In this document: piece after piece, positions 1 through 64,000 of the stretch | How positions within the stretch are numbered: position 1 is the stretch's first letter | How the letters are laid out: each line of letters begins with the position of its first letter | NCBI GenBank assembly: GCA_011605725.1 | Contig: JAAOZP010000014.1 | Location: 1 to 64,000, forward strand | Origin: Nitrososphaerota archaeon | GTDB taxonomy: Archaea > Thermoproteota > EX4484-205 > JAAOZP01 | Direction of reading: 5' to 3' | DNA: 64,000 nucleotides | Made by a program: the position numbers and the translations under genes | Notes under the pieces: model-generated | Database searches by the model: none | Seen by the model: the letters and a program-made list of their open reading frames with translations, nothing else | What the model was told of the DNA's origin: nothing

Positions 1-1032
1 ATCCTCCAGCATCAGGTCAATAATCTCTTGAGGCATTAACCCTTTACAAACCTCGCAGTCGCATTCCTCAAACCTTATCGCAGGATCCCTAAGGTCGTAG
101 GACCATCCATCCCTATAGTAGCATCCGTGCTTAGCCTCCAGAAACCATGAGAGGTTGCTGTAACTCAAACCCTTATGCTTAAGCCTCTGGCCAACACCGT
201 AAACCAGCAGCTCAAGGTCTTTTCCGATTCTCTTGGAAACCCACCTCATGCTCATTACGGCTCCGGGTAACAAATCTTCCAACAGGTTGTCCTCTAAGAG
301 TTCTCTAGCAGGCATTGCGAAGGAAGCATAGCCCATTTTAACCTGCTTCCTAACAGCCCAATCTATCTGAAGGTGGTTAGCACCCTTAACAAGGCCGATC
401 AAAGGAGTATCCAGATTGAGGAAATCGTTAGCAAAGGAGACGAGGCGTATTGTCTGAGACCAAGATAGGAACAACGGGTCGTCAACATAAGTATAATTGT
501 CCGGAACCATCGTGGCGTCAGGCCTAAGGTCTCCGATCAGCTTGAAGTAATCTTTCGTTTCAAGCTTGTCAATCAGTTCGTCGGGCATGACTGTGGAAAG
601 AAAAATCCTACCGTTAAAATTCAAGGAGTCGTGCAGACCCTTTGACGAGGCTTTCCTTAGAGTTTCTTCGTTAGTCAATAACTGCCAGAGGGGAACGAAG
701 ACCTCGGGCAATTCAACACCGTATCTCCAGAACCATGACCTCTCATCATTAACATCTACCTCAGGCACGAATCCCTGAAAACCAACCTTAGCCATAGGCC
801 TCCTGCCCAATGAGGGTGTTTGAACAGGTGTTCTCCCCGTTGTTCTAACTGGGCAATAGGGCTTGAGTCTGCAGAAGGACCTGGGATATGTTATTCCCGT
901 ATAGTGAAAACCTCTTTGGCATTGTGCTATGAGGCACATCTTGAAAGAACAGCCGCGGCAAAGCCTAGAAGCAAAGTAATAACAATCCTTACAACCCTCA
1001 TGCCCACACCACCCTCTCCTCAAGGATATCAC
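1..1032 (-). CDS. TGT (tRNA/DNA-guanine transglycosylase)-like protein with Cys-rich N-terminal domain; runs off the left edge
   Basis: Hand translation (not in ORF track): open frame from GTG 1032 (or TTG 1023) to base 1. Reads ..WCGHEGCKDC..CRGC..C..C.. then MAKVGFQGFVPEVDV..PDNYTYVDDP..ECDCEVC (CxCxxC). Paralog at 59950-60700. Confidence 0.7.
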   Translation of the reverse strand, partial: MISLRRGWCGHEGCKDCYYFASRLCRGCSFKMCLIAQCQRGFHYTGITYPRSFCRLKPYCPVRTTGRTPVQTPSLGRRPMAKVGFQGFVPEVDVNDERSWFWRYGVELPEVFVPLWQLLTNEETLRKASSKGLHDSLNFNGRIFLSTVMPDELIDKLETKDYFKLIGDLRPDATMVPDNYTYVDDPLFLSWSQTIRLVSFANDFLNLDTPLIGLVKGANHLQIDWAVRKQVKMGYASFAMPARELLEDNLLEDLLPGAVMSMRWVSKRIGKDLELLVYGVGQRLKHKGLSYSNLSWFLEAKHGCYYRDGWSYDLRDPAIRFEECDCEVCKGLMPQEIIDLMLED

Positions 1033-1107
1033 TACCTAAAACCATTTCACCGTTTAGAATTTAAAAGCTTCCCCAAACCATAGTTCTCAAGCCTGTCAAA
1101 AATGATA

Positions 1108-1161
1108 GATTGAGGCTCCAGTCCCGTAGGGGTTCGTGGGTTCAAATCCCACCCCCCCGCA
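1108..1161 (+). other. 3' half of tRNA-Leu(GAG); probable att site or tRNA remnant
   Basis: TTGAGGC anticodon loop, long variable arm CCCGTAGGG, T arm GTGGG-TTCAAAT-CCCAC and 3' end CCCCGCA. No matching 5' acceptor strand upstream. Confidence 0.75.
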
Positions 1162-1347
1162 CTTTCAGTTTCGTTTATCGTCAACTAACCTCTTCGAGAA
1201 TGGTGTAGAGAGTATTCAGGTCCTGAATACCTTCTTGGAATTGTTCTTCTACCAATTCGAATGGTAAGGGCGTCTGTCTACTTGATGTGTTACTTTTTTG
1301 GGCCTTAAACCTTATATCTGCGTCTTCTTGTATGCTGAAACAGTAGA

Positions 1348-2271
1348 TTGATAACTATCGCGATGACTCTGAAAAACTCGGTTAAAACTTTACCGGATGT
1401 TCTACAGGGTATTAAAAACCTTCAATATGATAAGAAGAGGATAAGAATAGTTTTTGTTGACGGTGGTTCAACAGATGGTTCCTTAAAGGTTTTAGAAGAA
1501 TTCAGAAACCAGAATAGCGATGAGTATGATGATATTAAGATAATTTCCGGAAGTTATGATATTACGGAGGGCCGTAACATTTGTATTCATAATGCGGATG
1601 GAGATTTTATATTGTTCATCGACTCTGATGTTGTTGTTCCTCCAGGTTTATTATCGGGGGTAGAAAGACTTTTCTCTTCCGATCCGAGGCTTGCGTTTAT
1701 AAACGTTCCATGTGTAGTAGAAGAGAAGCAGCAAGGCTGGGTCGATAAATTTTTTGATTCGATGGATGAACCAATAGGTATGAGTTGCGCAGCCATAAAG
1801 ATTTCAGCCTTAAAAGAAGTCGGACCCTACTTTATAGGATTTCCAGGAGGAGGAGAAAATCCTAACGAGCTGGTTCTCAGGTTGAGGAAAAAAGGTTATA
1901 GGAATACTGTTTATGAGGGAACTGCCTTACATATTAAGCAGAAACCCAGAGGCTTCTTTCATTATGTTAAGAGCTGTTTTTACTCTTCAAGTCTACATCA
2001 TCTTCAAGAGATTAAAGCGGGAAATAGATTTGTTATGATGAAATATGGCTATTATACGATGTTACTTGTTTCACTATTTTTGGTCACGGTCCTACCTTAT
2101 CTCTTTATATCACTCATTGTAATCGGAGTTATTTACTACCTGATTAAATCTAAAGGAGATCCGATTGTTCTTCCAGCTTTGCTTGTAGGCGTAATTTTGC
2201 CCATCGGACTAATTTTCCACCTTTTAAAAGGTGAAAGTTGGGAACAAAAATATAAGAAAAATATTTCTTAA
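1348..2271 (+). CDS. GT2 glycosyltransferase with C-terminal membrane helices
   Basis: VDGGSTDGS and FIDSD (DxD) motifs; hydrophobic C-terminus. Confidence 0.9.
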   Translation: MITIAMTLKNSVKTLPDVLQGIKNLQYDKKRIRIVFVDGGSTDGSLKVLEEFRNQNSDEYDDIKIISGSYDITEGRNICIHNADGDFILFIDSDVVVPPGLLSGVERLFSSDPRLAFINVPCVVEEKQQGWVDKFFDSMDEPIGMSCAAIKISALKEVGPYFIGFPGGGENPNELVLRLRKKGYRNTVYEGTALHIKQKPRGFFHYVKSCFYSSSLHHLQEIKAGNRFVMMKYGYYTMLLVSLFLVTVLPYLFISLIVIGVIYYLIKSKGDPIVLPALLVGVILPIGLIFHLLKGESWEQKYKKNIS

Positions 2272-2284
2272 TCGCGGGGCTAAA

Positions 2285-3187
2285 TTAAATATCATGGCCA
2301 TAACCATCAATATGCGCTCTGAGGAAACCCCATATCCATGCCGTCCTCTTCCATGCATAGTGAAAAGGTATTATCACACTCGATATGTCTCTAAAAGTCC
2401 TATATGCTTCGATTCCGAGCCTAATTCCTGCTATGAAAGCAATAGGTGGTAGAAAACGATACGGGTTTACGACACCGCTATGTTTATGGGAAATGAAATG
2501 AGAACCGTATCCCCACCAGGAGTATTCTTTCCATAACGATCTCCACCTTGTTCTCATTATGTGTTTGAACTTCGCATTAGGGTTCATTTTTAGTTTCCAT
2601 CCCGCCTTCTTTATCCTGAGAGAAATATCATTATCCTCCCCAGCTCCTCTTATTCTAGTATCGTATCCTCCCACTGCTTTCACTGCCGAAATTCTATATA
2701 TTGCTCCGGCCCCCCCTAAAGTGTCAAGGTCTTTATATAGTCTTTTCAAGCAGTAGAGATACCAGGAGTAACCCTCTAACTTAGAGACTATGTTCGTTGC
2801 TATATACTCCATCACTCCTCCTGCACCGCCTATGTCGGGATTCTTCTCCATGAAATCTACATGTTTGCTAACAAAGTCAGGATATAGAACATGGTCACCA
2901 TCAACCCAAATTACGTATTCCCCCAATGCATGGTTAACAACGATTTCTCTAGCATATGCCAATCCCTTGCCTTCGTCGCATAATAGAATCCAATTAACAG
3001 GCAAATCTTTTAACATAGTCCTTATAATATCCAATGTATTATCTGAAGATAACCCATCAACTACTATTAATTGAAGATTTTCTAAAGGGAAATCTTGGGT
3101 TAATATGCTTTCAATAGTCATTTTTATTGTGGAAGCGTTGTTCTTGACGCAAATACCTAAAGTCACAAGCGGTAACTGTCGATTCAT
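2285..3187 (-). CDS. GT2 glycosyltransferase
   Basis: VVDGLSSDNT, WVDGD and GEDND motifs. Confidence 0.9.
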   Translation of the reverse strand: MNRQLPLVTLGICVKNNASTIKMTIESILTQDFPLENLQLIVVDGLSSDNTLDIIRTMLKDLPVNWILLCDEGKGLAYAREIVVNHALGEYVIWVDGDHVLYPDFVSKHVDFMEKNPDIGGAGGVMEYIATNIVSKLEGYSWYLYCLKRLYKDLDTLGGAGAIYRISAVKAVGGYDTRIRGAGEDNDISLRIKKAGWKLKMNPNAKFKHIMRTRWRSLWKEYSWWGYGSHFISHKHSGVVNPYRFLPPIAFIAGIRLGIEAYRTFRDISSVIIPFHYAWKRTAWIWGFLRAHIDGYGHDI

Positions 3188-3251
3188 ATCAACGTTTGCA
3201 CCTACTAGCCTGCGTTAATAACCTTTGCGTTGCCAGAAATAGCAGGCGCTA

Positions 3252-4163
3252 CTAATGATGTTTGGTTTTTCCCAATAGAGCATCTTCGTTGTTAAAAGAT
3301 CTGCTTATAAATAGACCGAAAATAAAGCCTAACTGTGCAACCATCTTAATCAGATAGTAGCGCATATTTTTTCTGTTAATCAGCATTTTGATTAGATAGA
3401 CTACTATTAGTCTAAAGCATCCTAGCGTCTTTCTTAGATGTGTGGATACAGGATATTGTATGCATTCTGTAATACCCTGGTACCAAACTCTTCTTAAAAG
3501 ATAGGACATTGTAAGTCTATTTGGATAAACTTTATGGTATACCTCAAGATCCTTCTCGAAAACTATTCGTCCATACGCCCTTTTAACTCTTTCAAAGAAC
3601 TCTGTTTCTTCATTTGATATGAGTTTTCCATGAATTCTGCCTAATCGTTCGTTAAAATATCCAACTTTATTAAATGTTTCTTTCTTCACGGCGAAGTTAC
3701 AACCTACCACTCCATGATAACTTATTCCACATAAAATACCAAAGAGTTTCTCATCCCACCATTTAGGAAGAGATGATAGATAAAGAGGTTTGCACGGGCC
3801 TCCCACGATATCAATATCTGCGGTAAACGCCTCTTGTAATTTCTGGTTCCAATTCGGCGTGGCTAATGCATCATCATCAATAAAAGCAATAATATCGCCA
3901 GTAGATAAATGAACCCCAATGTTTCTTGAAGCTGCCAATCCTCGTTCCGTTTCATTTCTTATAATCTTTACGCTTGGTGCTTCAAATTGAAACGGAATCA
4001 AAGAAGCATCGTCAACTACTATAACTTCGAAAGGTGGCTTTCTTTGCCTCAAAACACTGAGAACCGCTTCTTTACAATCCTTATTTCTATTGTAGGTAAC
4101 TATTACTACCGAGGTTTTTAATTTGCTGTACGACTCGTCTGATTCTCTGTCGGGATGATTCAA
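3252..4163 (-). CDS. GT2 glycosyltransferase
   Basis: VVIVTYNR, VVDDAS and FIDDD motifs. Confidence 0.9.
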   Translation of the reverse strand: MNHPDRESDESYSKLKTSVVIVTYNRNKDCKEAVLSVLRQRKPPFEVIVVDDASLIPFQFEAPSVKIIRNETERGLAASRNIGVHLSTGDIIAFIDDDALATPNWNQKLQEAFTADIDIVGGPCKPLYLSSLPKWWDEKLFGILCGISYHGVVGCNFAVKKETFNKVGYFNERLGRIHGKLISNEETEFFERVKRAYGRIVFEKDLEVYHKVYPNRLTMSYLLRRVWYQGITECIQYPVSTHLRKTLGCFRLIVVYLIKMLINRKNMRYYLIKMVAQLGFIFGLFISRSFNNEDALLGKTKHH

Positions 4164-4939
4164 CCTTGCTCGTCTCCCTTACTGGGCTTTGCTTTCAACT
4201 TCCCCTTGTGTGCTAAAAAACCATAAAGATACCCGGCGAATACAAAAGGTCTTAATCTTGCTAAAGAGTGTAAAAATGTCCTTGCCAGCCCTTTTCCTTG
4301 AACATATCTTGCCACTCCAGCTGAAAACTGGGCCTTTATCGTTTTCTTTAAAGTTATTTCTCTAATATGATAGGCTTGAGTATTCATCGTAATGCCTATT
4401 CCATATCCGAGTTCCAATGCTTTATCTTGAATATACGTATCTGGAGCTGGCGCATCAGCAAACCCGCCGATTTTATTCAACACATTGTTCCTTATGAGTA
4501 AGGCGCATCCCCTCGGCCTCCTTGAAGGAGAAATTCTGTAAGTTCTTTCCCATAGGGGTAGGAGTCTTCCCAAAAGCGTTTCGCTTCTCGTAACAACCTT
4601 GCCTCCTATGCAAGCGTCTTTTTCTCCTATTTCTGATAATAAGACCTCAAAATAATTAGGCTCCATCACAACATCGGCATCAACTATGGCGTAGAACTCG
4701 GAATTCATTCTCAACCTTGCGAGCTCAAGGTTCTCAGCGTAGGAGTTTTCCCATCTCTTCTCCCTTTTTTCTATCACTTCCACCGGAAACTCCTTCACTA
4801 TTTCTCCAGTTCTATCGGTGCACCTATCTAATACTACAATCACTTTCTCAGGCTTAACCGTCTGAAGAAAAACTGATTCTAAGGCCTTCTTAATATACTT
4901 CTCCTCGTTATGTGCACACATAACAACGCTATATGACAT
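4160..4939 (-). CDS. GT2 glycosyltransferase
   Basis: CAHNEE, LDRCTDRT and VDAD motifs. Confidence 0.9.
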   Translation of the reverse strand: MSYSVVMCAHNEEKYIKKALESVFLQTVKPEKVIVVLDRCTDRTGEIVKEFPVEVIEKREKRWENSYAENLELARLRMNSEFYAIVDADVVMEPNYFEVLLSEIGEKDACIGGKVVTRSETLLGRLLPLWERTYRISPSRRPRGCALLIRNNVLNKIGGFADAPAPDTYIQDKALELGYGIGITMNTQAYHIREITLKKTIKAQFSAGVARYVQGKGLARTFLHSLARLRPFVFAGYLYGFLAHKGKLKAKPSKGDEQG

Positions 4940-5155
4940 TCTTCTTTTGCGTTGTAGTTAAAAAGGATGTTAAAAGGGTTTCGGTTCATTAAGGTGAAGC
5001 GAGGTTTATAACCTGGTCGTCTCTACTAATACTTCCGCCTTGCCATGGTAATTGCTTCATTGCAACTCAGATTCGGCAATGTGTGCTGCAAGGATCCTTA
5101 CTCGTCGGGTTTATAATCAGGTTTCCCCGTTTAAATTCCAGAATCTTGCTTTAAG

Positions 5156-5440
5156 TTAATCCTTTATTTCTTCGAGGAGGGTGAGCGAGCTCCATATTCT
5201 TGTTCTTGATATTGTTGAAAGATTCGGATCCTGGCTTATCTCGTCTAGAACATTTATGGCTGCTGCCGCTCTGATACCTGGGGTAGTAGTTTTCTTTGAA
5301 AGGCTGTTAATAACCTCTTTAATGCTGTTTCTAATGTTGCGGGGGGTGGTTACGTCGTTAACCACGAAGCTCAACATCTCCACCGCCTTCAGGATTTTCT
5401 CCTCGTTCTCCAAGTCTCTCCTACGCGGCGTCTTAGACAT
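5156..5440 (-). CDS. UPF0147 family protein
   Basis: TPRNIR..A..LDEISQDPN..RTRIW pattern; start moved to ATG 5440. Confidence 0.8.
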   Translation of the reverse strand: MSKTPRRRDLENEEKILKAVEMLSFVVNDVTTPRNIRNSIKEVINSLSKKTTTPGIRAAAAINVLDEISQDPNLSTISRTRIWSSLTLLEEIKD

Positions 5441-5537
5441 TTTCCACACTCTCCTCAGTATGTTATGAGACAATAGGGTTTTAATATGTGTTTCTCCATT
5501 TCCCTTAAATAATCCCACATAGAGATGGATTAGGAGA

Positions 5538-5867
5538 ATGTCCTACGAAAAGTTCGATATTAAGAAGATGGCGGAGGCTTTGCAGAAAGGCTCTGTAATG
5601 ATGGCGGTTCATTGCGAGTCTTGCGGAGCACCGTTATTCAGGCATAAAGACGGAAGGATAGAGTGTGTTAACTGCGGCAGGCTCTACCGCCTCACCCCCG
5701 GCACGGGAAGCGTTGAGGAGCTTCCCCCCTTAGAGTACCTCAAAGAGGACGCAGTATCGCTTCTAAGAGATGTTGAGAAACTCCTGTTAAACACTAGGGA
5801 TGAGCTTAAATTGAGAAGCATCGTCGAAGCTTTGAAAAAACTCAGGGATGAGCTTGGAACGGGTTGA
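5538..5867 (+). CDS. UPF0148 / autoantigen-p27-like Zn-ribbon protein
   Basis: MAEALQKGSVM..CESCGAPLF..CVNC; usual neighbour of UPF0147. Confidence 0.75.
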   Translation: MSYEKFDIKKMAEALQKGSVMMAVHCESCGAPLFRHKDGRIECVNCGRLYRLTPGTGSVEELPPLEYLKEDAVSLLRDVEKLLLNTRDELKLRSIVEALKKLRDELGTG

Positions 5868-5870
5868 AAA

Positions 5871-8135
5871 ATGGCTGCTCCGCAAAGCATCTTCAACACG
5901 GATCCGGAGGGCTTTATCACGCATCCTTTGATTAAAAACGGGAAGGTTCGTGCAAGAAGCTACCAGACGAATATTTCTCTAGCTGCTCTTAAAGGCAATA
6001 CTCTCGTAGTGCTGCCTACTGGACTGGGGAAGACTGTGATAGCTCTCCTAGTGGCTGCTGAAAGGCTTCGGACGGGCAAGGGGGTCTGCGTGGTTTTAGC
6101 GCCGACCAAGCCTCTGGTGGAGCAGCACTATAATTTTTTCAAGGATTGCCTGAACATTGACACGGGTCTTATAGCACTTTGGACAGGGGAGACTCCTGTT
6201 GCGAAAAGGGTTTTCACCGATTACAGGCTTGTATTCGCAACCCCGCAACTCTTCAGGAACGAGATTCTTAAAGGGAATGTTCAGCTTAGCCATGTAGGAC
6301 TCATTGTTTTCGACGAGGCTCATAGGGCTAAAGGAAACTATGCTTACATAACTATTGCTCAACGCTATGTTTCAGAATGCTCGTCCCCATTAATACTGGG
6401 GTTGACAGCCTCGCCGGGCTCCTGTAGGGAGGATATTGAGGAGCTGATGAGAAACCTTGCGATAAAAAACCTGGAGTTCAGGACTCGGGACGACAGGGAT
6501 GTTGCTCCTTACGTTAAGAGGGTTGAGTATCATCTAATACCCGTGCCTCTGAGCCCGCTGGTCAAGGAAGCCAGGTCGCTTATTCAAAGCTTCATCAACG
6601 ACCAGATTAACCAGGCGCTTAAAGCGTTTCCCTGGGAGAAGAAGCCGAGCAGCTTCACGGAGATAACGGAGATGGTTAACGCGATTAAAAGCCGTCCTTT
6701 CCTAGATAAGCCTGAGCTCGTGGAGGCTTTGAAAAATCTGGCTAGGGCAAGATACCTTATAACTGCTCTGGAAAGGCTGGACCTGCTTGGCCCAAAATAC
6801 TTCCTTCAGTTCATAAGCAGAATTGTGGAGAGAACTAGGAAACCCGGAGCGCCGAAATACCTGTCTCAAATAATCGCTGACAAGAGGATCCTGGATGCGG
6901 TGGAGCTTCTTAGGCTTCAGAAGGATAATGCTAAGCTGTCGAAGCTTCTTGAGCTTGCTAAGAAGGAGCTTGAATCCGGAGTCAGGAGGATAATAGTTTT
7001 CGCCAGTTACCGTGCGGCTTCGAAAGACATAGAGAAAGAATTATCCTCCGTGGAAGGCTTAAAAGTCACTAGGCTGGTTGGGCAGGCTTCTAAGATCGGT
7101 GACAAGGGACAGTCCCAGAAGGAGCAGGACGAGGTTCTTTCAAGGTTTAAAAGCGGTGAATTTAATGTTCTGGTGGCGACACAAGTCGGCGAAGAAGGGC
7201 TTGACATCTCCTCTTCAGACACTGTAGTCTTCTACGATAATACTCCGAGCGGCATAAGGTTTGTTCAAAGAGTAGGGAGGACGGGTCGAAACGCACCTGG
7301 GAAAGTATATATCCTGTATTTTCAAGATACTCGCGACGAACAGTACCTTTGGATCGCCCGTAGAAGGGAGAGGAGGATGCTGGAGGAGATGAGAATGATT
7401 CAATCGCGAAACGAATCTAAGAAGGAATCCAACTATGCTTTAACCAGGTTTATTCCTCACGGCGAAGCCTTTGAAGATAAAGTGAGTATAATAGTGGATA
7501 ATAGGGAGTCCGCATGCCCTGTTGTCAACGAGCTTGCTCGGCTTGGAGCCAGAATTACTTTCAGCCAGCTTGAGGTTGGGGATTATGTTCTTTCTGAAAG
7601 AATATGCGTGGAGAGGAAGACGGTCAACGATTTCACGTCATCGATAATAGATTCAAGGCTTTTCCAGCAGGCTAAGCTTCTATCGGATTCCTATGAAATA
7701 CCTGTTTTGCTGATAGAGGGGAGGGATGTGTATGCTCCTTTGAGCAATATTCGTCCCAGCGCGATAAGAGGTGCTATTGCAGCGCTCATAACAGGCTACA
7801 AGATTGTTTTAATCTGGTCGAGAGACGCTAGGGAGTCTGCGGAGCTTATTTACGCAATAGCTTTAAGAGAGCAAAAGGAGCTCAAGAAGCATCTTCAGGT
7901 TAGGGGTGAGAAGAAGCCTGAAACCGTTGCTGACCAGCAAGTCTTCCTTCTTTCCGGCTTACCTCTAGTGGAGAGAACTACGGCTATAAAGCTCTTAAAA
8001 TACTTTAAAACCCCCTTGAGGGTTTTCAATGCAAGCGAACAGGATCTCCAGCAGGTTGAGGGGATAGGCGACATTAAGGCTCGCAGAATAAGGGAAGTCT
8101 TAACTAAGGAGTTTAACGAGGAAGATTTAACCTGA
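5871..8135 (+). CDS. hef: Hef helicase-nuclease (SF2 helicase + ERCC4 + HhH)
   Basis: PTGLGKT, DEAH, QRVGRTGR; C-terminal GDY..ERKT..DF and GIG HhH motif. Confidence 0.9.
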   Translation: MAAPQSIFNTDPEGFITHPLIKNGKVRARSYQTNISLAALKGNTLVVLPTGLGKTVIALLVAAERLRTGKGVCVVLAPTKPLVEQHYNFFKDCLNIDTGLIALWTGETPVAKRVFTDYRLVFATPQLFRNEILKGNVQLSHVGLIVFDEAHRAKGNYAYITIAQRYVSECSSPLILGLTASPGSCREDIEELMRNLAIKNLEFRTRDDRDVAPYVKRVEYHLIPVPLSPLVKEARSLIQSFINDQINQALKAFPWEKKPSSFTEITEMVNAIKSRPFLDKPELVEALKNLARARYLITALERLDLLGPKYFLQFISRIVERTRKPGAPKYLSQIIADKRILDAVELLRLQKDNAKLSKLLELAKKELESGVRRIIVFASYRAASKDIEKELSSVEGLKVTRLVGQASKIGDKGQSQKEQDEVLSRFKSGEFNVLVATQVGEEGLDISSSDTVVFYDNTPSGIRFVQRVGRTGRNAPGKVYILYFQDTRDEQYLWIARRRERRMLEEMRMIQSRNESKKESNYALTRFIPHGEAFEDKVSIIVDNRESACPVVNELARLGARITFSQLEVGDYVLSERICVERKTVNDFTSSIIDSRLFQQAKLLSDSYEIPVLLIEGRDVYAPLSNIRPSAIRGAIAALITGYKIVLIWSRDARESAELIYAIALREQKELKKHLQVRGEKKPETVADQQVFLLSGLPLVERTTAIKLLKYFKTPLRVFNASEQDLQQVEGIGDIKARRIREVLTKEFNEEDLT

Positions 8136-8735
8136 TAAATCAAGATTAAGCTTACTCTCGACGATTTTAGTCACTTCCTCCAATACTTCTTCTAAAGGCT
8201 TATCTGCATCAACCATGATTAATTCTCCGTTTTCAACAAGCTTCAGGTAGACGCTCCTTATCTTTTCAAGGAGAGAAATGTCTTCAAACGGTCCTGAAAC
8301 ATTCTTTCTTCTGAGAGCATTCTCCGGGTCTATGTCAAGATAGATTGCTAAATCAGGCGGAGGAACCCTGTTGTTAATGATCCTAACCCATTCAAGGTCG
8401 TTTAACAATCCTCCTTGGTATGCGATGGAGGAATGAACATACCTGTCTGAAATAACATAATAGCCTTTTTCAAGCCTCTTCCTTATGATCCTTTCATAGT
8501 GTTCAACCCTATCTGCTGCAAACAGTAGTGCTAAATAGTATTGCGGAGCATTCCGTATCCTGGAGGCATGGAGCCTTATCAACGCCCCAACCCGCATGAA
8601 TGTTGGTTCAACAGTATAGAAGCAAGGATAGCCCTTCTCCCTGAGTTTCAAATAGAGGCTTGTCGAAACAGTCGTTTTCCCAGACCCGTCTATCCCCTCA
8701 AAGCTTATATGAGCTCCTTTCTCTCTATTCATCAT
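8127..8735 (-). CDS. tmk: Thymidylate kinase
   Basis: [27 protein letters not shown]; start moved to avoid overlapping the HD gene. Confidence 0.9.
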   Translation of the reverse strand: MMNREKGAHISFEGIDGSGKTTVSTSLYLKLREKGYPCFYTVEPTFMRVGALIRLHASRIRNAPQYYLALLFAADRVEHYERIIRKRLEKGYYVISDRYVHSSIAYQGGLLNDLEWVRIINNRVPPPDLAIYLDIDPENALRRKNVSGPFEDISLLEKIRSVYLKLVENGELIMVDADKPLEEVLEEVTKIVESKLNLDLSG

Positions 8736-8780
8736 ACACCTAAAACTTATTAGAGGCTTTATTAAAGATGTCTTGAAGTT

Positions 8781-10085
8781 TTGAAGTATGTAGCGGAGAT
8801 AAGGGATCCGATACACAAATATATTCACATCACTGATGTAGAGAGAAGTATAATAGATACTCCTGTTTTTCAGAGGCTTAGAAGAATTAAGCAGCTGGCT
8901 GGTGCCCACTTAACTTACCCTGGTGCTGTACACACGCGGTTCCTCCATTCACTGGGCGTAATGCTGACAGCCAGTAAAATATTTTCCCACTTGGCTAACT
9001 ATTTTCCTGAAAAGGTGGATAAGGATGGGCTTCAACTCATAAGGCTAGCCGGCATGCTGCACGATATTGGTCATGGACCTTTTTCACACACGTTTGAAGA
9101 AGTACTTAGTGAGAAGAGGGGTATGACTCATGAGGAAGTGGCGTCAATGCTTATAAGCAGGACTGAGATCGCAGATCTGGTTTCTAAAGCAGGGTTTACG
9201 GCAGAAGAGGTTTCTAGGCTTTCCGTAGGAAAAGACGGTTTGAGAGAAAAGTGGGTTAACCAGATAATCTCCAGCTATTTTGACGCTGATATTCTCGATT
9301 ATCTTCCTAGGGATTCTTTCTTTACAGGTGTTGAATACGGCTTAATAGACTCTGAAAGGATCATAGACTCCATGCTTCTATGGGAAGATTCTCTTGCCAT
9401 CGATGAAGCAGCACTATACGCCTTAGAATCCCTATTCATTGCAAGGTACATGATGTTCAAGGCTGTCTACTTTCATAGGACTGTCAGGGCTGCTGTGATA
9501 ATGCTTTCAAGGGCGATGCTTTTAGTTGACGATGCGGTGGGGCTAACTGGGTTTAAAGACCCGGAGGAATATGTCTCTTTGGATGATCATTCAGTAATCC
9601 AAAGAATACTCTCCATGAATGAAACTACTGAGGAGGCTAAGCTGGCTAAAAGGCTCGTAACCGGATATTTAAACAGATCGTTGTTGAAATCAGTGTTCGA
9701 GATAATGATGCATCACGAGGATCCTCTATATCATTCTTTAATCTCTAGACCCTTGCTGCGAGGAAGTCTTGAGAGTGAAATTGCTGAAGAGGCTGGTTTA
9801 ACTCAAAGTCTGGTTTTCCTAGACCTTCCTTCAGTCCCCTCATTACCGTATCATCCTGACTATAGTGGTGAGAAACATGGTGGCTTCGACGTAAAGATAA
9901 TAGGAAGAGAGGATTCTGAGAGAACGCCTAAATCAGTTTTCGACGTTTCCCCTATGGTTCAATCTCTAAAGGGCTTCATGGGTCTTGCAAGGGTATACAC
10001 TTTTCCAGAACACAGGGAAAGGGTCTTTAAAGCCTCTAAAAGAGTTTTTGGAGAAAGGCCGTACTCTTTTAAAATATCTCTTTGA
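8781..10085 (+). CDS. HD-domain dNTP triphosphohydrolase (SAMHD1-like)
   Basis: QRLRRIKQL, HTRFLHSLG, LHDIGHGPFSH, DADILDYL. Confidence 0.9.
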   Translation: MKYVAEIRDPIHKYIHITDVERSIIDTPVFQRLRRIKQLAGAHLTYPGAVHTRFLHSLGVMLTASKIFSHLANYFPEKVDKDGLQLIRLAGMLHDIGHGPFSHTFEEVLSEKRGMTHEEVASMLISRTEIADLVSKAGFTAEEVSRLSVGKDGLREKWVNQIISSYFDADILDYLPRDSFFTGVEYGLIDSERIIDSMLLWEDSLAIDEAALYALESLFIARYMMFKAVYFHRTVRAAVIMLSRAMLLVDDAVGLTGFKDPEEYVSLDDHSVIQRILSMNETTEEAKLAKRLVTGYLNRSLLKSVFEIMMHHEDPLYHSLISRPLLRGSLESEIAEEAGLTQSLVFLDLPSVPSLPYHPDYSGEKHGGFDVKIIGREDSERTPKSVFDVSPMVQSLKGFMGLARVYTFPEHRERVFKASKRVFGERPYSFKISL

Positions 10086-10096
10086 GTTAAGCAGTA

Positions 10097-10522
10097 TCAG
10101 ACGGGTCTTAGTATCCTGCCTTTCCTAGCGTCGAGAATGATTGTCTCCCCGTTTTTGAACGATGAAAGTATTTTCCGCATATCTGCAAGAACCACCGGTA
10201 TTCCGCCGAGTATTGCTCCGGCAGACACTATGCTGTCCTCCCGTCCGAGTATTACTCCTGAAGGAGCGATTTTTCTTTTAGCAAGACCATATATCACGTA
10301 GGAGCCTACTGTGCTCCCTTTACTGTAAGGGACCGCAAGGATTCTTCTGCATAGGCTTGCCCCTTCTAAGGGATGGTTCTTCTCAACTATAACTCCGGTC
10401 GACGGGTCTACTCCTCCAAAGAAGGATATTGGCTGCCGGCTTATCAGTAAGGCTCCCTTGGCAAAACCCCTGTTAACAATTTTAACCTTTAAAACCATGC
10501 TACTTTCCACCATATTCTTCAA
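10097..10522 (-). CDS. Phosphomevalonate dehydratase small subunit (AcnX swivel, DUF126)
   Basis: ISFFGGVDP.TG, KGSTVGSYV. Confidence 0.85.
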   Translation of the reverse strand: MKNMVESSMVLKVKIVNRGFAKGALLISRQPISFFGGVDPSTGVIVEKNHPLEGASLCRRILAVPYSKGSTVGSYVIYGLAKRKIAPSGVILGREDSIVSAGAILGGIPVVLADMRKILSSFKNGETIILDARKGRILRPV

Positions 10523-11657
10523 TAAACTCGTTTAAAGATTTCAGGGTTGTTTTAAGCTTAAGGGCTCCACGCAGGTAATACGCTGCTTTGACCGAGTTCG
10601 TCAATACATGTACTCTTCCCTTCTTGAGGCTGCAATGCATGACGCAGGAGTCTTTAAATACTCTAACTCCTTTTTCAAAAAGCTCCGTCAGCAAGCTTTT
10701 TCGAAAAGCTTCTGAATAGGTACTCCGGGAGGTGAAAACCCATGCTTCCACAGAGAGCCTGTTTACACTCTCAAGCGCTTCTTGAAAACCCTTAATCTCC
10801 TCCAGAGACATGTGGGGGCAGCCTGTTATGAAAACCAGCTTCTCATCGCGAGAAGACGGGGCTTCTTCAGAAAGATTCCTCCTCTCCTTCTCGAGCTCGC
10901 TTCTATCTAAAACTATTTTTCTCAAAGGTTTTTTAACTCTTAAGAATCCTGGTGTAAGGTTCTCTATCCAAACCATGGGTGCCGCCCCACTGGTGCCGAA
11001 GCCTGCGAGAAGCTGCTTATAGTAAAAAATGTTTCCAGAATTTTTTTTCAGCCTGAGATAGGGTATTTCAGCACCGGCTTTCAATCCCATAACGTATCCG
11101 AGAAGCCCGTAGTCAAGCTCATTCTTAAGCTTACCATCGTATTCGAAAAAAATCCGGGGTTTCCTACCGTTTCGAAGGTGAATACCGGTCCGCGTAGTAT
11201 AACCCAGTATGGCTGAAGCCAGCGCCGTCAAGCTTCCCTCCTTATTTGTTGAAGCGCCTATGATTGAATTCGCGTAAAGCACTGCAGAGCTTTCTGCCCA
11301 AGCTATTTTCTGATTCTTCCTTAAAGGATTGTCGAACAAGTAGGGTGTGCAGGTTAATGATTCTTTCGCCCCAATGTTTTTCAAGCTTCGAACTATTCTC
11401 TCCTGTTTTTCAACAACCTCAGGGTCGCACTCGAAAACTCTGTCGAAATCAACGCATCCAGGGTTTATCGTAGTCCTGACCCTAAACCTTAACCCTGACC
11501 TTCCTAAGTCTTCAAGGAATTCAAGCCCGGCGTCGCCAATGTTCAGATAGGAGATTCCAGAAAGGTGTGCGCTGGATATCTTAACATATTTTTTTCTTCC
11601 CGTCTGCGTCGACTCCAATATTTTTTTAAACATCTCTTTAGTAATATGCGTCTTCAA
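10500..11657 (-). CDS. Phosphomevalonate dehydratase large subunit (AcnX, DUF521)
   Basis: AHLSGISY, TCTPY, AWAESSA, GCPH, DSC. Confidence 0.85.
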   Translation of the reverse strand: MKTHITKEMFKKILESTQTGRKKYVKISSAHLSGISYLNIGDAGLEFLEDLGRSGLRFRVRTTINPGCVDFDRVFECDPEVVEKQERIVRSLKNIGAKESLTCTPYLFDNPLRKNQKIAWAESSAVLYANSIIGASTNKEGSLTALASAILGYTTRTGIHLRNGRKPRIFFEYDGKLKNELDYGLLGYVMGLKAGAEIPYLRLKKNSGNIFYYKQLLAGFGTSGAAPMVWIENLTPGFLRVKKPLRKIVLDRSELEKERRNLSEEAPSSRDEKLVFITGCPHMSLEEIKGFQEALESVNRLSVEAWVFTSRSTYSEAFRKSLLTELFEKGVRVFKDSCVMHCSLKKGRVHVLTNSVKAAYYLRGALKLKTTLKSLNEFIEEYGGK

Positions 11658-12938
11658 CTACATCCTGCTCCTTAAGAAACGATTCCTATCAATCTTAATG
11701 GGGAGGGTTAAGTCTAAGCCCCATTTAGAAGTTACTAATTTCTCTTGATCGCTAGAAGGATCCAATGAGGATCCGCGCATCCCTTCAAAGAAGAAAAATT
11801 TCCGTTTATCCTGAAACCTCGTAGCCAGCGCGAAATCCACATCCTCATAGCTCCCAGGATCTATGTCCTCATCCACTACGATAACTCCTTTCACAGAGCC
11901 ATGCGCCTCCATCACGAGCTTTATAACCTTGAAAGGTTCATCATCACTTTTCTTTGAAATGCTTACGAAGCAGTGGAGCCATCCTCCGGAACCGCTTGAA
12001 AGCCAAACATCCTTAACATCAACATCGTTTTCAACAAGCTTCTCCCTTATTTTGACTTCCGCAGGATATCCCATGAGCAGTTTATGCTCAAGCCCTCCTG
12101 GAAGTATCGCATGGTAAATTGGGTTTTCATTCCAATAGACTTTATCAACCTCTATCACTGGTTGATCCCTAGGTTTATCCGGTAGGCCAAGTATATCGGT
12201 CATCCATTCCCTAGCAGTCAGGTCTATCCTTATTCTTCCTTCGAAAACGTACTCGGACTCGACGGGTACTGGCAGGTTGCCACCGTCGAAATACGTGACC
12301 TCGAGCGGACTACTTTTTAATGCTCCTGCATAATCTATCTCTGAAACATCTTTCGGCAACTGTGTTGAAGCAGACAGGATTATGTGTGCAGGAGTGCCGA
12401 TTAGAACAGCCACTTTCAAATCATTGCCAGCAGCCTTCTGCTTCATGAATATCTGGTGCAAATGTCTTCCCTCAACCATTCTTACAGCAAATATGTTTGA
12501 ACCAAGATGGAGAAGCCTGTGCACCGACATGTTGACAACACCATCTTCAGGGTCTCTGGCAACTATTACGGAGCTAGTAATATACTTTCCAGCATCATTA
12601 CTGTAGTATTTCAACAAGGGTAGTCTTGAAATACTAGTTGAGTCGGATGTTCCATTCCAATACCAGTTTCTCTCCACCGGTTTGAAAAGGCACCGCTTAG
12701 CCTTGGAAACATGGTTGAACAAGCCTCCTTTCCCAGTTTTCATAAGCCTCTCTACTCTGCCACGGCTAGAGTAGAGGTTTGCTATCAACGGGTCTTTGCC
12801 CTGAAAGGGTTCTTTAAACAGAATGGCTCGTGGCTCGCTTTCCCTTATTACGATAGGGACCTCGGACTCAAAGTGTTTTTTCGAATCTAGAATAATGTCG
12901 TCGCCAAGCTCTTTCACATAGTCCCCTATCCTTACCAT
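11658..12938 (-). CDS. UbiD-family decarboxylase (likely anhydromevalonate phosphate decarboxylase)
   Basis: D.GKYITS, NMSVHR, VDEDID, GSSLDPS; clustered with the AcnX genes. Confidence 0.85.
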   Translation of the reverse strand: MVRIGDYVKELGDDIILDSKKHFESEVPIVIRESEPRAILFKEPFQGKDPLIANLYSSRGRVERLMKTGKGGLFNHVSKAKRCLFKPVERNWYWNGTSDSTSISRLPLLKYYSNDAGKYITSSVIVARDPEDGVVNMSVHRLLHLGSNIFAVRMVEGRHLHQIFMKQKAAGNDLKVAVLIGTPAHIILSASTQLPKDVSEIDYAGALKSSPLEVTYFDGGNLPVPVESEYVFEGRIRIDLTAREWMTDILGLPDKPRDQPVIEVDKVYWNENPIYHAILPGGLEHKLLMGYPAEVKIREKLVENDVDVKDVWLSSGSGGWLHCFVSISKKSDDEPFKVIKLVMEAHGSVKGVIVVDEDIDPGSYEDVDFALATRFQDKRKFFFFEGMRGSSLDPSSDQEKLVTSKWGLDLTLPIKIDRNRFLRSRM

Positions 12939-13031
12939 GCTGTTCCTATGTGATTATGCCATGATTAAAAAGGTTCCATGAAGATTGGAAAAGAGTTTAA
13001 TACGTTGAAAACATTTTGTTAAGGTAAAAGG

Positions 13032-13703
13032 TTGAATATGCGGTTTGAAGAATTGGCGATAAGCCTGAGCGGGAAGACAATTCTTCTCTACGGAGAATAC
13101 TCCAGGGTTTTTCCATTCATACTCAGCCTTATTAGGGTGAATAAAGATTCTACACTGCTTTTCTTAGACGGTTTTAACGCGAGAACGATGGTTAAAGAAG
13201 CGTATTCTCTCAGCCCCCAGGATCTCTCTAGGGTTGTTTTCTCCAGTTTTGAAAACCTTGTGGAGCTTGATAAAGCGCTTGAACAATCTGAAACAATGAT
13301 TCTTAAAAAGGGCTCTTTTAAGCTTCTTATAGCAGGCTCCTTGCCGGACGCGTATCTGCGTGAAATATCGTTGCACGACTCTTCCTCCCACTCTAACATT
13401 CTTTATCTTCTCAACAAGATACTTGCTTTCTTCTCATTCCTCTCAAAGAAATACGGTTGCATCGGGATTCTTACTGGCCCAGGCGAAGGCTTGAACAGTT
13501 CAGCTAGCATTCCGGCGAGAAGAATCTTTCTCTACTGGGTGGACTATGTTTTAGAGCTGCGTAAATGCAGCGTTGGCGGGACGCTTGGAGAGCTAACTGG
13601 GAAAACCGGGGTTAAAACTAAACTTTGTATACTTCCGGAAGGATTTAAAGAAGGCGGTGAAGTATTGGAGTGTAATGAGAATGCTTGTTCAAGAAATGTT
13701 TGA
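13032..13703 (+). CDS. Hypothetical protein, possibly a degenerate RecA/RadB fold
   Basis: GKTILLYGE..LLFLDG strand pattern but no GKT P-loop after YGE. Confidence 0.45.
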   Translation: MNMRFEELAISLSGKTILLYGEYSRVFPFILSLIRVNKDSTLLFLDGFNARTMVKEAYSLSPQDLSRVVFSSFENLVELDKALEQSETMILKKGSFKLLIAGSLPDAYLREISLHDSSSHSNILYLLNKILAFFSFLSKKYGCIGILTGPGEGLNSSASIPARRIFLYWVDYVLELRKCSVGGTLGELTGKTGVKTKLCILPEGFKEGGEVLECNENACSRNV

Positions 13704-14172
13704 ACTAGGAATCAGAGGGCTGATTTTCTATTCTTCAGCCTACGCTGCCAACGCTTCCGCTCTCTTATTCAAGGGAAGGAGGCAAATAGACTTGGGAAAA
13801 GTTTTCATAGATGGTAAACCTATTTTTGGAAGCGGCAAGACGTTTAAAGGCTTCTTCCTCGGCCTAGTCGTTGGGGTTTTCACAGGAAGCATGGTAGGTA
13901 ATTCAGTTATAGTGTCGTTTTTAACGAGTCTCGGAGCATTGCTAGGAGACCTGATGGGGGCTTTCATTAAAAGAAGGATTTCGATAAAACCAGGGGATCC
14001 TATGCCTGTTCTCGATCAGTTTGACTTTATGCTGGGTGCAACACTTTTGTCGCAGGCTTGGAATCATCTGGATCCGCGCGCGATCATCATAATCATGGCT
14101 TTAACACCAGCAGTACACTTAATTTCAAACTTCTTAGCGTTTCTTCTTAAAATAAAGAAAGTGCCATGGTGA
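13681..14172 (+). CDS. carS: CDP-archaeol synthase
   Basis: AYAANA, GSGKTFKG, GDL.GAFIKRR, LDQFDF, KKVPW. Confidence 0.9.
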   Translation: MLVQEMFELGIRGLIFYSSAYAANASALLFKGRRQIDLGKVFIDGKPIFGSGKTFKGFFLGLVVGVFTGSMVGNSVIVSFLTSLGALLGDLMGAFIKRRISIKPGDPMPVLDQFDFMLGATLLSQAWNHLDPRAIIIIMALTPAVHLISNFLAFLLKIKKVPW

Positions 14173-14184
14173 AGCCTACGCCCT

Positions 14185-14631
14185 CTACCTCAGAGCGGAT
14201 GTCTTAAGGTAATCCAGCCCCATTATCATCAGCAGAGATATTGTTAAGAGGGTTATTCCAAACATTATGAACATTTTCTTCTGAGAAACAGACCTTGACC
14301 CCCTGACTAAGAGAATCACTCCCATGCCTGCGAAAAGATAGGAGATAAACACGTAAACCATCTCTAGAATTGTCTGTGAGAGATAGTCTCCCAATGCCCT
14401 AGGAATATAGAAGTATACGCCGTAACCGTATGACGATAAATCTATCATCCATGGGGTTGCTTGAAAATATGTGATTACGTATGTTGCTCCAGACAGGAAC
14501 ACCCCCATAGCAATGGTTAAGCCTGTCAAGATTAACATGTTCACGATTTCTCCTCTACGGATTCCACTCGTCTTCTCACTCCATTTCTTTATTTTATCCA
14601 TCAAGTATTCTGGCAACAGTAGCGGATTCAT
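14185..14631 (-). CDS. Membrane protein resembling OST3/OST6/OSTC (DC2) oligosaccharyltransferase subunits
   Basis: Three TM segments; SGATY..P..SQTILE..F..GMGVILL..R pattern. Confidence 0.55.
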   Translation of the reverse strand: MNPLLLPEYLMDKIKKWSEKTSGIRRGEIVNMLILTGLTIAMGVFLSGATYVITYFQATPWMIDLSSYGYGVYFYIPRALGDYLSQTILEMVYVFISYLFAGMGVILLVRGSRSVSQKKMFIMFGITLLTISLLMIMGLDYLKTSALR

Positions 14632-14722
14632 ATACTTGAGGATTCGGCGTGAAATAGAATTTAAGCATTTCCTTTTTTAACTTTTAAAAGGTTTTTAAAT
14701 AGTTAGGGAGTGGAGAATCCTG

Positions 14723-15010
14723 ATGAAAACCAGTTCTGAGAAATGCATAATATGCGGGAGAAACGTTGAAACCGGGTCTAAACCATCTTTTTGCAGTCTT
14801 CACTTGGAAGCGTATAGAAATATTGTTAGGAACTATGAGGCCTGGAGGAGTGCATACGGTGGTTTAACTCCGGAGGAGTTTCTCAGAAGGCTGGAGAACA
14901 ATGATTATACGGGTAAATGGGTTAAGGAGGTTGTGCGCGTCATGCTTTCAAACCACGGTCTACTCCAGTTTTTTCTGAACGATTTGTCTTACTCGAGCAG
15001 GAGGGGTTGA
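14723..15010 (+). CDS. Small protein with CxxC..CxxH Zn-binding motif
   Basis: CIICG..FCSLH. Confidence 0.6.
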   Translation: MKTSSEKCIICGRNVETGSKPSFCSLHLEAYRNIVRNYEAWRSAYGGLTPEEFLRRLENNDYTGKWVKEVVRVMLSNHGLLQFFLNDLSYSSRRG

Positions 15011-17042
15011 CGCACAGGAGCCAAGGCTTCCCTTTAGTGATAACCCTCACCATAGGCCATCCGCAAATCTTGCAGTTCCTTTCGGTAGCGTAAACCCTGT
15101 TGGGATTCTGCGGTAAAGGTATTGTGAGGCTGCATTTCTTCTCAAAAACATTCGTGCATATTCCAAATCTTTTACCTGTCTTCCTAGAAACAATCATTCT
15201 AAGCTCTCCTTCCTTGCATAATGGACATTTTCCAATAATATTTTTCCCCCTGAGTATTGATATTATTGAGGTTGAAAGATGTTTCCCGATATACTCCTCG
15301 TTAGCCTCCACTTCTCTAAGTATTTCAGTCAACTCGGCCTTAGCCATGCTTATGACCTTCTCCTCATCGATAAGCCCCTTCTCTATTTTCTCCATATCGG
15401 CCTCAACCTCCCTAGTCATTTCAACTGAAAGAATCTTGGGTGAAAACCTGTTTAAAGCAGAGACTAGGCTAAACCCTAAGTCGGCTACAACTATGGATCT
15501 GCCAGCTATATAGCCCCTCTTGTAAAGCGTCTCCACTATCTCCGCCCTAGTCGCCTTAGTCCCTATTCCAAGCCTCTCCATCTCCCTTACGAGAGACGCT
15601 GGATTATAACGGTGCGGAGGATTGGTAAACCTTTCTTCAGAAACAATTTTTCGAACAGTCAAGTATTCACCCTCTTTAAGCGGAGGTATCATTCTTTCCT
15701 CAGGGACATAATAGGGCGAGTATATTTCTAACCATCCTTTCTTAACAATCTCGCTGCCTCTAAGGATGAATCTTTCATTACCAAGCTTTAAAGTAACTCT
15801 GCAAACAGCCTTCTCCGCATCCTCGTCGAAAGCTGCTAGGAAGCGTCTGGTCACTAAGTCAAGTATCTTAAGCTGGTCAGTGTTTAATCCGGATTTCTGT
15901 TCCCCAGTAGGGTAGATAGCGGGATGCGCCGGATCATCCTTCTTCCCCTGCTTAGGCGTTAAAACCTGTCTGGAAAGTATTTTTTCAACAGCGTTGGAGT
16001 AAACAGGGTTCTCCGCAAGCTTCTCAAGTATTTCCCTGTAACCTATGTCGGAAGGTAGTTTCTGCGACGATGTTCTAGGATATGATATTAAAGCATTCAA
16101 GTAAAGCGTCTCAGCTATGCTGAGTGTTCGTGAAGGAGTAAACCCGAAAAAGCTGTAAGCCTCTCTTTGGAGGGTTGTCAAGTCAAACGGCTCAGGAGCA
16201 CTTACCTTCTCAACCTTCTTCTCAACCCTCTCAACCAGGGCTTGCTTAGAATCCGCGTTCTCAACGATTCTCTTCGCTTCTGAAAGACTGTTAACCCTGT
16301 CTCGTTCATACAAGGCCTCGTAGCTTTTACCGTTGATTATAACGTCTGCCTTTAAAACCCAGTAGGGAGTGGGGATGAAGGTTTCTATAGCGATCTCTCT
16401 CTCAACAAGCAGTTTTAAAGTTGGGGTTTGAACTCTGCCAACACTGAGGACATAGGGTGTTCTTACAAAACGCGTCACGGACCGTGTTAAAGCTCTAGAA
16501 AGATTTATCCCGTAGAGAAAATCCACTATGTGCCGGGTTTCGCCTGCTTTCACCAGACCCATGTCTAAACCGGGTTTCATTCTTCTAAAAGCCTCCTGAA
16601 TCTCTTTCTTCGTTAATGTTGAAAGCTTCATCCTGTAAACTCTGCCCTCTTCCCCAGACACCTTATAGAGGAACCTTAGAATATTATACCCTATTAGACT
16701 CCCTTCAACATCATAGTCGCACGCGTTAACATAGTAGTCTACACCGTCACTGATGCTGTTCATCTCCTCAAGCCATTTCTCAAGCCTCCTGTTCTTCTCA
16801 ATGAGATGCTTCGGAACCCACTCGTAGTCGAAGACAGGGTAAGATAGCCTATTCCTGTTCCCCGTAGTCAACTCATACAGATGGCCTAAGGCGGTTGTAA
16901 CCAGTATCTCTGAATCCCCGTTTCTAACTAGGAATGAGGGCACGACTCTGCCTATTCTCCGGGGCTTAGACTTGGAGTCCAGAGCCTCAGAGATCCTTTT
17001 AGCCGCCTCCGGCTTTTCAGCGATTATTAGATACTTAGACAA
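14940..17042 (-). CDS. topA: Type IA DNA topoisomerase
   Basis: IAEKP, DYDVEG, GRVQTP, ISYPRT, C-terminal Zn ribbons. Confidence 0.95.
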   Translation of the reverse strand: MSKYLIIAEKPEAAKRISEALDSKSKPRRIGRVVPSFLVRNGDSEILVTTALGHLYELTTGNRNRLSYPVFDYEWVPKHLIEKNRRLEKWLEEMNSISDGVDYYVNACDYDVEGSLIGYNILRFLYKVSGEEGRVYRMKLSTLTKKEIQEAFRRMKPGLDMGLVKAGETRHIVDFLYGINLSRALTRSVTRFVRTPYVLSVGRVQTPTLKLLVEREIAIETFIPTPYWVLKADVIINGKSYEALYERDRVNSLSEAKRIVENADSKQALVERVEKKVEKVSAPEPFDLTTLQREAYSFFGFTPSRTLSIAETLYLNALISYPRTSSQKLPSDIGYREILEKLAENPVYSNAVEKILSRQVLTPKQGKKDDPAHPAIYPTGEQKSGLNTDQLKILDLVTRRFLAAFDEDAEKAVCRVTLKLGNERFILRGSEIVKKGWLEIYSPYYVPEERMIPPLKEGEYLTVRKIVSEERFTNPPHRYNPASLVREMERLGIGTKATRAEIVETLYKRGYIAGRSIVVADLGFSLVSALNRFSPKILSVEMTREVEADMEKIEKGLIDEEKVISMAKAELTEILREVEANEEYIGKHLSTSIISILRGKNIIGKCPLCKEGELRMIVSRKTGKRFGICTNVFEKKCSLTIPLPQNPNRVYATERNCKICGWPMVRVITKGKPWLLCVNPSCSSKTNRSEKTGVDRGLKA

Positions 17043-17169
17043 GGTTTCTACTCCCGTGGACCAATGTTTAAATCGCTTTTTACGCAGTCTGCTTTTAAAA
17101 TTTTCATGTTGAAAATAGATTTTTATACCTCCTTTCAGGGCCGAAAGTGAAAGGTAGACAGGTTAAAAA

Positions 17170-19752
17170 ATGATGAGGATCAGAGGGATCTTTGGAAAAG
17201 CCTCCAGATTCAGGCCCAGCATTAGCTTGGAATCCTATGTTAAAACATCCATGTTTGTCACTATCATACTCATGTCTATAGCCATTAGGTTCCACAACCT
17301 TCCCCTAGGATTCTACTTGGGAGAGTTCGACCCTTTCTGGCATTACCGTAGTGCAGAATACATAATGAAGAACGGTATCTCCGCCTTCTTAGAATGGGTT
17401 GACCCTTTAAGCTGGTATCCTTACGGCAGGGCTGCTGCAGCATCCACACCCATCGGTCTCCCTCTGGCCGCGGTCGCTATTCATGCTTTCCTCAACATGC
17501 TGGGCGCCTCACTCTCCCTGATGGATGTAACAATAATTTTTCCCCCATTCGTATCCGTGCTGGCTGTTGTCGCAATATTTTTCATGGGCAGGGAGGTTTC
17601 GGGTGACGACTGGGTCGGTCTCCTAGCCATGTTATTCCTAGCTTTCAACGGAAGCTTCATCGACAGGACGCATATGGGTTTTTTCAAGCATGAGAGCCTT
17701 GGGATACCGCTCATAGCGATCTCCACATACCTTTATTTTAAATCAGTCAAATCAGAGACTTTAACCAGGGTGGTAGTGTTCTCAATACTTTCGGGCTTAG
17801 TTCTGGGTTATCTCTGTATTTCATGGACTGCCTATGTCTACATGGTTGGCCTTGTGACGCTGTTCTCGACGCTAGCAGCGCTTTTCCTAGACCCTGGTTC
17901 GACAGAGAGAACACTAGTCTCCTTCGCGATAACAATGGGTCTCTCAATGCTTATTGCAGTCCAGTTTCCGAGACCAGGTGAGAGCGCCATATACTCAATA
18001 TACTATATTGCAGTAATCGTAGGCTTCATAATCATACTCTTAATGAAATACCTTAAAAGGGTGGAGGCATCGCTGACAATTCCTATTTTAACAGGGTTTA
18101 TCGCAATCGGTTTATCCGCCACCATACTGCTCTTCAACACCGGGTTATTCTCTTCTCTCCTAGGCAAGCTTATGGCGGTGATAAATCCCTCAGCCCGCTT
18201 CGAGCAACCCATAGTTGAATCCGTGGCTGAACACAAGATGAGCACCTGGTATTCTCTTTTCCTAGACCACGGGCTACTACTGTTATTATTCCTGATAGGA
18301 ACAGTTTTAAGCCTTCTATCTGGAGACAGGCTTAGCAGGCTTTTCATATTCTCAGCAGGGTTGAGCTCGCTCTACTTTGCAAACATGATGGTTAGAATAG
18401 GTCTAGTGTTCTCCCCGTTTGTCTCGCTAATAGCTGCAATAGGCTGTTCATCGCTGATAAGCCTATCATACCCTGCGGTTTCCGAAAAGATTAGAATGGG
18501 CAGGAGGGTCACTACCTCCGGTAGAAGAAGTATCTTGGGAGTGGTATTTGTATCCGTCTTAATACTTTACATGGGTTACCACGGTGTTAACACGGGTATT
18601 GCCCACATGCAGCAGGAGGGCGGCGCGTCTCTCCCCACGTCTTCAATCCCTTATCCAGGCTCCTTCCCAGACTGGATTGAGGCGTTAACCTGGATAAGAT
18701 ATAATACTCCTCCTGGTTCAGTGGTTCTCTCATGGTGGGACTATGGCTACTGGATCACCTCGCTGGGCGAGAGGCCGACTCTGATAGATAACGCGACGAT
18801 AAACTCTACACAGGTGGCTGTTGTCGGAAGAATATTCATGTCTAACGATACTGTTGCAATACCCATGTTGAAAAGATACAACGTGTCATACATCGTTGTG
18901 TTCTCCACGCTTCCGTTGCACTGGTATATTGGGACATGGGGAGACGAGGCTAAGTGGACATGGATGGCAGCCATAGGGTATGATTTAAAGCCTGTGAACG
19001 CTAGCTACGCGTGGATCTCTAACGATTACACTAAGGGAGGGTATGCTGACTTAAACCTGACTCAGCAGATGCAGAACACGGCTCTGGTTTCAGGGTATGA
19101 GCGCTCGCCGAAGTATCTTCCGGCGGGCGTGGTTCTGCCTAGGCGTGACTCTGTTCTCACTAGGCTTATGGTTAACGCGTACATGCAGGCCCTGACAATG
19201 ATGGGTGTTTCCCCGCTTGAAAACTTCAGGCTCTCCACCTCCCCGTTCTACACGCTGGTCTTCCTCTCACCCACCTACGGGTTCGTATCAGTGTACAAGG
19301 TTAATTACAACGCGTCCTACGGGGAGGAGTCTCTAGTATTAGGCTCATCCCCAGGCGTAGCGCTGAGAAACTCTTCGAAACTCTACTCTATGCCGCTAAT
19401 ACCAGGCGTGAATATGGTTGTGAATATTAAGAGTGTTCACGTGGCTGAGGGCACAGCTGAAGTAGGCAATGCTTCAAGAGTTTTGAAAGCGAATGCTTCT
19501 CTAATAGTTAAGATAAACAGGCAGGTCAGTAAGATCTATCAGGCTTCTCCAGGAGAATACAGGCTTATTTATAAGGGTAATCTAATCGAAATAATGATTA
19601 ATGGGACGCTTGTTGAAACTCTTCCGCTGCCTGGGGATGTAAAAAGCGTTGAAGCAGGATTCCTGCAATTCACTGAAGGCGTTGAGGAAGGCAACATAAC
19701 TAGCTATGCTTTCTCATACATCGTGTACGAGGTTAGGGTAGAGGTTCCTTAA
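17170..19752 (+). CDS. aglB: Oligosaccharyltransferase AglB (STT3)
   Basis: EFDP, SVAEH, WWDYG, DEAK; multi-TM. Confidence 0.95.
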   Translation: MMRIRGIFGKASRFRPSISLESYVKTSMFVTIILMSIAIRFHNLPLGFYLGEFDPFWHYRSAEYIMKNGISAFLEWVDPLSWYPYGRAAAASTPIGLPLAAVAIHAFLNMLGASLSLMDVTIIFPPFVSVLAVVAIFFMGREVSGDDWVGLLAMLFLAFNGSFIDRTHMGFFKHESLGIPLIAISTYLYFKSVKSETLTRVVVFSILSGLVLGYLCISWTAYVYMVGLVTLFSTLAALFLDPGSTERTLVSFAITMGLSMLIAVQFPRPGESAIYSIYYIAVIVGFIIILLMKYLKRVEASLTIPILTGFIAIGLSATILLFNTGLFSSLLGKLMAVINPSARFEQPIVESVAEHKMSTWYSLFLDHGLLLLLFLIGTVLSLLSGDRLSRLFIFSAGLSSLYFANMMVRIGLVFSPFVSLIAAIGCSSLISLSYPAVSEKIRMGRRVTTSGRRSILGVVFVSVLILYMGYHGVNTGIAHMQQEGGASLPTSSIPYPGSFPDWIEALTWIRYNTPPGSVVLSWWDYGYWITSLGERPTLIDNATINSTQVAVVGRIFMSNDTVAIPMLKRYNVSYIVVFSTLPLHWYIGTWGDEAKWTWMAAIGYDLKPVNASYAWISNDYTKGGYADLNLTQQMQNTALVSGYERSPKYLPAGVVLPRRDSVLTRLMVNAYMQALTMMGVSPLENFRLSTSPFYTLVFLSPTYGFVSVYKVNYNASYGEESLVLGSSPGVALRNSSKLYSMPLIPGVNMVVNIKSVHVAEGTAEVGNASRVLKANASLIVKINRQVSKIYQASPGEYRLIYKGNLIEIMINGTLVETLPLPGDVKSVEAGFLQFTEGVEEGNITSYAFSYIVYEVRVEVP

Positions 19753-19758
19753 TTTAAG

Positions 19759-20577
19759 TTAGCTCACATAGTCTGGAAGCCTGAAGGACTCAGCTATTCT
19801 ACGCGCCCTCTCATCCTGCATCAACTGCCTAACCTTCCTCTCATACCTGCTTATTATCTCGTTTATCCTCTCCTCCTCGCGTTGGAAGTCTCCAATATCC
19901 AGTTTAAGGTTCAGGAACCTGTTTAACACGTTTAAAACTTCCCTGGAGCCTTCAGCGTCTGGACGTATGCTGGTTGTTTCTCCAAGTATGCATACGGCGT
20001 CAACACCCATTATGCTGCTTAACCCCAGAATGATTCCCGATAGCCCGACTACAGGAGTTCCTATTTCAGCCTTCTTGCAACCAGCTTCCTCAAGCTTTTT
20101 CAAAAGCTGCCTGCTGCTTGCAAAGCCTATTGCCCTCTTGGATTCCGATGCGGAAACATGGCCTCCGGCAGTAACTATCAGCCTTACTCCCCGTTTAACT
20201 AGGAATTTCAACATTTTCATGGCGACGTCATACTCTCCCCAGATGTTTTCCAAGTGTTCGTCAGCCGTTACTATAAGAAGGTCGGAACCGTTAAACTTGC
20301 TCTCGCTCTTATATATTTTCACTCCAGTGATTCTCGCCACACCGTTTTTACTCACTATTACCTGATTGCTAAAATATGGAGATGTAACTATGCCTATCAG
20401 CCTTGTATTAAGCTTCCGGATGAGGTATCTCGATATTATTCCGCCGATCCTGCCAAGCCCAGGTAGTCCTATTATAACAATCGGGTTTTCAATCCTAGTG
20501 TTCCTCTTAATCCAGACCCTTGTCTCCATGAGCGGCATGTCCTTCACATAAATCTTCACCCATTGTTTCTCAGACAT
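19759..20577 (-). CDS. PAC2-family proteasome assembly chaperone
   Basis: IIGLPGLGRIG, CILGET..PD; usual neighbour of Nop10. Confidence 0.85.
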   Translation of the reverse strand: MSEKQWVKIYVKDMPLMETRVWIKRNTRIENPIVIIGLPGLGRIGGIISRYLIRKLNTRLIGIVTSPYFSNQVIVSKNGVARITGVKIYKSESKFNGSDLLIVTADEHLENIWGEYDVAMKMLKFLVKRGVRLIVTAGGHVSASESKRAIGFASSRQLLKKLEEAGCKKAEIGTPVVGLSGIILGLSSIMGVDAVCILGETTSIRPDAEGSREVLNVLNRFLNLKLDIGDFQREEERINEIISRYERKVRQLMQDERARRIAESFRLPDYVS

Positions 20578-20717
20578 CGTTCCCCTATTTCTAATCCAGT
20601 TTGCTTAATAAATCTAAAGTCAACGGGTGTGTGTAGAAGAACAGGGTTTACTTCTTTGAAACGCGGATTCCTGGTTTAAAAACACTTATAATGCTCATAC
20701 CGCGGAGGATAGTGTTA

Positions 20718-20894
20718 ATGACTGCCAAGAAGCTCCGTAAATGTCCACGGTGCAAGAGGTATATGCTTGAAGAAGTTTGTAAAAAATGCGGGACCAGTAC
20801 TCATAGTCCTCATCCCCCCAAATTCTCTCTTGAAGACCCCTTCCTAGAGTATAAGGCTAGGGCGCTGCTGGAAACCTTGCGAGTATCCGACTAG
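20718..20894 (+). CDS. nop10: H/ACA RNP protein Nop10
   Basis: CPRC..YML..CKKCG..HPPKFSLEDP. Confidence 0.9.
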   Translation: MTAKKLRKCPRCKRYMLEEVCKKCGTSTHSPHPPKFSLEDPFLEYKARALLETLRVSD

Positions 20895-20912
20895 TATGGT
20901 TGAATCCTCGGT

Positions 20913-21677
20913 TCACTCGAGTATTCTGAGGACTCCTCCCTCTCTGGCTGCGATTTCGCTGAGCCTCGCCGCAATCTCGTCTGACAGTTTCTTAATCTTC
21001 TTGGGCTCGCTGGAGGAGAGTGTTATGGAGTATCTTGGGGCAGCAACCACTTTAACCTCCACTGAAACATCTTTAGTCCCCATTTTCTCAATCTCTCCGA
21101 AAACAGTTTTCAACTTTTTTAAACCATGTTTATCTGTAAAGTATAGTCTCACCAGCATTTTCTTAACAGCCTTCTTTTTAATAAGCTCTCTCGCGGCAAG
21201 CTCGTATATCGCATCCCTAGCCTCACCGCTAATTTTCGTTCTGGCTAAAATGTTTTCACCCTCCATGATCGCTATTCTAAGAGCCTCAGTTAGGCTACCG
21301 TATTTCTCAACAAGTTTCTCCTTAGTATCTTCTAAAACTTCACTGGGTATTGAAAACCTTGCCATAACCTCGTTGAAAATCTCTTCAGCTTTTTTCTCCG
21401 CCCTCCATTTTCGCATAGCTGAACGCGCTTCCGCCTTGTTCAGCTGTTTCAGTGATACGAAGACTCTTTCACCGCTCCTACTTATTTTTATGACTTTCAC
21501 AGCAATCATTTGGCCAATCTTAAAATCCTGCAGAGTCCTTTCCTTAGGGATCTCTGAAACATGGAGGAAAATCTCTCTGTCTTTAACATCCTCGTTTTCA
21601 AGAAGCAGCCCGAAATCAGTTATTTCCTTAACCTTGCAGACAAGCAGATCCCCTGCTGAGACTGTTTCACCAGGCAT
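20913..21677 (-). CDS. Translation initiation factor aIF2 alpha
   Basis: S1 domain (LHVSE, VSLK) and APRY motif; conserved context. Confidence 0.85.
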   Translation of the reverse strand: MPGETVSAGDLLVCKVKEITDFGLLLENEDVKDREIFLHVSEIPKERTLQDFKIGQMIAVKVIKISRSGERVFVSLKQLNKAEARSAMRKWRAEKKAEEIFNEVMARFSIPSEVLEDTKEKLVEKYGSLTEALRIAIMEGENILARTKISGEARDAIYELAARELIKKKAVKKMLVRLYFTDKHGLKKLKTVFGEIEKMGTKDVSVEVKVVAAPRYSITLSSSEPKKIKKLSDEIAARLSEIAAREGGVLRILE

Positions 21678-21678
21678 T

Positions 21679-21867
21679 CTAGCTGTAAACCTCTATTATC
21701 TCCCCTAGAACCTTGCCCTTACCGCCTGTGCTTTTAACTATTGTTCTGCCGCAAACTCTGCATTTAACGTTTGAAGCAGGCCTTTCAAAAACTACTTGCT
21801 CATTCTCACACTGGCTACACTTGACTTTCAGAAAACGAGACCTCGGCTTAAACAGCAGTCTCTCCAT
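21679..21867 (-). CDS. rps27e: 30S ribosomal protein S27e
   Basis: PRSRFLKVKC..C..CRVCG..TGGK. Confidence 0.95.
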   Translation of the reverse strand: MERLLFKPRSRFLKVKCSQCENEQVVFERPASNVKCRVCGRTIVKSTGGKGKVLGEIIEVYS

Positions 21868-22146
21868 CTACCTAGCAACCTCCAACTTTTTAATCCGTAT
21901 CCCCTTCTTCTGGACAGTATAGCCACACTTAGAGCATTTCAGCTTTAAAGTCTGTTTTTTAGTAGTTTTAACAGGTTTCGCCAGAGGAGCCTTCTGCCCA
22001 CCGTAACCGTGTCTATCAACCCTTTCATGATGCCTTTCCCCAGCAGCCATCTTCCTCCTTCTACCTGTTTTAAGAAGGCTGACAGAGTGCTCCGTGTACT
22101 GGCGACACTTAGGGCAATACGTGTTTATCTTATCAGGGATCTTCAT
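21868..22146 (-). CDS. rpl44e: 50S ribosomal protein L44e
   Basis: TYCPKC, GYGGQ, KTTKK, CSKCG. Confidence 0.95.
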   Translation of the reverse strand: MKIPDKINTYCPKCRQYTEHSVSLLKTGRRRKMAAGERHHERVDRHGYGGQKAPLAKPVKTTKKQTLKLKCSKCGYTVQKKGIRIKKLEVAR

Positions 22147-22167
22147 GCGTGTGCGTGCTGGAGAGCC

Positions 22168-22758
22168 TTAAGTTATAAAGATTTCCTCTATTACCCCCTT
22201 CTCCTCCAGAAGCCTTGCCACATAATATGGTATGTTCACTAGACATCCGGCCCTGTAGGGCCCGTATTCTCTCCCGTCTTCCCCCACGAACCTTTCAATA
22301 TCCTTTAAAACTATTGCCAGAGTCTTCTTATCCCTGTTTTTAAACGGTTGGGAGACGAAAAGCCTGAGGTCGAATTCCTCGGGTGTTGCAGTCAGAAACT
22401 TTGAAAGACTGTTCAAATCCTGCTTCGCCATTTTCTCAAGGCTTTTAACGCTTAACAATAGGCTTTTTATCAAGCGTGTTTTAACAGCGTCTTCAAGGAT
22501 GCTTTTAACAGCATCATAATACCACTCTAACACGCCTCTCTTAATGGAAGTCTTATCGACAAGTTGAAGCTCACTCTTCACTAGCGACAGTAGCTCCATC
22601 AAAGACTCTATATCGGGACTCGGATAATACTGCTTCTCCCTGTTTGCCCTCCAGGATTCTACAAGTTTCTTTAAAAATACACTATCCTCCGGCATACTCC
22701 CCCAGTCCTTTGCATATGATGTATATGGCAGCGTAAACAGGCAGCTCAACCTCCTCAT
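22168..22758 (-). CDS. GINS subunit (Gins15/51-like)
   Basis: C-terminal FVGEDGREYGPY..G.LVNIP; lies between priS and rpl44e. Confidence 0.8.
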   Translation of the reverse strand: MRRLSCLFTLPYTSYAKDWGSMPEDSVFLKKLVESWRANREKQYYPSPDIESLMELLSLVKSELQLVDKTSIKRGVLEWYYDAVKSILEDAVKTRLIKSLLLSVKSLEKMAKQDLNSLSKFLTATPEEFDLRLFVSQPFKNRDKKTLAIVLKDIERFVGEDGREYGPYRAGCLVNIPYYVARLLEEKGVIEEIFIT

Positions 22759-23812
22759 CCTTAAAAGGCCCGAAGGTTCTTCCCCCTAGGCTGAACTTAG
22801 GCGCTATCTTCACTTTTAAACATGCTTCCTCATCTCCGAAAGCAATAGCTTCCTCCAAAGGTTTGAAGGAAGACAGGTCTTCAAGCCGGATCCTCCTCTT
22901 CACCATGCCACTGTTACTGTTAATACTTTCAGGCATCCTCATCAACCTGTGCACGTCGATAGTTACAACGGGGTCGATCCTCACCTTAAGCTCTTCAACA
23001 ACATCCTCAAGCATTTTTAAAACTGTTTCCCTCCTGCTCGCTTTAAGTTTCTCCACGGATCCTGCTTTTTCAAGAATCCTCATGTATACTCTTTTCTTAA
23101 CCCCCTTTAAGCTTATGTTTTCAATACTTACTCCCCTTCTTAAAATATTAAGGAGCTCTTTCTCATCCAACCCTTGAATCAGGAGGTAATCTATGATTTC
23201 TCTCCTACCCTCTCCAGTTATGTTTAGAAAATCTTCTTGATTTATATGTACATGATATCCCCTATTTCCACTGTAGAAAACATGCGTGTTATCAGGGGCT
23301 ATTCCCAAGTCTTCTATCAAAACATGGATAAGTTTTTCAGTCTCCCCCAGCGCTTCCCTCAGCTGTTTTTCACTAAGTAGTCTAACCAGTTCTGTAGGAG
23401 AACCACATGAGGGGCACCTCTCTTTCAACCCTATATCATACTGGCCGCATTTCTGGCAGATCCAGGCTGCCTCCTCGTCGCTAACTGCATTAACGGGCTC
23501 CACGTCTATGTCGAAGAAAAGTTCTGCGTTAACAAGTTTTTTCTCAGACATGTCTCTATTACCCGGGTCCTCATAGTTTGCGGCGGAAACATAAATGTCT
23601 AGAGGTATCTCGCTTAAAATAAACTCGTGAAAATCCCTTAGGCTGTTGAAACACTTGTGTCTAAACATTCCTTTCCCCTTCTCCAGGAAGAAGCCGAATT
23701 CCCTGTTTCTTATCGGCTCCGGCGGCACCAATCTATCAATATTCTCATAGTAATACTTGAAGAACTCTCTTTTAAGAAACTCTAGGCTTGTTTGCAGCAT
23801 TCTCCTCACCAT
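22682..23812 (-). CDS. priS: DNA primase small subunit
   Basis: REFGF, FFDID, YSGNRGYH, DVHRLMRMP; Zn-ribbon insert. Confidence 0.95.
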   Translation of the reverse strand: MVRRMLQTSLEFLKREFFKYYYENIDRLVPPEPIRNREFGFFLEKGKGMFRHKCFNSLRDFHEFILSEIPLDIYVSAANYEDPGNRDMSEKKLVNAELFFDIDVEPVNAVSDEEAAWICQKCGQYDIGLKERCPSCGSPTELVRLLSEKQLREALGETEKLIHVLIEDLGIAPDNTHVFYSGNRGYHVHINQEDFLNITGEGRREIIDYLLIQGLDEKELLNILRRGVSIENISLKGVKKRVYMRILEKAGSVEKLKASRRETVLKMLEDVVEELKVRIDPVVTIDVHRLMRMPESINSNSGMVKRRIRLEDLSSFKPLEEAIAFGDEEACLKVKIAPKFSLGGRTFGPFKDEEVELPVYAAIYIICKGLGEYAGG

Positions 23813-24800
23813 ACCTTAAAGGATGCTTAATTCCCTTACAGTATTCATCGGGGTAGCAGAGCCCATTAGTAAGCATTGTTCTGCAGCTGGGTACAGAGTA
23901 CTTTTTGCCCCCTCCCCGGAGACCGGCTAAGTGTTCAACCTGGTATTTAGTAACACTATACTTGTAATCAGGCTGTTTCGAGAAGAATTCAATTATCTCG
24001 TCAATACTCCTGTTCCTGGCGATCATGAAAGTCGCCACAACTAGCCTTTCAAAATGCGAAGCGTTCTCACCGTTCTCCATCTTCTTAATTATCCTGTCGA
24101 TGCATGGAGGCGTGTCTCCTCTTTCTCTTAAAGATATGTGGCTAGGCTTAGCTGCTTCAAGCTTACTCCATACTTCAACAATTTTACCAACAGCCCTCCT
24201 GAAGCTATCGGGCGCAGCTCCCATCGGAACAGGCTCAAGAGTCTTTTCATAAACATAATTGTTGATCTCGACTTGAACAAGCCTCGCATACTCGTTTCTA
24301 CCCATCAATACATACCCGTTGCTTACAGCCCTGTTCACCAGTTTCCAGTGGGGTGCGTGAAAAGAGTATGCAAGCTTCAAATAAGTCGGTATCTTCACCC
24401 TTATCATGCTTTCATCATCCAAAACACCTTCCACCCCCATTTTTTCCCCAATGTAGAGCAATGTTTCGTCACTCTCGTTCAGCATCCTCCTGTAGGCGCC
24501 CCTGCTTTCTCCAAGAGCATACATCCTCCTAACATACTCGTTCATAGTCATTGAAACAAGTATGACCGCTATGGGGAAGGACAGTATTTCCCTCACGTAG
24601 TTCAGCTCATCGAGCACAGTTACCTTAACCTCCTTGAAAATAAGCGCGTTTTCAACCCTTTCAACAGCTCTTTTCAAGGCTGCTTCAGAACCTGTTTTCT
24701 CTAGGCTTTCCAACGTCAGGTCGATGTTTCTAGATATGAATTCCCTAGCCTCAGGTAGAAACGGGTATCTCGCAGCCCTAAGGACGTTCTCACTCGTCAT
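23772..24800 (-). CDS. priL: DNA primase large subunit
   Basis: RYPFL, WKLVNR, PPC, YQVEHL, PSC..C..C Fe-S ligands. Confidence 0.95.
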   Translation of the reverse strand: MTSENVLRAARYPFLPEAREFISRNIDLTLESLEKTGSEAALKRAVERVENALIFKEVKVTVLDELNYVREILSFPIAVILVSMTMNEYVRRMYALGESRGAYRRMLNESDETLLYIGEKMGVEGVLDDESMIRVKIPTYLKLAYSFHAPHWKLVNRAVSNGYVLMGRNEYARLVQVEINNYVYEKTLEPVPMGAAPDSFRRAVGKIVEVWSKLEAAKPSHISLRERGDTPPCIDRIIKKMENGENASHFERLVVATFMIARNRSIDEIIEFFSKQPDYKYSVTKYQVEHLAGLRGGGKKYSVPSCRTMLTNGLCYPDEYCKGIKHPLRYGEENAANKPRVS

Positions 24801-24908
24801 TTTTCAAAGCCTTCTCCTATATGTGTTTGCAATCGAAACTTTATTAACATTCAGGAGTCTTTCAAAGCAAGCTATATAAGGAGTCGCCTAAGACTATAAT
24901 GAACAGTC

Positions 24909-25679
24909 ATGTCGTCTCAAAACGTCCTTGCAAGGCTCGTAATAAATGATGCTAGGATTATTCGTAAGGCTCTTAAAGCAACAGCCTCTCTAATAGATGA
25001 GGCGCCGGTTAAAATAAGTGAGGAAGGCCTCTCCATAAGAGCCCTTGACCTGGCGGAGGTTTCTATGATCGACCTAGTGCTTTCGAAAGAGGCTTTCGAA
25101 ACATTCGAGTTCAAAAAACCCCTTAAGGCGAATATTCGTTTAAGCGACGTGCTGAATCTTCTCAAGTTTGAATCTAAATCTGAAAGACTGGAGATGTCTT
25201 TTACAGAGGACAGGGTGAGCTTTAAAGTTAGCAACGATTTCACACGAATCTTTACAATCCCTGTTTTCTTCTCAGAGGATAAGGATCTTCCTCTTCCGAA
25301 AGTTTCTCTTGGAAACTCTTTCGAGACGAAGGTTTCAACCATAAAACATCTGCTTGACAGTGGGAAACATATTTCAGACTATGTTTCCATAAGCGTGGAG
25401 AACAATGCTGTCGTGCTCTCCGCGAAGGGGGAAATCTCAGAATACCAGGTTCTCCTTAAGGCTGAAGAGGGGAATCTCGTAAACCCGGTTTTAAAAGAGG
25501 GTTCGAAAGCTTCTTATGATCTTAAAAGGCTTAGTAGCATAGTTTCTTCCCTGCTTTTCAGCGAAAACATGAGGCTTGAGTTCGACACGGATCTTCCCAT
25601 GAAGATAACTCAGAGCATCGAAGACGCTCCAAACAGCATAGTAACCTTCTTTATTGCACCCAGAATGGAGAAGGCCTAA
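24909..25679 (+). CDS. pcn: PCNA sliding clamp
   Basis: RALD..VSMIDL, DLPLP, FFIAPR. Confidence 0.95.
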   Translation: MSSQNVLARLVINDARIIRKALKATASLIDEAPVKISEEGLSIRALDLAEVSMIDLVLSKEAFETFEFKKPLKANIRLSDVLNLLKFESKSERLEMSFTEDRVSFKVSNDFTRIFTIPVFFSEDKDLPLPKVSLGNSFETKVSTIKHLLDSGKHISDYVSISVENNAVVLSAKGEISEYQVLLKAEEGNLVNPVLKEGSKASYDLKRLSSIVSSLLFSENMRLEFDTDLPMKITQSIEDAPNSIVTFFIAPRMEKA

Positions 25680-25689
25680 TACTTTTTAT

Positions 25690-26019
25690 TCAAGAATACT
25701 CTCTCCAAGTATATCCGCATTTAGTGCATTTAAAGAACTGGGTTGCGCTCTCGTCGGCGCCCCTAGTCTGTGTAATCCACCAGTAGGCCTCCTTATTCTT
25801 ACACTTTGGACAGACAACACTAGTAATCGGCAGCGGATTAAGATCCGTAGTCTTCCTGACGACTTTCACAGCACCGTCTCTCCGAACCGTCTCCACGCTT
25901 CTCTCAACAACGTGTGCACGCTCCTCGTAGCCGCATTTAGGGCAGGAATACAGGAGACTGTTCTCGCCTCTTTTTATCTGTAGCTTAGTGCCACATTTTG
26001 GACAGAACCTTATCTGCAT
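25690..26019 (-). CDS. tfs: Transcription factor S
   Basis: Two Zn ribbons; QTRGADE. Confidence 0.95.
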   Translation of the reverse strand: MQIRFCPKCGTKLQIKRGENSLLYSCPKCGYEERAHVVERSVETVRRDGAVKVVRKTTDLNPLPITSVVCPKCKNKEAYWWITQTRGADESATQFFKCTKCGYTWREYS

Positions 26020-26069
26020 AGGGGTTCTTATTGGAAGAACAGCCTTATTATAAATGTTTCTGATACGCT

Positions 26070-26354
26070 TTAAGCTAGGTCTTCAACAGCCTTATCGAGT
26101 TTTTCCCTCAGCAGCTCCAGGTCTTTAATCAAGACCCTGACTGTTTCTAAAAGAAGCTTCTTAGCGTCTCCTCCTCCTGCATTTATGTAGAGCGTAGCCT
26201 CCTGCTTGAGAGGATGCTCAACCCTGTAGGCAGAATATCCTTCAACCAGCTTCGTGTTTAAATAGCTCGTTAAAAGATTCAGCACAGTATGGGTCTCTCC
26301 ATATACCTCGAGCACTATGCTGCCTCTACCGGTTTCTTTATAAACTATTCTCAT
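26070..26354 (-). CDS. rpoL: RNA polymerase subunit L (Rpo11)
   Basis: GETHT..NLL, AYRVEHPL. Confidence 0.9.
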   Translation of the reverse strand: MRIVYKETGRGSIVLEVYGETHTVLNLLTSYLNTKLVEGYSAYRVEHPLKQEATLYINAGGGDAKKLLLETVRVLIKDLELLREKLDKAVEDLA

Positions 26355-26944
26355 ACTCTAGCCACCAGCTTTTCAACCGGCTCGTCGTAAAAAACGCTAA
26401 GCTTTCTGTTCTCCCTTGTCTTGCAAGAAGGACAGGTCAAGTATTTCTTAAAAAGCACCAGGGGGCTCCCGCAATTACTGCAGTACGCCTTAACCACGCC
26501 GTACTCTTTAGCCGACAGGTCTAGCAGATTCACGTTAACCGTTGACATTATTTCACCGTAAACAATATCGTTCTCCCTAACATAATTCCTCAGGCTCCCA
26601 GTTCTGAAGCGTGGGTAGCTTCTTCCAAAACTCTCCTTACCTATAAGCCCAGAATACTCGTAGCTCAGTCTATTCCCGTTCATGTAGAATATTTTAACGC
26701 TAGCATAGTGGCTTGAAAAACCTGTAACACTCCCGATGATTTTGAAACCAGGCTTAGGCGCGAGGAGAGGCTTAAGTTCAACAACCTCAAGCGCCCGCCT
26801 GTTTTTGTCAACACTAATCTTCCCAACCCTGGTTGAATATATTACTCCGTCCTTCTCAAAAGTCCCGTCTCCAGGAAAAAACTCCTCCACGGTTGCAAGA
26901 GGCTCTCCGACGAGGACAAGCCTACTATGACTCTCCTTCATCAA
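26351..26944 (-). CDS. csl4: Exosome subunit Csl4
   Basis: EEFFPGDGT, S1 domain, YGVV.A.CSNC..CPSC..E.RKLS. Confidence 0.9.
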   Translation of the reverse strand: MMKESHSRLVLVGEPLATVEEFFPGDGTFEKDGVIYSTRVGKISVDKNRRALEVVELKPLLAPKPGFKIIGSVTGFSSHYASVKIFYMNGNRLSYEYSGLIGKESFGRSYPRFRTGSLRNYVRENDIVYGEIMSTVNVNLLDLSAKEYGVVKAYCSNCGSPLVLFKKYLTCPSCKTRENRKLSVFYDEPVEKLVARV

Positions 26945-27425
26945 CCTCTCCTCCTTTCTTCACAACCTCTTTTTCAATAAAAGTTTCAACAGGAAGTTTA
27001 GAGGAGGCTGTTTTAAGGCTTTTCTTAACAGTGTTTTCATGTTGAAGGCTTGTGAAAACCTCCATAACAGGTTCCCCCGCCTCTATCTTCGCGGCCAGCG
27101 TAGTAGGCTTCCCGTAAGCCTTCTTCATACCCTTGCTCAGCCTATCTGCACCAGCCATAGTAAGCATCTTGTGCTCTCTTAAAACAATATGAGGATACGG
27201 TATTAGTCTTAGAACGTAACCGGTTTCACCCAGTTCTGCCTCAAGAATCTTGTTGGCGGCGACACGGGCTGCTTCAAGAGCCTCCTGCTTTATTAAAGAC
27301 GGCTTCTTAACCCTAAGCCTAAAGACGGCTTCAAAATCTTCAGCCCTACCCAGTTTAAACTTGCTAACCCTAACCTGGGGTATTCTAGATATGTATTCCT
27401 TCCTAGTGTAAGGCATCTGCTTCAA
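26925..27425 (-). CDS. rpl10e: 50S ribosomal protein L16/L10e
   Basis: YTRKEY, LEAARVAAN, AGADRLS.GM..AYGKP. Confidence 0.95.
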   Translation of the reverse strand: MKQMPYTRKEYISRIPQVRVSKFKLGRAEDFEAVFRLRVKKPSLIKQEALEAARVAANKILEAELGETGYVLRLIPYPHIVLREHKMLTMAGADRLSKGMKKAYGKPTTLAAKIEAGEPVMEVFTSLQHENTVKKSLKTASSKLPVETFIEKEVVKKGGEVDEGES

Positions 27426-27508
27426 CTTTTCTCTAACCTTCCGTCTGTCTTCCGGCAGGCCGGTTTAAAAAGCTTCTCCCTGTAGAAGAAGATAAAAAGC
27501 AGCTACGG

Positions 27509-28267
27509 GTGAAGCATCCAGTCTTGGAGATAAGCGAGAAATATTACATCGTGCTGGTTGGGCCAAAATACCCGGTAAACGTGGGCCTTATTGCAAGGAC
27601 GATGATGAACTTCTCCTTCAGAAGACTGGTTTTAGTCTCTCCTGGAAAAGAGGTTTTGGACTCTTCGAAGCTTTACGCTGCTCATGGTGCAGCAATCATT
27701 GAAAACCAGCTGGTTTACAGGGATCTCTCACAGGCATTGCGGGAGTTGAAGCCTTCAATAGCCGTCGGAACCTCCGGCAGGAAAGCGTCTGAAAGCATTC
27801 TACGCCAGTATGTTTCTCCTAAAGAGATGGTTGAGCTCTGCAGACCCTTAGAGGGGAAAATATTCCTAGTGTTCGGCAGGGAGGACATTGGGCTTAAGAA
27901 CGAGGAGCTCTCCCAGCTAGACTATGTTGTTCACATACCTGCCTCCAGCGAGTACAGCGTGATGAACCTAGCCGTCTCCGCATCCATCCTCATGTACGAG
28001 ATTTTTTCAGACTCGGAGGAGAAACGGTTTAAAAAACTCCGAAGACCAGCCAGTAAAGAGATTATTGACAGGATATTTTACGAGTCTGAAAAGATATTCT
28101 CCATTCTAAGCCTGCCAGAGGTTAAGAAAAACGTTGCACTAAGGTCTTTGAAGAACATTATTGGCCGATCGGCCCCGTCAACAAGGGAAGCCGGAAGCCT
28201 ACTCTGGTTTCTCAGGAAGACCAGGCTGGGGATAGAGGCTTTGATGAAAAAGCAGCAGGAGGGATAG
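27509..28267 (+). CDS. trmJ: TrmJ-family SPOUT tRNA methyltransferase
   Basis: NVGLIARTM.NF, VFGRED.GL, Y.VMNLA. Confidence 0.9.
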   Translation: MKHPVLEISEKYYIVLVGPKYPVNVGLIARTMMNFSFRRLVLVSPGKEVLDSSKLYAAHGAAIIENQLVYRDLSQALRELKPSIAVGTSGRKASESILRQYVSPKEMVELCRPLEGKIFLVFGREDIGLKNEELSQLDYVVHIPASSEYSVMNLAVSASILMYEIFSDSEEKRFKKLRRPASKEIIDRIFYESEKIFSILSLPEVKKNVALRSLKNIIGRSAPSTREAGSLLWFLRKTRLGIEALMKKQQEG

Positions 28268-28366
28268 CTTTTAAACTGTTGTAGCAGCATTATCCTGCTG
28301 TTTAGAAGAGAATGGTGACCGTAATATATATTACCGCATACTATATTATCCAAAATAGCGCGCGCT

Positions 28367-28771
28367 GTGGTTAGAAGCGTGAACCGAATGGGGATAATCG
28401 ACTGGATGTGGATTAGAATTCCCTTCGTATTGCCTGCTTCAATATTATTTCTAGTGCCTGCCATGATTCTTTTCCTGCTTTACGTTTCCAGTCCCCAGTA
28501 CCAGACCGCTGTGCATATGGTGAGTTTTGCCCAGTGGCTGTTTCTCACCTTGGCCTATGTCCTTGGAAGCATGGCGGAGCGGCGGCCAAGCAACAGGGTT
28601 CCCAGGCTGCTTGCCATTGCATCCAGCCTAGTGTCGCTGCTCCTCTTCGCCCTATGGTTTGCCTTAACGCTTAAACCACTCTACATAGTCCACTTCCTCC
28701 AATACGGGTGGCAGTTCCACTTCATACCCTGCATAATTTACAACCTGACCAGGATCGGGTCCCCGGGATAA
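28367..28771 (+). CDS. Small hypothetical membrane protein (accessory cassette)
   Basis: 3-4 hydrophobic segments; bracketed by GCGCGC motifs. Confidence 0.5.
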   Translation: MVRSVNRMGIIDWMWIRIPFVLPASILFLVPAMILFLLYVSSPQYQTAVHMVSFAQWLFLTLAYVLGSMAERRPSNRVPRLLAIASSLVSLLLFALWFALTLKPLYIVHFLQYGWQFHFIPCIIYNLTRIGSPG

Positions 28772-28856
28772 GACCATAATCCTGGTGTTTTTAGCGCGCC
28801 GTGCTCGCCGGCGGCTAGGTTTTTAAGCCTACGACAACCGTTTCCCTTGTAGGGGA

Positions 28857-29966
28857 ATGGTTACTAATCTTCCGCCGCAGGCAGAAGCCCAGTACAAGAA
28901 GGTTGTTGCCTCCAGGAGCAAGGAGGAGAAGCTTGAGAACCTAAGGATATTCCTATCCATGATTCCTGAGCACAAGGGCACTGAGAAGCTTAGGGCCCAG
29001 GTTAAACGGCAAATATCCAGGCTTCAGGAAGAGATTATTACTGAGAAAAAGAAGCGTAGCACCAGGGCGGTGACGTTTGAAAAAGGCGATACAAGCGTAT
29101 TGACAGCAATACTGTCTGAGGATAAAAAACTACTCTATGAGTTTCTAGCCTGCATGAAACTTTTCGACGAAAACCTTATTCTTGAGTCTCTGAACGAGCT
29201 TAAACCTTTGAGCACTGGTTTCGAAGATATTGTCTTGAGCTTCATACCTCTATCCCCGTCCATGGTGGGCAGGCAGAAGTATTCGCTTATTCAGACAATA
29301 CTCTTAAAATCGGATTTAATAATAGTGCTCTTGAGCATTGAGAATCTTTATGAAGAGTTTAACCTGGTTAAAGAAATGCTTAGAAAATTCGGTATCTATG
29401 TTGCTTCGAAAAAATCCGTGGCAATCTTTAAAAGCTTGGCAACAGGCGGGGTAACGGTGTTGAACAGGTCGCGGTTCTTGTCTGAGGAGGAAGTTAAAAG
29501 TTTTATGAAGGAGAAGGGTGTGGAAAGCGGGATTATACAGCTGTCTGAATACACATCTCTCTACACGCTTGAAGGCTCAGTAAAGGGTTTGCAGAGGAAA
29601 AACTTTCTAATAATAGTGGAAAACCATGAGGGTGAATTACCTGCTGATCAATTATGCATTCCAAAGGATTCTATAGTCAGCTTACGGACGTTTCTGAAAA
29701 ACGATGTTTTAAAAACGGTTTTCAAGGCCTCGGGCCTCATCCGAGTATATTTGAAGCCTCCTTCTGCTGTTTCACCCTCCAGCAGGCCATTGCTCGTGGA
29801 TGAGGAAACTACTGTTCAGGAGCTTGCTTTAAAAATCCATAAGGATCTTTCTGAAAACCTGAAGTATGCTAGATTATGGAGAGGCGGCTTCTCGTCTAAG
29901 CCGTTGAGAGTAGGCTCCTCCTTCAAGCTTATGGACGGGGATGTGATTGAGCTACGGACGAGATAG
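28857..29966 (+). CDS. DRG/OBG-related TGS-domain protein with degenerate GTPase motifs
   Basis: TNLPP..PEHKGTEKLR N-terminus and IH..L..ARLW..DGDVIE TGS domain; no GxxxxGKS. Confidence 0.8.
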   Translation: MVTNLPPQAEAQYKKVVASRSKEEKLENLRIFLSMIPEHKGTEKLRAQVKRQISRLQEEIITEKKKRSTRAVTFEKGDTSVLTAILSEDKKLLYEFLACMKLFDENLILESLNELKPLSTGFEDIVLSFIPLSPSMVGRQKYSLIQTILLKSDLIIVLLSIENLYEEFNLVKEMLRKFGIYVASKKSVAIFKSLATGGVTVLNRSRFLSEEEVKSFMKEKGVESGIIQLSEYTSLYTLEGSVKGLQRKNFLIIVENHEGELPADQLCIPKDSIVSLRTFLKNDVLKTVFKASGLIRVYLKPPSAVSPSSRPLLVDEETTVQELALKIHKDLSENLKYARLWRGGFSSKPLRVGSSFKLMDGDVIELRTR

Positions 29967-29989
29967 TTGTTAACGGCTTAAGAATTAAA

Positions 29990-30556
29990 GTGTACCGTGG
30001 AGTATATCCTCCTTCAGAGGACTCCTATATGGTTCTCGATGCAGTCGAAAACGTCAATGCCAAGAGGATTCTGGAAATAGGCTGCGGGAGCGGAATAGTT
30101 TCACTGGTTCTTGCACGCAGAAACGTTGAGGTGGTTGCGGTAGATGTTGCTATGGAGGCATGTAAAAACACTTTAGACAATTTCAAGAGGAACAGGCTTC
30201 AGGGAGTAGTTCACGTCGTGAACGGATACCTTGCAACAGCGTTCAGAGACAACCTGGTGTTCGACGTTGTGGTGAGCAATCCCCCCTATCTTCCGGTTGA
30301 CCAGTCTCCCGTCGAAGATTTATCGTGGGCCGCTGGGAAAGACGCATCCTTCTCGAAAAAGCTTTTGAAAAACGTGCTTCCCTTACTGTCTGATACTGGT
30401 GTACTGTTTCTGGTGCAGTCGAGCCTTTCAGACGTAGACGGTTTGAAGAGGACTCTTGAGGAGAAAGGCTTCCTTGTTGAAGAAGCTTCTTTCAGAAGCT
30501 TCTTTTTCGAAAAGATTATCCTGTTCAAAATATACAGGAAGCATTCTAGTCTCTAG
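29990..30556 (+). CDS. HemK2/PrmC-like methyltransferase
   Basis: VYPPSEDS, EIGCGSG, NPPY. Confidence 0.9.
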   Translation: MYRGVYPPSEDSYMVLDAVENVNAKRILEIGCGSGIVSLVLARRNVEVVAVDVAMEACKNTLDNFKRNRLQGVVHVVNGYLATAFRDNLVFDVVVSNPPYLPVDQSPVEDLSWAAGKDASFSKKLLKNVLPLLSDTGVLFLVQSSLSDVDGLKRTLEEKGFLVEEASFRSFFFEKIILFKIYRKHSSL

Positions 30557-31115
30557 TGAAGATACGGTATTTAACTTCTGTGGACAGTTCTTCCACGACC
30601 CTCTGCGCCATGAGCCTTGCAATCCCTTGTATTCCAGTCCTGCTTGAAAAATCCTGGAAAGACATGAAAGGCTTCTTAGCTCTCTCCTCAAGAATCTTTT
30701 TAGCATTCATCTTGCCAATGCTTGGGAGAAGCTCTATCGCATGCATTTTCGGCGAGATGGATTGGAGACTGTTTAAAAGATCTATAAACCTGGGCTCGTT
30801 TCTAACTATTATGAATTCTGCAACCTCTGGAAGCATGTACCTGGCTTGAGGAGTCAGCTCACTATATCTTATTCGCCCAAGCACGTTCTTAACCTGAGGC
30901 CTCTCCCCCTTACCTATGAAAACCCTTTCCTTAATCCCCAGCCTAACATGGGGAAATAGAGAAACCTCTAGCAGGGTAAAATAGTTTTCACCGAGAAGCT
31001 GTGCATAGGGCGTGTGCACGGGCCTGCCGACCCTGCTTAAAACCCTGCCTTCTTCCAAGAAGTCTAAAACATAGCCGTATTCTTCGAAAATTCTTTTACC
31101 TTTTGCATAACTCAT
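30546..31115 (-). CDS. DUF655 putative RNA-binding protein
   Basis: EEYGYVLDF, FTLLE, ELLP.IGK. Confidence 0.85.
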   Translation of the reverse strand: MSYAKGKRIFEEYGYVLDFLEEGRVLSRVGRPVHTPYAQLLGENYFTLLEVSLFPHVRLGIKERVFIGKGERPQVKNVLGRIRYSELTPQARYMLPEVAEFIIVRNEPRFIDLLNSLQSISPKMHAIELLPSIGKMNAKKILEERAKKPFMSFQDFSSRTGIQGIARLMAQRVVEELSTEVKYRIFTRD

Positions 31116-31403
31116 TTTAAAAGCCTCCTTTCAGGCTCTAACCAGTATGAGAAACCCTAGGCTGCACTAATGTTTCCGCATGTTTATCATACGTTTTCTC
31201 TAGGGATTCGAATGCCTCCATCACCCTGATCAATTGTTTTTGAAGCGTTAAATCGTAAGATAAAGTTTTTCTTTCAGCACGGGTCTTACCCTCCAGCCTA
31301 TGAGGATAAGGTGTTTGCAGGAAAAAACATGACTTTTCAGAGTTACTCTGAGGCTAAACCTTTTTAAACCATCTTAAGCCCGGGAAATAAGCGGGTAATA
31401 TAA

Positions 31404-32144
31404 ATGCTTTATTTGAAAGGCCTCGTCGTAGAGCTCGGGGGTAAAACCGTGATTAAAGGAGTAGACCTTCAAGTCAACAGGGAGGAACTAGCCCTGCTTA
31501 TGGGGCCCAACGGCTCGGGAAAATCCACACTGCTACACGCGATAGTCGGGGACAAAAGGTGTAGAGTTGTTTCAGGATCCCTGGTCTTCAACGGGGCAGA
31601 GCTGACTAGCTTAACAATGGAGGAGAGGGTTAGGCTGGGCCTAGGCCTAGGCTTCCAGTTCCCGCCGAGGTTGAAAGGCGTCAGGCTGAGGAGCCTAGTG
31701 TTAAGAATACTCGAGAAAAAAGGCCTGTCGAAGGATGAGGCTGAAAGGGTTCTCGAAGAGTATTCACGGCTCCTCAGGCTGGAGGGTCTTCTAGACAAGG
31801 ATTTCAACGTTGGCTTCAGCGGGGGAGAGGCTAAGAGGGCTGAACTAATGCTGACCCTGCTTCAAAACCCTCTCCTCCTGCTTTTAGACGAGCCTGACTC
31901 AGGCGTCGACGTGGAGAATCTTGCACTCATGGGTTCAGCAATATCCCGCTACCTGTCTTCAAACGGGAGGGCAGCAATACTGATAACCCACACGGGTTAT
32001 ATTGCTAGACACGTCAAGGCTTCTGAAGCACACGTTATGATCGATGGAAGAATAGTGTGCAGCGGAGACCCTGAGGAAATGGTTTCAAACATCATGGAGC
32101 ATGGTTTCGAAGCATGCGTGAACTGCAGGAGGGCTAAGCGGTGA
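31404..32144 (+). CDS. sufC: SufC-like ABC ATPase
   Basis: GPNGSGKS, FSGGE.KR, DEPDSG. Confidence 0.9.
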   Translation: MLYLKGLVVELGGKTVIKGVDLQVNREELALLMGPNGSGKSTLLHAIVGDKRCRVVSGSLVFNGAELTSLTMEERVRLGLGLGFQFPPRLKGVRLRSLVLRILEKKGLSKDEAERVLEEYSRLLRLEGLLDKDFNVGFSGGEAKRAELMLTLLQNPLLLLLDEPDSGVDVENLALMGSAISRYLSSNGRAAILITHTGYIARHVKASEAHVMIDGRIVCSGDPEEMVSNIMEHGFEACVNCRRAKR

Positions 32145-33346
32145 ATCTGGAGGAGGCTAGAAGACTTCTCAAGCCGAAGGCTGAGAAAGCCTTGGCTAAA
32201 CCGGCTCCATACGGGTTAGACCTGAGTCTTTCAAGTTTCAATCTTGGAACAGGCTTTGGAACAGGAGTTGAAGGCTCTGAGAAGATTCTAGAATCAGTGG
32301 GGATAGACTTGAATGAAAGGAACAGGTCTGGAAGCTACTACCAGGTGGATAACAAGGCAGTGTATTCCTCCACTAGGCAGAAAGGGTTAACGGTTAAACC
32401 GTTAAGCCAGGCTCTTAAAAACCCTGAAAACCTAGACTACTATTGGAAGGCTCTGCCCGTCGACACCGACAAGTATACTGCTGCAGCATTCCTAGGGGAG
32501 AAGGAAGGATACTTCATAAAAGTGGATGACGGTGTTAACGTTGACACGCCTGTGCAAGCCTGCCTCCTCCTTAGAACACCGGGATTGATTCAGGCTCCGC
32601 ACAACATAGTGGTGGTTGGGGAAAACTCCAGGTTGCACGTAATAACGGGGTGCGCCGCCATGAGGGAGGAGGCTGGCCTACACATCGGAGTATCAGAGTT
32701 CTACGTGAAGAAGGGAGGCACATTAACTTTCACCATGATCCACAGCTGGGGTAAAGCTATTCACGTCAGACCCAGGACAGTAGCCCACGTCGGGGAAAAC
32801 AGTGTCTTCATAAGCCACTACATAAACACTTCGCAAGTCTCCTCTCTCCAAACACATCCTGTAGCATATCTAGACGGGGAGGGAAGTAGAGCCTACTTGT
32901 CATCCATAATAATAGGCAGGGGAGCATCCAAAATTGACGTGGGCGGCACCCTGGAACTAGATGCTCCAGCATGCTCCGGCGAAATACTTTCTAGAACAAT
33001 AGGCTTCGACGAGAGCACGGTCATCGCTAGAGCCAGGGTCACCGGCAAGGCTCCAGGAGTTAGGGGGCATGTGGAATGCAGGGGACTACTATTGTCGAAC
33101 AAGTCTAGGATAGACGCAATACCTGAGCTGGAGGCAAGAGTGCAGGATGTTCAGCTGACTCATGAGGCTGCCATAGGCAGGATAGCTGAGGAGGAGCTCC
33201 TATACCTGGTGGCGAGAGGCTTCACAGAGGAAGAAGCCAGATCAATAATAGTGAGAGGCTTCCTGAGCGTCGAGCTTACAGGCCTCCCTGAAAACCTGGC
33301 TAAGTACTTGGAGGGTATTCTAGACAGCCTAGCCTCCTCGCTCTAG
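32141..33346 (+). CDS. sufB: SufB/SufD-family Fe-S assembly protein
   Basis: GHVECRGLL, THEAAIG, LVARG; follows sufC. Confidence 0.9.
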   Translation: MNLEEARRLLKPKAEKALAKPAPYGLDLSLSSFNLGTGFGTGVEGSEKILESVGIDLNERNRSGSYYQVDNKAVYSSTRQKGLTVKPLSQALKNPENLDYYWKALPVDTDKYTAAAFLGEKEGYFIKVDDGVNVDTPVQACLLLRTPGLIQAPHNIVVVGENSRLHVITGCAAMREEAGLHIGVSEFYVKKGGTLTFTMIHSWGKAIHVRPRTVAHVGENSVFISHYINTSQVSSLQTHPVAYLDGEGSRAYLSSIIIGRGASKIDVGGTLELDAPACSGEILSRTIGFDESTVIARARVTGKAPGVRGHVECRGLLLSNKSRIDAIPELEARVQDVQLTHEAAIGRIAEEELLYLVARGFTEEEARSIIVRGFLSVELTGLPENLAKYLEGILDSLASSL

Positions 33347-33393
33347 CCTTCGCCCCAAAAATTGAAGCGCGCGAGAGGAGGTTCGAGAAATAT

Positions 33394-33741
33394 TTGAAGA
33401 TGACTAGCGCCTTCAGGTTTCCTGGCCTGAGGGTCGGATGGAGCCTTGCAGACTGCGCCAAGAGCCACATGTGGGGAATCGAGGTAGCTAAAAGGGTTAG
33501 CGAAAAACATGGTGTCAAGGTTAGATTCGAAATAGACTATGAATCGGGCTTCTTCACAACCTTCGACTCAACTGGGATGAACGACGAGCAGTTAATCAAC
33601 GAGATCATGAAGAGGGTAAACGCAATCGCCGAAGCTAGGGAGATGTTTTTTAATGAGGAAACGATGAACGAATTCCTGGCCAGCAAAGGAATAGAGGTTG
33701 AGAGGAAGCGCAGCAGGCGAAGACGAGTCTCGAGAAGCTGA
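33394..33741 (+). CDS. Hypothetical protein
   Basis: Plausible 115-aa ORF in the island 3' of tRNA-Lys. Confidence 0.55.
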   Translation: MKMTSAFRFPGLRVGWSLADCAKSHMWGIEVAKRVSEKHGVKVRFEIDYESGFFTTFDSTGMNDEQLINEIMKRVNAIAEAREMFFNEETMNEFLASKGIEVERKRSRRRRVSRS

Positions 33742-34007
33742 AGGGCAAGAAGGCATTCGTAAGGCTGCTATGGTTCGATGAAGTAGCTAAGAAAGCTTCG
33801 AAGGAGCATGAGGTAGAGGTCAGGGTTAAGGTTGCCGATGATTCCGAATAGCGTGCCATATTGATCAAGCCTTTGAAGCATAACTGGACACGCATCCTGC
33901 CTTCTGTCTTTAGCATGAATTAGAGGGTTGGCAGAAGAGGGTTAAGTTCCAACTGACTTCAAAAAGGTGAAACATTATAGAAACATATCTATAACTATAA
34001 ATTATTG

Positions 34008-34103
34008 CGGGCCCGGCGGGAATTGAACCCGCAACATCTGGGTTAAAAGCCCAGCGCTCTAACCAGGCTGCTCTCCACACATGTGGATTTGAGCTACGGG
34101 CCC
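34008..34103 (-). tRNA. tRNA-Lys(TTT) with ~21-nt non-canonical D-arm intron
   Basis: GGGCCCG/CGGGCCC acceptor; CTGGG-CTTTTAA-CCCAG anticodon arm; hairpin insert at ~34068-34090. Confidence 0.9.
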
Positions 34104-34229
34104 TAGAAAAGCTGAGCTCAAGAGGAATAAAAACGTTTCTTAGCTCGATCAAGATATGGCAAGCTTAGGATTCCTGAGCCTTATCCTCGGGGGATTCGTA
34201 TTATTGCCGGTTAAATATTGTTGTTTCCG

Positions 34230-34769
34230 CTAGCTGAGGATTTCTTGGAAAAACTCGTTTAATTCTTCAAGCCTTCTTATCGCGGGGTGGTCTGAGCCCA
34301 GCTTCTCCTTGAAGTATTTCAGGGTCTCTGTGAACTCTACTTTCCTGTCGCCGTCTACAAGCTTGTCAGCGTAGCAGACTATTTTCTCCTCAATGGTCTC
34401 GGGGATTAGGCTTATGGAGCCTAGTTTCAGCTTCACCGCTTCCTCCTCGCTTATTCCTGCTCCCACGTGTCTCTCAACTATTTTCGCAAGCCTCTCGTCC
34501 AGTTTTCTTCTTCTCACTATTTGCCCGCCTATTACTCCGTGTGAAACATCATGGGTAACTGCTCTACCAATGTCGTGGAGCAGTGCTCCTGCTGCAACCA
34601 GCTTCCTATTCACATGATATCCTTTCGACTCTAGTCTGTTTGCTAAGTCTTTTGCGACTTCGCTGACTTTCAAAACGTGTTTGAGAACGTTACTGTTAAC
34701 CCCTTCCTCTAAAAGAATCTTCACGCATTTATCCTCACTCGGTATTCTACTCTTTCTCCTCATTTTCAA
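34230..34769 (-). CDS. HD-domain protein (TIGR00295-like)
   Basis: LLHDIGR, ERHVGAGI, YADKL. Confidence 0.9.
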   Translation of the reverse strand: MKMRRKSRIPSEDKCVKILLEEGVNSNVLKHVLKVSEVAKDLANRLESKGYHVNRKLVAAGALLHDIGRAVTHDVSHGVIGGQIVRRRKLDERLAKIVERHVGAGISEEEAVKLKLGSISLIPETIEEKIVCYADKLVDGDRKVEFTETLKYFKEKLGSDHPAIRRLEELNEFFQEILS

Positions 34770-35274
34770 TTGTTTTTATCAACGTATTCAGCTTCTTCAA
34801 GTATTCCTCCTTATTCATTCTGAACAAGGGTTCGCCGCACACGGGGCATTTGAAAAGGTTTTCAACAGCCTCGTCGAAAACAAGTATTTTATGACCTTCC
34901 TTCCCACAGTGGTAGAGCTCGTTGGCCTCGACGAACGCGAGCTTCTCCTTAAGCTTCTGCAGAATCATTCTCCTGTAGTTTGTCGCTATTCCTTCCGCCT
35001 GGTCTATAAGCGGCATCCATAGGAATATGCTTTTTATCTTGTCTCCCTCCTCCTTCTTCAATTCCTCGTAGGTTATCAAAGCCTTCTCGTAAAGCTTGAA
35101 AAGTATCTTCCTAACGTCTCCCACTCTTAACCCGGTTTTAGAGGATATTTGCTCTTCAGTAGCCTTCTTAAGCTGTATTAATGCTTCCGCAACCTCTATC
35201 GCCTCGTCTCCTCCTATCAGGCCTACGATCTGCGTGTAAAGGTGGCTTATGGCGTCAAACCTGTCCTCGCTCAA
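34747..35274 (-). CDS. tfe: Transcription factor E alpha
   Basis: wHTH VRKILFKLY; F.CPVCG.PL Zn ribbon. Confidence 0.9.
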   Translation of the reverse strand: MSEDRFDAISHLYTQIVGLIGGDEAIEVAEALIQLKKATEEQISSKTGLRVGDVRKILFKLYEKALITYEELKKEEGDKIKSIFLWMPLIDQAEGIATNYRRMILQKLKEKLAFVEANELYHCGKEGHKILVFDEAVENLFKCPVCGEPLFRMNKEEYLKKLNTLIKTIENEEKE

Positions 35275-35836
35275 CTTTCTCCTCCTCCTTGTAAAGCGGG
35301 TTCCTACATATTACTTTTCCCCTAGGCGAGGGAACCACGGAGATCCTTGCCTTGTAATGCTGCATATAGAGCTCCCTACCCTTGAAAAACCTGTCTAAGA
35401 ATATTGCGAGCGCAGCTATCTCTGAATGAGGCTGGTTCGTTATCGAAACATTATAGTCGGAAGCTTCATAGGCTTCGCGTGGAACCTTTCGGCCGCCGAT
35501 TATCACTAGGAGCCTGCCCGCCCCTCTGACGCGTTCAATAACGTTTTCAACAGGCATGCCGTACATCGTGAGGTGGATGATGAGGCTTCCCCTGCTTCTC
35601 CACTCCTCAACTGTTTTCAGCCAGTTTCCACTGTAGTCGACGCTTATTCTTCCACCCCAATCTTTAACAACCTTTCTGGCTTTCTCCTCAAGCTTAGAAT
35701 CCCTGTCCCCGTGAATGATGAACGATGATGCTCCGAAGGCTCTTGAAACAAGGAAAGCATGCATAGTTACCCTCTTATCCCTGAATATTCTGTGGCCGAG
35801 ACGGAGAACGCCTATTTCGCAACACTCCTGCATCAT
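35255..35836 (-). CDS. tRNA C56 2'-O-methyltransferase aTrm56
   Basis: RLGHR..RDKRVT, HLTMYG, NQPHSEIAALA. Confidence 0.9.
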   Translation of the reverse strand: MMQECCEIGVLRLGHRIFRDKRVTMHAFLVSRAFGASSFIIHGDRDSKLEEKARKVVKDWGGRISVDYSGNWLKTVEEWRSRGSLIIHLTMYGMPVENVIERVRGAGRLLVIIGGRKVPREAYEASDYNVSITNQPHSEIAALAIFLDRFFKGRELYMQHYKARISVVPSPRGKVICRNPLYKEEEKVERGQV

Positions 35837-35852
35837 GGCTAAAACTAGCCTC

Positions 35853-36389
35853 CTACTGTTCCGCAGCCTCGTCGCGCAAAACATCTCCCAGGGTTAAGGT
35901 TGAAGAAGGCTTCTTGACGAGATGCTGGGTTGGAAGCTTTTCTTCCCTCACAGTACTCGTTTTAAGCAGCTTTATTTTTAAAGCATCCTCTATCTTCCTA
36001 ATGTCAACCAACGATGGAGTTATCTTTCCAGATTCAATCTTCTTTACTAGAGACGTTTTTAAACCGGTTTTCTCACCCAGGTCCTCCTCGCTCCAGCCGA
36101 GTTCTCTCCTCCTATTCTTAATAAGCTCCTTATAATTGTCTACAAGCTCCATCGTCTCCGGTAGGGGAACAGTTTCAACAGGAGTTTTCTTCTCAACTCT
36201 TTTAACCATGGCTGGCTTGGCAACAACCGGTTTCTTAAGCAGGGCTCCACTAGGCTTGACAAGCATGCTTTCAACAGGAGTTTTCTTAGTAAGAGTGTTG
36301 AAACAGTCTGGGCAAACATTCATAACACTGCCCTCCACAATAACTCTCCTGAGCTTCGGCGACCTAGCTCCACATATCTCACATATCAT
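35853..36389 (-). CDS. Multiprotein bridging factor aMBF1
   Basis: CEICG..C.DC Zn ribbon, HTH, TLGD. Confidence 0.9.
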   Translation of the reverse strand: MICEICGARSPKLRRVIVEGSVMNVCPDCFNTLTKKTPVESMLVKPSGALLKKPVVAKPAMVKRVEKKTPVETVPLPETMELVDNYKELIKNRRRELGWSEEDLGEKTGLKTSLVKKIESGKITPSLVDIRKIEDALKIKLLKTSTVREEKLPTQHLVKKPSSTLTLGDVLRDEAAEQ

Positions 36390-36435
36390 TTTAAAGACGC
36401 TTAAGAGACTATGCGGGAAGCAAATATGCCTTTCC

Positions 36436-36789
36436 CTATTGGCCTGATTGAAGGAGGACTATTGCTTGAGCAATATCGCCCTCCGTTGTTATCAGCGCCT
36501 TCCTAGCTTCCTCAACACTTCTACCAGTCTGTTTCGCCACCAGCAGAACATCCTCCTCCTGAGGAACATACTCTTCCTTCTCCTTCTTCTCAACCATAGG
36601 CTCCCCGATAACCTGGTATATCTCCTGGCCACCACCAACCATCTTAGTCACAGTCGGAGAGTCGAAAACAATCCTCTCACTATCAGTCTCTATAATCACG
36701 CTTCTAACGCCCTGTACCTCTTCAATCCTTATCCCAAGCCTCTTGAGCAGACGTTCCTGCTCCCTCTTAGACCCGAATCTCAGTCCCAT
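36436..36789 (-). CDS. nac: Nascent polypeptide-associated complex protein
   Basis: C-terminal EEDV.LVA.QTG..EEARKAL..GDIAQAI. Confidence 0.9.
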   Translation of the reverse strand: MGLRFGSKREQERLLKRLGIRIEEVQGVRSVIIETDSERIVFDSPTVTKMVGGGQEIYQVIGEPMVEKKEKEEYVPQEEDVLLVAKQTGRSVEEARKALITTEGDIAQAIVLLQSGQ

Positions 36790-36832
36790 GGCTAACGGTT
36801 CACGATACTCTTCACCAGGGTTGGCTTAAACT

Positions 36833-37075
36833 TTACTTGGAGAAGCCTTCGATAGGCATCAGAGTAAGAGTGTTCCTCACACCCTCAATCTTCCTAATAT
36901 ACTTGCTTATGAATTCCTTAAGCTTCTCACTGTTCTCAGCCTCAACCTTAGTAATAATATCGTAGACGCCGAAAACAATCCAGGACTCTACAACCCCAGG
37001 AGTCTCCTTAAGCTTATTCAGAACATCGTTCTCAGTACCTATCTCAACATTCATCAAAACATATGCGTGAGCCAT
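36833..37075 (-). CDS. Lrp/AsnC ligand-binding domain protein
   Basis: AYVLMN..G, VFGVYDII.KVE. Confidence 0.85.
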   Translation of the reverse strand: MAHAYVLMNVEIGTENDVLNKLKETPGVVESWIVFGVYDIITKVEAENSEKLKEFISKYIRKIEGVRNTLTLMPIEGFSK

Positions 37076-37282
37076 TTTCCCATCTAAGATTAATTCCCAT
37101 TAACTCCTTAATAAAACCTTCCCCGTCCCAGCCCCTGTTTAAGCCTAGCCGGCATTAAACAACCGTTAAAAACAGCAAGCAACACTAGAAACACTATATA
37201 TGGTTGAAACAGAGCGTAAACCCTATCTCATTAGCATGAAAAACCTTAAAAATCCGTCGCAAATGAAAACACACGGGGAACC

Positions 37283-37421
37283 GGGGCCATAGTCTAACCA
37301 GGCAGGACGGCGGGCTCCAGCCAAACGCAAGCCAGCGATCCCGGCGAGGGAGATGAGGAAAGGTTGGAGCTGGGAATATGAGAGACACCCGTGAATGGGC
37401 GTTCAAATCGCCCTGGCCCCA
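37283..37421 (+). tRNA. tRNA-Trp(CCA) with ~66-nt intron at 37/38 (37321-37386)
   Basis: GGGGCCA/TGGCCCC acceptor; GCGGG-CTCCAG..A-CCCGT anticodon arm; GGGCG-TTCAAAT-CGCCC T arm. Confidence 0.9.
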
Positions 37422-37574
37422 CTCCCCTCTTAAGGGATTCTTTAAGCCAGCTTATAGAAACTTCCTGCTCCTTTCTCTCATGCCTTTTGGACTTTTTCCT
37501 TAACCCAAACTTGGCTAAAAGAGTATCGCGGACACTAAGTATTCCTTTCTGTATTCACCCTCTTCGAACACCAG

Positions 37575-37784
37575 ATGCCAAAAAGCCTCCATATACGTCT
37601 GAAGTCCGTAGTGGGGAAGGAAGACCTCAATAGTGGCGAATTAAGGTCTGTCGAGGAGAAATTGACAAGGTTTTCATGCAGAAGAATCTTATTCGTGCCG
37701 AAGAAGGAGAAATTGCCTAAGGAACCCAATGGGATAGAAGTATGGGACGTTGACGCAATCCTCAATCGTGAACAGGAGAACTAG
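37575..37784 (+). pseudogene. C-terminal remnant, possibly of an archaeal ATPase/nuclease fusion
   Basis: ..EEKLTRFSCRRILFVP..GIEVWD resembles such C-termini from memory; no N-terminus. Confidence 0.35.
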
Positions 37785-37952
37785 AAATTATCGCGTGTTA
37801 GCGTGCTTAATCTGCCCGAACTCTCCCTGTCCTCGACTACCAGCAGTGGATTTCCACGTTTTGAGAGTATTTCCTATCGGCTTGATTCCATTTGGATACA
37901 TTTTTCTAATTTCATCTATTCCTTTAGTAACTGTCTAACAAAAAGTTTAATT

Positions 37953-38591
37953 CTATAATACTTCGAGATTAAACCAGAATCTTGCTTTAGGATACTTCTT
38001 GTGGATTTCCAGGGCTTTCATGAAGAAGTCGCCGAATTTTTTGCCACGCCAGTTCATGGTTTCTATTGTACGATTCATGTTTTCCTCGAGCGTTGACTCT
38101 TTATGTGAAAACCATCGGAGGAGCCTCTTGGCGACCTCCATGTCCTGGGGGTCCTCCTTCGAGAGCAGAGTCTGCGACGCGAGACGGTTTATCTCGTCCT
38201 GCACCTCTTTCAAATCCAGTATCTCGCATGGCCAGAGCGCACGCTTCCCCCTTCCTCTTAGCAACCTCACGAACCTCGTCCTCACTTTTATCTTCTCCCT
38301 CAGGGAGTTGAACAGCCGGTAGGTCTCCTCAAAGTAGGAGAACGGTAGATCATAACCGAAGAATAGCGACATCGATAGCGATGCTTCGCGTATTTCCCGT
38401 AGATCTTCGTCATTATGGATGATATGGCATGTATGAATAAGCATTGGTATGTATTTGAAGCCCTTGAGCTGGAGAGCCTTGACATCGCTCCAGCCAAACC
38501 ATAAGCCCTCCTTATCAAGCCGCTCGATCTCCTCCCTAGCTTTTCGCGAACACCTGCTTGAGGCCTTTATGCCGAGGACGAGTTGCGTCAT
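37953..38591 (-). CDS. Putative immunity protein, copy D
   Basis: Paralog family (LQ.KG.KY.P, ALW, L..EDP.D, KKYP.ARFW); starts 3 nt after a nuclease-tip remnant. Confidence 0.7.
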   Translation of the reverse strand: MTQLVLGIKASSRCSRKAREEIERLDKEGLWFGWSDVKALQLKGFKYIPMLIHTCHIIHNDEDLREIREASLSMSLFFGYDLPFSYFEETYRLFNSLREKIKVRTRFVRLLRGRGKRALWPCEILDLKEVQDEINRLASQTLLSKEDPQDMEVAKRLLRWFSHKESTLEENMNRTIETMNWRGKKFGDFFMKALEIHKKYPKARFWFNLEVL

Positions 38592-38594
38592 GCC

Positions 38595-38749
38595 TCAACC
38601 TCCAGTCCACTCCACACCTTTAATGAAAATCTTAAGCACATCCCTATTGCTTTTATAAAGCTCTTTAAGATACTCGAAGAGGGCTTTTGCATTCAGGGAC
38701 TGAGGCTCATCGTAGAAGCGGTACATCAGGATTGCATTCCCCCTCTTTT
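38595..38749 (-). pseudogene. Nuclease-tip remnant D (last ~50 codons)
   Basis: Translates NAILMYRFYDEPQSLNAKALFEYLKELYKSNRDVLKIFIKGVEWTGG*. Confidence 0.85.
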
Positions 38750-39349
38750 TTATAGCAATATGACATACCACCAGAACCTTGCACTGGGGTATTTTTTAGA
38801 AATGTCTATTAGATTCAGGAAGTAGCTACCGATATCCCTTACACATTTGTTTTCGAATTCTATCTCACGGTCGATTTTCTCCTCTAGTTCCATTTCCTCG
38901 TCCTTAAGAGAGCTGTGAGCAAGGAGCCTCATAGCCATCTTCCTATCATCAGGGTCCTCCTTAAACAACAAGGGATGCGTTACGAGCCTATGAACCTCGT
39001 TCTGAACCTCCTTAAGCTTAAGGACGTCGTTGGACCAGAGAGCATATTCCGCTCTACCCTTTGGTCTGACGATTCTAACATCGATTCTCTGCTTCAACTC
39101 CCTAAACGTTTTAATGATCTCCTCAAAGTAAGAAGGAGGAAGGCCGATGTAAGAGGATAGGAAATCTGAGGGCTCCTCGGCGATAAAGGATGCAGTATAC
39201 ACTATAGTCGGTACATACTTCAAGCCCTTATACTGCATGAGTTCTGTCTCAATCCAAAAGAAGCTCTTGCTCTTATACTGCTTAAGCTCTTTCCTAGCTT
39301 TCCACGGAGACTTGCTCGAAATCCTCAGCTTGAGATAGTAATTGCTCAT
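38750..39349 (-). CDS. Putative immunity protein, copy C
   Basis: Same paralog family; follows remnant C. Confidence 0.7.
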   Translation of the reverse strand: MSNYYLKLRISSKSPWKARKELKQYKSKSFFWIETELMQYKGLKYVPTIVYTASFIAEEPSDFLSSYIGLPPSYFEEIIKTFRELKQRIDVRIVRPKGRAEYALWSNDVLKLKEVQNEVHRLVTHPLLFKEDPDDRKMAMRLLAHSSLKDEEMELEEKIDREIEFENKCVRDIGSYFLNLIDISKKYPSARFWWYVILL

Positions 39350-39353
39350 CCCG

Positions 39354-39665
39354 CTAGCCTCCAGTCCATTCTATGCCATTGATAAAGATTCTCAATCTTC
39401 CAGGATGCCTTCTACTTAGCTCCTCAAGGTAATCGAACAGCCCCATTGCATCCATGCTCCGAGGCTCCTCATAAAATCGATACATCAAAACTGAGCCCTC
39501 TTTCTCAGCAACATATAGGTATACATCAGCATCTTTTTTCAAGTCTTCAAGACCACCTGTTTCATATCCATGCTTAACCTCAATACTTTTCTTAAATCGC
39601 CTACATAATCAAAGAAACGGTCTATTTTCCGTAATCCTTCTGCCTTGGCCTCGAAACGGTTTCTC
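39354..39665 (-). pseudogene. Nuclease-tip remnant C (frameshifted, ~100 codons)
   Basis: FFDYVG in one frame, IEVKHGYETG..LMYRFYEEP..GIEWTGG* in another. Confidence 0.85.
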
Positions 39666-40272
39666 ATCCGGGGGTTTCTACGTAAAGCCAGAACTTCGCA
39701 GTAGGATATTTTTTCGAAATATCTATCAGCTTCAAGAAATAGCTGGCGAAGTCTTTGCTCCACTTATTTTCAGATTCTATCACCTTGTCTATTTTATCTT
39801 CAAAAGTTAACTTCTCTTTTCCATGCCAATGAATATGGGGAAGAAGCTTTTCAGCTATCTTCCTGTCCTCAGGGTCTTCCCTCGATAGCAAATCGCCGTT
39901 AGCAAGCCAATTTACCTCATCCTGGACCTTCCTAAGGCTGAGGACGATGTTGGGCCAGAGGGCATAATCTGCCCTGCTCCATGACCTAACGATTCTAACA
40001 TTAACCTTCTGCCTTAATTCCTCAAATACCTTAATAACTTCTTCGAAGTGGGAGAGCGATAAGCCGATCCTAGAGGGCAAAAACTCAGAAGGCCTTTTAG
40101 GCACTCCGCTTGCAGCATAGATTATTGTCGGCATATACTTTAAGCCCTTTAACTGCAGTACCTCAATATCAGTCCACCAAATGGGGCGTTTATACTTAAC
40201 CTCCTTAAGCTCCTTCCTAGCCTCCCGCGGGGTCTTGCTTGAAACCCTTATCCTTAGGTAGTAGTGGCTCAT
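39664..40272 (-). CDS. Putative immunity protein, copy B
   Basis: Same paralog family; ATG abuts the stop of tip B. Confidence 0.7.
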   Translation of the reverse strand: MSHYYLRIRVSSKTPREARKELKEVKYKRPIWWTDIEVLQLKGLKYMPTIIYAASGVPKRPSEFLPSRIGLSLSHFEEVIKVFEELRQKVNVRIVRSWSRADYALWPNIVLSLRKVQDEVNWLANGDLLSREDPEDRKIAEKLLPHIHWHGKEKLTFEDKIDKVIESENKWSKDFASYFLKLIDISKKYPTAKFWLYVETPG

Positions 40273-41014
40273 CTAACCTCCCTTCCACTCCACACCTTTA
40301 ATGAAGATTCTTAACCTCTCAGGATGCTCCTTACTTAGCTCTTTAAGGTAATTGAATAACCCTATTGCGTTTTCGCTCTGAGGCTCATCGTAGAACCGGT
40401 ACATTAAGACCCAACCATTTTTCTCGGCAATGTACAGATATATATCGGAATCCTTTTTTTAAGTCTTCGAGGTCCCCTGTTTCATATCCATGCTTCACCT
40501 CAATGATCGCCTCATCCCCATCCTTTGTCACTCCTTTATAATCGAAAAATACGCATTCTTTGTTAAATTTTTTCTTCTCAGCCTCAATAAAATCATATTT
40601 ATGCTCCATCTCTGTAATCTTTCCACCCTCGCTTTCAAAGCGTATCTTCTCATAAAACATTGCTATAAAGTGTGCAGGTGCATTGGACGCCCTCCTAGGT
40701 ATTTGTTCATTTATGCCTATAATCGTTAGAGGAATATCTCCATCATCCTCATGTTTGACGAATAGCACATCCTTCAATAAAATATCCAGAACTTCGACCT
40801 CAGTGTGATATTCGAGGTAAATTATATTACGATAGTTCCCCCCTGTTTTCACGATTTCTGAAGTAACCTTCACCGACCTGCCGTCATCCCCTAGGGCTAG
40901 CCTGAACCCGATTGCGTCCCCGCTCTTAAGCGGTATTTCAAGGTTCACGATACTGCCCTTGGGCTTCTTGAAGCCAGCGTCCCCGACCTCGAAGCTCCTA
41001 GACGCTAGCGCGCG
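40273..41014 (-). pseudogene. Nuclease tip B (PD-(D/E)xK-like), 5'-truncated, +1 frameshift in an A7 run
   Basis: HFIAMFYEK..FFDYKG..IIEVKHGY; removing one A at 40454-40460 restores ..LMYRFYDEP..GVEWKGG*. Confidence 0.8.
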
Positions 41015-41017
41015 CTA
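41006..41017. repeat. Perfect 12-bp palindrome TAGCGCGCGCTA; variants at 3240, 28356, 28792, 33365, 33849, 37789, 49498, 51288, 60699
   Basis: Read directly; lies where the reading frame of tip B begins. Confidence 0.75.
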
Positions 41018-41291
41018 TCTTTTGGCCAAAAATATTAGTGAAGTCTCCCTAGCTCAATGACGAGAGCACCCGCTTCCCTGAAGCTTAACACCCCACGAAC
41101 CCTAACCTCCTCCAGAAACTTTCAAACAGTATCTTGGTTCCTCAGGCTGTTCAGGCCTGCTCTAACTCCAACGTTAAGATCCTTAATAGGAATTTTACTG
41201 ACCTCTCACTCTCTTCATCAGTACTAATACTGGTTTGAATAGTATCCTGTAGGGATACCATATGCTAATCTTTCATCCTTAAACAATTTCT

Positions 41292-42050
41292 ATGGTATCA
41301 TTAGAGCTAATTAATTTGATGAAGAGTTTCTTGATGGTGGTTTCGTTGAAACAGCAACATAGAGCCTTTTTATTGTTAGGAGAATATGGGTGTATAAAAA
41401 GGGTTTGCAGATGTTGTTTTAGATTGTTGCTATATGCGTTTGAAGACAGGTCGGTGAAGGTTACCCCGGAGGTCGCGTGGGGAGAAGGCAACTACGATGA
41501 AATGATTAGTCTGAAGTACGAGCCCGAGTTCGAAATTATCGAGCATGATAGTAGCGTCACGCTGAAGGATGTCCTTATAATGAAATACAAAGATGCGGAG
41601 GGCGAGCATTTAACGATACGTGGCATAAACGAAAAGGTTCCAAAAAGCGCACTTGATAAACCTGAGCACTTCATAGCGATGTACTATGAGAAAATGCGTT
41701 TCGAAGAAATGGGTGGAAAAATTACGAATGTAGAGTATCCGCATGAAGTATATACGAACTGCATCTTCGATTACGTGGGTGAATGGAAGGGTTATAAAAC
41801 GTATGTTGAAGTTAAGCACGGGTATGAAGGAGGTTCAGACGAGGAGTTAAAGAATCAGGCCAACAAGTATTTAAGCGTCGTAAAGGAGGAGGTTGCGAAA
41901 GGTGTTAATGCGATCCTTATGTATCGATTCTACGATGAGCCTCAGTCCCTGAATGCAAAAGCCCTCTTCGAGTATCTTAAAGAGCTTTATAAAAGCAATA
42001 GGGATGTGCTTAAGATTTTCATTAAGGGTGTTGAGTGGGCTGGAGGGTAG
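41292..42050 (+). CDS. Nuclease tip A (PD-(D/E)xK-like putative toxin domain); true start uncertain
   Basis: HFIAMYYEKMRFE..IFDYVG..YVEVKHGY..GVEWAGG; homology to B from ~41443. Confidence 0.75.
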   Translation: MVSLELINLMKSFLMVVSLKQQHRAFLLLGEYGCIKRVCRCCFRLLLYAFEDRSVKVTPEVAWGEGNYDEMISLKYEPEFEIIEHDSSVTLKDVLIMKYKDAEGEHLTIRGINEKVPKSALDKPEHFIAMYYEKMRFEEMGGKITNVEYPHEVYTNCIFDYVGEWKGYKTYVEVKHGYEGGSDEELKNQANKYLSVVKEEVAKGVNAILMYRFYDEPQSLNAKALFEYLKELYKSNRDVLKIFIKGVEWAGG

Positions 42051-42053
42051 AGA

Positions 42054-42658
42054 ATGACAACTTTCTCCCTACGCATAGAGATTTCGAGTAGGTGCTCACA
42101 AAGGGCCAGGACGGAGCTTCAGCAGATTGAGAGCGTGTGGTTCCACTGGAGCGATGTCAAGGCTCTCCAGCTCAAGGGCTTCAAATACATACCGATGATT
42201 ATTTACACGGGCGACCGCCTTCAAGACAGCCCATTGGAATACAAGGAATCGTTCATCGGCTCTCCTCTTAGCTTACCGCTTCCCTATTATGAGGAGATCT
42301 ACATGCTGTTTAACTCTATGAGGGAAAAATTGAAAGTGAGGATTGTGAGGGCAATAGAAGGAAGGGGGATGCGTGCGCTCTGGCCATGCGAGATACTGGA
42401 TTTGAAAGAGGTGCAGGACGAGATAAACCGTCTCGCGTCGCAGACTCTGCTCTCGAAGGAGGACCCCCAGGACATGGAGGTCGCCAAGAGGCTCTTTGGG
42501 CGCCCTCTCGGTAAAGAGCCAACACCCGAGGACATAAACCGCATAATAGATGGTACAAACTGGAGTGGCAAAAAGTTCGGCGACTTCTTCATGAAAGCCC
42601 TGGAATCCACAAGAAGTATCCTAAAGCAAGATTCTGGTTTAATCTCGAAGTATTATAG
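42054..42658 (+). pseudogene. Putative immunity protein, copy A; 1-nt deletion near 42604 replaces the C-terminus
   Basis: ctggaatccacaag versus ctggaaatccacaag in copy D; native TAG at 42656-42658. Confidence 0.75.
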
Positions 42659-42762
42659 AAGTGAAAGCAAATTGATGAGGAAAAGAGAATGTGCGTCCAT
42701 GCGAATGCTTCCCCCTGTAGGAACAGCACCTTTTACCCGAACGCTGAAAGATTTTTGTTGCC

Positions 42763-43710
42763 TCAGAATACTTTGCCAGCCTTCTCCAGGTTCTCCAAGC
42801 GCTGCCAGTTCCACTCAATCCAGTTCTTAAGCCTCTGCAATGTCTCCGCGTTCTTAGGATCAAGAAGATGCCTCATCATCCTTTGAATCTTAAGATATTC
42901 CTCAACCGGCGTAGGCTTCGAAACCCTATAGTTAATCCTAAGCTGACCGTCCTCAATCTCGTAAATCGGAAACAGCCGGGTCTCAACAGCCATCCTCGAA
43001 ACCTTGACCGTCAAATGAGGATCATAACGCCAGCCGAACTGGCACGGAGCAAGAACATGCAGAAACGCAGGACCCTGCTCACTATAGTTAACAGCCTTCC
43101 TAATCTTATTAACCATGTCACGCCAAAGCCACAGCGTCGCAGTAGCAGCATAAGGAATATGGTGCGAAGCAACAATAGCAATTAAATCCTTCTTGTTTTC
43201 CTGCTTACCTGGAATCACCTTCCCAGCAGGGCTCGTCGTGGTCGCAGCACCCAGAATAGATGCTCCTGACCTCTGAATGCCCGTATTCATGTATGCACAA
43301 TTATCATAACATAAATATATAATTTTATCTAATCTTTCTAGTGCTCCTGATATTGCTCCTAGTCCTATGTCGAATGTTGCGCCGTCTCCTCCGAGTGCTA
43401 TGACTGGTATTTTTCTTGCTCTTCCTTCTGCTGAGAGTTTTTCGAGTGCTGCTGCTATGCCTGCTGCTACTGGCGCGTTGTTCTGGAAGAGCACGTGGAC
43501 CCATGGTGTTTTCCACGCGGAGTACGGGTAGATTGTTGTTCCTACTTCTACGCAGCCTGTTGCGTTTACGATTATTGCTTCTGGTACGGCTAGTGTAATG
43601 ATTTTCGCGGTTATTGCTGGCCCGCATCCTGCGCATAGTCTGTGTCCCGGTCTGAATTTTGATTCTTCAGGTAGGTCGGATATTTTCGCCACTGGGTTTA
43701 GCTTGCTCAT
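42763..43710 (-). CDS. porB: 2-oxoacid:ferredoxin oxidoreductase beta subunit
   Basis: CAGCG, ATGC, GGDG..DIG, YMNTGIQRS. Confidence 0.9.
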   Translation of the reverse strand: MSKLNPVAKISDLPEESKFRPGHRLCAGCGPAITAKIITLAVPEAIIVNATGCVEVGTTIYPYSAWKTPWVHVLFQNNAPVAAGIAAALEKLSAEGRARKIPVIALGGDGATFDIGLGAISGALERLDKIIYLCYDNCAYMNTGIQRSGASILGAATTTSPAGKVIPGKQENKKDLIAIVASHHIPYAATATLWLWRDMVNKIRKAVNYSEQGPAFLHVLAPCQFGWRYDPHLTVKVSRMAVETRLFPIYEIEDGQLRINYRVSKPTPVEEYLKIQRMMRHLLDPKNAETLQRLKNWIEWNWQRLENLEKAGKVF

Positions 43711-44903
43711 TCTCCTCTCACCCCGTAGAAATATGCTTTATCTGTCTTACCCTTGTCGGCAAGCTCTTTTCCTCGCTTATAGATGTCGATTACTCCTTGG
43801 GCGGGGATGTCTCTTCCCCCAAGGCCGTAAATGAAGTCTATCATTTTAACGTTGTAGTTCGGGTATAGTGTTGCAGTAATGTCTTCGTAAACTGGGCCTG
43901 CTCTCGCTCCTGGGCTCATCACTTTCTCCATGACGATTATCCTTTTGAATCTTGAGAATAATTGCTCAGCCTCTTTAACCGGCCAGGGCCTGTATTGGAG
44001 TATGCCTACCACGCCTACTTTTTCTCCTTTTTCCCTGAGGTTTTTGACTGCGTGTCTGGCTGTTCCGACGGTGCTTCCCATTGCTACTATGCAGGTTTCG
44101 GCGTCGCTCGTCATGTATTCTTTCAGCGGCCTGTAGTTTCTCCCGGAGATCTCGCCGTATTTTTTGAATACTTCCTGTATTACTTGCCTAGCGTTCTCCA
44201 TCGCCTCGTATTGTTGTCTTTTGAACTCGAAGTATGAGTCTTGGAGGGCTAGGACCCCGTAGCTCCTCGGGTTGTCCGGGTCTATCTTGGGCCCGGTTGT
44301 CCTTACTCCTAGGAATTCCTTGACGACGTCGTCGTTTAAAGCGTAGAAGTTTGTTATCGCGTGCGAGACTATGAAGCCGTCGTATGAGACGACTACTGGC
44401 AGTAGGACCCTGGGGTCTTCAGCGATTTTGAAAGCCATTATTGTCAGGTCGTAGGTTTCCTGCGCCTCCTCGCCGTTGAACATTATCCAGCCCGCGTCCC
44501 TCATTCCGAAGAAGTCCGAATGATCGTTGTGGATGTTTATCGGTGCTGAGAGTGCTCTTGCTGCGAGCGCCATTACTATTGGGAGTCTTAGCCCGGAGGC
44601 TGCGTAGAGTGCTTCCCACATGTATGCTAGTCCCTGGCTTGCTGTTGCTGTGAATGTTCTTGCTCCCGCTAATGAGGCTCCTATTACTGCTGAGAGGGCT
44701 GAGTGCTCGGACTCAACGTTTATATACTTGGCGTTCAGCTCGCCGTCGTTCACGTATCGTGAAAGGGTTTCTACGACGAATGTCTGCGGAGTTATCGGGT
44801 AGGCGCTTATGACGTCAACATTAGCCTGTTTGACAGCGTATGCTACAGCATCGTTCCCGGTCAGCGCGATCCTATGTTGTCTTGCTAATGCTTCAGCCAT
44901 CAT
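43707..44903 (-). CDS. porA: 2-oxoacid:ferredoxin oxidoreductase alpha subunit
   Basis: YPITPQT, ESEHSA, TASQGL, GLGGRD. Confidence 0.9.
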   Translation of the reverse strand: MMAEALARQHRIALTGNDAVAYAVKQANVDVISAYPITPQTFVVETLSRYVNDGELNAKYINVESEHSALSAVIGASLAGARTFTATASQGLAYMWEALYAASGLRLPIVMALAARALSAPINIHNDHSDFFGMRDAGWIMFNGEEAQETYDLTIMAFKIAEDPRVLLPVVVSYDGFIVSHAITNFYALNDDVVKEFLGVRTTGPKIDPDNPRSYGVLALQDSYFEFKRQQYEAMENARQVIQEVFKKYGEISGRNYRPLKEYMTSDAETCIVAMGSTVGTARHAVKNLREKGEKVGVVGILQYRPWPVKEAEQLFSRFKRIIVMEKVMSPGARAGPVYEDITATLYPNYNVKMIDFIYGLGGRDIPAQGVIDIYKRGKELADKGKTDKAYFYGVRGE

Positions 44904-44904
44904 T

Positions 44905-45183
44905 CTAAATCTCCTCCGGAACCATTGTTATCGCCTTCTTTGGACATTCCTCGGCGCATATTCCGCAGCCCTTGCAATAGTCATAGTCTATCTTGACCTC
45001 GTTCCCCTTTCTGATTATCGCGGGCTCGGGGCAGTAGAGCCAACATATCAAGCATCTGACGCACTTCTCGTAGTCTATGACTGGTTTCTCAACCCTCCAG
45101 TTGCCTGTCTTATACTTCTCGCTCGTACCGCCGGCAACGCTTCCACCCAGGTCTATCTCTCTCCAGGTTACGGTTGTGCTCAT
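44905..45183 (-). CDS. porD: 2-oxoacid:ferredoxin oxidoreductase delta subunit
   Basis: TGNWR; two CxxCxxCxxxC motifs. Confidence 0.9.
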   Translation of the reverse strand: MSTTVTWREIDLGGSVAGGTSEKYKTGNWRVEKPVIDYEKCVRCLICWLYCPEPAIIRKGNEVKIDYDYCKGCGICAEECPKKAITMVPEEI

Positions 45184-45755
45184 TGGGCCGCCACCTCCTC
45201 GTATCCCCTCTTAAGCATTTTCACATTAAGCTCTCCAACCCTGCCTGGGAACCTGTTTAAAAACAGTTTTTCAAGTGTCTCAAGCCTAACTATTCCCGTC
45301 AGCCTCACTAGTCCCCCTAGCACGGGCGTGTTGAAAACGTAGGCTCCGAAAACCTCTTTCGAGATTCTAGCGGCGTCGACTACGCCCAGAGTCTTAACGT
45401 TTAAACCAAGCTTCTTCTTCAAGTCTCCCGGGTTTTTAGCCGAGTTGACTACTGCGACACCCTCCGGTTTAAGACCAACGTAGACGCTTGGGTCCTCAGC
45501 CAAGTATGGGTCTATAACTGCCAGTATGTCTGGCTCGTATACTGATGAATGTATGTCTATAGGGTCTTCCGAGAAACGTGTGTAGCCTCTCACCGGTCCA
45601 CCTGTTCTCTCCGGGCCGAAATCCGGGAAAGTCTGAATGTTTTTGCCTTCTTCGAAGAGAGCCATGCCTATAAGCTGGTTTGCTAGAACAACTCCCTGGC
45701 CGCCCCTGCCGTGCCATCTTATTTCAACAATCCTGCTTGTTTTCACCATTCTCAT
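45180..45755 (-). CDS. porC: 2-oxoacid:ferredoxin oxidoreductase gamma subunit
   Basis: EIRWHGRGGQG, FGPERTG. Confidence 0.9.
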   Translation of the reverse strand: MRMVKTSRIVEIRWHGRGGQGVVLANQLIGMALFEEGKNIQTFPDFGPERTGGPVRGYTRFSEDPIDIHSSVYEPDILAVIDPYLAEDPSVYVGLKPEGVAVVNSAKNPGDLKKKLGLNVKTLGVVDAARISKEVFGAYVFNTPVLGGLVRLTGIVRLETLEKLFLNRFPGRVGELNVKMLKRGYEEVAAQ

Positions 45756-45917
45756 CAGCCCCGGGGAAGCTGGAAAACACTTACTTATACACTTTGCCCC
45801 AAATCTGGGTCTTTAAAGTGGAAAATGTTTAACCAACAGGATTTAACTCGACGGCTTTTAAGCTTTTTCAACGCCGATAGTGGTTAAATAGATGGCTTAA
45901 TCCTATTCTGCGTCTAA

Positions 45918-46814
45918 ATGTCTAAGAGGCCTCTGAGAATAGGTGTGGTAGGTGCTTTAACGATAGATGTTAACAGGAGCCGGGGAGGAGCCTACAGTTA
46001 CATGGGTGGTGGAGGATTCTACTCTTCACTCAGCCTTTCAAGAATGGGTGTTGAAACAGTTCTTTTCACAGCCTACGGACCGGATATGAACCAGGAGTGG
46101 GTGGAGAGTCTTAAAAAAAGAGGTATTAAGGTTTATGCTGTAGAGCTTGAAAGAAGCATCCTGTTTGAAAACGTTTACCAGGATTCCTCCAGGCTTCAGA
46201 AGGCTTCGGGCGAGCCCTCTAGAAAGATTTTCATCGACAGGAGTAGGCTTGCAGGTTTTGATGCTGTCCATGTTACGCCTGTTTTAAACGAGGTTGACCA
46301 AAGTGTTTTCAAAGAGCTTGAGGAAGCAGGCTGCAAGGTTTCTATTGACGCGCAAGGGTTCATCAGGACATGCGGTGTCGACGGGATTGTCCACCAGGTT
46401 AAGAGAATGCTTCCGGATGATGCTCTCAGCAGGGTGAACTATGTTCACATGAATGTTGACGAGCAGTTTTTCTTTCTGAACCATGATGTTAAGGAGCTTT
46501 TCGAAATCAACCCAGGGATGATTGTTGAATTGACTAATTCTGAACATGGTTCCATGGTTGTTTATAAGCATGGGTGTTTCTATATGCCTGTTTTCAGCGT
46601 TGAAACACTAGACCCGACTGGAGCAGGGGATGTTTACGCAGCTGTCTTCCTTGCGAAGCATCTTGAAACAGGAAGCCTAGTTGAGGCAAGCATTTACGCG
46701 TCAGCCTGTTCAAGCATTAAAGCGGAGAAAACAGGACCGTTCTTCGACTTTAACGTTAACGAGGTTGAAGACAGGGTTAGAAAGCTGAAGAGGCTTATTG
46801 AAAATTTATATTAG
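45918..46814 (+). CDS. PfkB-family kinase
   Basis: GGGG.Y, DPTGAGD. Confidence 0.9.
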   Translation: MSKRPLRIGVVGALTIDVNRSRGGAYSYMGGGGFYSSLSLSRMGVETVLFTAYGPDMNQEWVESLKKRGIKVYAVELERSILFENVYQDSSRLQKASGEPSRKIFIDRSRLAGFDAVHVTPVLNEVDQSVFKELEEAGCKVSIDAQGFIRTCGVDGIVHQVKRMLPDDALSRVNYVHMNVDEQFFFLNHDVKELFEINPGMIVELTNSEHGSMVVYKHGCFYMPVFSVETLDPTGAGDVYAAVFLAKHLETGSLVEASIYASACSSIKAEKTGPFFDFNVNEVEDRVRKLKRLIENLY

Positions 46815-46835
46815 TGTTCCTTAGGGTGAAGGCTG

Positions 46836-47363
46836 ATGAGCATACTGGGGAAAAGCGAGCTGCTGAAAATGGTGAGGAGACTGCCGATAATCCACCCGTT
46901 CGACGAGAAGTATATGGATGGAGACGGCTATGTTTTAACAGTGATGGAGGATGTTAAGCTTCAATACCTTGAGCATAAGAACGTTATTTCTAACGAGATA
47001 GTTTTCACGCCGCCGAACATTGTCGCACACCTTACTGCTAAAAGCCGTTACGGCAGAGCAGGCCTGTCTTTTTTAAACGCCGCCAAGGTTCACAGCGGCT
47101 TCGTCGGGAGGCTTGCACTGGAGATTGTGAACCTGAACAACGAGAGGGAGCCTGTAGTTGTTAAAAAGGGAGATCCTTTCATGCATATAGAGTTTATAAC
47201 CAGGGTTGGAGAACCCTCTCCATACGAAGGCGAGTATCAGTTTCAATACATGACCAGTGAGGAAATAAACTTCTACCTGCCGTATCTTAGAAAGGTTTTC
47301 AAGAAGGATTTTGAGACACTAGCGTTAAAGTGGAGGCTAAGGGAAAAGCTGAAAAACCAGTAG
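46836..47363 (+). CDS. dCTP deaminase/dUTPase superfamily protein
   Basis: KSRYGRAGL, GFVGRLALEIVN, PYEGEYQ. Confidence 0.8.
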   Translation: MSILGKSELLKMVRRLPIIHPFDEKYMDGDGYVLTVMEDVKLQYLEHKNVISNEIVFTPPNIVAHLTAKSRYGRAGLSFLNAAKVHSGFVGRLALEIVNLNNEREPVVVKKGDPFMHIEFITRVGEPSPYEGEYQFQYMTSEEINFYLPYLRKVFKKDFETLALKWRLREKLKNQ

Positions 47364-47419
47364 CCAGCTTACACGTTAATCCTTATTAACCCAGCTCTGT
47401 TTCAAAAACAGTCTGCAGA

Positions 47420-49318
47420 ATGGGGTTTCTGGAGGAGGCTGAAAGAATAAGGATTCACGTGGACCAGGCGTTAGAGAAACTGGGTTTTACTGCTAGAGCG
47501 AGGGTTGAGGAGCCGCCTATCCCTGACCTCGGAGACCTAGCAACCCCTGTTGCATTCGACTTGGCTAGGAAACACGGTTGCAACCCGGTGGAGACAGCTG
47601 ACAGGATTATAGCAGCTATGGAGCTCAGCAGGCTGGAGGTTTTGAAGAGCGTTGAAAACGTGAACGGCTTCATAAATTTCCGTTTCGACCCGGTGAAGTA
47701 CTCTGTTAAAGTTGTGAACGAAGCTCTTTCTAAACGCTGGGATTACGGAAGGTTTCCTGTTGCCAGCAGGAGAATACTTATAGAGCATACGAATTCCAAC
47801 CCGAATAAGGCTCTGCACGTCGGAACCCTGAGGAATGCTGTCATAGGAGATGTTTTAGCTAGGCTTTTAAGGTTCCTGGGCCACGATGTGATGGTTGTAA
47901 ACTATATTGACGACAGTGGCTCCCAGGTTGCTGATAATATTCTTGCCCACTACTTTATGAAGATACCTATGGAGCCTCCGGATGGCATGAGGTTCGACGA
48001 GTACAGTGGAAGGGTTTATGCAGAGTACAGTGAGAAGATTGAGAAGAGTGGGGAGCTGAGAAAACTGAGAAGCGAGATAATAAGAAAGATTGAAGAAGGA
48101 GGGAATGAGCTGGCTGATTTCGCCAGGTTTTTCTCCGAGAAGGTTGTTGAATGCCAGCTTGAAACAGCGTGGAACTTCAAAATATTTTACGACTTGCTAA
48201 ACTGGGAGACCGACGTGTTGAGGTCAGGAATATTCGAATGGGCTATGAACGAGTTGAGAAGCAGGGGTGAAGCCTACGTGGAGGAGGAGGGTGAAAACAA
48301 GGGGTGTTTAATGATTAGGCTTAGGGATGTTGAGGAGTTCAGCAGGCTTAAGGCGCCTGACGAGGTTCTCGTAAGGTCAGACGGCACAGCCACCTATGTT
48401 GGAAAGGATATTGCTTACGCAGCGTGGAAACTCGGTTTAACGCCGAGAAGGTTTATGGTGAGGAAATGGGTTGAGCAGCCGAATGGAAGACTCCTTTTAA
48501 CGACGCACTGGGATGGAGAGGAATACGATTACCCTGGGGCAGACTTAGCGATAACGATTGTGGACAAGAGGCAGGAATACCCGCAGAAAGTTGTTGAGCA
48601 TGCTTTGAGAAAGCTTGGAGCCCCACCTGGGAAAAAATACCTCCCGTATCTCTATGAGGTTGTCGCCCTCTCCGGTGAGACGGCGAGCGAGCTGACGGGG
48701 ATTGAGGGGTTGAAGGAGAAAAGGATGGTTCACATGTCCGGTAGGAAAGGAATAGTTTTCAACGCTAACGATCTTCTCAAGACTGTTTTTCAGAAGGTTT
48801 ACGAGGAGACCCGGAGGAGAAACCCGTCTAAGGATGAGGAGTGGATTAGGAGTGTGAGCACTCATCTCAGCGTTGCATCCATAAGGTACTCGCTATTCAA
48901 GACCGATAAGAATAACATAATAGTTTTCGACGTTAGGGACGCCACTAGGCTTGAGGGCGACACAGCACCGTATCTTCAATACACCTATGCGCGAGCATGC
49001 AGAATACTTGAGAAAGCAAGCGTCGACGTGAACAGTGTGTCCGAGGTCTTCTTCAACACTCCTGAGGAGCTGAGCCTAGTTAGGCAAGTAGGCAAATTCT
49101 CATGGGTTTTAAACATTGCTAGTGAAACACTAGCACTAAACATTATCGCAGTATACATGAGGCATCTTGCAGACATGTTCAACAGTTTCTACGAGAAATG
49201 CCCCGTGATAACAGGCGGGGACATTAGAATGGATAGGCTGGCGCTGGTTAAAGCTTTCGTGATAACCATGGGCAACGCGTTTGAGATAACGGGTATTGAG
49301 AAGCTGAATGAAGTTTAA
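47420..49318 (+). CDS. argS: Arginyl-tRNA synthetase
   Basis: NPNKALHVG, MSGRKG, YLQYTYAR. Confidence 0.95.
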   Translation: MGFLEEAERIRIHVDQALEKLGFTARARVEEPPIPDLGDLATPVAFDLARKHGCNPVETADRIIAAMELSRLEVLKSVENVNGFINFRFDPVKYSVKVVNEALSKRWDYGRFPVASRRILIEHTNSNPNKALHVGTLRNAVIGDVLARLLRFLGHDVMVVNYIDDSGSQVADNILAHYFMKIPMEPPDGMRFDEYSGRVYAEYSEKIEKSGELRKLRSEIIRKIEEGGNELADFARFFSEKVVECQLETAWNFKIFYDLLNWETDVLRSGIFEWAMNELRSRGEAYVEEEGENKGCLMIRLRDVEEFSRLKAPDEVLVRSDGTATYVGKDIAYAAWKLGLTPRRFMVRKWVEQPNGRLLLTTHWDGEEYDYPGADLAITIVDKRQEYPQKVVEHALRKLGAPPGKKYLPYLYEVVALSGETASELTGIEGLKEKRMVHMSGRKGIVFNANDLLKTVFQKVYEETRRRNPSKDEEWIRSVSTHLSVASIRYSLFKTDKNNIIVFDVRDATRLEGDTAPYLQYTYARACRILEKASVDVNSVSEVFFNTPEELSLVRQVGKFSWVLNIASETLALNIIAVYMRHLADMFNSFYEKCPVITGGDIRMDRLALVKAFVITMGNAFEITGIEKLNEV

Positions 49319-49344
49319 ATAAGCCCTGTGTTAAACTTTCAAAG

Positions 49345-49420
49345 GGGCCCGTGGCCAAGCCAGGATAAAGGCGTCGGCCTGCGGAGCCGGAGATCCTGGG
49401 TTCAAATCCCAGCGGGCCCG
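49345..49420 (+). tRNA. tRNA-Arg(GCG)
   Basis: Full cloverleaf; TCGGC-CTGCGGA-GCCGG; directly after argS. Confidence 0.95.
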
Positions 49421-49850
49421 TTCTGCAAATTTCAAGCTGTCTGTCTGCGTAGCACGCTACGCTTAAAAGTCTTATTAAAAATTATAATGGGGGATGAACG
49501 CGCGCGTCAATAATCCTTTTGCAGCCATAGTCTCTGAGAAGCGCGTATAAGAAATCTACATCATAATCATGGCTTCCCCAAATTCTATCGTACAGCTTTG
49601 CCTCCAGGTTGAAAACATCTTTGAGTTTCAACTTGCTCCTCTACTCTAATCTTCGAGACGCTTGACGTTAATCTTTTTTCACGTTGCAAAAGCCTTCTCC
49701 AACGTCTTGCAAGCAGCTTCAACAAGGACTGTTTTCCCCACTGTCCTCCAGGAGCTTTAGGGTTGAACAACTCGAGCGATAATATTCGCTTAACGAGTAA
49801 ATGTTCACAAGCAATCTTTAACTATCTGTTTAAGCGAACCGTAAACAAGA

Positions 49851-50726
49851 ATGGGCTTGTATACTCGCTCCGGAAAACCTCTTGTAAGCAGGGTTGCCTG
49901 CGACGGGAACCTGAAGAAATCTGTTGAACAAGCTGTCTCCCTCATCGGGGGGTTTGACAAGCTTGTTGAGAAAGATGACACAGTCCTTCTGAAGCCTAAT
50001 TATAATACTGCCGACCAGTTCCCAGGCTCGAGCGACCCTGAGTTCATAAAGTGCATTATTGAACTGCTTTACGAGGCGGGAGCGGCGAGAGTCATTCTGG
50101 GGGAGCGGACGGCTTTTCTCCACAGCTGGAAGGTTTTGAAGCAAGCAGGCATCGTCAGGATTGCTGAAGAAGCAGGGGCCGAGGTTAAAGTATTCGGGAA
50201 AGACGGTTGGCGAACAGTATTCGACACGGCCGGATGGCGGCGTGTCGAGGTTAAGGGAGGGCGATACCTGCGAAAAGTCTCACTTGCTAGGGAAGTGCTG
50301 GAGGCAGAGAAGGTGGTTTACGCTCCACTTATTAAAACGCATCACGCTGCAGACTTCACAGGGTCGATCAAGCTTGCAATGGGCTTCGTCAAACCGTTTT
50401 TCGACCAAATCACGTTCCACATGAGGCACCTCCGGGAGAAGCTTGCGGAACTAAGCTTGGTGGTGAAGCCCGGCTTGATCATCATGGATGCGAGAAGAGT
50501 TTTCATAACTGGGGGGCCTGCTAGAGGCACGTTGCGCGAGCCAAACCTGATACTTGCTTCAGGCAATCAAGTGGCAATAGACGTGGAGGGCGTGAAGATA
50601 CTGCAAAGCTACCCTGGAAACAGTCTGGAGGGCAGAAACGTGTGGAGTCTAGAACAGATTAAGCATTCGGTGGAGCTTGGGCTTGGCCCACGTAGCGAGG
50701 AGGAATATGAGCTAGTAACTTCTTAA
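49851..50726 (+). CDS. DUF362 family protein
   Basis: VLLKPN, KTH, IMDA, VAID. Confidence 0.8.
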   Translation: MGLYTRSGKPLVSRVACDGNLKKSVEQAVSLIGGFDKLVEKDDTVLLKPNYNTADQFPGSSDPEFIKCIIELLYEAGAARVILGERTAFLHSWKVLKQAGIVRIAEEAGAEVKVFGKDGWRTVFDTAGWRRVEVKGGRYLRKVSLAREVLEAEKVVYAPLIKTHHAADFTGSIKLAMGFVKPFFDQITFHMRHLREKLAELSLVVKPGLIIMDARRVFITGGPARGTLREPNLILASGNQVAIDVEGVKILQSYPGNSLEGRNVWSLEQIKHSVELGLGPRSEEEYELVTS

Positions 50727-50802
50727 GGCTTAACGTTTCAAGTGTCGCTTGCTATTTGTATTCTCTGAATTCCGGAAGCCTTATATTTCATTACTATTCC
50801 AA

Positions 50803-51290
50803 ATGTTGCTTATTGTCGATAGAAATCTGCGAGTATGGGGCTCAGGACGTTGATGACTCGTTAAAGCAATTATGGTTAAGCTTGACCCTGTGAAATGTTT
50901 AATGTTGAGCGTTTCATACTGCCTTCGGAAGAGAATGCTGACAAATGGATTCGTTTTACCCGTGGCAGCTTAGCAAGTGGGAAAAGCTTCCTTTTAGTGG
51001 CGAAGACCAGCAATAAACCCGTAGGGTTTGCGAAGGGCTCTGTCCCAGAGTATCTTCTCGAGGTTTCAGAACACTTCAGCACTACAGATGATTATACGTG
51101 TTGCCGGAGTTCCGTGGAAGAGGCGTGGGCAGGAAGCTGGTTGTTGAAAGCTTGAAAACTCTGAAGGCTAGGGGGCGTGAAAGCAGTTAGGCTTAACGTT
51201 TTGAAAGAGAACAAGGCAGCGGTTAAGCTTTACAGGAGGCTTGGTTTCAAAACCCGTAATTATGGTATGGAGAAAACCTTTAGAAAATAG
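50803..51290 (+). pseudogene. GNAT acetyltransferase, frameshifted
   Basis: Pieces in different frames: YVLPEFRGRGVG and LNVLKENKAAVKLYRRLGF. Confidence 0.75.
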
Positions 51291-51325
51291 CTCGCGATCT
51301 TGCAGATTATTTAAACCGGCTGAAC

Positions 51326-52036
<711 letters not shown>

Positions 52037-52067
52037 CTACTGTTTAAAAACTTAACCCTTTGAAAAA

Positions 52068-53846
52068 CTAGTAGTAATACTTCCCCTGAGCCCTTTGAAG
52101 CCTGTCTGTCTTAGAGTCTTTCTTATTTATCCTGGGACGAAAGTTTTCAGGCTCCCTTCTGAGGGTCACATCCAGATATTTGAGGAGACTGTTCATGCCT
52201 TCGGCGACATTCAATGGTTTAGAGGCGTATCCTTGGACGCCTGGTTCACCATGTATGAAGATTAGCCTGTCTGAAAGAAAATCCAAGGCAGCAATATCGT
52301 GTTCAACAACGAATGCTGAAGCCTTCTTAGTCATGACAGTATGGCGTATCGCACGTATAACGACAAGCCTCTGCTCAACATCCAAGTATGCGCACGGTTC
52401 ATCTAAGAAGTATATTGGAGAATCCTTTAAAAGGGCTATTGCGATCGCGAGTGCTTGAAGCTCGCCGCCGCTAAGGGTTTCAGCAAGCCTATCGTAAAGC
52501 CTATCAAGTTTAAGAGGCTTTATCAACTCGCTTTCAAGAACCTCAGGCACCTCTCCGCCGTAAGCCTCTTTCAAAAGGTCGCTTACAACCCCGTTAAACA
52601 GGCCTGAAACATACTGCGGCTTATAGCCTATCTTCCTAGCTAGGTCTCTGTCGGAAAGGGATTCGCCACCAGAGAAATACTTTAAAAGTTCTTTCAGCAT
52701 TGTTGTCTTACCTATCCCGTTTGGACCAGCTATGCCTATGACTTCCCCAACACCTATGAAGCCCTTCTCAGCCTTAAGGTTAAAACCTCCTAGTGAAACC
52801 TCTATAGACGGCCATTCAAACATTTTCAATGCTGGAGGCTCCTCCCCCGGGCTGTGAGCATGAAACATTATCTTCTCCTTTCTGAAGCGAATATTCTCCT
52901 GCCTTATGTATCCTTCTAAGTAAGAGTTTATTCCGACGCGCACGGAGAGGACTTGAGACACAATGCCGTAAACCGAGGGTTGCCCGTAGATTATGACAAG
53001 GTAATCGGCGAGATAGTCAAGCAGCGTGAGATCATGCTCCACAACAACAACTATCTTACCATCCTCCTTCAGAGAGCTTATTAGCTCAGCCACGTTGAGA
53101 CGCTGTTTCACGTCGAGAAAGCTTGAAGGCTCGTCGAACAAGTATACGTCACCCATTCTCATGAAGGCCGCTGCAACAGCCAGCCTCTGCAGTTCTCCGC
53201 CACTTAGGTTGCTAACCTTGTTGTCTAAAACGTTTTTCAAATCCAGTTTCTCCAAAACCTCGCTTAAAACTCCCTTCTCATCAACTTTTTCAAGCGTTTC
53301 CCTAACGCTTTTACCGCCGATAATCCTAGGAATATCGTCTAAGTATTGCGGCTTATAGATACACTTGACTCTCCCTTTGAAAATATCTTCAACCAGGTTG
53401 AATGAAGCATTACCCCTTAGGAACGATAGGATTTCATTCACACCCACCTCTTCACCAACCCTGCCCAGATTCGGTTTAACAAGACCGCTGATTATCTTAA
53501 GCACTGTCGACTTGCCTATGCCGTTTTCACCAAGAATACCTGTGACAGCACCCTTGGAGAGAACTGGAAAACCATAGAGCTTGAAAGCGTTAACACCATA
53601 CCTGTGGAAAACCTTCTTCTCAAGCTCGTCTGGAAGGTTTACGACCCATATGGCGTTGAAAGGACATTTCTTAACGCATATGCAGCACCCGCTGCACAAG
53701 TACTCGTTTATTACTGGAGGACTCTCGTCCTCAGCGAAGTATATTGCTTCCTGCCCTATCCTAACTATCGGGCAGTATTTCCTGCAGGGTTTTCCACACT
53801 TCGTGGGTTTGCAGGAGCCCCTGTCTACTACGGCTACTCTAACCAA
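52068..53846 (-). CDS. ABCE1/Rli1 ribosome recycling ATPase
   Basis: N-terminal Fe-S cysteines, two ABC domains, RPRINK. Confidence 0.95.
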   Translation of the reverse strand: MVRVAVVDRGSCKPTKCGKPCRKYCPIVRIGQEAIYFAEDESPPVINEYLCSGCCICVKKCPFNAIWVVNLPDELEKKVFHRYGVNAFKLYGFPVLSKGAVTGILGENGIGKSTVLKIISGLVKPNLGRVGEEVGVNEILSFLRGNASFNLVEDIFKGRVKCIYKPQYLDDIPRIIGGKSVRETLEKVDEKGVLSEVLEKLDLKNVLDNKVSNLSGGELQRLAVAAAFMRMGDVYLFDEPSSFLDVKQRLNVAELISSLKEDGKIVVVVEHDLTLLDYLADYLVIIYGQPSVYGIVSQVLSVRVGINSYLEGYIRQENIRFRKEKIMFHAHSPGEEPPALKMFEWPSIEVSLGGFNLKAEKGFIGVGEVIGIAGPNGIGKTTMLKELLKYFSGGESLSDRDLARKIGYKPQYVSGLFNGVVSDLLKEAYGGEVPEVLESELIKPLKLDRLYDRLAETLSGGELQALAIAIALLKDSPIYFLDEPCAYLDVEQRLVVIRAIRHTVMTKKASAFVVEHDIAALDFLSDRLIFIHGEPGVQGYASKPLNVAEGMNSLLKYLDVTLRREPENFRPRINKKDSKTDRLQRAQGKYYY

Positions 53847-53902
53847 TCCGTATCAACCCTGTAAAACTTTTAAAAACTATGTGAGAAAAAGCCTTGACTC
53901 GT

Positions 53903-54010
53903 CTACCATTCTTCCTCTAGTTCTTCCTCTTCCCAGTCTTCCTCCCAGTCTTCCTCCTCTTCCTCCCATTCTTCCTCTTCTTCTTCCTCCTCGTTAAAAT
54001 CCTCGCTCAT
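53903..54010 (-). CDS. 35-aa acidic Glu/Trp microprotein
   Basis: Hand translation MSEDFNEEEEEEEEWEEEEEDWEEDWEEEELEEEW*; TTTTTATA ~30 nt upstream. Confidence 0.7.
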   Translation of the reverse strand: MSEDFNEEEEEEEEWEEEEEDWEEDWEEEELEEEW

Positions 54011-54086
54011 TTTGGGTCGGATGAAGCTTTGAAAAGCAGTATAAAAACATATCCCCTGTTTAAAACCATAAGTATGCTCCCTAAAA

Positions 54087-54869
54087 CTATATTTCTTCTG
54101 CAGTCAGTGTTACTGTCGTCCTTTCCTCAATCCTTTCTATAACTCCGTCTCTAAGCCATGCTAGTCTATCAGACACGTCCACCATTTTAAGGTCGTGAGT
54201 AGCACATATCACCGTAGTGTCCCTTTCGACTTTAAGCCTGTAGAGCAGCTGAACTATTGAAAGCCCTGTTGAAAGGTCAAGGTTGCCCGTAGGCTCGTCT
54301 GCAAGAATTATAGAGGGATTGTTAGCTAACGCTCTCGCGATCGCAACCCTTTGCTGCTGTCCTCCGGAAAGCTCCTGCGGCCTGTGGTTGAGCCTATCCC
54401 CCAGGCCGACTAGGCTCAGAAGCTCAGCAGCCTTCTTACGCCTCTCCTCCTTGCTTATTCCGAGGAAGACCATTGGTAGTGCAACATTGTCTTGGGCTGA
54501 GAGAACCGGTATAAGGTTGAACGTTTGAAATATGTAGCCTATCTTCCTGCTCCTGACCCATGCGAGCTGCCGGTCGTTCATCTGCGCCAAGTTTATGCCG
54601 TCTATGGAGACGCTTCCGCTCGTAGGCTTGTCTAATCCGCCGATCATGTTGAACAGCGTTGTCTTGCCGCTTCCAGAGGGACCCATCACAACCACGTATT
54701 CTCCTCTCTTCACCTGTAGGTCGATTCCTTTTAAGGCCTTCACAACACCGCTTCTCAGGACATAGTTTTTAGTGACCTCTCTAACATCCACTACTATTTC
54801 CGGTGCCTGCAAGGCTGCTTCCTCTCTATGTAAAACTAGTATTTTAATCTTGCGAGCTTCCGGGTTCAA
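54087..54869 (-). CDS. ABC transporter ATP-binding protein (LolD/MacB type)
   Basis: [25 protein letters not shown]. Confidence 0.9.
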
Positions 54870-54934
54870 CAGTTCATCCTCAGGAAATCGCCTTAAAACG
54901 TTTAGAAAAACCAGATAATAGGTCGAACCCGGTT

Positions 54935-55477
54935 TTAAACATACAGTAATGCTATTCTCTCCTTCACGAGCTCAAGCACGTCGGAATACTTTAAGGCTTC
55001 AACTTTAAAATCCTTGGAAAGCAGGCTTCTCCAGAAAGATGTAAACACCTGTTCATCATCCTTGAAAGGTTCAACAGTCAATCCTCTTTTCGAAAACTCC
55101 TCTTTCAAAGCAGCCACCGCCTCCTTTAAAACTGCAGCATCCTCTGAAATCACCAGTATGGCTGCCCGCTTTGAAACCGGGGCTCCGAGCGTGGACAACG
55201 CTTCTTGAAAGCTTCTCTTTCCGTAAAGCGCCACTAGAAGCTCCTGTTCAAAGCCCCTAAGCACGTTGTACCCGTGTTTAAAGGCCTGGTGAACATTGTA
55301 GGCTAGGAAAGGTATTAGCTCGCTCACTAGGCAAGCCGGGTTGAAAAACTGGATGAAAACCCTCCTGTTCTTCTTCAACTGTGTAGCTATGCTGACCCAT
55401 TCTTCCGGAAGTCTGTCAACCGATAGAAGCGTGAAGAACAGGCCTAGCGAGTCTATGCTTCGAACAGGTTCCAACAT
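54935..55477 (-). CDS. KEOPS subunit Cgi121-like
   Basis: IQFFN..AF..G.N..E.ELL..G.R..EAL..G pattern. Confidence 0.6.
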   Translation of the reverse strand: MLEPVRSIDSLGLFFTLLSVDRLPEEWVSIATQLKKNRRVFIQFFNPACLVSELIPFLAYNVHQAFKHGYNVLRGFEQELLVALYGKRSFQEALSTLGAPVSKRAAILVISEDAAVLKEAVAALKEEFSKRGLTVEPFKDDEQVFTSFWRSLLSKDFKVEALKYSDVLELVKERIALLYV

Positions 55478-55515
55478 GGTATTTAGCCAGGAAACTGGAT
55501 AAAAACATTTATTTT

Positions 55516-56133
55516 ATGGTGTTGAACGTTAAAGCTGGAATGGAGTTCGAAGTAATAAGCTGGGAGCATTTCTACCAGCTTACTCTGGAGCTTGTTGAGA
55601 AAGTTTTGAAATCCGGGTATATGCCGGATGTGATAATCGGGGTCTCAAGAGGCGGCTTAGTCCCGCTCAGGATTTTTTCAGACGAGTTTGAGAAAACGGA
55701 AATAGGCATAATAAGAGTTGCCTTCTACGAGGACGTTAAGAAAACAGGCCGTGAGCCGAGAATTCTGCAGGATGTTAATGTTGAAGTTTACGGGAAGAGA
55801 GTGCTGGTTGTCGACGATGTTGCAGATACTGGTAGAAGCCTAGAGATAGTTCGCAAGCATCTTGAAGGCAAGGGTGCGCGGGAGGTTAGGGTTGCAACCG
55901 TCTACTATAAGCCTTGGAGCTCTTTTAAGCCGGATTACTATGTTAAGAAAACCGAGAAATGGATTATTTTTCCTCATGAGATTGGAGAAACCGTGAGAAG
56001 CCTTGCTCAGAAGAACCTTAAAGAGGGCGGTAAGACCCTGGAGGAGTTCAGAGACATGCTGATAGACATTGGGCTGCCGCCGATGATCGTCGACAGCTAC
56101 TTGAAAAGACTGAACCGTCTTAAACATGATTGA
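55516..56133 (+). CDS. Purine phosphoribosyltransferase
   Basis: SRGG, VLVVDDVADTG, PDYY, WIIFP. Confidence 0.9.
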   Translation: MVLNVKAGMEFEVISWEHFYQLTLELVEKVLKSGYMPDVIIGVSRGGLVPLRIFSDEFEKTEIGIIRVAFYEDVKKTGREPRILQDVNVEVYGKRVLVVDDVADTGRSLEIVRKHLEGKGAREVRVATVYYKPWSSFKPDYYVKKTEKWIIFPHEIGETVRSLAQKNLKEGGKTLEEFRDMLIDIGLPPMIVDSYLKRLNRLKHD

Positions 56134-56258
56134 AACCTCAGTGAGGTGCATGATCTTCATAGAGGATTTTCTCTCAGAGCAGGTCAGTTCACATCATTCG
56201 ACTTATTTTGATGTTTAAGAACTATTTAAACCTGAAATCCCGTTGACACTTAGCGCAA

Positions 56259-56705
56259 CTAGTTCTTGCTCAGAATCTGTTCGAGGATTGTGGAGGAAAG
56301 ATTGTAAAGGAAATCACTTATCTCCACAGCCTCATCCTCTGAAAGCTGTATTTTTTCGACTTTTTCAAGAGCCTTATCATACAGGCTTCTAAGCCTATAC
56401 TCAATAGGGTTTGAAGCCTCCTCGTTTACATTAGTGTTTTCATACTTGCTCATAGGTGGGAAAAGCATTGTCACAAGCATTCTGCTGGAAAGAATCGACA
56501 TTCTCGCATATATGAGTTTCAAAGGCGGGGAGGCCTTCTTAGACTCCTTAAGATAGGCTTCGGCTTCTCTCAGGGCTCTCTTTAACCAGCCGTAGTCGAA
56601 ATCAGACAGGAAGATTGGGAAATCACTCTTCTCCAACCTCAACAACTTCCTCCTGCTGCCGTTTTCCAGCTTCCGAGGATTTAACCGACGTAATATATCC
56701 GGCAA
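56259..56705 (-). CDS. Hypothetical protein (start probably near 56623)
   Basis: Helical ORF downstream of rps17e. Confidence 0.5.
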   Translation of the reverse strand: MPDILRRLNPRKLENGSRRKLLRLEKSDFPIFLSDFDYGWLKRALREAEAYLKESKKASPPLKLIYARMSILSSRMLVTMLFPPMSKYENTNVNEEASNPIEYRLRSLYDKALEKVEKIQLSEDEAVEISDFLYNLSSTILEQILSKN

Positions 56706-56853
56706 CCCTGTTCAGAAGCTTCTTAGACTGGAAAACCGCGACCTTCTTCAAAGCCTGCTTATTCGCATAATAATCGTTACTAAAGAGGTCACCATATTTA
56801 AGCAGCAGCATTCTCGCAACCCCCTTAACCCGGCTGTCGTAGATCTTTCCCAA
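56623..56853 (-). CDS. rps17e: 30S ribosomal protein S17e
   Basis: MGKI, NK, SKKL.NRVAGYIT. Confidence 0.9.
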   Translation of the reverse strand: MGKIYDSRVKGVARMLLLKYGDLFSNDYYANKQALKKVAVFQSKKLLNRVAGYITSVKSSEAGKRQQEEVVEVGEE

Positions 56854-56951
56854 ACTCGGGCCAAGAAAAGAACCTTAGCCTAATAAATCTTGTCTCCGGG
56901 AAAAGCTTTTAAAAAGTCTTTTGAAAGAGGGAGTATCGAGGTGATACGAAA

Positions 56952-58550
56952 ATGGCATATGAACAGACTAGACCAGCAATAGTGCTTAAGGAAACAACCG
57001 TGAGAAGAAGCAAGGAAGAGGCTTATGAGAACAATATTGTAGCCTCACTTGTAATAGGCGAGGTCGTTAGAACCGCGTATGGTCCAAGAGGCTTAAACAA
57101 ACTCTTAGTAGGCACAGTCGGGGATATCACTGTGACCAAGACTGGAGTAACTATTCTCAGCGAAGCGAGTATTGAGCATCCTGTCGGCAAGATAATAATA
57201 GACGCGGCTAAGGCTCTTGAAAAGGAGATTGGGGACGGGACGACTTCACTCATACTTTTAACCTGCGACCTGGTTAGAAACGCATACAGCTTGTATAAGC
57301 AGGGAATAAGCCCGATTTCAATAGTCAGAGGGTATAATAAGGCTTTGTCCGAGGTTCTTGAAAAGCTTGAGAAAGATGCTAAACCAGTTGATCTTTCAGA
57401 CAGGGAGATGCTTAAGAGGATTGCTGAAACAGCGATCACCTTCTTTTCATCTCCGGAGGAGAGGAGACGTCTTGCCGAAATAGTCTTGGAAACTGCTGAA
57501 AGAATTGTTGAGAAAAGAGATGGCGGATATTACGCGGACATAGACTGGGTGAGCATAGTTAGGAAGCGTGGGCGCGAGATTTTAGACTCTAGACTCATAA
57601 ACGGCGTTATAGTTGATAAGGAAGTCGTCCATCCGAACATGAGTAAAACGGTTAAAAATGCTAAGATTGCTCTGGTAGACTACGCTCTAGAGGTTAAGAA
57701 GACTGAAATATCGACTGAAATAGAGGTTAAGACCACTGAAGAACTCCGAGGATTCATCAGGGAAGAAGAGGAGATTATAAGGGAAAAAGTTGACAGGATA
57801 GTTAAGTCTGGAGCAAACGTTGTTTTCTGCCAGAAGGGTATAGATGAGCTGGCTCAGCAATACCTGTATAAGAACGGCATCACAGCGGTGAGACGGGTTA
57901 AAAGATCCGATATGGAGAGGCTTGAGCGAGCAACCTACGGTAAGATTGTTTCAGACCCTGAGGATATTTCTGAAGACAAGCTTGGCAGGGCAGACATTGT
58001 TAAGGAGGAGGTTTTCGAAAACGAGAAAATAGTCTTCGTGGAAGGCTGCCGAGAGCCCAAGGCTGTGTCAATACTTTTGAGAAGCGTGAACGAGGATCTT
58101 TTAAAAGAGTATGAGAGAGAGTTTAAACACGCGCTCTCAGCAGTTCTCAGCCTATACAAGGATTCAAGATGCGTCGTCGGCGGAGGTGCGGAGCTACTTG
58201 AGATAGGGCGTGCGTTGAGAAGAAGCGCGGAGAACCAGTCTGAAGAGGATAAACTGATATACGAGGCTTTCGCCGACAGCGTGGAATCGCTTGTAAGAAC
58301 CCTCGCTGCTAACGTCGGCATGAAGCCCTTGACAACAATGTCGCTGCTTAGCAGTAAGCATTCTAAAGATGGTGCAGGATACGGGATAGACGCTATAAGC
58401 AGGGAGGTGGCGGACCTGAATGGAAAAGTGGTTGACCCGTATCTCGTAGTTAAAAACTGGATGGTTTCAGCTGTGGAGCTGGCTACGACGATAATAGGTG
58501 TCGACGAAGTAATATTGACAGTGAAACCCAAGACGGAGGAGAAAAGCTAA
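56952..58550 (+). CDS. Divergent group II chaperonin (thermosome) subunit
   Basis: GPRG, GDGTTS, DKEVVH, FCQKGID, GGGA. Confidence 0.9.
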   Translation: MAYEQTRPAIVLKETTVRRSKEEAYENNIVASLVIGEVVRTAYGPRGLNKLLVGTVGDITVTKTGVTILSEASIEHPVGKIIIDAAKALEKEIGDGTTSLILLTCDLVRNAYSLYKQGISPISIVRGYNKALSEVLEKLEKDAKPVDLSDREMLKRIAETAITFFSSPEERRRLAEIVLETAERIVEKRDGGYYADIDWVSIVRKRGREILDSRLINGVIVDKEVVHPNMSKTVKNAKIALVDYALEVKKTEISTEIEVKTTEELRGFIREEEEIIREKVDRIVKSGANVVFCQKGIDELAQQYLYKNGITAVRRVKRSDMERLERATYGKIVSDPEDISEDKLGRADIVKEEVFENEKIVFVEGCREPKAVSILLRSVNEDLLKEYEREFKHALSAVLSLYKDSRCVVGGGAELLEIGRALRRSAENQSEEDKLIYEAFADSVESLVRTLAANVGMKPLTTMSLLSSKHSKDGAGYGIDAISREVADLNGKVVDPYLVVKNWMVSAVELATTIIGVDEVILTVKPKTEEKS

Positions 58551-58625
58551 GTCTCTAAGCACGCTTCTTTTTCAACGCTTCATAAGATTCAGCCCAGTTT
58601 GAAACATTCTGCCATACTCTTTTTT

Positions 58626-59777
58626 TCAACGTTTCCTCCTTATCCATGGAATGAGAAGCGTTGCGGAAGCTATTGACAGGGTTGAAGAGAGCGCGAACAT
58701 GGCCTGTAAACCTTGATAATCCGAAACCATTCCGCCCAAGTAGGGGCCGAAGGACATCCCCATTTGAAGCGAAAGATTGTAAAAGCCAGCGTAAAGCCCT
58801 GTTCTCCTACTTCCCCCAAGGCTTGAACTGATTGACATTCCTGAAACGGTGAACAACGCATAGAGTATGCCTCGAACACTCTGAATAATCAGGTAGCTGT
58901 AAAGATTCTTAACGGTCCCATAGATCCAGTAAACCATGCCTAAGCCTGCTTCACCTAAGATTAGGACTGTGATTCCTCCAACCCGGTCGGAGAGCCATCC
59001 GCCAAAATACATGGCGGGAACCTCGAGGAGGGCGCCTAACGCGATTACTACACCTATGAAAAAGGGATCGCTGCCCAGCTGAGATAGTGAAATGGTTAGG
59101 AACGAGGATGTTGCTCCCATACTTATTCCCGACGTTAAAATGCTTGCCGTGAAGCAGACAGCAAGTTTAACAGACGAGTTTCTTTTCTCCAGAATATTCT
59201 CGTGTAGGCTCCTCCTATCGCTCTCAACCATGGGCAGGAACAGGCTTGCTAGGAAAGACATGATGGTGAACACTAGTGCGACTGGAAAAATGTTCCACAA
59301 GTGGTCTCTGGCAAATAAACCCGTAAGAATGCAGGCGGCTGCCCAGCCCATGGATCCAAAAAGTCTGTATCTTCCCATTGAAACACCGAGCCGACTGTTC
59401 CCAGAAAGATCGGCAACCATTGATTGAGCGAGCGGCATGAACCCGGCTATGAACAAGCTTGCGACAAAATACCATACTGACATGCTGACAACGTCAGTCG
59501 ACAGCAGTAGAATCAGACACGCTAAACTCCTAACGAGAAGAGACGTTGAGATAATGGCTTTCCTGTTACGATACTTATCGGCAATAGCGCCGAAGACTGG
59601 TTGAAGTAGAGAGGAAAGAAGACTGGTTATAGTCATGAGCAGGCCAATGGAGGCATAGGATAATCCTTGAGATCTTAAGTAGACGCCGAACAAAAGAGTG
59701 AAGGGTGCGAATGAAGCCCATACGAGCCCGCCAGTTACGGATATCGTTAACAATGCGCGGTCCGATTCCGGTTTCAA
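58626..59777 (-). CDS. MFS transporter
   Basis: ~12 TM; G.IADKY and GWLSDRVG motifs. Confidence 0.85.
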   Translation of the reverse strand: MKPESDRALLTISVTGGLVWASFAPFTLLFGVYLRSQGLSYASIGLLMTITSLLSSLLQPVFGAIADKYRNRKAIISTSLLVRSLACLILLLSTDVVSMSVWYFVASLFIAGFMPLAQSMVADLSGNSRLGVSMGRYRLFGSMGWAAACILTGLFARDHLWNIFPVALVFTIMSFLASLFLPMVESDRRSLHENILEKRNSSVKLAVCFTASILTSGISMGATSSFLTISLSQLGSDPFFIGVVIALGALLEVPAMYFGGWLSDRVGGITVLILGEAGLGMVYWIYGTVKNLYSYLIIQSVRGILYALFTVSGMSISSSLGGSRRTGLYAGFYNLSLQMGMSFGPYLGGMVSDYQGLQAMFALSSTLSIASATLLIPWIRRKR

Positions 59778-59906
59778 CGTTTCGCATCCTTATTTCCAAA
59801 TGTATTTGAGCTTTACTAATCCGCCATGTATAAAAATGTGTGCAAACATGTTAGTGCAGGCTGCCCAGCATATTTGCTTAAATTCTTGAAGCGTAAAAAA
59901 TATATT

Positions 59907-60700
59907 GTGAGAAGGGGCAAATGCGGGTTTAATTGCGAGAATAGCAAGAGTGAAGTTCTCCAAGTTTATACCTGAAATCGATGTCACTGATCAAAGGTCT
60001 TGGGTTTGGAGGGATGGTTTTCAAGTATCTGAGGTTTTTATGCCCCTATGGCAGTTGCTTACAAATGGAAACATTCTGGTTCAGGCTTCTAGCAAGGGTC
60101 TTCACGACTACCTTGATTTTGATGGAAGGATACTGCTTTCCACAGTTATGCCTGACGAGCTTATTGACAGGCTTGAAACCAAGAATTACTTCAGGCTGAT
60201 CAACGACTTGAAGCCGGATGCCACGATGATTCCTGACAACTACACCTATACCGATGTCCCACTCTATCAGTCCTGGTCCCAAACCATACGCCTCGTCTCG
60301 TTCGCGAACGATTTCCTTAAGCTTGACACTCCTTTGATAGGCCTGGTTAAAGGTGCTAACCTGCGTCAGATGGATTGGACCATAAGGAAGCAGGTTGAAA
60401 TGAACTATGCTTCCTTCGCAATACCAGCTAGAGAATTGTTCGAGGAGGAGAGGCTTGACGAATTCTTACCATATATCCTGTCGACTTTAAAGAGAAACTT
60501 GAGTAAGAACGGTTTCGAGTTTCTTCTCTACGGCGTTGATGCGAGACTCTAGGAGTATAAGGATATAAGCTATAGTAATCTTTCCTGGTTCCTGAGGGCG
60601 AAGCACGGGGAATACTACTGGGATGAGTTGTTCTACGACCTCAGAGACCCCATGATAAGGTTCGAGGAGTGTTATTGTGAAGCATGTGAGGGTATGATGC
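59907..60700 (+). pseudogene. Decayed paralog of the TGT-like gene at 1-1032
   Basis: Out-of-frame stub VRRGKCGFNC; in-frame TAG at 60550; homology through ECYCEAC ends at GCGCGCGCTA (60699). Confidence 0.8.
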
Positions 60701-60751
60701 GCGCGCTAAGTTCCCCGAGAACACCTACATGCAAATGGGAAAAGAGCGTAT

Positions 60752-61045
60752 GTGAAAGGTTTCTTTTCTGGGGATGGAAGTGCCTATCTGATTCATGGAG
60801 AAAGACTCTTCATACGATTTCGCTCAAAATGTGAAGAAGGGCTGGAGGGTTTACGTCAAATCCTTATGGACTTGGGTTTTCATCCTGGAAAAATTGGAAA
60901 AGATGTAGAGTCTGATACTATAACTTATCGGTTCACTATTCCAAGCAGAGAGCATGAAAGGTTTATAGATGAAATAGGAAGTTTTAAGCCTGAGCATATA
61001 AGAGTATTTGAGGAGTATAGAAGATTAAAGGGTGAGAAGGGGTGA
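60752..61045 (+). pseudogene. LAGLIDADG-like endonuclease domain fragment
   Basis: KGFFSGDGS..L..LGF..Y.F.I..RFIDEIG. Confidence 0.65.
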
Positions 61046-61184
61046 AAGGGGCTAGGGTCTGGGGATGGGGTGATGACCTAGAATTAGCTGGGGAGAATGC
61101 TCAGATGATATAAACAAACGCTGGAAAAGTACGACGGAAGAATGTTCCATTGCGATAGATGGTAGAAACCGTAGCAAAGATATA

Positions 61185-61538
61185 TTGTTTAAAATCATCG
61201 TGTACATAAACGAACCTGGGGGCGTAGAGAGCTTAGTCAACGATCTCTTCGATGCTGTATTAACCGGAGATAAGGGGAACAAGATATACTTCGTCACAGT
61301 TAACTTATATGATCATGTAGCTTCAAACAAGAGGACATATAGAAACGACCTATCATTTGTGAAGGAAGCCCATGAGAAGCAGAAACTAATTCTTATACAG
61401 AAATTTAAGAAGCATCCGGAAGTCGAGCCGTTGTTGAAAGAGGGAAGAACCTTAGAGGTGTTCTCGCCAATCGCGGTATATTGCGAACTGGAATCAGAAC
61501 GCTTCAATAAGGTAATAATGTGGATGAAAAAACTATGA
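61185..61538 (+). CDS. Hypothetical protein
   Basis: ORF in the island 3' of tRNA-Glu; no motif recognised. Confidence 0.5.
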   Translation: MFKIIVYINEPGGVESLVNDLFDAVLTGDKGNKIYFVTVNLYDHVASNKRTYRNDLSFVKEAHEKQKLILIQKFKKHPEVEPLLKEGRTLEVFSPIAVYCELESERFNKVIMWMKKL

Positions 61539-61722
61539 TCTAGATCCTCTTCTAGACCTATGCACGTTTTTGCCAACAAGTTGATTGAACTCAAGATCGC
61601 TACCCGTATTCTAGGGTATGAGCTGGGTGGCAATATCGAGGAGCTGGCGATCGAAGATTTAGATGTAACAGAAAAAGAGGTTTACCTGTGGTTAGCTTAG
61701 AATAAAAGCTTTAAGACATTAA

Positions 61723-61797
61723 TGCTCCGAGCGGGATTTGAACCCGCGCCCCGAGCTCGAGAGGCTCGTATGCTTGACCGGGCTACACCATCGGAGC
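61723..61797 (-). tRNA. tRNA-Glu(CTC)
   Basis: GCTCCGA/TCGGAGC acceptor; CGAGC-CTCTCGA-GCTCG anticodon arm. Confidence 0.95.
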
Positions 61798-61895
61798 TGG
61801 AAAACATTCTTCAGAGGGGGAGTTAAATCTTTTGCTGTTTAAAAAATATTCTGGGGCCGTTGAACTTTTTATAACCCGTATGCTCAGCTTAAGCT

Positions 61896-62495
61896 GTGAA
61901 GAGCAGAGTAATAGTGGTGACCGGTACTCCTGGAACTGGCAAGACCTCCTTGTGCAGATATATTGTCAACAGGAATAAAGACTGGATTCACCTGGATCTA
62001 GGCAGGTTCGCGGCTGAGGCTAACGCGATCACTGGTTATGATTATTCTTTGGAAACCGGTATTGTTGACATGAGCATTTTGAAAAAGGCTCTGCGCAAGC
62101 ATGTTTCAAACAGCGTCGAAGAGGGTGTTCGCCTCCTGATAGATGGTCATTACGCGGCGGAGGTTTCTCCGGCAGAGTACGTTAACTACTGTCTTGTCCT
62201 AAGATGTAGACCAGATGTTCTCTGGCGCAGGCTCCGCAGCGTCAAGGGGTATGGCGAGGAGAAGGCTAGGAGGAACGTTGAATCCGAGATTACGGACTAC
62301 TGCTATCTGATGGCGAAGCTACATTTTAAACGGAAGAGAATCGTACAGCTGGACACGACCGGTGTTAGTGTTGGAAAAACCTACATCCGGTTTATGGAGT
62401 GTTATAGAGAAGGCTTTAGGTGTAAGGGGGATGTGGTTGACTGGGTTGACTTCCTTCTAAGGAACCCTGGGAAAATGAGCTTTCTTTTTCGTTAA
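61896..62495 (+). CDS. Atypical adenylate kinase (AK6/Fap7-like)
   Basis: VTGTPGTGKT, IDGH, LRC.P, N.ESE. Confidence 0.85.
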   Translation: MKSRVIVVTGTPGTGKTSLCRYIVNRNKDWIHLDLGRFAAEANAITGYDYSLETGIVDMSILKKALRKHVSNSVEEGVRLLIDGHYAAEVSPAEYVNYCLVLRCRPDVLWRRLRSVKGYGEEKARRNVESEITDYCYLMAKLHFKRKRIVQLDTTGVSVGKTYIRFMECYREGFRCKGDVVDWVDFLLRNPGKMSFLFR

Positions 62496-64000
62496 GCCTT
62501 ATGGTGAAAAGTACGGGTTTGGAAAAACCCTCTGCCGTTAAGAAGCCGTATCCAGGTGTCTGCTTCTTCAAAAGCTCATAGTCCCATGGGGAAAGACCCA
62601 TTATGTCTGTCAGAACTCTTGACTCCTCTCCCTCGCATATCCTGTGGGCTATTTTCAGACTTGTTGACTTGACTATTTCCGGGGAGATTTGCGACGGAAA
62701 CTGTGACACAAGTATAAGGCTCTCGTTAAACTTTCTCATCTCTAAGAAAAGTTTCTCAGCAATGCCAGGCGGAGAGTCGCGCCTCCTGTACGGCAAGATG
62801 TTATGCGCCTCCTCAACGACAGTAAAATGACTCTTAACGCTCTTGTTTTTCACTCTGAACTCGTAGAGTTGCGCTAGGATAAAGAGTGAAACCAGCTTAC
62901 GAATATCTACTTCAACAATGTCTCCCAGCTCGAAAACAACATTCCTATCTACAATGTCGCTGATCCTTACCAGCTTACTCGTGTTACAGAATATTTCCCT
63001 ACTCTGCCCAGTTATCAACGGCCTAAGTCTCCTTAGAAGCGCGAACTTTGTCTCGTTCTCGTAGAACGATTTGATGCTCCATCTCTCTAAGGTTTCTACA
63101 AGCTCGCTAAGAGAGTTTGAAGCAGGTATTCCAAGCTCTTTCTCTGCAAGTGTTTGCAGAAGCACTTCTCTAAACATGTATGATTGAGAAGGAGTGAAGC
63201 TGTATATTTGGTCGAAAATATCTGTAACTATTGCCACGTGTTCAGACAGGCTGCTGGCTTCAACCGGGTTAAGTATGTCTAAGGAGAAAGAGCCGAGTTT
63301 GAAAACAATGCCGTTAAGCTCCTCAGCCAGATGCCCATACTCGTTATGCCAGTCTAAAACCATAAAGGGATATTTAAGTTCCGCGAGCCCTCTTAAAACA
63401 TGTTTCACAGTCGTCGTCTTACCGGATCCTGTTGAACCATAGACAGCCATATGCTTCTTAAACTTGTCTACATCGAGCCTGAACGGAATGATGCTTGAAC
63501 CGTTAAAAACTATCCACCCTAGGTCAATAGTCTCCCTGTTTTCAACAGCATCAGCGGAGGGTCTGTATGAAGATGGGAGAAAACAGAGCTCGTCGTCAGG
63601 CATGTGCGGTGTAAGAAGCCTAATGGAGTTGCTTGCGTCAACCCGCTGAGCAACGGAATCATCCACCAGGATTCTTCTCAAGTATTTAACCAGCTCTTTC
63701 CCCGTCAGTCTGACGAGTTTTAACTCTGGGAAAACCGTGTTGTATACAGACCTTATTTTTTCAAAATCTGTTCTAAGCATCTTCACCGCCTCATCAACTC
63801 CTTCGCGACCTATTTCTCTGCTGACTACGAGCAGCTGGGCGAGAAGAACATCCTCGTCACGGTTTCCAGAGGGAAGCATATGGGTCACAAACGTTGTTGA
63901 GACTCCTGCTTTAAGAAGCCCGTTGACAAGGCCTCTGGTTTTTAAATAGAAATCCTCCTCTCCAGTCCCGGTTCCGCCTGTCCCCTCCTCCGGAAATATT
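62416..64000 (-). CDS. HerA/FtsK/VirB4-family ATPase (DUF87); 5' end beyond the window
   Basis: H..VYGSTGSGKT, DWHNEY, VEEAHN, EMRKF, SQ; frame stays open to the right edge. Confidence 0.85.
   Translation of the reverse strand, partial: IFPEEGTGGTGTGEEDFYLKTRGLVNGLLKAGVSTTFVTHMLPSGNRDEDVLLAQLLVVSREIGREGVDEAVKMLRTDFEKIRSVYNTVFPELKLVRLTGKELVKYLRRILVDDSVAQRVDASNSIRLLTPHMPDDELCFLPSSYRPSADAVENRETIDLGWIVFNGSSIIPFRLDVDKFKKHMAVYGSTGSGKTTTVKHVLRGLAELKYPFMVLDWHNEYGHLAEELNGIVFKLGSFSLDILNPVEASSLSEHVAIVTDIFDQIYSFTPSQSYMFREVLLQTLAEKELGIPASNSLSELVETLERWSIKSFYENETKFALLRRLRPLITGQSREIFCNTSKLVRISDIVDRNVVFELGDIVEVDIRKLVSLFILAQLYEFRVKNKSVKSHFTVVEEAHNILPYRRRDSPPGIAEKLFLEMRKFNESLILVSQFPSQISPEIVKSTSLKIAHRICEGEESRVLTDIMGLSPWDYELLKKQTPGYGFLTAEGFSKPVLFTIRLNEKESSFSQGSLEGSQPSQPHPPYT

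Follow-up and report, generated by a model that had tools for sequence, protein, structure and literature searches.

A TGT-superfamily protein at the head of a probably selfish, tRNA-targeting three-gene cassette in a hot-spring archaeon

The archaeosine TGT (ArcTGT/TgtA; structure 1iq8, family PF01702) is encoded by a single housekeeping gene, and the same fold is found on mobile or accessory DNA in DpdA (7ui4), the DNA preQ0 insertase of Dpd systems and phages. TGT and DpdA share three invariant active-site Asp residues, which are D95, D130 and D256 in the S. Montevideo enzyme, and the D95A and D256A substitutions abolish DpdA activity (PMC10164549); DpdA also needs both preQ0 and its partner DpdB, a ParB-like ATPase. 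QTRT2 (6fv5) and Cap10 of type IV CBASS (9ntn) combine the TGT fold with altered catalytic equipment and provide a precedent for TGT barrels used in binding or other chemistry. Among mobile DNAs, the tRNA elements of tyrosine integrases (archaeal and bacterial proviruses, plasmids and islands) are bordered on one side by the reconstituted tRNA gene and on the other by a duplicate of its 3' part that begins in the anticodon loop, whereas free-standing homing endonuclease genes (LAGLIDADG enzymes of the I-DmoI type, or the intronless homing of phage Seg/Mob) are small selfish cassettes that spread without duplicating their target. A literature search found no paper joining LAGLIDADG with transglycosylase in archaeal mobile elements and none joining Brockarchaeota with LAGLIDADG or archaeosine.

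Here we describe a locus that resembles each of these systems in part. The window, i.e., the whole stretch of 64,000 nt that was analysed, comes from a contig (C11) of a hot-spring archaeon, and the other end of the insert lies on contig C12. Taken as a whole, our explanation is that the start of the window encodes a distinct TGT-superfamily protein heading a selfish, tRNA-targeting three-gene cassette, and we give this reading a probability of roughly 0.6. The features on which the argument draws are as follows.

1-1032, minus strand: TGT-fold gene, 344 codons, first gene of the cassette
46-63, minus strand: CDCEVC (residues 324-329), three of the four TGT-type structural Zn ligands
145-165, minus strand: SYSNLSW, with Ser292 at the nucleophile Asp of TGT/DpdA
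475-504, minus strand: PDNYTYVDDP (residues 177-186), predicted counterpart of the TGT base-binding xLDxPT strand
577-600, minus strand: LSTVMPDE, aligned with the TGT DSGG stretch, with Ser146 at the acid/base Asp
853-1008, minus strand: N-terminal nine-Cys module (C9 to C60), from Cys positions and family conservation
1059-1067, minus strand: TATA-like box (cttttaaat), 27 nt upstream of the GTG
1085-1110, plus strand: element-side arm, a degenerate D-arm and anticodon-stem-like sequence before the tRNA half
1108-1168, plus strand: tRNA-Leu(GAG) 3' duplicate, an attR-like end, aligned with attL and four empty sites
1191-1250, minus strand: LAGLIDADG fragment of 60 nt, 87% identical to C20:133-191
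59938-60699, plus strand: second TGT-like copy, a pseudogene with codons 1-75 absent and one TAG
60710-61697, plus strand: decayed rest of the second cassette, with LAGLIDADG and orphan remnants

An earlier note on this DNA had reported the open minus-strand frame at 1-1032, with nine N-terminal cysteines, PDNYTYVDDP and a CxCxxC, and all of these elements are found there. The frame is intact but cut by the contig end; judged from a 366-aa paralogue (P0002), it continues past the contig start for ~22 final codons, including that of the Zn-ligand His. Its start is a GTG at 1030-1032 or, alternatively, a TTG at 1021-1023, and the gene calls of relatives begin at the position equivalent to the TTG. 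The TATA-like box of 1059-1067 also precedes three further copies (C9, L005 and L020), and it suggests a promoter for a leaderless or short-leader transcript. Homologues of the predicted protein number 127 by word search and 189 among library representatives, and comparison of the gene with a 94%-identical copy gave a dN/dS of 0.11. Together with the TATA-like box, these observations point to a real gene, and the dN/dS value shows intact cassette copies to be under purifying selection.

The cassette spans ~3 kb and consists of three tightly packed genes, encoding the TGT-like protein, a LAGLIDADG nuclease and an orphan of 223-230 aa, an order that recurs at C9, L005-L007 and L020. Among the three only the LAGLIDADG gene has a Pfam match (PF14528, LAGLIDADG_3; E 1e-13). 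It carries two motifs and is intact in every complete cassette copy; D108-G109 and D213-G214 of its product are invariant in 35 relatives, and the copy belonging to the window element (C12:2-877) retains SDG and GDG. The orphan protein gave a confident model (pLDDT 92) with no clear PDB match (small ferredoxin-like pieces came first, at Z 6.1, and Foldseek gave E values of at least 0.016) and TM values of at most 0.33 against the Atlas, and a weak match to Lant_dehydr_C (E 0.043) was taken as noise. The predicted complex between the TGT-like and LAGLIDADG proteins scored 0.22 against a mark of 0.32, a value that speaks neither for nor against an interaction. The contexts of distant family members, which include Metallophos fusions and other ORFan operons, gave no functional clue.

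The tRNA half beside the gene had been read as an attachment-site remnant, and the gene as part of a mobile element; the comparison with relatives agrees with the earlier note on both points. The duplicate is 61 nt long and runs from the anticodon loop (T33 = 1111) to the discriminator A1161 plus a 7-nt trailer, and window positions 1108-1165 are 96.6% identical over 58 nt to the whole tRNA-Leu(GAG) at C12 c[1851-1950]. The whole tRNA stands at the orphan-gene end of the cassette and the 61-nt copy at its promoter end. In four relatives (G014, G011, G006 and G003) the C12 flank, tRNA-Leu(GAG) and the glycosyltransferase flank of the window are contiguous and free of the cassette, in the order SAM synthetase, tRNA-Leu(GAG), glycosyltransferase. 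The whole tRNA, the repeat and the four empty sites support the tRNA-half att-site reading, and the cassette appears to have inserted into tRNA-Leu(GAG). The link between the starts of C11 and C12 rests on synteny with these relatives, across a gap of ~115 nt that no read or contig bridges; the Logan contigs, interrupted at position 141 and again within the tRNA half, offer no bridge past position 1. Neither ARAGORN nor Rfam (range 1000-1300) called a tRNA at the half. A split-tRNA reading of it was rejected on this Rfam result, on the whole tRNA-Leu(GAG) at the other end of the insert and on the uninterrupted gene of the relatives. The element-side arm that precedes the half recurs, conserved, in three cassette copies whose flanks differ; their shared sequence extends to TGAGG, beyond which each copy varies with its target tRNA. 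Beyond the duplicate, the fragment at 1191-1250 is one of the relics that older cassettes have left at this tRNA-Leu(GAG).

The second copy, which had been placed in another tRNA island, proved to be a pseudogene beside tRNA-Glu(CUC). Its homology to the TGT-like gene stops at a GCGCGCGC filler (60699-60706), followed by a LAGLIDADG C-terminal fragment (60710-61024) and a stop-interrupted copy of the orphan gene (61077-61697), with 25 nt between the end of the cassette and the 3' end of the tRNA gene (c[61723-61797]). Cassettes are found at several different tRNAs, namely tRNA-Leu (GAG and CAA), tRNA-Glu, tRNA-Thr and an intron-bearing tRNA on C9. The C9 site is empty in another genome (G008), and a direct-repeat search found this copy to be flanked only by an 8-nt GGAAAATG repeat, possibly by chance; in L005 the promoter end lies directly against a whole tRNA-Thr of opposite orientation. 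A duplicated tRNA half is thus visible at some copies and not at others. ARAGORN 'tRNAs' with introns of 2.2-2.4 kb on C1 and C20 were discarded as cassette-bearing candidates, being false calls with ordinary housekeeping genes inside. Matches to the cassette number 0-15 per genome, many with stops or truncations, and occur in five genera of one archaeal order; the 15 genomes that represented other orders of the phylum had none. The cassette is multi-copy, patchily distributed, often decayed and confined to that order.

No dedicated integrase was found in the genome, which is 93% complete and in which the sole PF00589 match is a XerA-like tyrosine recombinase on contig C17; likewise, no recombinase motif is recognisable in the orphan or TGT-like proteins. 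These results bear on the alternative that survives best, namely that the element is non-autonomous and is integrated by a recombinase from elsewhere (the host XerA-like enzyme, or an integrase of a virus or plasmid), with its three genes as cargo that might serve, e.g., in addiction, defence or anti-defence. Tyrosine integrases reportedly leave a classic footprint in which crossover takes place in the anticodon loop and the 3' part of the tRNA is duplicated, as here, and, the genome being incomplete, its unassembled part could still contain an integrase (or preQ0 genes). However, the usual site of XerA is dif and not a tRNA gene, the same three genes have stayed together across five genera under purifying selection, and the cassette has a nuclease of its own. 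It also differs from the tyrosine-integrase elements that it resembles at its two ends in its small size and three-gene content, with a LAGLIDADG enzyme in place of any recognisable tyrosine or serine recombinase. We regard a borrowed recombinase as rather unlikely.

Less probable still is a free-standing homing-endonuclease cassette that spreads solely by break-induced copying between alleles, in which the TGT-like and orphan genes would be carried along passively and imprecise repair would have produced the tRNA half. The stand-alone LAGLIDADG gene, with both catalytic Asp residues and intact in every complete copy, speaks for this, as does presence/absence polymorphism at identical sites among relatives. 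Yet classical homing gives no target duplication such as the 61-nt direct repeat, and allelic homing alone leaves the occupation of several different tRNAs unexplained. The TGT-like gene, moreover, is the most conserved gene of the cassette and is under purifying selection, and the LAGLIDADG gene, unlike those of known homing endonucleases, is always accompanied by the TGT-fold and orphan genes.

The window protein (P0001) has no Pfam or NCBIfam match, and phmmer against the PDB returned only noise. Its paralogue P0002 scores 13.7 bits against PF01702 (gathering threshold 26.3), and some relatives marginally exceed this threshold, although only through the C-terminal Zn region. The family profile, in contrast, matches ArcTGT 1iq8 with E 5.9e-14 and covers the whole barrel, and hhalign against Thermoproteota ArcTGTs gave 99% (E 7.8e-18). 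An AF2 model (pLDDT 95) of the full-length 366-aa P0002, which is 66% identical to the window protein, superposes on 1iq8 with Z 24.8 and an rmsd of 2.6 Å over 280 residues; DpdA 7ui4 and the bacterial TGT 3unt each gave Z 20.7, QTRT2 20.1 and Cap10 14.5, and generic TIM barrels at most 12.2. Foldseek with the same model reached E 2.3e-13. The TGT/DpdA relationship and TGT-type Zn site proposed earlier are therefore upheld by profile, hhalign and model alike, the barrel matching both TGT and DpdA. Since this TIM-barrel match was found and the homologues are not confined to housekeeping contexts, the core of that reading stands. On this modelled and aligned evidence 1-1032 encodes a member of a distinct TGT-superfamily branch, with a (beta/alpha)8 barrel nearest to ArcTGT, a CxCxxC...H zinc site and an extra nine-Cys module. 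No closer kinship with QTRT2 or Cap10 is detectable, and neither the LAGLIDADG and orphan partners nor the N-terminal module is shared with them.

The N-terminal domain is present in 66 family rows, of which 42-62 keep each of the nine cysteines of the module (C9, 14, 17, 25, 28, 33, 38, 54 and 60, all within residues 1-60), and the module is presumed to bind metal (Zn or Fe-S). It is modelled in the paralogue with pLDDT 83-95 and has no usable match in Pfam or the ESM Atlas. A resemblance of the N-terminus to DUF3795 (PF12675), suggested in the earlier note, was not borne out, as the N-terminal 80 residues of six family members gave no match at E<=10. For DUF4417 (PF14386), to which the core motif had been likened, one of 94 distant relatives matches (E 3.8e-4), and P0001, P0002 and ten others do not.

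The active site appears to have been remodelled. All residue equivalences given here derive from two independent sequence and profile alignments and not from residue-level superposition. D178, in PDNYTYVDDP, aligns with the base-binding Asp (ArcTGT D130; Zymomonas TGT D156), and its column is Asp in 143 of 144 family rows; Y182 is present in 141. Ser146 replaces the general acid/base Asp of the DSGG motif (Ph D95; Zm D102) and is Ser in 124 of 144 rows, so that the canonical DSGG is indeed not visible, the aligned stretch being LSTVMPDE. Ser292 replaces the nucleophile Asp (Ph D249; Zm D280), a column that holds Ser in 75, Ala in 29, Ile in 17, Val in 11 and Cys in four of the 144 family members, and Asp in none. 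The Zn ligands C324, C326 and C329 lie inside the window, the His (AAHNL) is visible in P0002, and the Pfam TGT model matches the CDCEVC region in relatives. The alignments thus indicate a protein that retains the guanine-pocket Asp D178 and lacks both catalytic Asp residues, with D151 and Y182 as new features. D151, in LSTVMPDE, is family-specific and nearly invariant; it could take over acid/base catalysis, which leaves room for an enzymatic activity, e.g., that of a glycosylase.

These substitutions weigh heavily on the enzymatic role proposed in the earlier note, a mobile-element base-exchange or modification enzyme, of which the mobile element is supported and base exchange or 7-deazaguanine insertion is not. 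A DpdA-like insertase of 7-deazaguanine into DNA (or RNA), protecting element or host DNA, would fit the TGT/DpdA fold, the Zn site, the base-pocket Asp and the mobile location. It would, however, have to work with Ser at both catalytic Asp positions, which are essential in DpdA, and in a family whose nucleophile column holds no Asp in any of 144 members. Searches for preQ0 genes, ParB and an integrase, which the note had advised, gave little: ArcTGT, QueC and QueD were not found in the 93%-complete genome (the best 'QueC' match is GuaA, and there is no PTPS match), no ParB- or DpdB-like gene lies in the three-gene cassette, and the XerA-like gene is the one recombinase. With the catalytic Asp residues gone and no ArcTGT, QueC or QueD found, 7-deazaguanine exchange is unlikely and a DpdA-like insertase on a mobile island very improbable. 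A housekeeping role, in which the genus lost its canonical ArcTGT and a TGT-like paralogue now modifies tRNA, is just as implausible: ArcTGT is the closest structural relative and a full PF01702 match occurs in 0 of 17 genomes of the genus, against most other genomes of the order and 15 of 15 from other orders (E ~1e-70 to 1e-86), but four genomes of the genus (G001, G013, G014 and G015, with G013 and G014 91-92% complete) show neither gene, G021 and G022 carry both, the TGT-like copies are multi-copy, polymorphic for empty sites and often pseudogenes, the catalytic Asp residues and the C-terminal C2/PUA tRNA-binding domains of ArcTGT are missing, and the preQ0 pathway was not found in the genome.

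We return to the selfish three-gene cassette. It would be an integrative element with its own tRNA-like arm, for which the anticodon loop of tRNA genes, or a point close to it, would be the place of recombination; as it carries no integrase, its own three proteins would perform integration or draw on the recombination machinery of the host. Of these proteins, the LAGLIDADG enzyme is the most likely source of the break, and the TGT-like protein, which plausibly acts on DNA as DpdA does, would most likely serve as a base-flipping recognition subunit for tRNA-like DNA or RNA, or possibly as a glycosylase. We infer these individual roles, and neither an excised circle nor an attP junction was seen. 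It is tempting to speculate further that the cassette proteins form a new, integrase-independent machinery for integration at tRNA genes, in which the remodelled TGT barrel would recognise, and perhaps flip or excise, a base in the anticodon stem-loop of the tRNA gene or in the tRNA-like arm of the element, the LAGLIDADG enzyme would cut there, and the orphan would complete strand exchange or recruit host repair; in this detailed form the proposal is tentative and rather doubtful.

Genes of this kind are easily mislabelled as TGT or DpdA and misread as evidence of 7-deazaguanine DNA modification, here in a lineage where archaeosine/preQ0 pathway genes were not found. The family would add to the TGT superfamily a branch that has retained the barrel with its guanine pocket and lost the exchange chemistry, suggesting that a tRNA-modifying fold has been reused to recognise tRNA-like nucleic acid. 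With its integrase-type footprint, a tRNA 3'-half repeat from the anticodon loop found without any integrase, the cassette may disclose a new pathway by which DNA integrates, perhaps one programmable by the tRNA-like arm.

The window, the initial 64 kb of contig C11 from a 2.2 Mb archaeal genome (G000; 20 contigs, 93% complete) with numerous intron-bearing tRNAs, opens on a minus-strand frame. An earlier note had singled out this open frame for its Cys-rich N terminus, PDNYTYVDDP motif and CxCxxC, all of which are present:

1-1032, minus strand: TGT-like frame, from GTG at 1030-1032 to the contig end, 344 codons, open
Residues 177-186 of the TGT-like protein: PDNYTYVDDP
Residues 324-329 of the TGT-like protein: CDCEVC

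Nine Cys residues fall within the first 60, and the start is preceded, at a distance of 27 nt, by a TATA-like box. Comparison with P0002, a full-length paralogue of 366 aa on contig C9 (66% identity), showed that ~22 codons are absent from the window frame, among them the His of the CxCxxC...AAHNL zinc site. A word search returned 127 homologues, all in Thermoproteota/Brockarchaeota metagenome bins, and a library of 1.8 billion proteins held 189 representatives of the family. Together with a dN/dS of 0.11 relative to a 94%-identical copy (34 synonymous and 15 non-synonymous differences), these homologues and representatives identify the frame as a real gene.

On C9 the paralogue is followed, after a 4 nt gap, by the gene for a 303-aa LAGLIDADG_3 protein (E 1e-13) and directly thereafter by the gene for a 223-aa protein of no known family; a converging tRNA has its 3' end 6 nt past this orphan gene. 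All three genes recur in identical order in further bins and in metagenome contigs (L005-L007, L020) and form a cassette. In the LAGLIDADG family, the two catalytic Asp-Gly pairs are preserved. The orphan protein was modelled with a pLDDT of 92 and gave no clear match in the PDB or the Atlas. Within the genome, tblastn located four TGT-like, six LAGLIDADG and six orphan-gene pieces, several of them at contig starts. P0280, a protein of one relative, joins the N-terminal Cys module of the TGT-like protein straight to the orphan protein body and probably arose by deletion within a cassette.

We then considered the tRNA half beside the window gene, which the earlier note had read as an attachment site. 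Positions 1108-1165 share 96.6% identity with the 3' section of a complete tRNA-Leu(GAG) on contig C12 (c[1851-1950]), a contig that starts inside a LAGLIDADG gene and continues with an intact orphan gene, further relics of older cassettes and then the tRNA. Both outer flanks of the insert, SAM-synthetase on the C12 side and glycosyltransferase on the window side (1348 onward), were searched in the genus. In four relatives (G014, G011, G006 and G003) these flanks and one tRNA-Leu(GAG) adjoin within 390-585 nt, cassette-free, and a search of G014 found no TGT-like gene. The window gene and C12:1-1850 are therefore the two ends of one insert, in agreement with the attachment-site reading; the insert is ~3 kb long, and public contigs did not bridge the contig end. 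This empty-site proof is new for the locus.

1111-1168: direct repeat, from T33 of the anticodon loop (1111) through the discriminator (1161) and seven trailer bases (to 1168)
1191-1250: 60-nt LAGLIDADG fragment, 22 nt beyond the tRNA half

The fragment is what remains of an earlier cassette and indicates that tRNA-Leu(GAG) received insertions one after another. The whole tRNA (Rfam score 29.8 bits) has a 16-nt D-loop insertion, shared with G006 and G003 and absent from G014 and G011, which is a non-canonical tRNA intron, polymorphic in the genus.

Upstream of the tRNA half, a degenerate arm resembling a D-arm/anticodon stem is common to the window, C10 and L020 copies, the outer flanks of which differ. 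Each copy has TGAGG, after which the sequences diverge, following the target tRNA. Since the arm is common up to TGAGG and what follows is target-specific, the crossover maps to the anticodon loop or its immediate vicinity, and the tRNA-like arm is borne by the element, both of which are new observations.

Other sites add to the evidence. In G008 the site occupied on C9 lacks the cassette. As the flanks of contigs C10 and C20 are separated by ~1.1 kb in G009 and in G007, these two contigs represent a further element at tRNA-Leu(CAA), with the TGT-like gene body deleted. This element and the window copy have an identical 141 nt, which explains why C10 and C11 end at the same base. The second copy previously proposed in another tRNA island also exists, as a decayed cassette beside tRNA-Glu:

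59938-61697: second cassette, fully decayed, beside tRNA-Glu(CUC) (region with tRNA, 59938-61797)
60699-60706: GCGCGCGC at the TGT-like/LAGLIDADG junction
C10 (L009) 141-150: GCGCGCGC at the promoter/codon-295 junction
28358-28365 and 41008-41015: further occurrences of GCGCGCGC
34016-34069, minus strand: Rfam partial tRNA (35.2 bits, model positions 9-63), no ARAGORN call

In the decayed cassette the TGT-like gene is 5'-truncated with a TAG, the LAGLIDADG gene is a C-terminal fragment, and the orphan gene carries a stop and ends 25 nt from the tRNA 3' end. The alternating GC filler sits exactly at the deletion junctions inactivating two cassette copies; octamers of this type number three in the window against 0.24 expected. 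The partial tRNA could be another tRNA fragment or att remnant.

The cassette carries no integrase of its own. An unseen recombinase, or one of the host, might mobilise it in trans, although this is rather unlikely. The genome does encode one XerA-like protein of 407 aa, its sole PF00589 gene detected (G000:C17:8672-9892; L056 3673-4893), which scores 114 bits, under the equivalog cut-off of 220, and has no tRNA near it on C17. Pure allelic homing, with the other genes hitch-hiking, appears improbable.

The TGT-like protein of the window had no match in Pfam or NCBIfam, and in relatives the contact with PF01702 is limited to the C-terminal Zn region. A 94-sequence family profile, by comparison, matched P. 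horikoshii ArcTGT over the whole barrel (E 5.9e-14), with weaker matches to bacterial TGT and DpdA, and hhalign against four canonical Thermoproteota ArcTGTs gave 99% probability (E 7.8e-18). The AlphaFold model of P0002 (pLDDT 95, pTM 0.92) superposes on 1iq8 with Z 24.8 (2.6 Å over 280 residues), followed by DpdA 7ui4 (20.7), bacterial TGT (20.7), QTRT2 (20.1) and Cap10 (14.5); unrelated TIM barrels reached Z ≤12.2. Profile and structural matches thus establish membership of the TGT superfamily, as judged by predicted fold and profile, and bear out the suspected TGT/DpdA kinship. The proposed DUF3795-like N terminus was not recovered: the nine-Cys module is conserved and modelled with confidence, and it matched no Pfam family, DUF3795 included, and nothing usable in the Atlas.

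Residue equivalences were taken from two independent alignments (family profile and hhalign), which agree that Ser146 (LSTVMPDE) occupies the position of the general acid/base Asp of TGT, Ser292 (SYSNLSW) that of the nucleophile Asp, and that D178 pairs with the base-binding Asp. Among 144 family members the acid/base column is Ser in 124 and the nucleophile column is Asp in none, while D151, D172, D178 and Y182 are nearly invariant. According to the DpdA paper (PMC10164549), TGT and DpdA share all three Asp without exception, and exchange is lost in the D95A and D256A mutants. With Ser at two catalytic Asp positions, the protein therefore lacks two of the defining catalytic features of TGT/DpdA, although it keeps the base pocket and Zn site.

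Nor was a supply of 7-deazaguanine found: in genome G000, searches for PF01702 and QueD/PTPS gave no match and the best QueC match was GMP synthase. The base-exchange enzyme of DpdA type envisaged earlier is accordingly very improbable, its kinship notwithstanding. A full ArcTGT was found in no genome of the genus (17 searched); most others of the order have one, as do 15/15 from the phylum's other orders. Four of the 17 show neither ArcTGT nor the TGT-like gene, and G021 and G022 have both; the absence of ArcTGT is thus not tied to the TGT-like gene, which leaves replacement of ArcTGT highly doubtful. This distribution argues against both a replacement and a preQ0-dependent role. The genus-wide lack of ArcTGT, together with the failure to find QueC and QueD in G000, is new, and archaeosine may be entirely lost from the lineage, an unusual condition among archaea.

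With moderate confidence, we favour the following reading. The element, carrying its own tRNA-like arm, would recombine with its tRNA gene targets at the anticodon loop. The LAGLIDADG enzyme would supply the break, and the TGT-like protein would serve as the subunit for recognition or base flipping, or it may be a glycosylase that uses D151.

Of 41 related genomes, 20 have the TGT-like gene, and these belong to five genera within the order of G000; 15 genomes of the phylum from outside this order gave no match. Matches number 0-15 per genome, many with stops or truncations, and this patchy, multi-copy and decayed distribution is the pattern of a selfish element. In a second paralogue family (~30% identical, ~600 aa), a calcineurin-like phosphoesterase domain (Metallophos) is attached to the Cys module and TGT-like barrel. 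Members were found in G002, G003, G005, G006, G007 and G023, as well as L021 and L022, in small operons whose genes lack Pfam matches, with as many as five copies per genome; G000 yielded none. Distant TGT-like members of 316-408 aa (L052, L053) head compact operons of 3-5 genes without a Pfam family. Uncharacterised cassettes may repeatedly have the remodelled TGT barrel as their first gene. The searched literature yielded no description of the present one, and if its own proteins integrate it, it could represent a mobile element of a categorically new kind.

Follow-up and report, generated by a model that had tools for sequence, protein, structure and literature searches.

A probable bank of orphan nuclease-tip and partner cassettes beside tRNA-Trp in a hot-spring archaeon

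The closest described relatives of the locus discussed here are the CDI and Rhs loci, for which the logic of a bank of orphan CT/immunity modules is established (Poole et al. 2011, PMC3150448). Archaea are sparsely represented in the survey of polymorphic toxins by Zhang et al. (2012, PMC3482391), in which the few examples come chiefly from methano- and haloarchaea. Makarova et al. (2019, mBio) predicted contact-dependent delivery for archaeal polymorphic toxin systems, which, as cited in PMC8416519 (2021), were not experimentally characterised; such systems have so far been predicted and are described there as untested, and the few in earlier surveys are of bacterial type. The Brockarchaeota were described only in 2021, in a paper that does not mention toxins (PMC8065059), so the 2019 work is unlikely to cover the carrier family treated below. 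Nothing relevant came up in literature searches on Brockarchaeota and toxins or on orphan-array inversion. Arrays of orphan immunity genes linked to recombinases are known, and in shufflons inversion changes the C-terminal cassette behind a constant region.

The window, by which we mean the whole 64,000-nucleotide stretch of DNA analysed, comes from a 2.2-Mb metagenome-assembled genome (93% complete) of a hot-spring archaeon belonging to the Brockarchaeota. It most probably holds a bank of orphan toxin/immunity cassettes belonging to a polymorphic toxin system of Brockarchaeota. Four modules, A to D, each pair a tip, the C-terminal end of a large carrier protein, with a partner gene:

37283..37421, plus strand: tRNA-Trp (CCA) whose anticodon arm contains an intron, recognised by sequence, fold and conservation; flanks the variable locus on the left
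37953..38591, minus strand: partner D, a predicted immunity protein of 212 aa that forms a mosaic with partner A and shares long identical blocks with it
38595..38749, minus strand: tip D remnant, last ~50 codons only, lacking the catalytic D/ExK
38750..39349, minus strand: partner C, 199 aa, predicted immunity protein
39354..39663, minus strand: tip C remnant, starting right after the partner B stop without a start codon
39664..40272, minus strand: partner B, 202 aa
40273..41005, minus strand: tip B, preceded by ~40 trunk codons of a carrier; +1 frameshift in an A-run near 40453-40460
40863..40886, minus strand: junction box coding GRSVKVT, where the trunk ends and tip B starts
41006..41017, no strand: 12-bp palindrome TAGCGCGCGCTA at the exact cut-off point of the carrier gene; absent from uncut parents
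41078..41257, minus strand: gene fragment, presumably of an EVE-domain protein, with an intact paralog on contig C5 (74% nucleotide identity)
41383..41440, plus strand: non-coding leader fused straight to the tip A box (92% to L005, 83% to C1)
41441..42050, plus strand: tip A, starting at its GRSVKVT box (41441-41464)
41907..42660, no strand: A/D inverted repeat, right arm; the left arm is 37951-38738, and the two match at 80% overall
42054..42658, plus strand: partner A with a -1 frameshift (AAA>AA) at about 42604; last 17 residues replaced
42763..43710, minus strand: porB, the gene that closes the pyruvate oxidoreductase operon; flanks the variable locus on the right

In the 2.2-Mb genome the motif LMYRFY.EP...G.EW.GG-stop has exactly four copies, all of them inside the window, and the ATG of a partner follows each stop after 3, 0, 4 and 3 nt (A, B, C and D). 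The partners are paralogs of 199-212 aa with 38-67% mutual identity. The four modules that an earlier note had proposed, each a tip end with a paralog of ~200 aa 0-4 nt behind it, are thus real, and they do lie 3′ of tRNA-Trp, ~530 nt beyond it. They are not arranged in tandem: module A is on the plus strand and B, C and D on the minus strand, and A and D form an inverted repeat of 790 nt at 80% identity, with identical blocks of 30-100 nt in its arms. The earlier note overlooked that A faces the other way, and it also missed the inversion, the GRSVKVT junction box and the scar of a (GC)n deletion. The tRNA gene, missed by both ARAGORN and Rfam scans, folds into acceptor, D and T arms and is conserved in 17 of 17 genus genomes searched. 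Repeat comparison at the locus turned up no second copy of the tRNA 3′ end (att site), which leaves integration as a tRNA-targeting element without support. A sigma-70 promoter/terminator scan, a model not suited to archaea, gave chance-level results.

The modules differ in their state of preservation. Tip A consists of a beta-rich linker and a complete predicted PD-(D/E)xK-type nuclease domain, with candidate starts at GTG 41454 and ATG 41502 and no detectable signal peptide. It was described earlier as intact, which is correct for its open frame; its carrier is absent, and homology begins only at the junction box at 41441. None of the four tips is joined to a carrier within the window. The 252-aa ORF 5′ of tip A merely translates non-coding operon-leader DNA. 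Elsewhere a similar leader precedes the accessory gene of carrier operons, and its direct junction to the tip A box indicates that accessory gene and trunk were deleted here. The tip B frameshift is one surplus A: the run is A7 here and in run X4, A8 in X2, and A6, which keeps the frame, in the assemblies or runs L043, L045, X1 and X3. Tip C is frameshifted between FDY and EVK and is broken too in L043, L045 and L005, so the FDY...EVK signature reported for tips A to C survives whole in A and B and is split in C. The final Gly-Gly codons of tip D (GGAGG) form a Shine-Dalgarno-like site ahead of partner D. Partners B, C and D are open as claimed; A is frameshifted, and C carries a 1-nt deletion at 38899 in run X1. 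Broken tips beside intact partners are therefore a tendency and not a rule: the frameshifted partner A is an exception in this genome, and most other populations have an intact tip B. Partner decay is also seen on C4 and C11.

Could the array be an assembly artefact, with strain variants of one cassette stitched together and sequencing errors read as frameshifts? The genome is metagenome-assembled, A and D share near-identical blocks, and the tRNA-side tail of D is closer to A's tail here than in runs X1-X4, so some local consensus mixing is possible in that tail. Against this, a single 3,253-nt contig in run X2 covers 38697-41948, independent JGI contigs keep the B-C-D order, the A7 allele is found again in X4, as is the AA allele in X3, and the housekeeping flanks have no single-base indels relative to L045. 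We regard this explanation as largely refuted, with hardly any probability left to it.

Structure modelling bears on what the tips do. The tip alignment has invariant H, E, D112 and E125-x-K127, and the C-terminal domain is modelled as an alpha/beta nuclease fold (pLDDT 87) whose top structural matches are all PD-(D/E)xK nucleases. BstEII matches best (Z 8.4, rmsd 3.5, 131 aligned), followed among others by NucS (Z 7.7), XisH (7.3), CdiA-CT (6.1) and TseT (5.9). Z-scores of this size, at most 8.4, are middling, and the tip motif has no Pro ahead of the Asp. The models point to a toxin-type PD-(D/E)xK nuclease. The nucleases of the locus would likely be thermostable and come with new inhibitors. 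The tips resemble those of the Tox-REase systems (PMC3482391), which combine a restriction-endonuclease-fold tip bearing E, D and ExK with cassette exchange and linked immunity genes. They differ at the level of profiles: among the Pfam Tox-REase and Imm models none has a match in tip or partner here, members of the tip alignment giving none at E<=0.1 and only faint PDDEXK_1/2 matches; a remote kinship may exist nonetheless. No significant match to tip, partner, carrier or accessory protein came out of searches against Pfam, NCBIfam, PADLOC and PDB sequences.

The earlier note had expected a full-length carrier elsewhere, and a search for long proteins ending in this tip found them in relatives and in the same genome. 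In the sister species G002, tip A (85% identical) ends a long frame of ~1,480 codons beside porB (L106). The conspecific-level strain L045 has, at the same tRNA-Trp locus, an intact tip B at the end of a frame of at least 668 aa, followed by B, C and D. The source genome itself encodes a 1,707-codon carrier with the same tip family, plus a partner (C19:9185-14308). A whole carrier with exactly tip A or B and a signal peptide was not seen, L106 being 5′-truncated and L045 cut by the contig end; L107 has the same trunk type with a signal peptide on a contig that ends ahead of the tip. Shorter carriers related to that of L045 were sought and none was found. Complete carriers are 1,400-1,830 aa long, with a hydrophobic signal-like N-terminus and central hydrophobic segments. 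Pfam and NCBIfam models match nowhere in the 1,707- and 1,806-aa carriers, including models of proteases or known release motifs.

The sequences show that a full locus is a three-gene operon. Its first gene encodes an accessory protein of ~400 aa that has a signal at the N-terminus and a membrane anchor at the C-terminus. The second encodes a carrier of 1,400-1,830 aa, predicted to be secreted, whose centre holds hydrophobic helices and whose C-terminus is an exchangeable tip of the PD-(D/E)xK nuclease type, and the third a soluble partner of ~200 aa. Such operons number 5-13 paralogs per genome, and the 41 closed carriers fall into five tip groups. G007 has three carriers whose trunks are 72-85% identical and whose tips and downstream genes are unrelated. 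The gap between tip and downstream gene is mostly -8 to +6 nt, and the downstream family tracks the tip group with three exceptions. In multiple alignments partner identity correlates with tip identity (rho 0.37, Mantel p 0.001, kin not being independent) and not with trunk identity (rho -0.06), and trunk and tip identity are uncorrelated; a first, cruder tip-partner correlation from pairwise alignments was not significant (rho 0.17). Tip and downstream gene are swapped as a unit between otherwise similar trunks.

The likeness to CDI and Rhs systems is evident in the large secreted protein with an exchangeable C-terminal toxin and a small gene directly behind it, and in arrays of start-less tip fragments that begin at a conserved boundary motif and whose orphans are attached to complete carriers in other strains. 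The PD-(D/E)xK fold, too, occurs in some CdiA-CTs (4zqu, 4g6u and 4g6v are among the structural matches). Unlike those of CDI, the host is archaeal and the boundary motif is GRSVKVT. Pfam and NCBIfam searches found no CdiB, haemagglutinin, VENN, YD or RHS-core (DPxG) match in the carriers and no CdiB, haemagglutinin or VENN match in the accessory gene. In contrast to CDI and Rhs arrays, the four cassettes are all alleles within a single tip family and a single partner family, and one is inverted, so recombination flips rather than deletes. Compared with the few archaea of the Zhang et al. survey, the system has expanded within a TACK lineage of hot springs, and genomes throughout the genus carry many operons each. 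The toxin/immunity family was not recognised in the earlier reading, and the accessory protein, like the trunk and partner families, indeed belongs to no library family.

VARTIG of the Thermococcales (PMC8416519) is likewise a large surface protein of archaea whose C-terminus recombines and whose downstream genes vary. By analogy, the locus might be a module for self/non-self recognition or adhesion, its variable end a recognition tag and not an active toxin, and the large secreted protein with variable C-terminus and downstream genes fits. The variable end of VARTIG is an Ig domain, however, whereas that of the present carriers has a nuclease fold, invariant residues of catalytic type and a dedicated soluble partner, and no membrane or signal segment was detected in the partners. 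This makes a recognition tag very improbable.

The partner probably binds and blocks the tip. It counts against an immunity role that across alleles the partners share a conserved core (KGLKYIP, WP.E), more than many immunity proteins do. The family occurs in 20 of 26 genomes of the order; relatives were not found in viral contigs. The partner B model is confident (pLDDT 93.9) and has no clear fold match: E. coli YfbM is best (Z 4.3, rmsd 4.4, 127 aligned), Foldseek gives E 0.86 at best, Atlas TM is <=0.36, and ESM Atlas features hint at DUF1877/DUF7691 below 0.9. These model-based matches are leads only, and a new fold is not implied. The natural tip and partner alleles (A, B, E and C19 types) are small and soluble, which suits a specificity matrix in E. 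coli.

Selection on the partners fits a protective role. Overall dN/dS of the partners is 0.09-0.43, with 0.16-0.17 for partner C against L005 and L045, and 0.43 and 0.24 for partner D against L045 and L039. The partners remain under purifying selection even where the tips are gone. Their dS reaches 0.25 and that of a flanking housekeeping gene is nil, a sequence pattern that fits allele import. Alternatively, the carrier might be a housekeeping surface nuclease that degrades extracellular DNA for feeding, biofilm or virus defence, with the partner as intracellular safety inhibitor or chaperone, in the way barstar serves barnase, and the orphans as debris. The signal peptide, nuclease fold and conserved partner core agree with this, but it leaves unexplained the 5-13 paralogous operons per genome, the swapping, on a single trunk, of unrelated tips along with their matching downstream genes, and the purifying selection on partners with lost tips. 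We consider it distinctly unlikely.

The reading of the array as a bank of immunity alleles against kin toxins gains support from other strains, in which orphan partners match the cognate partners of carriers. Partner B is 97% identical to the gene behind the intact carrier-borne tip B on L045 and partner A 81% identical to that behind tip A in G002; the C19 orphan partner is 99% identical to the partner of the C18 carrier of G002, against 66% for its own genome's C19 partner. Tips A and B, orphans in the window, are carrier-borne in L106 and L045, the switch point being the GRSVKVT box, and in run X3 a carrier is joined to tip A at this box. Strain arrays differ in content: E-F-B-C-D (L005), B-C-G-A' (L044), B-C-A (L043) and B-C' (L046). 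Together with the carriers of relatives, the array points to kin warfare in archaea through unnamed protein families.

The window would then be what remains of a polymorphic toxin locus after loss of its delivery genes. A carrier displayed on the cell surface would deliver its nuclease into neighbouring related cells, and the partner would bind and block that nuclease. Strains would gather further tip-end and partner cassettes whose tips then decay, the last ~50 tip codons probably being retained because the partner's ribosome-binding site and recombination homology lie there. With tips decaying and partners under purifying selection, the array would act as an antidote bank against toxins of related strains and species, and could also supply spare tips, loadable onto a carrier at the GRSVKVT box. 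Homologous recombination between paralogous cassettes would produce allele swaps, chimeric partners and array inversion, the last without losing any partner because A faces the opposite way.

Orientations do differ between assemblies and runs when contigs are compared, and both reciprocal inversion junctions (38007-38037/42575-42606) occur at full depth in runs X1 and X2, from two studies. The A/D repeat arms hold the crossover sites observed in other populations. At the level of populations, the locus gives evidence on the gain of an immunity bank, its shuffling by inversion and its loss. A programmed, reversible switch has also to be weighed, in which the inverted cassette and slippery A-run are selected to change or turn off the toxin with immunity kept, as in shufflons or phase variation. 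Both orientations with reciprocal junctions among populations (L045 versus L046), the A6/A7/A8 alleles of tip B and the head-to-head operon leader and array in the window and L005 speak for it. Shufflons differ in having a linked site-specific recombinase: here no recombinase gene is near (one tyrosine recombinase is on C17, and no serine resolvase was found), and crossovers fall at several points in long homology. Among the contigs compared, no single sample showed both orientations, and the carrier to be switched is no longer present here. Programmed switching is unlikely, if less so than the alternatives above. We give a similarly small chance to lineage-specific contact killing in which a carrier operon lies head-to-head with the orphan array, reversible inversion switches the tip with all immunity genes kept, A-run slippage is an off switch, and (GC)n-scar joining prunes old carriers. 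Under the antidote-bank reading, too, deletions marked by the (GC)n palindrome, a scar present in 0 to 35 copies per genome, would remove carriers, and in run X1 one contig runs on into carrier sequence at 41006.

Six-frame translation and self-comparison of the window place four modules, A to D, between an intron-containing tRNA-Trp gene (37283-37421) and porB, each consisting of a tip, corresponding to the predicted C-terminal nuclease end of long secreted-type carrier proteins, and a partner, a predicted immunity paralog of ~200 aa. The tip stop codon and the partner start are 3, 0, 4, and 3 nt apart (A, B, C, and D), and a GGAGG supplied by the final Gly-Gly codons of the tips lies 4-8 nt ahead of each partner ATG. 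All four copies of the tip-end motif in the whole genome come from these modules. This layout bears out the repeat described in an earlier note except for its uniform orientation: A lies on the plus strand and B, C, and D on the minus strand, with A and D forming a 790-nt inverted repeat that contains identical blocks. The three intact partners and three broken tips of that note were also found.

Reading frames of the tips and partners in the array
Partners B, C, and D, minus strand: open frames
Partner A, plus strand: frameshift 17 codons ahead of its end
Tip A, plus strand: open, starting at a 24-nt box (GRSVKVT) common to tip B
Tip B, minus strand: one additional A within an A-run
Tip C, minus strand: no start codon, frameshifted
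Tip D, minus strand: last ~50 codons only

The box of tip A is joined to a non-coding leader that precedes carrier operons at other loci. The tRNA-Trp gene, which was missed by ARAGORN and Rfam, has a ~65-nt intron with a box-C-like element, and a partial Rfam tRNA match at 34016-34069 (minus strand), not reported by ARAGORN, is probably another intron-containing tRNA. Directly after tRNA-Trp is a 69-aa ORF (37575-37784), perhaps left over from a gene, that matched neither Pfam nor NCBIfam; just past it, near 37795-37808, is a degenerate GCGTG/CGCG motif. The tRNA-side tail of partner D (37946-38007) equals the partner A tail in the window and differs by several bases in the metagenome runs X1-X4. 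Either gene conversion took place recently or the assembly mixed consensus sequences locally.

Seven residues are invariant in the tip alignment (H78, G93, E100, D112, E125, K127, and E131). The tip model (pLDDT 87) combines a beta-rich linker with an alpha/beta domain, for which BstEII, NucS, XisH, SfsA, Can2/Card1, CdiA-CT, and TseT are the best structural matches. The tip is likely a PD-(D/E)xK nuclease because these matches are consistent with one another and fit the motif, though their scores are middling. The confident partner model (pLDDT 94) shows a mainly helical, soluble protein whose N- and C-terminal strands form a small sheet; the frameshift in partner A takes away the C-terminal strand, presumably leaving it inactive.

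The full-length carrier had been predicted to lie elsewhere, and a search for long proteins ending in the tip located carriers in several places. On contig C19 of the window's genome, a frame of 1,707 codons ends in the window's tip family and is followed by a partner gene:

C19 (L001), 7672-14902: operon of accessory gene, carrier, and partner, same tip family

A single additional G near 9190 splits a signal-peptide exon-like piece from the remainder of this carrier; in the ortholog from the sister species (G002) the piece is joined and the protein is intact at 1,806 aa. Beside the same por operon in G002 (L106), a 5'-truncated carrier frame of ~1,480 codons ends in tip A (85% identical), with partner A (81%) behind it. 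In strain contig L045, which shares 96% identity with the window over the tRNA-Trp flank, an intact tip B closes a frame of at least 668 aa, and B, C, and D come next. Carriers have a signal-like segment at the start and hydrophobic segments in the center; the gene ahead of them codes for ~400 aa, including a signal segment and, at the C-terminus, a membrane helix. Several genomes hold 5-13 carrier operons or remnants each, and no part of the operon proteins matched Pfam or NCBIfam. C19 also encodes a second carrier (1-4820), whose PD-(D/E)xK tip is unrelated and precedes two paralogs from a different downstream family. At the porB site of another species (L042, G016:C1, 4977-5945), the first ~200 accessory-gene codons run in-frame into the pre-tip region, the result of a deletion inside the operon that arose independently.

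Tips and downstream genes are exchanged together. Among 41 carriers with a closed 3' end there are five tip groups: group-1 tips precede one downstream family in 16/16 cases, group-2 tips (the window's group) precede the window's partner family in 14/16, and group-4 tips precede a third family. Three carriers in genome G007 share 72-85% trunk identity with wholly different tips and downstream genes. Within group 2, partner identity tracks tip identity (rho 0.37, p 0.001, with related genomes as non-independent data points) and does not track trunk identity (rho -0.06). Because of this non-independence, and because an earlier, cruder tip-partner correlation was not significant, single clear swaps weigh more than the statistic. 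Exceptions to one-tip-one-partner pairing are L065 and L093, where a different gene family (~470 aa) stands behind tips related to the window's family, and L073, where a different tip group precedes a distant member of the window's partner family.

The proposal that the array banks immunity alleles against kin toxins gains support from the orphan partners, which by sequence identity are the predicted cognate partners of other lineages' carriers. Partner B is 97% identical to the cognate partner of the L045 carrier, partner A is 81% identical to that of the G002 carrier, and the orphan on C19 (6424-7200, with an orphan tip-end) shares 99% identity with the partner behind the C18 carrier of G002, versus 66% for the partner of the C19 carrier in the window's own genome. 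Partner dN/dS is 0.09-0.43, and synonymous change is higher than in the flanking housekeeping gene (none versus L045), a pattern that imported alleles kept under selection would be expected to give. Strain arrays, some with further cassettes E, F, and G, read E-F-B-C-D (L005), B-C-G-A remnant (L044), B-C-A (L043), B-C remnant (L046), and B-C-D downstream of a carrier (L045). Lone or broken partner genes also occur in the window's genome at C4:58429-59652 (L003) and at C11:99890-100498 (L002). The C11 gene is close to those for EF-2 and the thermosome, and partner relatives occupy this site in L101 and L103 as well.

Every testable genomic hallmark of a polymorphic toxin system was found, and we consider a polymorphic toxin/immunity function quite probable. 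Judged from sequence, it would operate in the manner of CDI/Rhs polymorphic toxins that have orphan arrays, yet it belongs to none of CDI, Rhs, and VARTIG. Its parts gave no significant match to a named family in the profile searches, in line with the unrecognized family first noted. Our literature search, with the 2019 archaeal survey outside its coverage, found no paper on this Brockarchaeota system. The partner family has 84 matches among 1.84 billion cluster representatives, those checked being archaeal or Brockarchaeota-like where assigned, and is present in 20/26 genomes of the order. The tip query matched none of 15 further genomes from the phylum, and the partner profile had no match in viral contigs. 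All runs holding at least half of the window are hot-spring metagenomes.

The array also rearranges, as seen in contigs rather than in reads. X1 and X2, from two studies, contain both reciprocal junctions of 38007-38037 to 42575-42606 on opposite strands at locus depth, the product of a crossover within the A/D repeat, and both hybrid partners appear in frame in this inverted state. The crossover in L043 is located in the LMY codons, and a joint at the GRSVKVT box in X3 sets tip A behind a trunk remnant. A single X2 contig covers 38697-41948 and therefore rules out an artefact as the source of the head-to-head layout. B points toward porB in L046 and toward tRNA-Trp in L045, and the tip B run is A6 in L043, L045, X1, and X3, A7 in the window and X4, and A8 in X2. 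A bold reading would be programmed switching of the array; however, crossover points differ between populations, no linked recombinase was found, and both orientations were not seen within one sample among contigs of the sampled runs. General recombination is the simpler cause. Simple recombination that loads a distal orphan deletes intervening immunity genes (Poole et al., PMC3150448), a loss that an inverted cassette would escape.

A separate matter from the toxin/immunity finding is the palindrome TAGCGCGCGCTA (41006-41017), which cuts a carrier trunk at 41006 and is missing from uncut parents. It recurs at other carrier cut points (L005:2789; L106:9487 and 9746) and at partner cut points (L046:722, L044:2523), making it a candidate scar of a joining or transposition process. 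The genome has 28 copies versus 0.16 expected, 2/28 inside long ORFs versus a 71% background, and its core GCGCGCGC has 229 copies versus 35 expected. Across the genus, counts of TAGCGCGCGCTA range from 0 to 35, with none in half and 26-35 in some congeners.
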